Positions 1 to 32,000 of a stretch of 32,000 bases of DNA are shown piece after piece. The stretch comes from Candidatus Thorarchaeota archaeon (GTDB taxonomy: Archaea > Asgardarchaeota > Heimdallarchaeia > Hodarchaeales > Hodarchaeaceae). Both the position numbers and the translations under genes were made by a program. Within the stretch, counting starts at the first letter, position 1. Each line of letters begins with the position of its first letter. Location of the stretch: assembly GCA_048882505.1 (NCBI GenBank), contig JBHLRO010000010.1:94047-126046 (forward strand), read 5' to 3'. The notes beneath the pieces were generated by a model. That model saw only the letters and a list, made by a program, of their open reading frames with translations, was not told the DNA's origin and searched no databases.

Positions 1-1
1 A

Positions 2-796
2 ATTGCAGAAATTCTAGGTGTGTCACAACCAGTGGTTTCCTCATACCTATCTGCTGAGGCTTCCAGTCCAATGATTTTCAAACAGGCTATTGAGGATTTA
101 GTAGAGAACTTGATGGTGGGGATCAAAGCAGAAACGCTCACTCCGATCGAACTCATGACTGCTACCTGCGAAGTGTGTCAAAAACTGCGGAGCGCGGGGC
201 CGCTTTGCGATGTTCATAGAAAACAGGGAAATCTTGATTTTCCAGTTGGGTGTGACCTCTGTTTTCCCTCACAAGAACAGTCACTGACCTTCAGTAAAAA
301 TCTGCAAGCCACTATCGAATTATACGAAGCCGCACAGCGGCTCATTGGCGCTGGAAGAAAATTTGGGGAAATTATCCCTGAAATTGGATGTCAATTCATC
401 TACACGGTCAATAAGGAAAGCATTGGGTTTCCAGGTCGAATTGTTCGGGTGAAAGGTCAAGGAAGAATTGTCTCCCCACCCGAGATTGGCCAGGGACCTA
501 CTCTTGCCAAAATCCTACTCTTTTTTCACCAACATGGTTCACCATTTCAAAGCTTAATCTCCTTGAAATCGAAAGGTAAAATATTGGACAAAGTTGCTGA
601 CATGGTCATAGAGCGTACAGTTGAAGGAGACAAAGATTGGACCAAGACTTTAAGCCAAATTCCCAAAGAAAAAGTTCGAAATATCCATGGGATTGCTGAT
701 ACAGGGGGGATCGGTCTTGAACCTATATTATATTTATTTGGTCACACACCAGCAAAATTGGCTTCCTTGATCTTGGAACGATTTTGTGAGGATTAG
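2..796 (+). CDS. thiR: 5'-truncated HTH + ThiN-domain transcriptional regulator (ThiR-like, archaeal)
   Basis: The frame is open from position 2 and reads IAEILGVSQPVVSSYLS, an XRE-type HTH recognition helix, so the GTG at 20 is an internal Val and the true start lies upstream. A C-x2-C-x9-C-x2-H-x11-C-x2-C cluster follows (167..262). Then come ThiN (thiamine-phosphate synthase) domain motifs: IIPEIG, FPGRIVRVKG, PPEIG and DTGGIGLEPILYLFG. HTH plus ThiN is the architecture of archaeal ThiR. The symbol denotes the family only; orthology is unverified. Confidence 0.8.
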   Translation: MAEILGVSQPVVSSYLSAEASSPMIFKQAIEDLVENLMVGIKAETLTPIELMTATCEVCQKLRSAGPLCDVHRKQGNLDFPVGCDLCFPSQEQSLTFSKNLQATIELYEAAQRLIGAGRKFGEIIPEIGCQFIYTVNKESIGFPGRIVRVKGQGRIVSPPEIGQGPTLAKILLFFHQHGSPFQSLISLKSKGKILDKVADMVIERTVEGDKDWTKTLSQIPKEKVRNIHGIADTGGIGLEPILYLFGHTPAKLASLILERFCED

Positions 797-1180
797 GGGT
801 CTTATTAGGATTAAGGGATAGAATGTATGGTGCTTGATAAGGTCAGGCCCCCATAAGATAGAATCCCCCTCTGTTTTCACCTGGGCATACCTCTTCCATT
901 GGACTTCATCGTTCCTGTATGAATTCGAAGATTAGGGGGCCATTCTCCCATCTGAGGCTCCCGCTTCAATTTAGAAACTGCTAAAAAGATAGAGATCAGA
1001 AATTCTTCTTAATTGATTCCAAAGAAACGTTCGAAAGAGGGTCGTGCCAAAAGCTTTCACCTGCTGAACCCGCCTTTAAGGTGTAAATCCGTGCGAAATA
1101 CGTTGTCAGGAACTTGGCTATGTTCCTTGCAGCTTGTGTTCAACGGTAATCCAAGACATTTCGCTGCTTGACGTTTTCTT

Positions 1181-1185
1181 GAGGT
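1181..1185 (+). promoter_or_regulatory. Putative Shine-Dalgarno-like site for the giant ORF
   Basis: GAGGT lies 7 nt upstream of the ATG at 1193 (gaggt-aaaatat-ATG). Confidence 0.45.
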
Positions 1186-1192
1186 AAAATAT

Positions 1193-1282
1193 ATGCCAAA
1201 ATTAATCAAAAAGACTCATTCTTATCTTTTCAAAGGCCTAGTGATTTTCTCCCTTGTTCTACTTTTAGGCTCGTTTCACGCT
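1193..1282 (+). other. Signal peptide / N-terminal anchor helix of the giant protein
   Basis: MPKLIKKTHSYLFK is a basic n-region, followed by GLVIFSLVLLLG (h-region) and SFHA. Whether it is cleaved is uncertain. Confidence 0.8.
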
Positions 1283-4200
1283 CTCGAACCGAGTAATTCA
1301 TTATATCCTGTAACCAACATCTTCAGTTTTGGTACAAAGGGCCCTATAAGTGATGGGATCGATAATCATACTTTCATTTCCGAGACAGGGAGGCAGGTTC
1401 ATGAAATCACTAGTTCGACTCCTGCCTATAAAATTCGGCTTATTTTTCCAGTTCCTGGGGAATCCGCGGATTTTTTAACGCTTCGTCTTAAGGCCCGATA
1501 TACTGAGGAATTCACAAACCTAATCCGTTGGAACCAAAATAAAAACGTCAGTATCAGCGTTTTTCCGTTTGAATCATCAATCATGGATGGCATCAATCAG
1601 TCAGTTCAGGTATTAGATGCCATGGAATTATATTGGGGAACAACCATCAAATTTCCATTCAATAATACGGCGTTAGAAGGACGAGATTATTTTGAGATTG
1701 CGTTTTTCATGTGGAACAGAACTAGCGTATTAACAGGACTGCAATTCGAAGACATTACGTTCAAAAACACCCCTACTCCCCTTTCGGGTCAAAATAACCT
1801 TCTCATGGGTTTCCTATCCACCTCGGCCGTCTGTTTGTGGATTGCGTTTCCCAATAGATTTTCACCACTTGTAGCTTGTTTTATAATGATTGCTCTAGTT
1901 ATTGTCCCTCTCACCTTGACGCTCCAAACAATTCGTTTTCTTGACAATGTAGAGAAAACTGAAGCAGGAGTTTCGAGATTTACCTTTTTTGGACGCGTTT
2001 ACGAGCAAAGAGATCTCGGAAATGGGTTGTTTTCACTTCGAATGGTCAAAGATCTTTCTCGGGCTTTTGAATTACAGGCCTTATCAGGAACAGGTGATAG
2101 CGACATCTATCCTGGAGTCTTTAAAGATGAGACGGTCTCACAGGAACTTCAAGGAATTGAGACTGTTTTTCTTCAGCCAATTATGGATTCCACGGACTCA
2201 ATAGATTCACCTGTAACTTATGGTTCGCAGTTTACTCCCCTCCTTCCGCGTTATAAGTTTAGTGATATCACTGGTAATCCGGGATGGTGGAATACTAGTT
2301 ACAAGTATGTTAGACAAGTAAATATTACCGCTAATTCTGCATTAGACACAAATTACACAGTTCAGGCTGATTTGGATACATCAACTCCTGTAACCGCCTC
2401 AAAAATGCGAGCCGACGGGAAAGATCTTCGTGTTGCTTATTATAATCAAACAGATTCGACCTGGTACGAACTGGATCGTGTTATCCTAAATAATAATTCA
2501 CAAAAAACTGCTGTTTTCTTCCGTCTTCAAAAAGCAGTTTCAGCTAGTAGTTCAGACAATAACTACGCGATTTTCTATGGTGTTCAGGGTAATCCAGGAA
2601 TTCCACCTAACTCTACGAACAAGATCTTTCTCGATAATGATGACTTTTCTAGTAAGAACTTGAACAATTATAACCTGGCTACGAATTGGGCGGCAGCCCT
2701 AGACACTTCTAAGCCAACAAATATAGGATGGTGGATCACTGAGGACATCGCACTTCATTCTGGTGGTACTAACGATTATTTAAACAGATCAAACCTTTTG
2801 ACGACCAACAATGAAATCATTGTCTTAGGAAAGTTAACAACCAGTGGTGGGACGAAAACATCGATTGAACTTAGGTCCAACGCCTCCCCATCCGACGACC
2901 TCCGGATCACTCATCTGTCTTCATCGCCCTATCTACGGCTTGAACGCTATAATGGTACAATCTACACACTTAGTTCTACAACAGGAAGTTTTTCAACCAC
3001 CACCTGGTATTTATACAAATTTAACTTCGTAGGAGATACTATGAAAGCCCGTGTATGGGAAGCGGGTCAAGACGAGCCGTCAACGTGGAACCTAACTTAT
3101 ACAGCAAGCTCTGGAGACAACTTTCCCTCAAATGGACATCTTTTGTTCAAATCGAATGGAGGAATGGAGATCGGAATGTGGGCACTTCGAGCGGGACTGA
3201 GTAATGATCCTGCTGTAACGGTCGATCTGGAGCAGCAAGAACTGGTTAAAATCACAGATATTCAAATCCAGAATACTGAATATAACGGGTCACGTTACTG
3301 GGACAACAATGACGGTTCTGCCGATGATTTCATTCGGATTAAAATTACCGCAGTTTGGAATGTGACAGGTGATCCATATCTGGGGGAACTCTCCGTAGGC
3401 CATAGCCTAAACCCCACCTACTTTGGAAGTACCTCAGGAAATGTCGGGGGTACCACCACAATCGATGTGGAGGAAAATCCAATTGGCTCGGTGACTACAT
3501 TTGATGGCATCACTGTGGGTGCAGCTATTGTGGGTCCTAACAATCCCTTTGGAACTGATGTTTATTTGGATCCAGGCTTAACCTTCTCCGATATTGGCTG
3601 GGATGCTGCCGAACCTACTGGGGGAAGTTGGTCTACCGATTTTGACACTACTGACAATACTGGGGATGGATTTACTCCTTATGGGGCTGGGTTTGGCATC
3701 TATGATGCGTTTTACGATGATGCTGCATATACCGCGGATGCGTCGGGATGGAGTGACGGAACGGGTGCTGGAATCCTCGAGTATTATATCAAAAGTTCAG
3801 CGGGGAATCTTGGCCCTGCTGATGCAGACGGCGTAGATGTGAGTACCACATTACCTGCCGAGGGTGTTCATAACATTCAGTATGCCATCCAAGATCAAGT
3901 CGGAAACTGGGCGAATGGCAGTGCGATTATTAACGTTTACTATTCAACGGCGGCCCCCAGTGGATTCACTGTAGATATTAACGGGACAGGAAGTTGGACT
4001 CCGACCACTCCATCATATGCGTGGATCTCTAATCCTACTGCCATCACCTCGGGGACACTCTACCTTGGCCAGGCAGGGAATTCCATCTGGAACATCACCG
4101 TCAATGAAGGTACATGGAATGCCGGTGGTGCCTGGCAAGTCATTTTTGAATCGGGCTGGGGCGGAACTGAAGTCAGTGATACGGCCGCTCCCTATTATTC

Positions 4201-7200
4201 CGCGAATTATCACTCAAACACGAACGCGGAAGCCGATATCAACACATTCATCGTTAATCGTAATGGAGTCGTCTCAACCATCACGATTCGCACTCTCTCG
4301 GACACATCCGCTCCAGAAATGGCCTCTATCAGCGTTACTGGTGACTCTCCGATACCTGGTTATTCTGATTGGGACCAGGATGGAGCAGGGTTCAGTATCG
4401 ATCGGGCTACAATTACTGAAAAGGGCGATTTTGGGCTTGCCATAAATGCCTCTAATTCCGAGACTTTTGCAAATTACCGTTATATGGGAGGCACATCGCC
4501 TAGTACAGCAATCACGGTCACTCATCTTTGGATTCGTACCACAGGATCAGGTACCGCTGCTGTAGCCCTGTATACAGGAGGGACATTGTCCAATCCGACT
4601 ACAGCGACGAAGCAAGCCGAAGCGTTCAATGTAGCGGTGTCAGCAGGATGGAATCGTATTGATATCCCAGACACTCTAGTCTCTGCAGATGCCATCGTCT
4701 GGATGAGCGTGGCATTAGATACCGGGCTTTACTATGCAACGTCTGGGAACGGATTGAAGGGAGACTGGCAGGAGTCACGAGGCCGCTGGAGTCAATCGGG
4801 TGGATCTGATCCAACTCAGGCATCGCCCAATAATCCAGGATCAGGAAGTTTTGCTCCTGCCTGGTACAACATGTATATGGAATATGACGGCGGGGCAGGA
4901 GGCAACCAAGCGGTTTATGATGTGGATAATAGTAATCCGAGCTTCGATCTATCCAGTAATGATCCGTATACTTATCCCGTCGATGTCGGCGCCGACGGGA
5001 CGTATACTTTTTATGCAGTCGCGGTCGATCGAGTCGGAAACAAGGGGATTGTTCGCTCTGATCTCGGGTTTGTTGACGAGACCGACCCAATCCTCGGAAC
5101 GACCTCGTTCACCGATGCCGACTATACCAATGCCACTCACGATTATTATGATCAAGGAGTTCGTGCTACTGCTACTTATCGGATCCCTTTTACTGAAACA
5201 AATGTGTTTAATATCACTGTTGTAGACATCATTAATGCTGCAGATCGTGCCTCTGATGCGGCGGCAGGTCAAACGAGTCCGTTCGATTCAACCATCAGTT
5301 TGTCCAATCTGTTTAGCGATGGGGAGTATACGATTACAATCACCATTACTGACAAGGTTGGTCGAACAGATACCACTGTTACTGGGGGGCCGACTTCGAT
5401 ATTCCTAGATAACACTGATCCCGTTCTGACCGATGCTCTCTCCAGCTTCGAGGAAACCTCTGGCGAGATAACAAAAGTCTATGGACTTCCTGGATCCGAA
5501 CTATTTTATTTTGCCAATTCGTTTACTGGTGGAGCGATTATCCGGCTCTACGCCACGGGCACCGATAGCGGCTCAGGCGTTCGGGGCATCGATTTTGGGG
5601 TCTTCGGGGCAGATAATCCCGCCGAAGATACGGTCTCACCCTATCGGGGCCAGTATACCATCAATAATGATGATGTTTCAGGCACCATTACGGTCACGAT
5701 CTATGATAAGGTGGGCAATTCCGACTCGGGAATCATAACGGCAACTGAAGATGCTGCTAATCCTAGTATCAGTCTATCTGGGGAAACAGAAAGCAGTACC
5801 TTCCTGTATGCAGCTTACGGCGACAATACACAGGGAGTCTATGGTTCTTTGATGGGTACAACCCAGGGATATACCATTAGTGGAACGGCGTCTGATGCCA
5901 CTGCTGGCCTACTTTCACTGAGTGATAACACCACTTTCGGTGATAATCCCAGTAATACAGGTTCCTTGAGCAATTGGCAGTTTATTTACACGATCGATAC
6001 CGCGGATAACGGCGATATAGTAGTTGTCTATACTGCAACGGATAACGTGGGTAATAACAATACTGTAACCTATACGTTTTACGAGGATAACTCTAATCCG
6101 CTAATAACTGATCCAATGTCTATCTATCAGGAATCTGGGGATACAGGAGAAGTTTATGGCGATATCGGTAGCGATGTGTTCTATTTCTCGAATTCATTCA
6201 GTACTTTTGCCACTGTAACGTTTACAGCAACTGGCCTGGAAGCTGGCAAGGCAGGGATCAGGGGGATCGACTTTGGGTCATTTGGTTCTGACGATCCTGG
6301 AGAAGATACTAGTGCTCCCTTTACAGGACAATATACGATAAATGGTGCGGATTTAGCTGGATCTATCACGGTTACGATTTACGACAACGTCGGAAACAGC
6401 GGTTCTGATACAATTACCTGCACGGAAGACGCCGCACCCCCCACGATTAGTATCACAGGGGAGACAGAGAGTAGCGCCTACCTTTATGCAGGCTATGGTA
6501 CCGTCAAAGAAGGAGTTTACGGATCTGGCATGGGATCGTTACAGAGCTATACGATTAGCGGAACTGCGTCCGATGCGGATGCAGGACTTCTTTCAATCAC
6601 AGATGATCAATCTTTCGGTAACGATCCTTCCAATAGTGGTACGAATAGCAGCTGGTCTTTTGTGTACCAGATAGATGCTGCCGATAGTGGAAATGTCGTC
6701 ATTACTTATACCGCGACTGACCTGGTTGGAAATACTGCAACTGATGCCTATACATTTAATGAGGATAATACTAATCCCTCCATTACTGTCACCCAAGCGG
6801 CAAGCGCCACTAATGAATCCTCTATCTTCCTATATTATGATAATGTATCCGCATTCGGCTATTACTCACCCAATATGCTTGGAGTTTTACAAACCTTCAA
6901 TGTGGGAGGTACCGCATCTGATGCGTCAGGCCTAGCATCTGTTACAGATGACACCACTTTTGGTAATAATCCTGCAAGAAGTGGATCCTTAACCAGTTGG
7001 TCGTTTGGTTACCAGATAGACGACGGAGACGCAGTTTATGGCACTTTTACTGTTACGTATACGGCTACAGACAACGTCGGGAACACTTTCACAGATTCAT
7101 TCCAATTCATATTTGATAACACCAATCCCACTGTTTCCGTGGACACAGCATACATTCTCGATGGCGGTTCTCCCTATCTCCATTGGGATGGAGTAGGAAG

Positions 7201-10200
7201 TAAAATCTGGTATGGCGACGATATGCCCAGCGGGCAATCGCTTACCGTGGGAATTGATGCGGCAGATGCTTCATCGGGCTTAGACTATGCCATAGCCGCA
7301 AATCATTTCGGAGGTACAGCGGCTCAACTAACGGATGATACAGAAGACACCAACGGAGGACGTACGTACGACGTACCTGTTGTTGATATCAACGCAACAG
7401 ACACTTGGACGGGAAGCTTTGGAATTACCGTTTATGATAATGTCGGAAATAGTTTACAAACCACAGTTGATATCAGTCGGGACACCGGAATTCCCTCTAT
7501 CAGTGTGACAGGGGAAATCGAAAGCAGCGTTTACCTTTACGCTGGATACGGAACAACCAAACAAGGAGTTTACTCTGGTTCTGGCATGGGCTCAATTCAA
7601 AGCTTCACTATTAGTGGTACCGCCTCCGATGCTTCCTCGGGGCTCTATTCCATAACTGATAATTCCGCGTTTGGTGACGATCCTATTAATACAGGATCGA
7701 ATGCGAGTTGGTTGTTTTTATATCAGATAGATAGTGGAGATAACGGGGATGTAACCATTGCTTATACTGCGACTGATTTAGTGGGAAACACAGCTGGTGA
7801 CACATACACATTTTTCGAGGATGGTACTAATCCCACCTTAACCGATAATATGTCCGCGTATGCGGAATTTGTTGACACAACGGAGGTTTATGGGGTCACT
7901 GGAACTGACACTTTCTACTTCTCAAACTCCTTTTCGTCCTCAGCCACCGTCGAGTTCACGGCTACGGGTTTCGATACTGGATATGCAGGAGTTCGAGGTA
8001 TCGATTTTGGGACCTTTGGCGGAGACAATCCTGTGGAAGATACAAGTGCGCCGTACATAGGTCAGTATACCATTAACAATGTGGATAGCTCAGGTTCTAT
8101 TACCGTAACGATTTATGACAATGTCGGAAATAATGACTCTGGTACTATCACCTGTATCGAGGATGCCACCAATCCCTCGCTCTCTGATCCTATGTCCGCA
8201 TACACCGAAGATTCGGGTGATATAGCTGATGTCTATGGAGTCATTGGGACAAACACATTCTACTTTTCCAATACAATTCCTACCTCAGCCATGGTCACCT
8301 TTACCGCAACAGGATCGGACACGGGAGGGGCTGGAGTTCGTGGGATCGATTTTGGTTCTTTTGGCGGAGACGATCCAACGGAGGATACCAGTGCTCCTTA
8401 TCAAGGTCAGTATACACTTACTAATGCTGATGCTACAGGAGCTATTACCGTAACAATCTATGATAACGTAGGTAACCCAGGGTCCGCCACAATTACTTGT
8501 ACCGAAGATAGTACCAATCCATCATTGTCTGATGCTATGTCGGCTTATTCCGAGGATGCTGGGGATACTGCAGATGTTTTTGGCAATGAAGGAACAAATC
8601 TTCTCTATTTTTCCAATACCATCCCAACATCTGCAACCGTTACATTCACTGCTACCGGATCCGATGCAAGTTCTGGGGTACGAGGTATAGATTTTGGAGT
8701 ATTTGGAGAGAATCCTGCTGAAGATACATCAGCTCCTTATACAGGAACTTATATAATCGATAACAGCGATACGTCTGGCTCAATCACAGTTACTATCTAT
8801 GATAATGTGAACAATTCTGCTTCAGGCACAATCACGTGCACTGAAGATAGTACCAGTCCATCATTGTCTGATGCTATGTCGGCCTACAATGAGATTAGCG
8901 GTGAGGATACTGATGTTTATGGACTGATAGGGAGTAACACCTTCTATTTTTCAAATTCATTTTCGACCTCCGTCACAATTAATTTTACTGCCACTGGGTC
9001 TGATAGCGGCTCAGGCGTTCGCGGCATCGATTTTGGCACATTTGGGGCTGACAATCCTGTTGAGGATAATACCGCTCCCTATGAAGGAACTTATGTTATT
9101 GATAATGCCGACACTTCGGGATCAATCACTGTGACCATCTACGATCAAGTCAATAACTTCGCTTCGGCCACTATAACGGCCACCGAAGATAGCACCAATC
9201 CGACGCTCTCGGATCCTATGTCTGCATATTCTGAAGATGCAGGAGATCTTGGAGATGTGTATGGGATTATCGGGAGCGATACCTTCTACTTCTCTGACTC
9301 CTTTACCTCTTCTGCAACTGTCACATTCACTGCCACTGGTTCTGACGCAGGCGGTGCTGGCCTCAGAGGACTTGATTTTGGGATATTTGGTGGAAATGAT
9401 CCTATTGAAGATCCAAGTGCCCCATTTACTGGCCAGTATGTAATTGACAATGCGAGTAGCAGCGGATCAATCCAGGTTGTGATCTATGACAATGTCAATA
9501 ATTCCAATATTGGAACCATTACCTGCATTGAAGACGCAATCAATCCCTCGGGGATTATTTTAAGCAGCTATTTAGATTTGGATGATAATACAGGGGATGG
9601 CTACGTCCCTAGTGATGGAACTGGCACCAATACCGAAGCTTTTTACGATGAAGCTACTTTCATCGCAGATGTTTCCGTCACTGAAGCAGGTTCGGGAATT
9701 CTTTCTCTGCAATTAAAACGACTCGGCGGATCATACGGCACCAATGTCCCTTCGGGAACCAATGTTGATGCTACTCTTGCACTGGGAAACAATTCCATTT
9801 ACTATATGATAATTGATAACGTGGGAAACAACGCCACTGGTTTTGCAAACGTAGATGTCTTTTATTCAACTGCAGCTCCTACTGGTATGGACATTGATAT
9901 AACAGGCACAGGATTATGGAGCAAAACAAGTCCCAGTTATGCATGGATCTTTGATTCTACCGATATTACCTCCGGAACGCTATATCTGGGAAATGTAGGG
10001 AATACAAATTGGGGTATTGTTATGGATGGCTCCGGGAACTGGAACGCTGGGGGTGAATGGAAAGTCATTTTTGAAGCAGGCTGGGGTCAGGCCACCGATA
10101 TTACAGACACAACACCTTCCTTTAGTACAGGCAATGTATATTCCTCCAATATAGGAGCAGAGGCGGATATTTGGGTGGATATTGTAAATCGAAACGGGAT

Positions 10201-13200
10201 CAGTCAGCGCATTATCCTCACAACAACCGCTGATACAACAGGCCCTACCATGGCATCCATCACTGTTACGGGAGACTCCCCTGTAGTATCCAATTGGGAT
10301 CAAAATGGTGCAGAATTTAATATTGACTTTGCTACGACCAGCGATGGAGGGTCAGGGGCAAACGGTTGGTATGTAGAATATAATAATCCCGTACCTCGAG
10401 CCAATTGGACCACTCTTGATCCTTATGTCTATACGAATGATGTAGGAGACGGTTCATCAAATCCCTATCCCTTTTATGCTGTACCCGTTGACAAAGTAGG
10501 GAATATAGGAGCTGGTGTTAGATCAGACAATGGTTTTATCGATGAAACTGATCCGATTCTAGGTACTACATCATTTACCGATGCTGGGTATACCAACGGT
10601 AATGAAAATTGGTATGATCACGGAACAGCTGGCTCTGCCACGTTTAGAATCCCATTTACCGAACTGAATGTTTACTCGATATCTGTCGTTTGTACCATTG
10701 CCTCTTCAGATCGGGCATCCGATGCTGGAATCGATCAGACGAGTCCGTTCGATTCAACCATCACGTTATTGAATACTTACCCAGATGGGACTTATGTGAT
10801 CACTATCACCGTAATGGATAAATCGGGACGTACTGATACGACAGTCGCGGGCGGCCCGACCTGGATTAACTTGGACAATACTGATCCCTCTATCAGTGTT
10901 TCAGGAGAATCAGAAACCAGTAATTTCTTATATGCCGAATATGGCACAATTGTTCAAGGATATTACGGTTCTGGTATGGGAGCATCTCTTCAAGATTTTA
11001 CAATCAGCGGAATTGCCTCAGATACGGGCGTAGGAGTAAGTTCAATTACTGACAACACTTCATTTGGTAATAATCCCAGTAACGGTGGGTCTCCTACTAG
11101 CTGGAGCTTCCTCTATCAGATCGATGTTGCGGATAATGGGAATGTAACAGTAATCTATACTGCGAGTGATTATGTCGGAAATACAGCCACAACATTATAC
11201 ACGTTTTATGAAGATAACACGGCTCCTACTGGATATTCCCTTTCTCTTGATCCTGATACCACAACGGACATCGGGTATCTCCCCAACACCAATTATTACG
11301 ATGATGATTCTGTGGATGTAACAACGGGAGGAACCATCACTGAAATCCATTCAGGTCTCCCATCTTTGCGTTACACCTATCGGATCGGCTCTAATGCCTG
11401 GAGTCCATGGAGCGACGTCAGCATCCATCAATTCACGGGAGTACTTGACGGTACGTATAATCTTGAGGTCATGGTGCGGGACAACGTCGGTAATAATGGA
11501 ACCGCTCAAGCTGCTTCAAGTAGTGTGACGGTTGACACAGATTCGCCCGCAAAATTCAATTTGACTCTAACTCGAGTGGGGAGTGGATTTGGAGCCAATT
11601 TCAATGAAACGCTCATGGAGTTGATATTCAATTCCCAGAAGAATGATTTCTTCACTGCTAATATTACTTCCAATGGAACCTCGGATATTGGCAATTCAGG
11701 GTATTGGAAGATAGAATGGGATAAATACAGCCAATTTGAGACGGCATCAAATATAACAATTGCTGGTCTTCCAGAATCTAAGAACTTCAACTATCTGGGG
11801 GATGTAAACGGTACATTCCTCATTCGCCTTATTAATAATGCTGGAAATTACCAAGAATGGAATATTACGGCCATTGAGGTCGTTGCAACCGTAACACTCA
11901 CTATCACCGAAATCGTGGAAAGTTCAGACTTTCTCTATCATGACGGTATCATTTCTCATAATTACGGATACTATTCCGACAAAATGGGTGGTACTGTTGT
12001 TTTCACGCTAAGGGGAACTGCGACAACCACTAGTGGAGGATTAATGTTCACAACGGATGACAATTCGACCTTATCCGCAGCTAACACTGGAACAGAGAGT
12101 AATTGGGAGTTCAACTATACCTTTGATTCTACCACTGGATCAACTTATGATACATTCTTAGTAATCATAACTGGAACTGACAATTTGGCCTTTACTGGGA
12201 ATACTACCTTTGAGTTTCGGTATGACAACACAAATCCAACGGCTCCCACCATCATTGGAATATCTGAGTCTTCTGTTAATTTATACTACAATAGTACCGA
12301 TTTCATTTACTCAAGCGATCAAGCTATGACTGATCCATTTACTATCCAAGTGACGACGAGCGATAACGGAGTAGGGGATGTTGGGCTCTACAAGGCCAAT
12401 GCTAGCAGTGATTTTGGGGCCGAAGTTCCCGAAGATTCAAGTTATACAACACAATATGATCTGACGTATACGGTTTCCCAGTCTGAAACCGCTGGTGGAG
12501 ATAATCAAGTAATTATTGCGGTTTATGACTTGGTAGGAAATAATGCCAGCGTTTCACTGAATTGCCTCCTAGATGACACACCGCCGACCGTCACGGTTAC
12601 GGGAGAATCCGAGAATAGTTGGTACTTGTATGCTGGATATGGATCTGGAAATGAAGGGGTTTATGGTTCTCTTATGACCATCAGCCTCGCCTACACTATA
12701 AGCGGGACAGCAGTAGATACTATCGCGGGTTTGATTTCACTAGATGATAACACCACATTTGGTGATAATCCAGGAAACACAGGAACTCTCAGTAGCTGGC
12801 AATATGTTTACGTGATCGATGCTGCGGATAACGGAAATATTACCGTAGTTTATTCCGCTTCCGACAACGTGGGTAATATTGGTACCACCAGTTATAGGTT
12901 TTATGAAGATAATACAGCTCCTACGGTTCCTACCCAGCTCATAACGAATCCTTCTGGCAGTCCGTATCTGTATCTCAATAGCACAGCCCGCTTCTACTTC
13001 AGTGATCAAATGGGTTTAACTCCCGTTGAAGTCCAGATAAGTGGAACGGGATCCGATGCGCTGGCTGGATTAAAAAATGCCACCTTTCCCGCCCATTTCG
13101 GTGATTCGCCTGCTGCTGATCTGACACCTACTAGCTGGCAAGCCTCTTACAACATTCATGGAACGGATCCAGAGCAAACAGGACCTCAAACAAATATCAA

Positions 13201-16200
13201 TGTTTTTGTTTATGATAATGTTGGAAATGTAAATACTGTTACCTTTACATTTAAAGGGGACAATTCTTCGCCAAATGTCTCGTTAACTGGGATTTCCGAA
13301 GACGCGTTGGTGTATTATCTTTATGTAGCCTCAAATTCCTTAATATATTACTCCACAGTAGGTTCGGGGAATCGCAACTTCACTGTCACTGTCTTGGTTC
13401 AAGAACCTCTTGCGGTTCTCGACGCAGGTGTGAAAAATGTCTCGTTCCCAAACGTTTTTACGGGAAGTGATGGTGGCATTAACGCTTCCTCGGGTGGCAG
13501 CCATTCACGGACATGGCAATGGAGCTATTCCATCCCAATATCAGCGATTGAAAACGGAAGTTTCACGATTACCGCATATGATCAGGTGAATAACTCTCAA
13601 TCCATTGATCTTGAAATCTATCATGATTCCGCGGCACCTAGTGCCCCCACAATAACAGATGTCTTGGAGAGCTCCGAATTCCTCTACTATAGTGCTTCTA
13701 CACTATTTTATTCGAATGATCAAGTAATGAGCGCTTCTTTTACGATCCAATTAACCACTGCCGACCTTGAATCAGGCTTAGAAAATGCCACTGGAAGCGC
13801 AGATTTTGGGGGTGAAACACCTAATGATTCAATTTATTCTGGGGGTTACGAACTATCATACGTCATTAATCAAGGGGAAACGGACGGTGGGGACGATGTA
13901 GTCGTAACTGTGTACGATAAGGTAAGTAACAGCATCACGGTTACCCTTACGGTTACTCTTGACAATACAGCTCCGACAGGACTTTCGGTTAACTCAGTTT
14001 ATGAATATGGATCAGAGTTCCTTCATGTCATCGGCTCTACCTTGTATTATTCGAATGATCAGACCATGTCTGAGGATTTCACGATCGAGGTTTTGGCATC
14101 CGACGTTGATTCCGGACTTCTTAACGCGACAGGAGAAGCGGAATTTGGAAATAGCCCAGGAGATATCAGTTATTTAGCCGGATATAATTTGACATATACA
14201 ATTGATATGGGAGAGAGCGCTGGAGGCGGGAATGTGATCGTTTGGATTTATGATAATGTTGGAAATAATGCATCTATCAGTCTAATAACTACATTAGACA
14301 ATTCAGGTCCTACAAGCATCACAATTACGAATGTGATCGAGACTAGCGATTTTCTCTACTATGATGGAGCACGTGAAATCCTATTCTTTAGCAATGATCA
14401 AACCATGTCAGAGCTGTTCACGATTCAGGTGACAGCCGTAGATCCGGCTGCAGGGATAAAAAACGCCACTGGAGAAACCGAATTTGGCGACAGTCCTGTT
14501 GACACGACATACTCTGCTGGATTTGACCTTAGTTATACCATTGACCTCTCTGAAGCCACCTCTGATGGATATGTCACGGTGACCATTTTTGACATGTGTG
14601 CGAACTCAAACACGGTTGATCTAAATACAACAGTTGACAATGTGGGGCCAAGGGATCAGAAGATTACCCAAATCAATGATTTTGGCTCCAAATACATTTA
14701 TCTCTATAATGGTTCGAGCCTAATTCTCTATATCAACAATCAAACATCCTCGGATTATCTCTTTTTCATTTATGTAAGTGATAACGAGCCTGCAAATGAA
14801 AGTGGGCGCTATTTGGCTGAGGGCAGTCTCTACTTTGGCGAAATTCCAGTTGCTACGACTTACCAATACGTCCTGAGATATACCCTAAACCAAACTGAGA
14901 ATGTTGACAATGGAACATTGGTAATAACCACTTTCGATCGTTGTAACAATAGCAACTCGGTCGGTTTGACTGTCCAGGTGGATAGGACGCCCCCGGCACT
15001 AGTTCCTGGATACAGTTTCAATGACTTTGGCAGCGATTACATCCATAATAACGGAACACACTTCATCTTTAGTAGTCTCATGCCCTTCACTCAGACCATT
15101 CGCATCTCTGGGAGTGTCACGGATATCTATGCTAGTGTAAATGGGTCTGGAATTGATCATGTCGATTATCTTCCAGCGTTTGGGAGTTCTCCTACAACCA
15201 CCTTTGGACCCTCATGGATTGCGGACTACGGAATTAATTCGACCGATTCGGAGCACGGAAGCAATGGATCCGTAAGTTTTAGGGTGTATGATAATGTCAA
15301 TAATTCCCGTCTAATTTTCATCCCTTATGTGTCTGATACTACTCCTCCGTCGGGCTTATCGATCATTGACATCTTGGAAGACCTCCTTCCTGAATATCTG
15401 CATTATAATAGCACTCTCATTGCCATTTTCTATTCCCACGTAAGACCTGAAAAAGGCGAACGGAAATTTACCGTTCGGGTTTCTGCCGCTGATTTGGGAG
15501 GAGCTGGCCTAAGAAACACTTCATTCCCTACCATTGGCGTTGGCTTCAGTACTGGTGGATTCGATACCAGTGATGCAGATGGATTCTGGAACTTCAGCTA
15601 TACTGAAGATGGTTCGTCCGGAACGTTTAATGGAAGTCTTACTGTTACTGTTTATGATAATGTAGGGAATAGCAACACGGTAAATTTCAATGTGTACAGC
15701 GATTTTGCGCCCCCTGCGGGATTAACCCTCGTCGAGTTAATAGAGGATAGTGACTTCCTTTACTATGATCCAGGCTCTGAAACATTCTACTATTCAAACT
15801 CGCATAGCACTCCCCAGCCGTTCACAATCAATATTACCGCCGATGATCCTAACGCCGTACATAGTGGACTATTAGGTGCAAATGGTTCGGTTGATTTCAG
15901 TGAAACTCATTCAACGGTGGTTTTTGATGGAAATTTCTCTCTCACCTATGATGTTTCAAATGGTGAATCTGCCAGCGGAAATGATCTTACGATTACTGTC
16001 TATGACAAGGTAGGAAACTCTGCAGATTTCCATCTTTCCTCCATTCTGGACAATTTAGCTCCGTCGGCACCTACAATCACGAATGTGGTGGAAAATTCTT
16101 ACCTCCTCTACTATAGCGCTCCCACATTTTATTACTCCAATGACCAAACCATGAGTGCCAGTTTTACAATTCAGTTAACTACAAGTGATACTCTGGCAGG

Positions 16201-19200
16201 ATTACGCAATGCCACGGGAAGTGCGGACTTCGGTGGGGAAACTCCCAGTGATTCTGTGTATTCTGGTGGGTACGAACTTTCCTATACCATAAGTCAAGGG
16301 GAGACTGATGGTGGAGATGGTGTACTTATCACAATCTATGATCGTGTTGGCAATAGCGTGACAGGCTCACTGACGGTGCTTCTTGATAATGTCAGTCCCA
16401 CAGGATCTATTCTGACACTGCTTGAAAGTTCTGAATACCTTTATTTCAATGGTACGCATCTCTTCTACTCTAATGATCAATCCATGAGTGATCCGTTCAC
16501 TATTCGAGTGACAAGTAGTGACGCTGCGTCTGGCTTGTTAAATGCCACTGGAGAAGATGATTTTGGGGACATCAATGTAGGTGATACTAGTTATTCCACA
16601 TATTACGAGCTTACATACCTTGTCGATTCGGGAGACAGTGCTAGTGGAGCTCAAGTAGATATCTTCGTTTACGATCAGGTTGGAAATTCGTTATCTTTGG
16701 CTTTAAGTGCAGTAATTGATAATGATGCACCAAGTTCAGTCACCCTAAGCTCATTAACTGGAACTGATATTGCAAACTATCTATACTTCAATGGAACCCA
16801 CCTTTTTTACTCCAATGACCAAGTTATGAGTGAATCATTCACACTAAAATTGGTAGTAACAGAATTGATCAGCGGCATCAAGAATGTGACAGGAACGCTT
16901 GATTTCGGGACGATCCCAAGTACCACCACAAATGTCTCTGGAACATTCGACATTCAGTACACTGTAGATCAATCTGAAACCGCAGGATTGGACAATCAGA
17001 TAAATATCTCGGCGTTTGATAATGTGGGCAATGTCCATAGCTCGTTCGTTTTACCAGTAATCCTGGATAATACTGGTCCGATAATTCCTGCAATCCAGAA
17101 TGTGATTGAAAATAGTGAATACCTATACTATTCTGGAACGACGCTATATTATGCGAATTCACACCCCACTCAGAGCGAGAAATTCAGTGTGAATATTACA
17201 GCTAGCGATACCCTAAGCGGAATATTATGGATAAATGGATCTATCGATTTTGGGGAAACTCCCTCAGATCCTGATTATGCCAAAGGTTATTTCCTAGTGA
17301 ATTATACCGTTGGATTCAACGAAGAGGCATCAGGGTCTCAGATTGCGTTTACTGTTTATGATCGAGTGAAGAATACAAACTCCATAACGCTTAATTTGAA
17401 TAAAGACAATACTGCACCCTCTGGAATCTCTATTACCAGTGTAACCGAGAATAGTGAATATATTTATTACAGTCTAGGAACTAAGATCCTCTATTACTCC
17501 AGCGATCAGGCCATGTTGGGACAACCGTTTACGATTACCATTGTAGCTCAAGATAACGTCGGAGGTGCAGGATTATTCAATCTTACAGGGAGTACCGAGT
17601 TTGGTGATACACCAAGTGATTTAACGTATGTAGGTGAATATTCAGTAAACTACATTATTGATTCGTTCGAGACCAATGTTTCTGCTATCATATTGTCGGT
17701 CTATGACCGCGTTGGAAACCTCAACAATAGTATTACCCTAGATCTAAAACTCGATAATGCTGCCCCAAGTGCTCCATCTATCACGGGCATTGTTGAATCC
17801 TCACCCTATCTCTACTACAGTTCTCCCACATTTTATTATTCCAATGATCAACCCATGGGCCATAATTTTACGATCCAGTTTACGACTAATGATACATTGG
17901 CGGGGCTGCAAAATGCCACTGGAAGTGTGGATTTTGGTGGCGAGATACCAGTTGATGTAATATACAGTGCTGGTTATGAGATCACCTATAATGTTAGTCA
18001 GGGCGAAACCGATGGTGGAAATGACGTGGTTATCACTGTCTATGATCTGGTCGGGAATAGTATTACGGGAACCCTTAATGTGATTCTCGATAATGCTGCC
18101 CCAACCGTACCCACCATCACAGACGTTCTTGCACCTTCAGAATTCCTGTATTATAATGGGACTCATTTCTTCTACTCTAATGATCAACCCATGAGTGATA
18201 GTTTTACAATCCAGCTTACCACAAGCGATGCTCTGGCGGGCTTGAAAAACGCAACAGGGAGTACAGAATTTGGTGGTGAAACACCTGTCGATACCGGGTA
18301 TTTGAGTGGATATGAACTCACCTATACAATTAGTAGCGGCGAAACGGATGGTGGAGATGACGTGGTTATTACTATTTATGATCTGGTCGGGAATAGTATT
18401 ACGGGAACCCTTAATGTGATTCTCGATAATGCTGCGCCCATGGCACCAACGATTACAGGCGTCCTTGAATCTTCAGAACATTTGCATTACAGTGCCCCGA
18501 CTTTCTTTTACTCTAATGACCAACCAATGGCCGATAGTTTTACCATTCAGCTTACGACTGGTGATTCAGATTCTGGGTTACAGAATGCCACTGGTAGTAC
18601 AGATTTTGGCGGTGAAACTCCTAGTGATACATCATATTCTGCAGGTTACGACTTGATTTACACCGTGGACCAATCAGAGACCGCGGGCGGGGATAACCAA
18701 ATCGTGATAACAATCTACGACCAGGTCGGGAATTTCATTTCCGTCTCCCTGGATAGTGTCTTGGACAACACGGGCCCCATCAATACCAACTTAGTAACTG
18801 TGGTCATTCAAAAGAATATACAGAATCTTTATTATGCCAATGGAACAAAAACTCTATACTACTCAAATGATATAAGCGTTAGCGATAGTTTCAGTGTTCG
18901 TGTCTCGGCCCAAGATCCAAGTAGTGGTTTACAAAAGGCGAATGCTAGTGAATTTGGAGAAACTCCCTCCACAACTGATTATAGTTCAGGTTATTATCAG
19001 TTATCGTTTACTGTAAATACTGGGGAATCTTCACCCAGTTTCACAGTTACGGTGTGGGATAACGTTGGTAATCCTTCAAATATAGCACTTACAACTGTGC
19101 TTGACAATAATGCGCCCTCTGCACCTATAATTACGGGGGTCATTGAATCCTCACCCTATCTCTACTACAGTTCTCCCACATTTTATTATTCCAATGATCA

Positions 19201-22200
19201 GCCGATGGGCCATAATTTTACGATCCAGTTTACCTCTAGTGATGGAGCTGCCGGGTTGAAAAACGCTACAGGGAGCACTGACTTTGGTGGGGAGATACCA
19301 GTTGATTGGATCTATTCTAGCGGTTATGAACTCACTTATAACGTAAGCCAAGGCGACACAGACGGTGGAGACGGTGTTACAATTTCAGTTTATGATAAAG
19401 TAGGCAACAAAGTTACTGATGTTTTCTCTGTAAGCTTGGATAACACTAATCCAACTGCACCCAATATTAATAATGTTTTAGAATCCTCCGAATTTTTGTA
19501 TTACAACGCTCTTACTTTATTCTATTCTAACGATCAGGCCATGAGCGCTAGTTTCACCATTCAATTGTCGACAAGTGATAGCGGTGCAGGACTTTTAAAT
19601 GCAACGGGAGAAACCGACTTTGGAGGAGAAACCCCGAATGATTTAACCTATGTTGGGGGGTACGAGCTGACATATGTTATCAGTTCAGGTGAAACAGCTA
19701 GTGGAAACCAGGTAACGATTACGGTTTATGATAATGTCGGGAATTATGATAATTCCCAGAGCCTCGCATGTACCTTAGATAATATGGTTCCCACAGTTCC
19801 CATAATCATTGGGATCGGGGAATCTTCTGAATTTCTCTTTTACGGCGCTCCAACATTTTACTACTCCAATGACCAACCGATGAGTGACAGTTTTACCATT
19901 CAGCTTACGACTAGTGATTCGGGTTCTGGGCTACAAAATGCTACTGGAAGCGCGGAGTTCGGGGGAGAAATACCAGTAGACACTGTGTATGCTACTAGGT
20001 ATGAGCTTTCGTATACTGTATCACAGTTTGAAACCGCTGGGGGTGATAATCAGATTGTGTTAACAGTATATGATAATGTCGGGAACAGCGTAACAGGGCC
20101 ATTAAGTAGTATACTTGATAATGTTGCGCCCACAGTGCCGATCATTACTGCAGTGTATGAAGGATCGGACTACATCTATTATTCAGGATCCATACTCTAT
20201 TATTCAAATGATCAATCCATGACAGATAGTTTCACGATAGAATTTACAACCACAGATGGTTCAGCAGGCTTGCAGAATGCCACAGGAAGTGCAGAATTTA
20301 ATGCTGAAATCCCAAGCGACTCATCTTATTCGAGTGGATACAACCTCAGTTACACCATTAGTCAAGGAGAGACTGATGGAGGAGACGATGTTGTCATCAC
20401 CGTTTATGATTTTGTTGGTAATAAGATTACAAAAACATTTTTGGTGACATTGGATAATACGGCACCGAGCATTACACTAGAATCACATTCAAGTAAAATC
20501 TGGTATAATACTCCGGGTGGTATTACCTCTTACAGCGGATCTGTTTCAGACACCTTAAGTGGAATAACCAGTGCCTTCTTCAATTACTCGACTGATGGTG
20601 GAACTACAAACACATCCTTTACTGCGACTCTTGGAGGCGGGACTTGGCTAGATGACGATGAGATCACGGATACCGTGAACGATAATGTCACCCTTATTGT
20701 TTATGTCTGGGATAACGTCAAAAATGTGAATTCCACTACCGTGGAAATTTGGCATGATGATACACCACCCACTATCACCTATAATGATCCAACAGCAGGC
20801 AGCAGTACTATCTTCTATAATCTTAATGATAATGCCACCACTTTTGACATTGATTTTGGGGTTACAGGGGGTAAAACATTTTATAGTGGATTAGTAAAGG
20901 CTGAATACCAAACCGATGATGGAATGGGATGGTATACCATTTTCGATAATACAGGGGCCCCGTCGCTTCTCGATAATACCACTAACTGGAAGATTGAGCG
21001 ATGGAATGAAACGTTATTCAATGGCGTAAACACAATCGACATCCGAGTCACAGATGCCGCAGGCAACATTCGTACGGATATTTACAGTACTGGAGTATCA
21101 GGGTTCAATTTACGTCTAGATACGCAAGGACCAGTAGCATTGAGTCTTAGCGTCAAAGGAAATGAAATTGGAATTTCTGATCCCTCCTTATATGATTGGG
21201 CAGGATCAGACTTCTATCTTTCATTCAAATTCAACTCTAGTTCCAATATCACCAAATTCTATATCTATAGCGACCAAAACACTGTGATTAAATCATATCT
21301 TAATAAGTCAGGTACGGAAGTATTTACTTGGTATGAGGTTGGTCCTGGCCCCGTTTACCATAATTATACCACTGTTGATCAACTTGTTTTCTTTGACATA
21401 GGTAATACGGGGAATCGGAGTGTCTACGTTAGAGCGGAAAATCAGGCGGGGATAAATAGTAGCTGGATTCAAGTCTACCTCTTTGTGGATGAGGAGGATC
21501 CCACCCTAACGCTTACTTCCATAACTGAACTTAATCTAACGTGGACAATTCACCCAGACGTGTTGGCCGGGAATGGAACTCTCTATTTCAGTGACCAAAT
21601 GGGAGCATCAAATTCTGCTGGCTTTGACGTGACAGTTAACGCCGCTGATAGTGGAAGTGGAATGACAAATGGGTATGTTGATTTCCAAGCTTTTGAAGCA
21701 ATTCCAGCCCAAACAAACACCTATACCGGAACCTTTTCTGTTGGTCAATCAACTACTGATAGGGCATGGGTTCGAGCCTATGCAATAGATGCGTCCGGCC
21801 GAAACAGTAGTTCTATTGCAATAGTTGAAGTTATAAGAGACACTTCTGCTCCAACCTTACCAATCATTACAACTATAGTCGAGAATTCAGAGTTTCTCCA
21901 CTATGATTCAGGTTCAACTACCTTGTATTATTCGAACGACCAACCCATGAGCGCCACATTTACGATCCAACTTACAACTGCTGACTTGGGTGGTGCAGGC
22001 CTCGCAAATGCCACTGGTAGTGCCGATTTCGGTGGTGAAATTCCTACTGATACAGTATATTCGGGAAGATATGATCTTAGTTATACAATTAGCCAATCGG
22101 AGACGGCTGGAGGGGATAATCAAATTATTATAACTGTTTATGACCTGGTGGGTAATAGCAGAACAAAAACGTTAGATTCAACGATTGATAATGCCGCTCC

Positions 22201-25200
22201 CTCACCTCCTATCTTTACTGGTGTTGTTGAAAACTCCGAAAACATTCATTACAATGGAACTCATCTCTTCTACTCCAACGATCAATTGATGGACGATCTC
22301 TTCACTATTCAGTTTACCACGAGTGATGGACTGGGTGCAGGTTTACAAAATGCAACGGGAACACCGGAATTTGGCGGTGAAATTCCATTTGATGCTATTT
22401 ACTCAGCCATGTATGAGCTCTCGTATGCAATCAGCGGAGGCGAAACCGCAGGTGGAAATAATATAAACATCAGTGTTTACGATTTTGTGGGAAACTACAT
22501 CAATGCCACCTTCAAGGTTATCCTTGATAATGTGGCCCCATCGATTCCTATTATTACAGGAGTTTTAGAATCTTCAGAATTCATATACTTCGATGGTTCT
22601 ACGATCCTTTATTATTCCAATGACCAATCCATGAGCGATAGCTTCACCATCCAATTTACTACTGACGATGCACTGGCAGATTTGCAGAATGCTACGGGCA
22701 GTTCCGATTTTGGTGAAGTTAATCGAGTTGACACCACCTATTCTGCTGTTTATGAATTAAATTATACAATTGACCAATCAGAAACCGCTGGTGGTGATAA
22801 CCAAATTGTAATTACGGTTTATGACATGGTCGGGAATTCCATAACAACTGTTATGAGTTGTGTCTTGGATAATGATGCTCCTATTGTTCCCACGATCACA
22901 GGAGTTATAGAAAATTCAGAATACATGGCTTACATTGCACCCGTACTTTATTACTCAAATGATCAACCGATGGGTCATAATTTCACAGTTCAACTTACGA
23001 CAAGTGATGGAATCGTCGGACTACAAAATGCCACGGGAAGTGCAGATTTTGGCGGGGAAACTCCCAGCGACTTCTTTTATGTGGGTATGTATGAAATTAC
23101 ATATAATATAAGCCAAGACGAGACTGCTGGAGCTGGTAGTGAGGTTAATATTACTGTGTACGACTTGGTTGGAAATTTCATTACCGTTACAATGATTTGT
23201 ACGCTTGATAACATCGCGCCAACAACTCCAACCATATCGAGTATAATTGAATCCTCCGATTTTCTCTATTATGATGGCGCCATTCTTTATTATGCTAATA
23301 CTGCACCACTGATGAGTGAAAGTTTTACCATCCAGATGACAACAAGTGATTCAATTTCTGGTCTCCAAAATGCAACGGGGGAAACAGAATTTGGGGATAC
23401 TCCAAGCGATGCAATATATTCTGCTGGATATGAGCTTGTTTATACCGTAGATAACGGAGAATCTGTTCCTGACAATCAAATCACAATCATTGTGTATGAT
23501 AACGTTGGAAATAACATATCGATTAGTTTAGATACAATTCTTGACAATACTGCCCCAACGGGCCTTTCCATTAATGCTATTGATGAAAACAGTGATTTTA
23601 TCTATTATAATGGAATTGATGAGCTCTTCTTTTCTAACGACCAATCCATGAATGATCCGTTTACTATCAGGCTATCCGCACTGGAATTTCGGAGTGGAAT
23701 TCAAAATGTCACGGGCAGTTTCGATTTCGGCGAATCCCGAAGTAGCTTTTCAAATGCCTCGGGGACATTCGATTTGACCTACTCCATCGCCAGCGGAGAA
23801 ACAACAACGGCATCTGATGGAACCTTAACTCTCACAGTATATGATAATGTGGGTAATAAGGCCAGTCTAACCCTTACAGTGACATTGGATAATACTGCAC
23901 CATCGCCGCCTTCGATCACGGGCGTTTCCGAATCTTCCGAGTATTTACATTATAATTCTCCCATTCTTTTTTATTCCAACAATCAACCAATGAGTGCTAG
24001 TTTCACCATTCATTTTACGACAAACGATGTCGGTGCGGGCCGCTTAAATGCGACAGGAGAAACCGATTTTGGAGGAGATACTCCGAATGATACAATATAC
24101 GCTTCTGGGTACGACTTGATCTATACGGTGAGCCAAGCCGAAAGTGCCAGCGGAGGAGCGGTTGGCATTACAGTCTTTGACAATGTGGGAAACAGTGTCA
24201 CCGTAAGTCTAACCTGTACCTTAGATAATGCCGCCCCGACTCTGCCTATAATCACGAATATTGTGGAATCCTCCGAATATATCCATTATAATGCTCCCGT
24301 TCTATACTATTCCTCAGATCAGCCTATGAGCGATCAGTTCACGATCCAATTTACCACCAGCGATGCCATAGCAGGCCTTCAAAACGCGACAGGGGAACTG
24401 GAATTCGGAGAAACCAACGTGGTAGATACGACTTATTCAGGAGGATATGAGCTTAATTACACGATAGATAACGGAGATACTGCTACTGGTGATCAAATTA
24501 CAATCACTGTATTTGATCTGGTGGGGAACAGCGTTAGTTTGATATTAAGCGCTATACTCGACAACACAAATCCGACATCCCCGTCGATTGTTGATGTTTT
24601 GGAAACATCTGAGTACTTGTATTACGATGGGGCTACTTTTTATTACTCCAATGACGATGGATTAAGTGATTCATTTACAATTATTATTTCAACGGGTGAT
24701 TCTGGCTCAGGCCTTAAGAATGCGACAGGAGAAACGGAATTTGGCAATACACCCAGTGACACAGTATATTCTGCTGGATTTGAACTTACTTATACGGTGG
24801 ATAACGGAGAATCTGTTACTGGTGGTCAAATTACGATAACTATTTATGACATGGTCGGGAATACCGTAAGCGTTAATCTGGCTGCGACTGAGGACAATTT
24901 GGCCCCCAACATCTCCCTCTTAAACACTGCGTTACGGGAATCATCCGATTTCACTTATTACCCACTAAATGGCACGCAGGTCCTCTATTATAGTAATAAG
25001 ATGTTATCTGACGTTACAGTCTATATTAATGTGACGACCTTCGATGGATCATCAGGTCTTCAGGTAATGGAATTCCCATCACTATTCAATGTCGGCAGTA
25101 CGTTTAATACGACAGTATACAACCAATCCTATGTTGTCTCTACCACCAGCGGGGATAATGGGACATTTACTTTCAGGAGCTTCGATAATGTTGGAAATAT

Positions 25201-28200
25201 CGCTATGACAACACTAGACATTGTGCAGGATAATCAGGCCCCTGATCAATCGGTCATTAGTGCGATTACCGAAAGTTCGCAATACCTGCACACGTCGGGA
25301 GTCGCGAAGCTATGGTATTCAGATCTGATGGGTGGGGTACCGGTTTCAGTAGGTATAGATGTTAACGGAATCGATCAAGGAGGATCTCTCGCAGCGGGAC
25401 TGGCGGTGATCACTTTCCCAACCATAGGCGATGAGTCTCCAGGAAATATCACTTCTGGTGCCTCTACGTATTCTGTGACCTATAATCTCAGTTCCACTGA
25501 CAGTACCACAGGTGATTTGTTCTTCACGGTATATGATCGGGTGGGAAATACGTATCAGATCCCTCTCGAAGTGATTAATGATATTACAGTACCAACGATC
25601 AGTTTTACCGATGTCACGAATCCAATATATGATCCCGATGCTAATGAATTGGATAGCACAGGAAATTGGTATGATCAAGGTGTTCTATCCAGTGGATTCT
25701 CTGTAAGTTCCACACCTACGGATCCATTAAGTGGTTCCCGCCAAGGAAGTGGGGTATTTACCGTTTTTATTGATTGGGATAGCACCAATGATGTGGATGA
25801 TCAATTGAGTATTAATGCGGGTGCAGATGGCGATGATGTTATAACAGGCTTGACTGATGATGGGGACGGCAACATTGTAATAACCCTTACCGCCTATGAT
25901 AATGTTGCCAATTCTGCACAAACCAGCATTACGATCCGATTTGACAATACGAAGCCGTCTGCGACCGATTCGACGCTGTTAGACCAGAATGGGCCTATCA
26001 TTTCATTGTCGGGTCAATCCTCAGATGCTAGCTCTGGGGTTCAGAAGATCACAATTTTGGATTACAACGGCTCACACTTCCCCACAATAGTCTCTAGTGG
26101 ATTTTCCAGCTGGTCTCTCGACAATACATCAGCCTTAGATGGAACTATTCCAGCGGGTCAAAATATCGTAGTAAATGTGACAGTTTTTGACAACGTCAAC
26201 AATAAGGATACCTATAATGTCACTATCACGTTCCATAGCCTGAAATTTCTTGTTTTCTCCCATAACATTCCGAAACGGGTAGAGATCGATGATCCCAATC
26301 CCCTGGATTGGAATATTACCATCGATTTCGAATATGATGGCACTTTAGCTGGCAGTGGCACCACAGTGATCGATCGGTTCATCGATCTTACCCAGTTTGA
26401 AGCGTGGATAAACGATACCTCCTTGGCTATTAAGCCAGGGTCCTTGGCGTGGCTTCCTGGCCCTCGACTTCAGTTTACTGTCATTCTTCCCAATAGTTCG
26501 AGCACTCCAGAGGTGTTAGAACACCTGACCATCGGTGAGACATACCTTAAAAACCTCCGTGTGGAATGGAATATTACTACTCCCTCCATTGATGTCAGAA
26601 TCGGTCATAATGTATCAAACGTTGTGTCCTACCATGATTTGGAGATCTGGTACATCGGTGACGACCTAGATATTACAGAGACGGATAATCCCGATATCAT
26701 GAATCTGGTACTACAATTCCGTAAGGATTATCAACCTCTGGATCCATTTTCAGGAGATCTAACATTCTTTGTCAATGGAGGCTCCGCCACTTTAGAAGGT
26801 GGAATTTCTCCTGTTGGTACTGGAACAGGCAATTGGAGTGTTCCGATTCGCCTTCCATCTGGTTTGACTCCAGGCTTGCATAGCATATCCTTTAGCTGGC
26901 GGTACAACCTTGGCGAATATTACTACGTCATAGACTCTAATACCAGCATTGATGTAGTTAATTACCATGACATAGACATTACGGTGGCTCTCCCCGCCCT
27001 GGATTCGTTAAGGATATTTGAAATCGATTCAGATTTCTCATCTTTGGTCTATTTCAACATTACTGAAGATAACGGTAATGGAAGTGGACCTCTGCCAGTT
27101 ACAGGACGAGGTATCAGTGATCTTCTTGATTTTCGAATTCGGGGGCTAAGTCTCCTTTCTCACACTTCGAGTTTCCTGTCTGGGAGTGGGAATAGCGATT
27201 ATTCTTTCAACTTTACTCTCTTTGATGCTAATACTACCGCGTCTTGGATTGGAAACAACATTCTTACTTTCCGTATAAATACGAGTACAGGGTTATCAGA
27301 TTGGGGATCCATTATCCTCATCGGACATGATTTGGACGTAGTGATAAATAGTATCCTTACGATAGGTGGACTTGACATATTTGATCCTGATGAGCGTACA
27401 GAATTTGATATGATCATTCAGGTTCGAGAAGACCAAGGAAGTGGGCCTCAGGCGATCTTGGGCCTAGATATCGGTAATTTTGTGAGACTTTACATGGAGA
27501 ATGTGGGAGATCCCACCAAGAATGCCACTATTGGCTTCGTTGATAGTTGGAACCCGACTGTAAACGCCGGTGAATATACCGTTCGTTTCACATTAGAGGC
27601 CCTTGCCGCCAGCCAGCTTAGCCTCGGTCCAATTAGAGTAACATTCGAACTAAACGACTTTGAAGGTCATCGCGCGTTTGATTCCAATACCGATTTAGAT
27701 AGTAGAGATTTTGTTAACCTTTTGGGTTTGGAATGGATTAGTACACCCTTTGGTTTCTTTACATTCGATCCAGCTAATACTACTTCGGATATTACGTTCC
27801 GTTTGTCGTTGAATCAGGTTTTACAGGTCAACTTCCGCATTTACGCTCTAGATACTGGGCTTACTCTTACCGATCCTATTAATGTATACTGGGAAACCCC
27901 GTGGAATACCTCCCAGCCCAATCCTCCACCAATCTTGAGATCTGGGAACGTTACTCTTAATCTGACCTCTAGTCAGCCGTATCGTCAGGCTTTCATTGCC
28001 TATGCAGAGGGTAATCGGGAGAAACAATTACAATTCCAGCCGTGGCGTTTCTACGTTGAGTGGGATAGAATGATTGCATCGAATGTGACCATTGATGATT
28101 ACTCTACCTCGGCGGATAACAACAGCGTCCTTAATGCTGGCGGCAATTATACTTTAATTTATACTGCACTCTTTGATCAGTCCGGTAAAACTGCTGGCAG

Positions 28201-31200
28201 CAGTCAACTACAGCTCAACTTAACTGTTTTTGAATTCATTGGGGGTGGTTGGAGTCCAGTTGACGGTAGTCTCACTGAACATTTGGCCAACGGAACTGAT
28301 ATAATTTACCCAGTGGTTGGGGGAATGGTGACCATAGATCATTTAGATGGAATTGGTTCACGAATCTTCTCCATCGATAATGGGTCTCAGATCATTGGAA
28401 TAATGACAGTCTATGACACTCAGAATGTTTTTCCTTTTGGAGATGGACAGCTCCAAATTGACCTCCAATTCTTTGATTTAGCCAAAGTGGATTTAACGGT
28501 TCGTCCTATAACTGAAATTGAATCGGGGGTGACTTATCGCTTTTATTCCTCTTACCCTCCATACGCTGGTCCTGTGTACTCTTTGGTTAATGATACATCT
28601 GGTGCCATTTTCCAGGAAACTTTGATTTGGACGAAATTTTTAGTAACTCTGACCCCAGAAGATGGACGAATTCCAAAACTCACCACGGGTACAATCTACG
28701 TGGATGTTGCATACGCTCACGACAGCACCTGGGTACTCGATAACCAAGTTAGGGTGTTTCTCCTCGATAATACACTTGATCAAAATCGTTCTGAAGCCAA
28801 TTGGATAAGCAACAGGGCAACGTTCACAGGCCTACTTTCCCAAGGAATTGTCGAATTAGTTAAATATAATATCTCCGCTTTTGTGGACTCCCGATATGGG
28901 ATTTTCGTCTTTGAGGATGCAATATCGGGATCTTCTGATGCATACACGGAAATAATCTGGGACCAAGTTATTTTTGAGTTTACCCTTGCAGAGCCATGGG
29001 GCGCAGATTTACGGTTCAACGTTAATTCCAGCGCCATTATTCAGGTAAAGGCATATTATGACTTTGATAAAACACCATTTAACGGAACTATCCTCACAAG
29101 GCATCGTAATATCTATACCCCCATGTTGACGGAATTTACCCAGGTTCGGAACTGGAATGATAGTGTAGCGATTAAACTAAAGCCTGATGAACCAGAACAA
29201 AGCGGCCCGGGAACGACTCTCTTTTTGTTAATCAATGTAACCGATGACTACAGCTGGGGTCTCAATGGCACTCGCCCTGGCTTAGGTTATCGAGTGATCT
29301 ACGGAACTGGGAGTAAGTTCATGATTTTAAGATGGGATCGCATTATTATGGAATTTGAGCATGCCCCCTCCTATAACCCAGGTGATTCCTTGAATATGAC
29401 CCTGAAAGCTTATTATGAGAGCACCTTGACACTTATAAATACTTCTAACTTTGTTTATACAGTTTATAAGGACGGGCAGCTGTACCCACCTGAGAACAGA
29501 TCCGTTCTCTCCTTTAATGACCATGAAATGTACCCACGAAGTCATACCTACATGATCGCCTTCGCGTATGATTTCCTGACAAATTTGACGGGTTCTTATG
29601 ATTCACTTACGAAAAACCCATTTCCTTCTGATGTTGTTCCATGGATTGATACCCAAAATCCCCGTTTGGTGGAACAGAAACTTATCGATTTTGGCAACGG
29701 GACGCTCGGGTTTCTTGTAGTTGCTACTGACGATCTCCCAGAAGTCTATTTCGGGAGTGGAATAGAGAATGTGACGGTTCAACTGACAATCGGGACATCG
29801 TTACCATCCCGCACCAGGTGGTTATTAAGGCGATATGCAAACATGAGCTCAGGTGTAATATTCTTTGGCAATGTTACAACGGGAAGTTCTACTGAAGACT
29901 TTAGATGGAATAATACAATCACCTACAGGCTAGTCATAACGGATAAAAATGGAAATCCCCGATCCTGGGATTTCCGTGTGAATCTTCTTGCAGATAGCGG
30001 TCCCCCTGAAATTTCGAAGGTAACGGTTTCGTATTCAAATGATACCGATGGCAATCTCACGCTTGAAGCTTTTAGTTACGATGAATGGGCGGGGCTATTG
30101 AATGCCTCCATAAGTTTCCGTACCTTGGGAGATTCAAACTGGTCGACTCCAGTATTAATGGATCTTACTCTACTTGATAAGGATAACAATGGGACGTTTT
30201 CAATCCCTAAAATGTTTGCAGTTGGCGCAAGCAAGGAATATAAAATTGTCATTTTCGATCGTGCTGGGAATTCTGCTGCCTTTGAAGGATTGATTCAAGT
30301 TCTGGACAGAGCTGGCCCGCAAGTATTGCAACCAATAACGCGAGAAACTTTCACGTTTGAACAGAATAAGTTCGGTGAATTCTTCATCCAGATTCAGGTG
30401 GTTGATAACGGTTCAGACATTGCGAATGCTATCCTGCTTTACGAGATCGCAGGAACTATTGGTAGCATTGAATTGACCGAGATATCTGGTAGTATCGCAG
30501 GTGAGGGCTCCTCGATTTTGGCCGCTGCTTACAGGGATCAACGAACGTTTTCCCGAAGGTTCACCATTCAGCCTGATCTAATTAATACCCAGTCCCCAAG
30601 GTTTTCCTTACTTCTGACTGATTCGGAAGGAAATCAACGTACAATTACCAATTCACAAATTATGGCATGGTGGGAGAGCATTTACCCACAGGATACCCGT
30701 CCAATTGATAGTATTGTACCAAGCGTCTTTCAGTTAATTGAAGAACCACTTGTATTGATTATCATGGCTGTATTCATACTAGGTTTCGCCTTCGTTGCTG
30801 TTCAGCGTTTCCGTACGATCAGTGGATTTGATAAGAAGAAGGTTTTACAGGACATTACTAAAGTTTCTGATACGGAGGTGTGGGAAGAAAATGACAAGAT
30901 CTCAATTGGTTTAACAGCCAGCTTCTTTGATCAGGTGAAAGGGCCTCAACCAATCATTGTATATCCGGATCGATTATGGTCATCGGAGATGATGATTGTA
31001 TCGTTAGCTGATCGTTCTTTTTCAACGCTCGGATTTGTACCAAATCCTAATGATGACAAACACGCGACCTTCCGCTATCACATCAGTGGTGAGAAATGTA
31101 CCGTCTTTGGATATGCTTTTGCGATCGAAAATCCGGAAGCGCGTGGTGGACAGGAGAATCTGGCAATCTGCTTCGTAATTCGTCCTCCTTGGGGTACACT

Positions 31201-31381
31201 AGAGAATTTAAATCGATTCTTGAATGAATTATTGGAACATATGCGGCGAATTAGCAACCTCATGAAGGAAGGAGTTGATACGAAAGTCGTCCAGAAAGAG
31301 ATGGAAAAAACTCGAGACTTCCTGACGAGAGCGATGCTGGTATTCCGCAGAAAATACAAGAAGGAGTTTGTTGAAAAATGA
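1193..31381 (+). CDS. Giant (10,062 aa) membrane-anchored Ig-repeat surface glycoprotein with a cytoplasmic longin/uDENN-like C-terminal domain
   Basis: This is an uninterrupted 30-kb frame with an N-terminal signal peptide. It has dozens of ~113-aa repeats ending in (Y/F)D-x-V-G-N ... D-x-x-x-P, typical of bacterial/archaeal Ig-like domains. The composition is S/T/D/G-rich and K/R-poor. A C-terminal hydrophobic helix is followed by QRFR...KKK and then a folded 192-aa tail. Confidence 0.95.
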   Translation: MPKLIKKTHSYLFKGLVIFSLVLLLGSFHALEPSNSLYPVTNIFSFGTKGPISDGIDNHTFISETGRQVHEITSSTPAYKIRLIFPVPGESADFLTLRLKARYTEEFTNLIRWNQNKNVSISVFPFESSIMDGINQSVQVLDAMELYWGTTIKFPFNNTALEGRDYFEIAFFMWNRTSVLTGLQFEDITFKNTPTPLSGQNNLLMGFLSTSAVCLWIAFPNRFSPLVACFIMIALVIVPLTLTLQTIRFLDNVEKTEAGVSRFTFFGRVYEQRDLGNGLFSLRMVKDLSRAFELQALSGTGDSDIYPGVFKDETVSQELQGIETVFLQPIMDSTDSIDSPVTYGSQFTPLLPRYKFSDITGNPGWWNTSYKYVRQVNITANSALDTNYTVQADLDTSTPVTASKMRADGKDLRVAYYNQTDSTWYELDRVILNNNSQKTAVFFRLQKAVSASSSDNNYAIFYGVQGNPGIPPNSTNKIFLDNDDFSSKNLNNYNLATNWAAALDTSKPTNIGWWITEDIALHSGGTNDYLNRSNLLTTNNEIIVLGKLTTSGGTKTSIELRSNASPSDDLRITHLSSSPYLRLERYNGTIYTLSSTTGSFSTTTWYLYKFNFVGDTMKARVWEAGQDEPSTWNLTYTASSGDNFPSNGHLLFKSNGGMEIGMWALRAGLSNDPAVTVDLEQQELVKITDIQIQNTEYNGSRYWDNNDGSADDFIRIKITAVWNVTGDPYLGELSVGHSLNPTYFGSTSGNVGGTTTIDVEENPIGSVTTFDGITVGAAIVGPNNPFGTDVYLDPGLTFSDIGWDAAEPTGGSWSTDFDTTDNTGDGFTPYGAGFGIYDAFYDDAAYTADASGWSDGTGAGILEYYIKSSAGNLGPADADGVDVSTTLPAEGVHNIQYAIQDQVGNWANGSAIINVYYSTAAPSGFTVDINGTGSWTPTTPSYAWISNPTAITSGTLYLGQAGNSIWNITVNEGTWNAGGAWQVIFESGWGGTEVSDTAAPYYSANYHSNTNAEADINTFIVNRNGVVSTITIRTLSDTSAPEMASISVTGDSPIPGYSDWDQDGAGFSIDRATITEKGDFGLAINASNSETFANYRYMGGTSPSTAITVTHLWIRTTGSGTAAVALYTGGTLSNPTTATKQAEAFNVAVSAGWNRIDIPDTLVSADAIVWMSVALDTGLYYATSGNGLKGDWQESRGRWSQSGGSDPTQASPNNPGSGSFAPAWYNMYMEYDGGAGGNQAVYDVDNSNPSFDLSSNDPYTYPVDVGADGTYTFYAVAVDRVGNKGIVRSDLGFVDETDPILGTTSFTDADYTNATHDYYDQGVRATATYRIPFTETNVFNITVVDIINAADRASDAAAGQTSPFDSTISLSNLFSDGEYTITITITDKVGRTDTTVTGGPTSIFLDNTDPVLTDALSSFEETSGEITKVYGLPGSELFYFANSFTGGAIIRLYATGTDSGSGVRGIDFGVFGADNPAEDTVSPYRGQYTINNDDVSGTITVTIYDKVGNSDSGIITATEDAANPSISLSGETESSTFLYAAYGDNTQGVYGSLMGTTQGYTISGTASDATAGLLSLSDNTTFGDNPSNTGSLSNWQFIYTIDTADNGDIVVVYTATDNVGNNNTVTYTFYEDNSNPLITDPMSIYQESGDTGEVYGDIGSDVFYFSNSFSTFATVTFTATGLEAGKAGIRGIDFGSFGSDDPGEDTSAPFTGQYTINGADLAGSITVTIYDNVGNSGSDTITCTEDAAPPTISITGETESSAYLYAGYGTVKEGVYGSGMGSLQSYTISGTASDADAGLLSITDDQSFGNDPSNSGTNSSWSFVYQIDAADSGNVVITYTATDLVGNTATDAYTFNEDNTNPSITVTQAASATNESSIFLYYDNVSAFGYYSPNMLGVLQTFNVGGTASDASGLASVTDDTTFGNNPARSGSLTSWSFGYQIDDGDAVYGTFTVTYTATDNVGNTFTDSFQFIFDNTNPTVSVDTAYILDGGSPYLHWDGVGSKIWYGDDMPSGQSLTVGIDAADASSGLDYAIAANHFGGTAAQLTDDTEDTNGGRTYDVPVVDINATDTWTGSFGITVYDNVGNSLQTTVDISRDTGIPSISVTGEIESSVYLYAGYGTTKQGVYSGSGMGSIQSFTISGTASDASSGLYSITDNSAFGDDPINTGSNASWLFLYQIDSGDNGDVTIAYTATDLVGNTAGDTYTFFEDGTNPTLTDNMSAYAEFVDTTEVYGVTGTDTFYFSNSFSSSATVEFTATGFDTGYAGVRGIDFGTFGGDNPVEDTSAPYIGQYTINNVDSSGSITVTIYDNVGNNDSGTITCIEDATNPSLSDPMSAYTEDSGDIADVYGVIGTNTFYFSNTIPTSAMVTFTATGSDTGGAGVRGIDFGSFGGDDPTEDTSAPYQGQYTLTNADATGAITVTIYDNVGNPGSATITCTEDSTNPSLSDAMSAYSEDAGDTADVFGNEGTNLLYFSNTIPTSATVTFTATGSDASSGVRGIDFGVFGENPAEDTSAPYTGTYIIDNSDTSGSITVTIYDNVNNSASGTITCTEDSTSPSLSDAMSAYNEISGEDTDVYGLIGSNTFYFSNSFSTSVTINFTATGSDSGSGVRGIDFGTFGADNPVEDNTAPYEGTYVIDNADTSGSITVTIYDQVNNFASATITATEDSTNPTLSDPMSAYSEDAGDLGDVYGIIGSDTFYFSDSFTSSATVTFTATGSDAGGAGLRGLDFGIFGGNDPIEDPSAPFTGQYVIDNASSSGSIQVVIYDNVNNSNIGTITCIEDAINPSGIILSSYLDLDDNTGDGYVPSDGTGTNTEAFYDEATFIADVSVTEAGSGILSLQLKRLGGSYGTNVPSGTNVDATLALGNNSIYYMIIDNVGNNATGFANVDVFYSTAAPTGMDIDITGTGLWSKTSPSYAWIFDSTDITSGTLYLGNVGNTNWGIVMDGSGNWNAGGEWKVIFEAGWGQATDITDTTPSFSTGNVYSSNIGAEADIWVDIVNRNGISQRIILTTTADTTGPTMASITVTGDSPVVSNWDQNGAEFNIDFATTSDGGSGANGWYVEYNNPVPRANWTTLDPYVYTNDVGDGSSNPYPFYAVPVDKVGNIGAGVRSDNGFIDETDPILGTTSFTDAGYTNGNENWYDHGTAGSATFRIPFTELNVYSISVVCTIASSDRASDAGIDQTSPFDSTITLLNTYPDGTYVITITVMDKSGRTDTTVAGGPTWINLDNTDPSISVSGESETSNFLYAEYGTIVQGYYGSGMGASLQDFTISGIASDTGVGVSSITDNTSFGNNPSNGGSPTSWSFLYQIDVADNGNVTVIYTASDYVGNTATTLYTFYEDNTAPTGYSLSLDPDTTTDIGYLPNTNYYDDDSVDVTTGGTITEIHSGLPSLRYTYRIGSNAWSPWSDVSIHQFTGVLDGTYNLEVMVRDNVGNNGTAQAASSSVTVDTDSPAKFNLTLTRVGSGFGANFNETLMELIFNSQKNDFFTANITSNGTSDIGNSGYWKIEWDKYSQFETASNITIAGLPESKNFNYLGDVNGTFLIRLINNAGNYQEWNITAIEVVATVTLTITEIVESSDFLYHDGIISHNYGYYSDKMGGTVVFTLRGTATTTSGGLMFTTDDNSTLSAANTGTESNWEFNYTFDSTTGSTYDTFLVIITGTDNLAFTGNTTFEFRYDNTNPTAPTIIGISESSVNLYYNSTDFIYSSDQAMTDPFTIQVTTSDNGVGDVGLYKANASSDFGAEVPEDSSYTTQYDLTYTVSQSETAGGDNQVIIAVYDLVGNNASVSLNCLLDDTPPTVTVTGESENSWYLYAGYGSGNEGVYGSLMTISLAYTISGTAVDTIAGLISLDDNTTFGDNPGNTGTLSSWQYVYVIDAADNGNITVVYSASDNVGNIGTTSYRFYEDNTAPTVPTQLITNPSGSPYLYLNSTARFYFSDQMGLTPVEVQISGTGSDALAGLKNATFPAHFGDSPAADLTPTSWQASYNIHGTDPEQTGPQTNINVFVYDNVGNVNTVTFTFKGDNSSPNVSLTGISEDALVYYLYVASNSLIYYSTVGSGNRNFTVTVLVQEPLAVLDAGVKNVSFPNVFTGSDGGINASSGGSHSRTWQWSYSIPISAIENGSFTITAYDQVNNSQSIDLEIYHDSAAPSAPTITDVLESSEFLYYSASTLFYSNDQVMSASFTIQLTTADLESGLENATGSADFGGETPNDSIYSGGYELSYVINQGETDGGDDVVVTVYDKVSNSITVTLTVTLDNTAPTGLSVNSVYEYGSEFLHVIGSTLYYSNDQTMSEDFTIEVLASDVDSGLLNATGEAEFGNSPGDISYLAGYNLTYTIDMGESAGGGNVIVWIYDNVGNNASISLITTLDNSGPTSITITNVIETSDFLYYDGAREILFFSNDQTMSELFTIQVTAVDPAAGIKNATGETEFGDSPVDTTYSAGFDLSYTIDLSEATSDGYVTVTIFDMCANSNTVDLNTTVDNVGPRDQKITQINDFGSKYIYLYNGSSLILYINNQTSSDYLFFIYVSDNEPANESGRYLAEGSLYFGEIPVATTYQYVLRYTLNQTENVDNGTLVITTFDRCNNSNSVGLTVQVDRTPPALVPGYSFNDFGSDYIHNNGTHFIFSSLMPFTQTIRISGSVTDIYASVNGSGIDHVDYLPAFGSSPTTTFGPSWIADYGINSTDSEHGSNGSVSFRVYDNVNNSRLIFIPYVSDTTPPSGLSIIDILEDLLPEYLHYNSTLIAIFYSHVRPEKGERKFTVRVSAADLGGAGLRNTSFPTIGVGFSTGGFDTSDADGFWNFSYTEDGSSGTFNGSLTVTVYDNVGNSNTVNFNVYSDFAPPAGLTLVELIEDSDFLYYDPGSETFYYSNSHSTPQPFTINITADDPNAVHSGLLGANGSVDFSETHSTVVFDGNFSLTYDVSNGESASGNDLTITVYDKVGNSADFHLSSILDNLAPSAPTITNVVENSYLLYYSAPTFYYSNDQTMSASFTIQLTTSDTLAGLRNATGSADFGGETPSDSVYSGGYELSYTISQGETDGGDGVLITIYDRVGNSVTGSLTVLLDNVSPTGSILTLLESSEYLYFNGTHLFYSNDQSMSDPFTIRVTSSDAASGLLNATGEDDFGDINVGDTSYSTYYELTYLVDSGDSASGAQVDIFVYDQVGNSLSLALSAVIDNDAPSSVTLSSLTGTDIANYLYFNGTHLFYSNDQVMSESFTLKLVVTELISGIKNVTGTLDFGTIPSTTTNVSGTFDIQYTVDQSETAGLDNQINISAFDNVGNVHSSFVLPVILDNTGPIIPAIQNVIENSEYLYYSGTTLYYANSHPTQSEKFSVNITASDTLSGILWINGSIDFGETPSDPDYAKGYFLVNYTVGFNEEASGSQIAFTVYDRVKNTNSITLNLNKDNTAPSGISITSVTENSEYIYYSLGTKILYYSSDQAMLGQPFTITIVAQDNVGGAGLFNLTGSTEFGDTPSDLTYVGEYSVNYIIDSFETNVSAIILSVYDRVGNLNNSITLDLKLDNAAPSAPSITGIVESSPYLYYSSPTFYYSNDQPMGHNFTIQFTTNDTLAGLQNATGSVDFGGEIPVDVIYSAGYEITYNVSQGETDGGNDVVITVYDLVGNSITGTLNVILDNAAPTVPTITDVLAPSEFLYYNGTHFFYSNDQPMSDSFTIQLTTSDALAGLKNATGSTEFGGETPVDTGYLSGYELTYTISSGETDGGDDVVITIYDLVGNSITGTLNVILDNAAPMAPTITGVLESSEHLHYSAPTFFYSNDQPMADSFTIQLTTGDSDSGLQNATGSTDFGGETPSDTSYSAGYDLIYTVDQSETAGGDNQIVITIYDQVGNFISVSLDSVLDNTGPINTNLVTVVIQKNIQNLYYANGTKTLYYSNDISVSDSFSVRVSAQDPSSGLQKANASEFGETPSTTDYSSGYYQLSFTVNTGESSPSFTVTVWDNVGNPSNIALTTVLDNNAPSAPIITGVIESSPYLYYSSPTFYYSNDQPMGHNFTIQFTSSDGAAGLKNATGSTDFGGEIPVDWIYSSGYELTYNVSQGDTDGGDGVTISVYDKVGNKVTDVFSVSLDNTNPTAPNINNVLESSEFLYYNALTLFYSNDQAMSASFTIQLSTSDSGAGLLNATGETDFGGETPNDLTYVGGYELTYVISSGETASGNQVTITVYDNVGNYDNSQSLACTLDNMVPTVPIIIGIGESSEFLFYGAPTFYYSNDQPMSDSFTIQLTTSDSGSGLQNATGSAEFGGEIPVDTVYATRYELSYTVSQFETAGGDNQIVLTVYDNVGNSVTGPLSSILDNVAPTVPIITAVYEGSDYIYYSGSILYYSNDQSMTDSFTIEFTTTDGSAGLQNATGSAEFNAEIPSDSSYSSGYNLSYTISQGETDGGDDVVITVYDFVGNKITKTFLVTLDNTAPSITLESHSSKIWYNTPGGITSYSGSVSDTLSGITSAFFNYSTDGGTTNTSFTATLGGGTWLDDDEITDTVNDNVTLIVYVWDNVKNVNSTTVEIWHDDTPPTITYNDPTAGSSTIFYNLNDNATTFDIDFGVTGGKTFYSGLVKAEYQTDDGMGWYTIFDNTGAPSLLDNTTNWKIERWNETLFNGVNTIDIRVTDAAGNIRTDIYSTGVSGFNLRLDTQGPVALSLSVKGNEIGISDPSLYDWAGSDFYLSFKFNSSSNITKFYIYSDQNTVIKSYLNKSGTEVFTWYEVGPGPVYHNYTTVDQLVFFDIGNTGNRSVYVRAENQAGINSSWIQVYLFVDEEDPTLTLTSITELNLTWTIHPDVLAGNGTLYFSDQMGASNSAGFDVTVNAADSGSGMTNGYVDFQAFEAIPAQTNTYTGTFSVGQSTTDRAWVRAYAIDASGRNSSSIAIVEVIRDTSAPTLPIITTIVENSEFLHYDSGSTTLYYSNDQPMSATFTIQLTTADLGGAGLANATGSADFGGEIPTDTVYSGRYDLSYTISQSETAGGDNQIIITVYDLVGNSRTKTLDSTIDNAAPSPPIFTGVVENSENIHYNGTHLFYSNDQLMDDLFTIQFTTSDGLGAGLQNATGTPEFGGEIPFDAIYSAMYELSYAISGGETAGGNNINISVYDFVGNYINATFKVILDNVAPSIPIITGVLESSEFIYFDGSTILYYSNDQSMSDSFTIQFTTDDALADLQNATGSSDFGEVNRVDTTYSAVYELNYTIDQSETAGGDNQIVITVYDMVGNSITTVMSCVLDNDAPIVPTITGVIENSEYMAYIAPVLYYSNDQPMGHNFTVQLTTSDGIVGLQNATGSADFGGETPSDFFYVGMYEITYNISQDETAGAGSEVNITVYDLVGNFITVTMICTLDNIAPTTPTISSIIESSDFLYYDGAILYYANTAPLMSESFTIQMTTSDSISGLQNATGETEFGDTPSDAIYSAGYELVYTVDNGESVPDNQITIIVYDNVGNNISISLDTILDNTAPTGLSINAIDENSDFIYYNGIDELFFSNDQSMNDPFTIRLSALEFRSGIQNVTGSFDFGESRSSFSNASGTFDLTYSIASGETTTASDGTLTLTVYDNVGNKASLTLTVTLDNTAPSPPSITGVSESSEYLHYNSPILFYSNNQPMSASFTIHFTTNDVGAGRLNATGETDFGGDTPNDTIYASGYDLIYTVSQAESASGGAVGITVFDNVGNSVTVSLTCTLDNAAPTLPIITNIVESSEYIHYNAPVLYYSSDQPMSDQFTIQFTTSDAIAGLQNATGELEFGETNVVDTTYSGGYELNYTIDNGDTATGDQITITVFDLVGNSVSLILSAILDNTNPTSPSIVDVLETSEYLYYDGATFYYSNDDGLSDSFTIIISTGDSGSGLKNATGETEFGNTPSDTVYSAGFELTYTVDNGESVTGGQITITIYDMVGNTVSVNLAATEDNLAPNISLLNTALRESSDFTYYPLNGTQVLYYSNKMLSDVTVYINVTTFDGSSGLQVMEFPSLFNVGSTFNTTVYNQSYVVSTTSGDNGTFTFRSFDNVGNIAMTTLDIVQDNQAPDQSVISAITESSQYLHTSGVAKLWYSDLMGGVPVSVGIDVNGIDQGGSLAAGLAVITFPTIGDESPGNITSGASTYSVTYNLSSTDSTTGDLFFTVYDRVGNTYQIPLEVINDITVPTISFTDVTNPIYDPDANELDSTGNWYDQGVLSSGFSVSSTPTDPLSGSRQGSGVFTVFIDWDSTNDVDDQLSINAGADGDDVITGLTDDGDGNIVITLTAYDNVANSAQTSITIRFDNTKPSATDSTLLDQNGPIISLSGQSSDASSGVQKITILDYNGSHFPTIVSSGFSSWSLDNTSALDGTIPAGQNIVVNVTVFDNVNNKDTYNVTITFHSLKFLVFSHNIPKRVEIDDPNPLDWNITIDFEYDGTLAGSGTTVIDRFIDLTQFEAWINDTSLAIKPGSLAWLPGPRLQFTVILPNSSSTPEVLEHLTIGETYLKNLRVEWNITTPSIDVRIGHNVSNVVSYHDLEIWYIGDDLDITETDNPDIMNLVLQFRKDYQPLDPFSGDLTFFVNGGSATLEGGISPVGTGTGNWSVPIRLPSGLTPGLHSISFSWRYNLGEYYYVIDSNTSIDVVNYHDIDITVALPALDSLRIFEIDSDFSSLVYFNITEDNGNGSGPLPVTGRGISDLLDFRIRGLSLLSHTSSFLSGSGNSDYSFNFTLFDANTTASWIGNNILTFRINTSTGLSDWGSIILIGHDLDVVINSILTIGGLDIFDPDERTEFDMIIQVREDQGSGPQAILGLDIGNFVRLYMENVGDPTKNATIGFVDSWNPTVNAGEYTVRFTLEALAASQLSLGPIRVTFELNDFEGHRAFDSNTDLDSRDFVNLLGLEWISTPFGFFTFDPANTTSDITFRLSLNQVLQVNFRIYALDTGLTLTDPINVYWETPWNTSQPNPPPILRSGNVTLNLTSSQPYRQAFIAYAEGNREKQLQFQPWRFYVEWDRMIASNVTIDDYSTSADNNSVLNAGGNYTLIYTALFDQSGKTAGSSQLQLNLTVFEFIGGGWSPVDGSLTEHLANGTDIIYPVVGGMVTIDHLDGIGSRIFSIDNGSQIIGIMTVYDTQNVFPFGDGQLQIDLQFFDLAKVDLTVRPITEIESGVTYRFYSSYPPYAGPVYSLVNDTSGAIFQETLIWTKFLVTLTPEDGRIPKLTTGTIYVDVAYAHDSTWVLDNQVRVFLLDNTLDQNRSEANWISNRATFTGLLSQGIVELVKYNISAFVDSRYGIFVFEDAISGSSDAYTEIIWDQVIFEFTLAEPWGADLRFNVNSSAIIQVKAYYDFDKTPFNGTILTRHRNIYTPMLTEFTQVRNWNDSVAIKLKPDEPEQSGPGTTLFLLINVTDDYSWGLNGTRPGLGYRVIYGTGSKFMILRWDRIIMEFEHAPSYNPGDSLNMTLKAYYESTLTLINTSNFVYTVYKDGQLYPPENRSVLSFNDHEMYPRSHTYMIAFAYDFLTNLTGSYDSLTKNPFPSDVVPWIDTQNPRLVEQKLIDFGNGTLGFLVVATDDLPEVYFGSGIENVTVQLTIGTSLPSRTRWLLRRYANMSSGVIFFGNVTTGSSTEDFRWNNTITYRLVITDKNGNPRSWDFRVNLLADSGPPEISKVTVSYSNDTDGNLTLEAFSYDEWAGLLNASISFRTLGDSNWSTPVLMDLTLLDKDNNGTFSIPKMFAVGASKEYKIVIFDRAGNSAAFEGLIQVLDRAGPQVLQPITRETFTFEQNKFGEFFIQIQVVDNGSDIANAILLYEIAGTIGSIELTEISGSIAGEGSSILAAAYRDQRTFSRRFTIQPDLINTQSPRFSLLLTDSEGNQRTITNSQIMAWWESIYPQDTRPIDSIVPSVFQLIEEPLVLIIMAVFILGFAFVAVQRFRTISGFDKKKVLQDITKVSDTEVWEENDKISIGLTASFFDQVKGPQPIIVYPDRLWSSEMMIVSLADRSFSTLGFVPNPNDDKHATFRYHISGEKCTVFGYAFAIENPEARGGQENLAICFVIRPPWGTLENLNRFLNELLEHMRRISNLMKEGVDTKVVQKEMEKTRDFLTRAMLVFRRKYKKEFVEK
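1799..1925 (+). other. Internal transmembrane hairpin (two hydrophobic helices)
   Basis: LLMGFLSTSAVCLWIAF, a short loop PNRFSP, then LVACFIMIALVIVPLTLTL. Confidence 0.7.
2285..2650 (+). other. DUF2341-like domain
   Basis: The segment has the recognisable family signature: GWWNTSYKYVRQVNIT ... LDTST...KMRADGKDLRV ... ELDRVI ... VFFRLQ ... YAIFYG ... IFLDNDDF. Confidence 0.75.
2650..3230 (+). other. ConA/LamG-like lectin-glucanase beta-sandwich (putative glycan-binding)
   Basis: WYLYKFNFVGDTMKARVWEAGQDEPSTW...GHL matches the pattern W-x-x-h-K-h...G..h-K-A-R-V-W..G..E-P..W. This pattern is common in ConA-like domains that follow DUF2341. Confidence 0.55.
3617..5422 (+). repeat. Multi-domain block A, copy 1 (602 aa including a 156-aa insertion)
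   Basis: It is colinear with 9548..10888 and shares DNTGDG, AFYD, YSTAAP, SGTLYLG, WNAGGxW, VNRNG, SIxVTGDSP, DETDPILGTTSFTDA, QTSPFDSTI and GRTDTTVxGGPT. Confidence 0.9.
5423..7834 (+). repeat. Mixed zone of class B (GVRGIDFG) and class C (YLYAGYG / DNTTFGDNP) Ig-like repeats
   Basis: Class B copies are at 5423..5764 and 6101..6442. Class C copies are at 5765..6100, 6443..6778, ~6779..7129 (variant) and ~7496..7834. Further class C copies occur at ~10889..11227 and ~12587..12922. Confidence 0.85.
7835..9547 (+). repeat. Five tandem class B Ig-like repeats (~114 aa each)
   Basis: Consensus: SLSDxMSAYxE...VYG..G..TFYFSN...SATVTFTATGSD.G.GVRGIDFG.FG.DNP.EDTSAPY.G.Y.I.N.D.SGSITVTIYDNV.N...TITCTEDxTNP. 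Confidence 0.92.
9548..10888 (+). repeat. Multi-domain block A, copy 2 (447 aa)
   Basis: It has the same motifs as copy 1. A 25-nt stretch is identical: acgagtccgttcgattcaaccatca at 5273..5297 and 10739..10763. Confidence 0.9.
16064..20467 (+). repeat. Thirteen tandem class E Ig-like repeats (~113 aa each)
   Basis: Consensus: P.IT.V.ESSE.LYY....FYYSNDQPMS.SFTIQLTTSD..AGL.NATGS.DFGGE.P.D..YS.GYEL.Y.I.QGET.GG..V.ITVYD.VGN....L...LDN.AP. About five more class E copies lie between 12240 and 16063. Confidence 0.92.
21854..24907 (+). repeat. Nine tandem class E Ig-like repeats
   Basis: The consensus is the same as the first class E array, and 3054 nt / 9 gives about 339 nt per unit. Confidence 0.92.
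26231..30720 (+). other. Membrane-proximal stalk of divergent beta-sandwich domains
   Basis: The sequence is not near-repetitive but has periodic linkers. H-type linkers have His codons at 26234, 26633, 26966 and 27326. W-type linkers have Trp codons at 27734, 28061, 28628, 28958, 29333 and 29642. Three Ig-like domains follow, ending in TDKNGN, FDRAGN and TDSEGN. N-x-S/T sequons are dense throughout. Confidence 0.65.
30749..30802 (+). other. C-terminal transmembrane helix (aa 9853-9870)
   Basis: LVLIIMAVFILGFAFVAV is followed by QRFR...DKKK, consistent with the positive-inside rule. Confidence 0.92.
30899..31378 (+). other. Cytoplasmic longin/uDENN-like domain (FLCN/SMCR8/NPRL2-type)
   Basis: The first hairpin reads IGLTASFFDQVKGPQPIIVYP (compare SMCR8 FSEQVGPQPLLTIP, recalled). 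Next is helix MMIVSLADRSF, then hairpin CTVFGYAFAIENPEARGGQENLAICFVI (compare FLCN [28 protein letters not shown], recalled), then two C-terminal amphipathic helices. This beta-beta-alpha-beta-beta-beta-alpha-alpha order fits the longin fold. Confidence 0.8.
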
Positions 31382-32000
31382 TGAAATCAGGAATAAATCG
31401 GATTATAAACTCCAGATCGATTAACAATATTATTTCCTTCTTGTTAATTGGCATATTCACGATTTCGTTCTACGTAGAAGTATCGAATGGCCTCATGGGC
31501 GTTGCTCCTTCTAATCATGAATCTATCAGTTCAAATAGTCCAGGTGATTTAAGATTAATGTCATCTTCACCTTATGATCTCACGGATTCCTCTTTTAATG
31601 AAGAAACGAGAACATTGGCATCATCTTCTGAGACTGGAGACATTTATACTAGTGGTGAAGCCTTTGCGCCTCAGTCGAGCGAAAGGTTTCCTAGATCTGT
31701 ACCGAGATTTGATGTGGGAGGTTCTAGCGATGGTCATGTGGTAATCAATCGAATTAGTCCCGAAGCCATGGAAATCAATGCTACACAGATGGAATTTATA
31801 TTAAACTTTACAATCATCAATTCCCCAGGAAATCCTTCCTCTGCTCTTGAAAATCTGACCATATCAAATGCTACAAACGTATTTCGAATTACGGATATTA
31901 CTAACTGGTATTTCAGTGTAAGTCCGTTAACCGATAACTATTCCTTGAATTTCATACTAAACAGTACGGTATTATCCGATTTAACCTTTGGAGAGTATAA
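31378..32000 (+). CDS. 3'-truncated secreted/surface protein, translationally coupled to the giant ORF (missing from the ORF track)
   Basis: ATG at 31378 (and in-frame 31381) overlaps the TGA at 31379..31381. Manual translation is open to the window end: MMKSGINRIINSRSINNIISFLLIGIFTISFYVEVSNGLMG... It has a signal-like N-terminus, a Ser-rich linker, then beta-rich sequence with six sequons (NAT, NFT, NLT, NAT, NYS, NST). Confidence 0.88.
   Translation, partial: MMKSGINRIINSRSINNIISFLLIGIFTISFYVEVSNGLMGVAPSNHESISSNSPGDLRLMSSSPYDLTDSSFNEETRTLASSSETGDIYTSGEAFAPQSSERFPRSVPRFDVGGSSDGHVVINRISPEAMEINATQMEFILNFTIINSPGNPSSALENLTISNATNVFRITDITNWYFSVSPLTDNYSLNFILNSTVLSDLTFGEY

Follow-up and report, generated by a model that had tools for sequence, protein, structure and literature searches.

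A longin domain of the FLCN/SMCR8/NPRL2 class forms the cytoplasmic tail of giant surface proteins in Heimdallarchaeia

Introduction

Does the arginine-finger mechanism of longin GTPase-activating proteins (GAPs) predate eukaryotes, which GTPase family did it serve, and did longin GAPs originate as a cell-surface signalling device? These questions become testable with the locus described here, which encodes a giant archaeal surface protein ending in a longin domain. In eukaryotic growth control, Rag GTPases at the lysosome are the targets of the longin-domain GAPs FLCN-FNIP and GATOR1; Asgard archaea possess numerous longin proteins and numerous small GTPases. Regulators and GTPases of these archaea seldom share operons, so that matching the former to the latter is hard (Tran et al., PMC10933270). 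The tail family offers such a match, namely a GAP-class longin with both hallmarks of its class, tethered to the membrane and adjoining Rag-like genes in several families of Heimdallarchaeia; the tail is a testable candidate for a membrane-tethered regulator of archaeal Rag GTPases.

FLCN-like and NPRL2-like longins have been described in Asgard archaea, where the GTPase encoded in the FLCN-like operon does not belong to the Rag family (Liu et al., bioRxiv 10.1101/2020.10.19.343400). Heimdallarchaeial longins of the FLCN/SMCR8 type, with GP motif and arginine finger, were already published in 2025 (PMC12290439), and the structure of a Lokiarchaeota longin is already solved (8yqg).

The giant surface protein and its tail

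The analysed DNA, referred to as the window, is a stretch of 32,000 nt (GCA_048882505.1 JBHLRO010000010.1:94047-126046) from a Hodarchaeales (Asgard) archaeon; the genome is labelled G000 and the contig C10. The features that define the tail are the following:

1193..31381, plus strand: gene 1, a single ORF of 10,062 codons encoding a giant surface protein
30749..30802, plus strand: C-terminal transmembrane helix (aa 9853-9870), hydrophobic and followed by K/R-rich residues (positive-inside)
30803..31378, plus strand: cytoplasmic tail after the transmembrane helix (aa 9871-10062, 192 aa; P0003)

The protein consists of a repeat-rich and sequon-rich ectodomain of about 9,850 aa, one C-terminal transmembrane helix and the tail. 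The tail is assigned to the cytoplasm on the basis of the helix with its K/R-rich stretch and of the N-x-S/T sequons, which number 210 in the ectodomain and zero in the tail. A Pfam search of the ectodomain gave weak Ig-like matches alone (Big_13, Y_Y_Y); it contains diverged Ig-like repeats that Pfam barely recognises, and a unit of 336 nt (112 aa) is present in two copies, 78% alike, at window positions 17971-18630. The ORF upstream of gene 1 (window 2-796) encodes a ThiN thiamine-phosphate synthase domain (E 3e-19), unrelated to the tail.

Fold of the tail

The tail was modelled with AlphaFold2 from an alignment of 113 homologous tails (A1), giving a pLDDT of 93.5 and a pTM of 0.89. Two parts are distinguished in the model:

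30833..30901, plus strand: two juxtamembrane helices (tail residues 11-33), which precede the longin core
30902..31354, plus strand: longin core (tail residues 34-184)

The modelled core has the order strand-strand-helix-strand-strand-strand-helix-helix, which is that of the longin fold. A Foldseek comparison with AlphaFold-SwissProt returned SMCR8 first (E 3e-6), followed by Lst7, NPRL2, C9orf72, AVL9 and DENND6. Structural scores against FLCN were 12.7 (8dhb_J), 11.8 (6nzd_H) and 11.8 (6ulg_L), with an rmsd of 2.6-2.8 Å over 134-139 residues; they were 11.7 for a chain of the C9orf72-SMCR8 complex, 11.2 for the Lst4 longin, 9.4-9.8 for GATOR1, 9.8 for DENND1B and about 7.8 for generic longins (Sec22b, Ykt6). 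GAP-class longins (FLCN, SMCR8/C9orf72, Lst4, NPRL2) stand above the GEF-type and generic ones by 2-5 Z units. FLCN, SMCR8 and NPRL2, the structures against which the original prediction had proposed to align the tail, are at the level of the fold all among its top matches.

FLCN (yeast Lst7) is the catalytic subunit of the FLCN-FNIP GAP for RagC/D (PDB 6NZD, 6ULG, 8DHB). The tail differs from it in the absence of a C-terminal DENN domain and in the presence of a transmembrane helix and a huge extracellular protein in front; identity is about 16%. Indeed, the architecture of FLCN and SMCR8, with longin and DENN on one polypeptide, is not found in the gene 1 protein, which stops 8 residues past the last longin helix. 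The gene 1 protein is not an FLCN ortholog.

Homology to Folliculin

The best Pfam match of the tail is Folliculin (PF11704), with 18.0 bits, a score below the curated cut-off of 23.3. The same family is matched independently by 30 of the 113 tail homologs, again below threshold, while any other family is matched by two at most. Searches of PDB sequences with the tail and with the family profile retrieved nothing significant, and FLCN is reached from the tail solely through structure or through Pfam and hhalign. Pfam gave no match for an isolated 28-mer and a 47-mer around the arginine, the pieces being too short; the register was therefore taken from the match of the full tail.

A connection through a soluble relative was found in the same genome. 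A 446-aa protein encoded on contig C2 (L036:1001-2338) matches PF11704 with 22.4 bits, and public annotation assigns most of its homologs to this family. When the tail family was aligned by hhalign to 30 Hodarchaeal soluble proteins, most of them carrying PF11704, the match had a probability of 91% and an E-value of 1e-6 over 138 columns, with GP placed on GP and A-R-G on A-R-G. In the soluble protein (L036, G000:C2:280500-283500) the Folliculin-type longin is N-terminal, with GP at 41-42 and the arginine at 109. A Roadblock/LC7 gene precedes its own gene by 380 nt, and about 5 kb away there is an Arf-superfamily GTPase gene that is not among the Gtr1_RagA matches.

The likeness to FLCN could in principle arise by chance, or by convergence on a common alpha/beta fold without homology; the sub-threshold PF11704 match of the single sequence would suit this explanation, as would the PAS/LOV and LuxR-type ligand-binding domains that also appear in the Foldseek list of the tail. 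It is nevertheless very unlikely, given the recurrent PF11704 matches across the homologs, the hhalign result and the FLCN-class structural scores. The tail is a longin domain of the FLCN/SMCR8/NPRL2 class, homologous to the catalytic longin domains of these proteins.

The candidate arginine finger and the GP motif

FLCN acts on RagC/D through Arg164 as its catalytic finger (PMC8107286); the corresponding arginine fingers are Arg147 of SMCR8, in the CSW complex, and Arg78 of NPRL2. A second hallmark is the GP motif, reported to be specific to the GAP-type longins FLCN, NPRL2, SMCR8 and C9orf72, where it adjoins the arginine finger (PMC12290439). The corresponding features of the tail are:

30941..30946, plus strand: Gly9917-Pro9918, the GP motif that opens strand 2, present in no fewer than 103 of 113 homologs
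31097..31180, plus strand: segment strand 4-loop-strand 5 (aa 9969-9996), from translation and model
31133..31159, plus strand: P-E-A-R-G-G-Q-E-N (aa 9981-9989), a loop better conserved than any other block of the family
31142..31144, plus strand: codon of Arg9984, candidate arginine finger; PF11704 position 61; 102 of 113 homologs
31313..31315, plus strand: codon of Arg10041 in the last helix; 112 of 113 homologs

The original prediction had equated Arg9984 with FLCN Arg164 by comparing this segment with a stretch of FLCN. Segment and codon are located as claimed, and the FLCN stretch is exact, being residues 149-176 of 6ulg_L and hence including Arg164; the ungapped alignment has the 9 identities in 28 positions that had been given. 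The equivalence also holds in the PF11704 register, where FLCN 149-176 corresponds to positions 46-73, tail residues 100-170 to positions 47-113 and residues 92-152 of the soluble Asgard protein to positions 44-102; with the assumption of no gap within the preceding 14-17 residues, an arginine stands at position 61 in FLCN (Arg164), in the tail (Arg9984) and in the soluble protein. The hhalign alignment places Arg9984 on the invariant arginine of the Asgard PF11704 proteins, and in the model it belongs to the loop between strands 4 and 5 (tail residues 97-109 and 117-126). Arg9984 is thus predicted to occupy the strand 4-5 loop position of FLCN Arg164, SMCR8 Arg147 and NPRL2 Arg78.

The GP motif is likewise in its expected place, at strand 2 or just ahead of it. 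In the model, G47-P48 (tail numbering) open this strand (47-54), which is the position defined for the motif in PMC12290439, and in the hhalign alignment Gly9917-Pro9918 stand opposite G29-P30, which are invariant among the soluble Asgard proteins. Thus, the structural and sequence claim of the original prediction stood; it had noted neither the GP motif and the paralogs of the tail nor the Arg-less partner encoded two genes downstream and the 2025 paper.

Conservation of the arginine in homologous tails, another check that had been proposed, is high: Arg is kept in 102 of the 113 (90%) and absent from 11, GP is present in at least 103, and both occur together in 101. Tails without Arg mostly have no GP either, which suggests that the two tend to be lost together. 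Arg10041 is retained also in the gene-3 tails described below, which have no arginine finger, indicating that Arg10041 is probably structural, while Arg9984 behaves like a functional residue. In the gene-1-type clade of A1 (P0016, P0018, P0031, P0039, P0043, P0052, P0072, P0074, P0106, P0117, P0127), several long-branch members are without Arg, and most of these are also without GP; in this clade, which includes the gene 1 tail, tails of the catalytic type may have degenerated repeatedly.

A longin with these features need not be a GAP. The tail could instead be a platform for small GTPases and function as a GEF, a scaffold or a membrane anchor, in the manner of Ragulator, Mon1-Ccz1, TRAPP or DENN domains, and the arginine would then serve binding. 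Most longin/roadblock modules are indeed GEFs or platforms (PMC10933270), and DENND1B and DENND6 are among the structural matches of the tail. However, GAP-class longins score higher by the Z-unit difference given above, the GP motif is reported to be specific to the GAP class (PMC12290439), and GP and Arg are kept together and lost together. We regard the platform as doubtful, though a serious competitor of the arginine-finger GAP.

Distribution of the tail family

The family is small and confined to one lineage: a scan of 1.84 billion representative proteins found just 147 relatives of the tail, annotated publicly as hypothetical proteins of Heimdallarchaeota, Hodarchaeales or Kariarchaeaceae. 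Every one of the 112 full-length homologs, which reach 5,809 aa, has the domain at most 27 residues from its C-terminus. The tail domain is a Heimdallarchaeia-restricted family, nearly always C-terminal on large single-pass surface proteins. Nine tails are encoded in the window's genome, on ORFs of 823 to 10,069 codons, together with one divergent copy. Of 21 genomes searched in the genus, 20 contain 1-11 copies; in other families of the class there are none, one or two per genome.

The three-gene cluster

Gene 1 is the first of three genes for tail-bearing proteins. Alignment to a relative (L009) connects contig C10, across a gap of about 1.2 kb, to the reverse strand of contig C9, where the cluster continues:

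31378..32000, plus strand: start of gene 2, overlapping the stop of gene 1 by ATGA and running off contig C10
G000:C9:127031-124209, reverse strand: continuation of gene 2, about 1,544 aa, with its own tail carrying GP and P-Q-A-R-G-G
L035:166-3306 (= G000:C9:121065-124205), minus strand: gene 3, 1,046 aa, directly after gene 2

At least 10 relatives show the same order on a single contig, with a giant gene, then one of about 1,540 aa and then one of about 1,000 aa. Gene 3 is followed by a pyruvate phosphate dikinase-like gene.

Homology of the gene-3 tail to the tail family is clear (hhalign 98%, E 2e-13). In 17 genomes, however, G-Q-x-E-G stands in place of the GP motif and a variable P-x-G-G-G-Q-G in place of P-x-A-R-G-G-x-E-N; these tails also have a conserved insertion of 13 residues and an acidic C-terminal extension. 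The consensus of the extension is approximately E-I-E-T-E-x-D-E-x-S-D-D-I-M-x-D-F-E-x-E-F-L, followed by variable D/E-rich sequence, and it might serve as a docking peptide. The tails of genes 1, 2 and 3 fall into separate, well-supported clades of a maximum-likelihood tree, indicating an old module and not a set of recent copies.

SMCR8-C9orf72 (an Arf GAP) and NPRL2-NPRL3 of GATOR1 (the RagA/B GAP) each pair a catalytic with a non-catalytic longin. The combination of Arg-bearing and Arg-less tails in the cluster resembles these complexes and FLCN-FNIP, and by analogy the gene-3 tail is a candidate non-catalytic longin partner, recalling FNIP and NPRL3; the pairing of the tails is inferred. 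SMCR8-C9orf72 and NPRL2-NPRL3 are soluble, bear DENN or other C-terminal domains and reach membranes via adaptors, whereas the tails are tethered by a transmembrane helix. Prediction of a complex between the tails of gene 1 and gene 3 gave a score of 0.00 that, with the partner's own fold uncertain, counts neither for nor against binding; AlphaFold2 modelling of the gene-3 tail from the 17-sequence alignment reached a pLDDT of 46.8, too low for use. The Arg-less tail provides a natural test for the origin of the catalytic/non-catalytic pairing of longins.

Relation to other archaeal longins

The Asgard longins of the FLCN/SMCR8 type (Traffic 2025, PMC12290439) belong to the same lineage, Heimdallarchaeia, and share the same two motifs; they are soluble, while the gene 1 tail is the C-terminal domain of a single-pass surface protein. 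The 446-aa protein on contig C2 is the member of this soluble group in the present genome. The longin of a Lokiarchaeota Roadblock-Longin protein (PDB 8YQG) is also soluble, with a different architecture and 13% identity to the tail. Asgard NPRL2-like longins joined to two-component domains (Liu et al., bioRxiv 10.1101/2020.10.19.343400) likewise use a GAP-class longin as an output or input module, but there the fusion is to receiver or kinase domains and in gene 1 to a giant surface protein. PMC12290439 mentions no transmembrane or giant-protein fusion and no linkage to Rag genes, and no paper found in the literature search describes such a longin joined to a transmembrane or giant surface protein, a partner tail that lacks the arginine, or Rag linkage. 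New here are the residue-level mapping of Arg and GP, their co-loss and a conserved module of three genes whose third tail is degenerate.

Linkage to Rag-like GTPase genes

The window's genome contains 63 genes for GTPases of the Arf/Ras superfamily, only seven of which are strong Gtr1_RagA genes (E <1e-30). For five of these seven, the end of a paralogous tail gene is no more than 4.5 kb away. On contig C1, a 300-aa Rag-like gene (PF04670, E 7e-39) starts 57 nt downstream of a 3,684-aa paralog, and a second Rag-like gene is found about 4.3 kb from the tail of the same paralog; on contig C4, a divergent Rag-like pair (312 and 739 aa) adjoins a 1,562-aa paralog; on contig C50, a 648-aa Rag-like gene adjoins the paralog of that contig. 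Corresponding neighbourhoods are present in G016, G011 and G007.

The association extends to other families. Six genomes (G025, G028, G029, G033, G037, G040) have a single tail gene, of about 1,440-1,600 aa, followed on the same strand within about 150-185 nt by a Rag-like gene; in five of them a second, convergent Rag-like gene comes next. These genomes have only two to four Rag-like genes in total. The tails of the three operons that were read (G028, G033, G037) keep the arginine, in A-R-G-G or M-R-G-G. For Ras/Arf-superfamily GTPases as a whole the enrichment near tail genes is marginal (3 of 9 within 2 kb, P ~0.01); the neighbourhood signal is specific to the Gtr1_RagA subfamily.

No Rag gene is found near the three-gene cluster of gene 1, and none on contig C10; the gene 1 protein is thus linked to Rag GTPases by family membership only. 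The reading of the tail as a membrane-tethered GAP gains real but indirect support from the linkage, which covers the paralogs and the single-copy relatives and leaves out gene 1's own cluster. The linkage would suit any kind of GTPase regulator, a longin platform included.

A different explanation denies the tail any role with GTPases and regards it as a module for dimerisation, clustering, sorting or cytoskeleton anchoring of giant surface proteins, with the conserved loop binding another ligand or stabilising the fold. It would fit the nearly exclusive occurrence of the domain at the C-terminus of large surface proteins and the several tail genes, gene 1 included, that have no GTPase neighbour; SNARE longin domains, moreover, work without GTPases (PMC10933270). 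The operon with Rag-like GTPases is however conserved across families, and a structural arginine should persist in gene-3 tails as Arg10041 does, while Arg9984 and GP are both lost there. This explanation seems to us distinctly unlikely.

Proposed function

Judged from sequence and gene order, the tail may regulate Rag-like GTPases from its anchor in the membrane, most likely as a GAP that works through an arginine finger and in the form of a longin dimer; we give this proposal about an even chance. Against its GAP component count the lack of a Rag gene at the cluster itself, the PF11704 match below cut-off, the homologs without the arginine (11 of 113), the missing DENN module of FLCN and SMCR8, and the predominance of GEFs and platforms over GAPs among longin and DENN domains.

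According to the GAP proposal, the tail would regulate GTPases of the Rag/Gtr family at the inner face of the membrane, with Arg9984 as the finger. Its active form would probably be a longin dimer, made up of two copies of the tail or of the tail together with those of the gene 2 and gene 3 proteins; the gene 2 tail, which keeps GP and Arg, would be of the catalytic type, and the gene 3 tail, which has lost both, would take a part like that of FNIP or NPRL3. Signalling could run in either direction, with the ectodomain controlling the GTPase switch, in line with the original prediction, or the GTPase controlling the surface protein.

A more specific version, which we consider unlikely as it stands though worth stating, is that the tails of three co-transcribed surface proteins would form an FLCN:FNIP-like longin GAP for a Rag-like heterodimer, switched by contact of the ectodomains. 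If true, it would represent a receptor-coupled forerunner of Rag-FLCN/GATOR1 nutrient sensing, located at the cell surface instead of the lysosome.

The Rag-like genes

At the locus on contig C4 (L039, G000:C4:45500-53300), the 312-aa Rag-like protein consists of a GTPase and a C-terminal domain, and the 739-aa protein is the long member of the pair. Encoded beside them are a WD40 beta-propeller protein of 705 aa and a GTPase of the Ras family. The divergent short/long pair recurs in G007, G009 and G011, and by analogy its products may form a heterodimer like RagA-RagC. The 648-aa Rag-like gene of contig C50 (L040:3947-5890) is broken by a run of N, which gives 34 X in the translation.

Follow-up and report, generated by a model that had tools for sequence, protein, structure and literature searches.

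The window analysed here, a stretch of 32,000 nucleotides from a Hodarchaeum-type Asgard archaeon, contains the giant gene A and the start of a second gene, B. Both belong to a run of three linked surface-protein genes (A, B and C) with B in the middle. The order of the run is A, B, C and then gene D, which is zinc-finger-like. The 3' edge of the window is the end of contig C10. Table 1 lists the features discussed below. The orthologues of A range from 5,809 to 10,431 aa. In all 11 genomes in which the junction is assembled, and on four further contigs, B lies directly behind A; the neighbourhood is thus conserved.

Table 1. Features of genes A and B in the window (TM, transmembrane segment)
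Feature	Position	Strand	Details
Gene A	1193..31381	+	10,062-aa single-pass surface protein; C-terminal TM and folliculin-type longin tail
Membrane-proximal ~1,400 residues of A (8666-10062)	27188..31381	+	colinear with B residues 181-1531
Cytoplasmic longin tail of A	30803..31378	+	GP motif 30923-30946; Arg9984 31142-31144
SD-like AGGAG in last codons of A	31362..31366	+	11 nt before ATG 31378
Stop/start overlap	31378..31383	+	TGA of A overlaps ATG-ATG of B
Gene B, first 207 of ~1,545 codons	31378..32000	+	open to window edge; cut by contig end
Signal peptide or signal-anchor helix of B, residues 15-33	31420..31476	+	hydropathy
Ser/Thr-rich linker of B, residues 39-112	31492..31713	+	30% S+T; poorly conserved
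First folded extracellular unit of B	31714..32000	+	six sequons at 31777, 31804, 31852, 31867, 31936, 31960

The junction of genes A and B

Gene A ends with the codons GAA-AAA-TGA, the TGA occupying 31379..31381, and the stop/start overlap and the frame open to the window edge described earlier were both found as reported, the frame running for 207 codons. There are two candidate starts for B: ATG 31378 (-4 overlap) and ATG 31381 (-1 overlap). The former is the likelier start, because its 11-nt spacing from the AGGAG is conserved. Among the 1,709 pairs of co-directional neighbours that a crude ORF set gave for this genome, an overlap of -4 or -1 was possible in only 3.8%. The AGGAG motif is complementary to the 3' end of the 16S rRNA of this genome. 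It recurs at the same position, at synonymous sites before the stop of A, in 10 of 11 relatives, against a background of 19 in 378 (5%) for other K/Q/R-E dicodons. The conserved motif supports co-translation of A and B and fits the translational coupling that had been proposed from the ATGA overlap, although the overlap itself is not invariant and varies from -4 to +22 nt. If A, B and C form a single transcript, the unit would span ~38 kb.

Extent and architecture of gene B

The reading frame of B is genuine, with matches in 12 of 21 same-genus genomes (E-values of 5e-12 to 6e-80); where complete, the open frames holding these matches measure ~1,530-1,565 aa. The orthologues of B range from 1,501 to 1,563 aa. 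A k-mer search from the end of contig C10 gave no link to any other contig. Residues ~607-1546 of B (the last 940) were identified on contig C9 (C9:124209-127031, minus strand), and ~400 residues between the two pieces are unassembled. The two pieces show 65% and 84% identity to the orthologue in genome G016. At the DNA level the ends of C10 and C9 are ~85% identical to one G016 contig, where they lie ~1.19 kb apart. Since both pieces match this one orthologue and this one contig, we assigned them to a single gene B, which continues past the window as anticipated.

From its N-terminus, B has a signal helix and an ectodomain that is glycosylated and probably Ig-like; a single TM then leads to a longin tail of the folliculin type inside the cell. 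The N-terminal helix is present in every orthologue with an assembled N-terminus. The first folded unit is probably Ig-like, with leads under 0.9 only. The six sequons of the fragment (N134, N143, N159, N164, N187 and N195) compare with 2.6 expected from composition, and five of them recur in 16-20 of 22 orthologues; helix and sequons thus agree with the preliminary description. The longin tail is predicted with a pLDDT of 89 and a Z-score of 11.9 to FLCN, and its GP and Arg motifs are invariant. A second longin domain at the C-terminus of B had been suspected correctly, whereas the DENN domain offered as its companion is lacking in B.

Relation to gene A and to folliculin-type complexes

The B profile matched A with iE-values of 9.6e-13 and 2.7e-99, and BLAST aligned the two proteins with 25% identity over 995 columns (E = 5e-56). 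By these alignments, the last ~1,400 residues of A have a short tandem paralogue in B. At only about one sixth of the length of A, B does not fit the proposal of a second filament.

Compared with human folliculin and SMCR8, the predicted tail of B is built like their catalytic part. B therefore probably serves as a subunit of a GTPase off-switch anchored in the membrane, in which these proteins would form a stoichiometric complex and act as a GAP. The small GTPase or roadblock genes expected nearby were not found at the A-B-C locus. The preliminary description had likened A and B to the FLCN-FNIP heterodimer. That pair is asymmetric, whereas A and B both keep the Arg and fit it poorly; because B keeps both catalytic-type motifs, an asymmetry of this type is not supported for A:B. 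The degenerate tail of the FNIP/NPRL3 kind is carried here by neither A nor B but by gene C, downstream and beyond the window.

Gene B beyond the contig edge

Gene A, which encodes the giant surface protein of 10,062 aa, ends with the codons GAA-AAA-TGA, and the ATG-ATG of the next gene, gene B, is placed such that both a −4 and a −1 overlap with this stop are present. The frame of B stays open for 207 codons up to the window edge. The overlap and the open frame had been reported in the preliminary description and both are confirmed from the sequence; the coordinates of all features are collected in the table below. The N-terminal piece of B has a single hydrophobic helix at residues 15-33, followed by a Ser/Thr-rich linker at residues 39-112 and by six sequons between N134 and N195, compared to 2.6 predicted from composition. 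Five of these six sequons are kept in 16-20 of 22 orthologues.

The window edge is also the end of its contig (C10). A k-mer comparison revealed no overlap with another contig, and the middle ∼400 residues of B are absent from the assembly. We located the remainder of the gene by means of the closest relative, G016, which holds a complete orthologue: the window piece aligns with its residues 2-208 at 65% identity, and a 5'-open frame of 940 aa at the end of a second contig, C9, aligns with residues 607-1546 at 84%. The DNA of both contig ends is ∼85% identical to one and the same G016 contig, on which the two matches are separated by ∼1.19 kb, and the genes downstream follow in the same order. 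We therefore infer that C10 and C9 join within B to give a complete protein of ∼1,545 aa, a join that is based on synteny and not on reads. Full-length orthologues measure 1,501-1,563 aa. Among 21 genomes of the genus, which includes Ca. Hodarchaeum mangrovi and B3_Heim (Hodarchaeales), 12 contain a match to the 207-residue piece, in one place each; none of 19 genomes from other families does. We consider the identity of gene B and its place in an operon with its neighbours as close to certain.

The complete protein consists of an N-terminal helix, a beta-rich ectodomain of ∼1,200 residues, one transmembrane (TM) helix and a tail of ∼193 residues. The ectodomain contains 40 sequons where 15.6 would be expected. 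Searches against Pfam and NCBIfam returned Ig-like matches below threshold only, and the Atlas feature matches stayed below 0.9; from the spacing we read approximately ten Ig-like units. The end of A is matched by a B profile in two blocks: B residues 181-496 correspond to A residues 8666-8971 (iE 9.6e-13) and B residues 593-1531 to A residues 9131-10058 (iE 2.7e-99). No other protein of this genome matches the B ectodomain over a comparable extent. As the two blocks occur in the same order in both proteins, B is a tandem paralogue of the membrane-proximal ∼1,400 residues of A; judging by the alignment it shares this part and the type of tail and lacks the distal stalk of ∼8,500 residues. The sequence of B predicts a type I membrane glycoprotein, the product of a tandem duplication with A, and the earlier suggestion of a second filament gives way to a short paralogue.

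Locations of the features discussed (C, contigs of the genome under study; L, loci read in this genome and its relatives)
Feature	Location	Strand	Remarks
Upstream regulator gene	window 20-796
SD-like GAGGT	window 1180-1192		just 5' of the gene A start codon
Gene A	window 1193-31381	+	10,062 aa
AGGAG inside gene A	window 31362-31366		11 nt before ATG 31378
Start codons of gene B	window 31378 and 31381	+	ATG-ATG
Gap inside gene C	L043:16795-16894		100 N
Gene D	C9:120794-121033; L043:13695-13928	− (C9)	∼78 aa, CxxC...HG...H, zinc-finger-like
Paralogue of gene D	C2:315776
Gene converging on gene D	L043:13233-13646 region; equivalents in L031-L047 and L091-L095		134-137 aa
TM-longin surface protein	C1:14121
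TM-longin surface protein	C4:53159
TM-longin surface protein	C4:109910
TM-longin surface protein	C8:38567
TM-longin surface protein	C17:58678
TM-longin surface protein	C35:9610
TM-longin surface protein	C50:5921
Stand-alone tail copy	L070:5479-6033
Stand-alone tail copy	L068:8003-8521
ORF without longin tail	C14:6851-51037	−	14,728 aa

The A/B junction and the order of the operon

Shortly before the start of B, inside the coding sequence of A, lies an AGGAG that matches the 3' end of the 16S rRNA of this genome. The same motif is found 9 nt 5' of the A stop in 10 of 11 relatives and the eleventh has a GGAGG nearby. The particular synonymous codons needed for it are used at only 19 of the 378 other K/Q/R-E dicodons in these genes (5%); the relatives share ancestry and are not independent samples, and the contrast with this background is large. 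A −4/−1 overlap is possible at only 3.8% of the co-directional gene pairs in this genome. At the A/B junction it is possible in 8 of the 11 relatives, and the others have spacings of +1, +6 and +22. In two loci (L039 of genome G002, and L093) the start of B lies at +22 nt and has its own GGAGG in front; a TAATG overlap exists there, in a frame other than that of B. Two further genomes, G007 and G012, combine an in-frame −1 start of B with a downstream start led by a Shine-Dalgarno-like (SD) motif. These downstream starts suggest that the coupling may have moved to fresh initiation in one subclade.

Termination-reinitiation has been described for overlapping genes (PMC6728339), and the A/B overlap together with the SD motif inside A would fit this mechanism. 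The coupling through ATGA claimed in the preliminary description is thus plausible for this genome, where the overlap is present and the conserved SD motif agrees with it, and has to be qualified for the genus, where the overlap is not invariant and is replaced in the two +22 loci by a start with its own SD. In Haloferax a spacing of +22 nt abolished reinitiation (PMC10666635). We found no terminator-like site at the junction. A promoter of B's own was considered and rejected: there is no conserved TATA-like box at the junction, and a sigma-70 scan is not suited to archaea. With its −4/−1 overlap and an SD motif inside the upstream gene, the junction is mechanistically no different from published coupled pairs (PMC6728339, PMC10666635) save for the upstream cistron of 30 kb, and the overlap taken alone is ordinary.

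A precedes B in all 11 genomes with an assembled junction and on four further contigs, and a third gene, C, follows B directly in 16 of 16 loci with a spacing of −8 to +15 nt and an anti-SD match of 4-6 nt before its start in each. A, B and C are single-copy, span ∼37.8 kb and keep a fixed 1:1:1 order across the genus, whereas the other paralogues show no such constancy in number or location. The three genes may share a single transcript on which downstream translation would depend on upstream translation. Two apparent exceptions, B-C without A in genome G009 and C alone in G006, were rejected as pseudo-scaffolds with 100-N joins beside or inside these genes; both genomes (loci L042 and L061) are presented as single contigs and are concatenated by such joins, which creates false fusions and false neighbours. 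At the 5' side, an SD-like GAGGT precedes the start of A, and the regulator gene upstream of it is kept in G007 and G017.

Gene D, a small gene, lies on the same strand behind C in 16 of 16 loci, usually at a distance of 35-105 nt, and is followed by a convergent gene. It has one paralogue in this genome and matches no entry of Pfam or PDB; weakly related modules start proteins of ∼170-335 aa in other Asgard families. The convergent gene is conserved and without a Pfam match. Beyond it we encountered a gene for a small membrane protein and then one for a class I lysyl-tRNA synthetase in every locus read.

In model organisms short-distance gene pairs are 4.5- to 8.1-fold enriched in subunits of heteromeric complexes, but no more than 30-45% of them encode complex subunits, compared to 6-7% otherwise (PMC10666635). 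The short A/B distance raises the odds accordingly, and we lean towards a physical complex among A, B and C.

The cytoplasmic tails of B and C

The AF2 model of the B tail (pLDDT 89.4, pTM 0.86) consists of two juxtamembrane helices, a longin core and an extra C-terminal helix, with five strands and the helices arranged in longin order. Its top structural match is the Lokiarchaeota longin 8yqg (Z 14.6, rmsd 2.9, 140 aligned residues), and the best matches also include FLCN (6nzd_H: Z 11.9, rmsd 2.5, 134 aligned), the C9orf72-SMCR8 structure (7o2w_A: Z 11.5) and chains of Lst4 and GATOR1. A Foldseek comparison with 8dhb_J gave an E-value of 1.9e-4. When the PDB was searched by sequence, with the tail as well as with its alignments, helical chance matches were all that appeared. 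The TM helix and second longin domain that had been predicted for the end of B are therefore present. The DENN domain considered alongside them is absent, as is an NPRL-type domain: all orthologues end 10-12 residues past the last long helix.

Conservation is concentrated in this part of the protein. The core of the tail is 87-98% conserved (95-98% in beta1-beta3, helix alphaA and the finger loop) compared to ∼40% in the ectodomain. Two motifs are invariant in the 16 B tails compared: a GP motif (G45-P46) at the start of strand 2 (E45-52), and R112 (Arg1465 in the G016 orthologue), which lies in an NPxARGGKEN loop between strands E96-107 and E115-125, i.e. in the loop between strands 4 and 5. 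In the wider set both are kept in 38 of 38 full B tails. By position and motif R112 appears to be equivalent to R164 of FLCN. According to PMC12290439, the combination of GP and Arg characterizes the catalytic subunits FLCN, NPRL2 and SMCR8 as well as a class of Asgard longins, GP is missing from the partners FNIP2 and NPRL3, and the invariant exposed Arg with GP sets a GAP subgroup apart from other longins. B has both motifs and belongs to a genus of Heimdallarchaeia, and so falls under the definition of Heimdallarchaeial GP-motif longins as it is given there. For these Asgard proteins GAP activity is a proposal in the literature.

The relationship to the folliculin family in the strict sense is more distant. 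Against Pfam PF11704 (Folliculin) the G016 tail scores 16.9 bits, below the curated cut-off of 23.3, and 26 of the 144 members of the family reach E ≤ 0.01, with 1.9e-4 as the best value. In the Atlas the tail matches a Heimdallarchaeota PF11704 cluster with a TM-score of 0.65; the best match (0.67) is a fusion of longin and small GTPase from other Asgard archaea, which fits a GTPase as client. Since both motifs are kept but the DENN domain is missing and the Folliculin score is below the cut-off, B resembles a catalytic longin GAP subunit outside the strict FLCN family. Its tail looks like a catalytic-type longin of the folliculin/SMCR8/NPRL2 kind, with a predicted fold and motifs read from the alignment, and by analogy we rate the chance that it acts as a GAP as slightly better than even.

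Gene C encodes a protein of ∼960-1,060 aa with a signal helix, an ectodomain, one TM helix, a longin-related tail and an acidic end. The copy in this genome (1,046 aa) is inflated: it contains a scaffold gap flanked by a duplicated stretch of ∼24 residues, and the G016 protein has 986 aa. The C tail is homologous to the B tail (HHalign 97.5%), and its Atlas model resembles C9orf72-like (TM-score 0.60) and folliculin (0.59) clusters. Among distant members its identity is 61-75%. GP occurs in 0 of 42 C tails, and an insert of ∼13 residues without a conserved Arg replaces the Arg loop. The loss of both motifs in C alone suggests a catalytic distinction between the tails. The comparison with FLCN-FNIP made in the preliminary description consequently suits C as the non-catalytic member, and does not suit B in that role. 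Our AF2 model of the C tail reached a pLDDT of 45 and was left out of the fold searches; a complex prediction for the B and C tails scored 0.00 in two runs, in which the fold of C was itself uncertain, so that the score carries no weight for or against this pair.

An improbable alternative is a structural or adhesive role of A, B and C at the cell surface, in which the longin tail would only link them to a scaffold in the cytoplasm or would bind a GTPase non-catalytically, as a platform or in a GEF-like manner. Most longin domains are platforms or parts of GEFs, and the heavily glycosylated Ig-like ectodomains would suit adhesion. The cultured Hodarchaeales HC1 and SC1, which belong to another family, carry unexplained helical surface filaments at their contacts with methanogens (10.1101/2025.02.26.640444), for which giant TM-longin proteins are candidates. 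However, the alternative leaves the invariant Arg and GP of the GAP subgroup, lost only in C, without an account.

A putative membrane-anchored GTPase switch

The pocket of the eukaryotic longin GAPs is formed by two longins, one of which provides the Arg (PMC8213707). A and B can provide it and C cannot, so that the arrangement nearest to these complexes would be one in which a tail with the motifs pairs with that of C. Under this reading co-translation would supply the three proteins together and they would gather in the membrane with their tails inside the cell. The tail of B or A would then pair with the C tail, and the pocket made by the two longins would accelerate GTP hydrolysis by a Rag-like or Arf-like GTPase whose gene lies at another locus. 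Rag-like GTPase genes of this genome are located at C1:25193, C1:29098, C4:33208, C4:36036, C4:49729, C4:50863 and C50:3947, and it also has Arf/Rab-like ones. The ectodomains would set the place or time at which the GTPase is switched off; A would be the long sensor and B a short, catalytic co-receptor next to it. We assign this overall explanation, which leans on analogy with the eukaryotic complexes, a probability of roughly 0.45. Counted against it are the +22 starts of B, the lack of an adjacent GTPase gene, the sub-cut-off Folliculin score, the missing DENN domain and the minority share of complex subunits among short-distance pairs even in model organisms. A more general proposal is that of a receptor-type longin GAP: contacts outside the cell would determine how the catalytic tails (A, B) and the non-catalytic one (C) pair, and Rag-like or Arf-like GTPases would be switched off as a result. 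We rate it as rather unlikely.

Trees of the tails place B in one clade and C in another, and the larger tree also recovers A as a single clade. None of the three belongs to the large clade that unites other Hodarchaeum paralogues. In the small tree A is sister to B (support 93/92) and the long-branched C is unplaced, so the duplication history does not single out a B:C pair. We also considered whether B and C are sister paralogues, as the C tail is nearest to B by similarity; C is unplaced or drawn to another long branch in the trees, hence we do not make this claim. The sister relationship of A and B agrees with a different pairing, in which these two associate directly: the stalks lie in register, the tails make up a pseudo-symmetric longin dimer whose two arginine fingers might act on both members of a GTPase heterodimer, and C is an accessory or a competitor. 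The colinear stretch of A and B extends over ∼1,350 residues, their junction has the best-conserved SD signal, and 8yqg, the closest solved structure, is a Loki Roadblock-Longin protein titled 'dimeric'; it is a soluble roadblock fusion with 13% identity to the B tail. Colinearity is explained by duplication alone, however, the Arg is present on one subunit only in FLCN-FNIP, NPRL2-NPRL3 and SMCR8-C9orf72 (PMC12290439), and the operon already offers C as a motif-less candidate. We regard the direct A:B pair as unlikely.

In none of the loci read does a GTPase gene adjoin A-B-C, and the small GTPase or roadblock neighbours looked for as a check on the earlier account did not materialize. The genome encodes seven further surface proteins with a TM helix and a longin tail (1,554-4,328 aa). 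Three of them adjoin Rag-like GTPase genes, which favours a GTPase client as in the preferred reading. None has a longin-bearing neighbour gene, which indicates that a dedicated partner may be unnecessary. A, B and C could accordingly be co-expressed but physically independent receptors of unequal reach that act as homodimers on a shared GTPase, with C as a decoy or scaffold; tandem duplicates do remain neighbours without binding, and the overlap is lost in some relatives. The fixed 1:1:1 order, against the variability of the other paralogues, speaks for an association instead, and the strong conservation of the motif-less C tail is more easily explained by a conserved partner. Independence therefore seems about as unlikely to us as the direct A:B pair.

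In two other families (f3 and f4; loci L048-L055) a single TM-longin gene of ∼1,440-1,600 aa lies between a small GTPase-like gene on its 5' side and a Rag-like gene on its 3' side, and most of these loci contain a second, convergent Rag-like gene. We rejected orthology between B and the one TM-longin of ∼1,500 aa in other families, as those proteins form a separate clade. Soluble stand-alone copies of the tail (172-184 aa) without TM helix or ectodomain were also encountered.

Returning to the preferred pairing of a motif-bearing tail with C, its parts can be compared with known systems. At the lysosome of eukaryotes, Rag and Arf GTPases are under the control of heterodimeric longin GAPs. B is like FLCN (with FNIP1/2; Lst7-Lst4 in yeast), SMCR8 (with C9orf72-WDR41) and NPRL2 (with NPRL3-DEPDC5) in combining a longin with an extra C-terminal helix, in having GP before strand 2 and Arg in the strand 4-5 loop, and in going together with a longin protein without these motifs, which here is C by gene linkage. 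It differs from them as a single-pass membrane protein with a glycosylated ectodomain of ∼1,300 aa and a C-terminal, cytoplasmic longin, in its lack of a DENN domain and in an identity of only 13-15%, and it is known here from sequence and model. Unlike the non-catalytic partners FNIP1/2 and NPRL3 it keeps GP and Arg, and unlike the eukaryotic complexes the operon sets two motif-bearing genes beside one motif-less gene. Plexins are single-pass receptors with a cytoplasmic GAP for small GTPases that is controlled by receptor pairing, with co-receptors; the likeness to B is one of functional analogy, as the plexin GAP has a RasGAP fold and the ectodomain is built of Sema, PSI and IPT domains.

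Also close are the Asgard Folliculin/SMCR8-type GP-motif longins, which have the same domain and the same two motifs in the same archaeal class (PMC12290439) and were published without partners, substrates or location, and the NPRL2-like or DENN longin fusions (10.1101/2020.10.19.343400). The accessible parts of these two papers name fusions to two-component signalling domains, and mention no joining of the longin to a TM helix with an Ig-like ectodomain and no unit of three genes of which one is degenerate. We found no paper on TM-fused longin operons in the literature searched, the coverage of which was incomplete. The domain and motifs are thus already published, and the fusion to a TM receptor and the three-gene unit are new relative to the literature we found. 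A-B-C brings all parts of a candidate asymmetric complex together in one conserved unit, anchored in the membrane behind large ectodomains, in the lineage proposed as closest to eukaryotes. If the reading is true, A would be a sensor of 10,000 residues and the receptor-type GAP a parallel or relative of the split seen in FLCN-FNIP, NPRL2-NPRL3 and SMCR8-C9orf72. The tails have ∼190-210 residues and can be expressed alone, which makes a pre-eukaryotic origin of the longin GAP switch and of its catalytic/non-catalytic split directly testable. One ORF of this genome is longer than A and has no longin tail.
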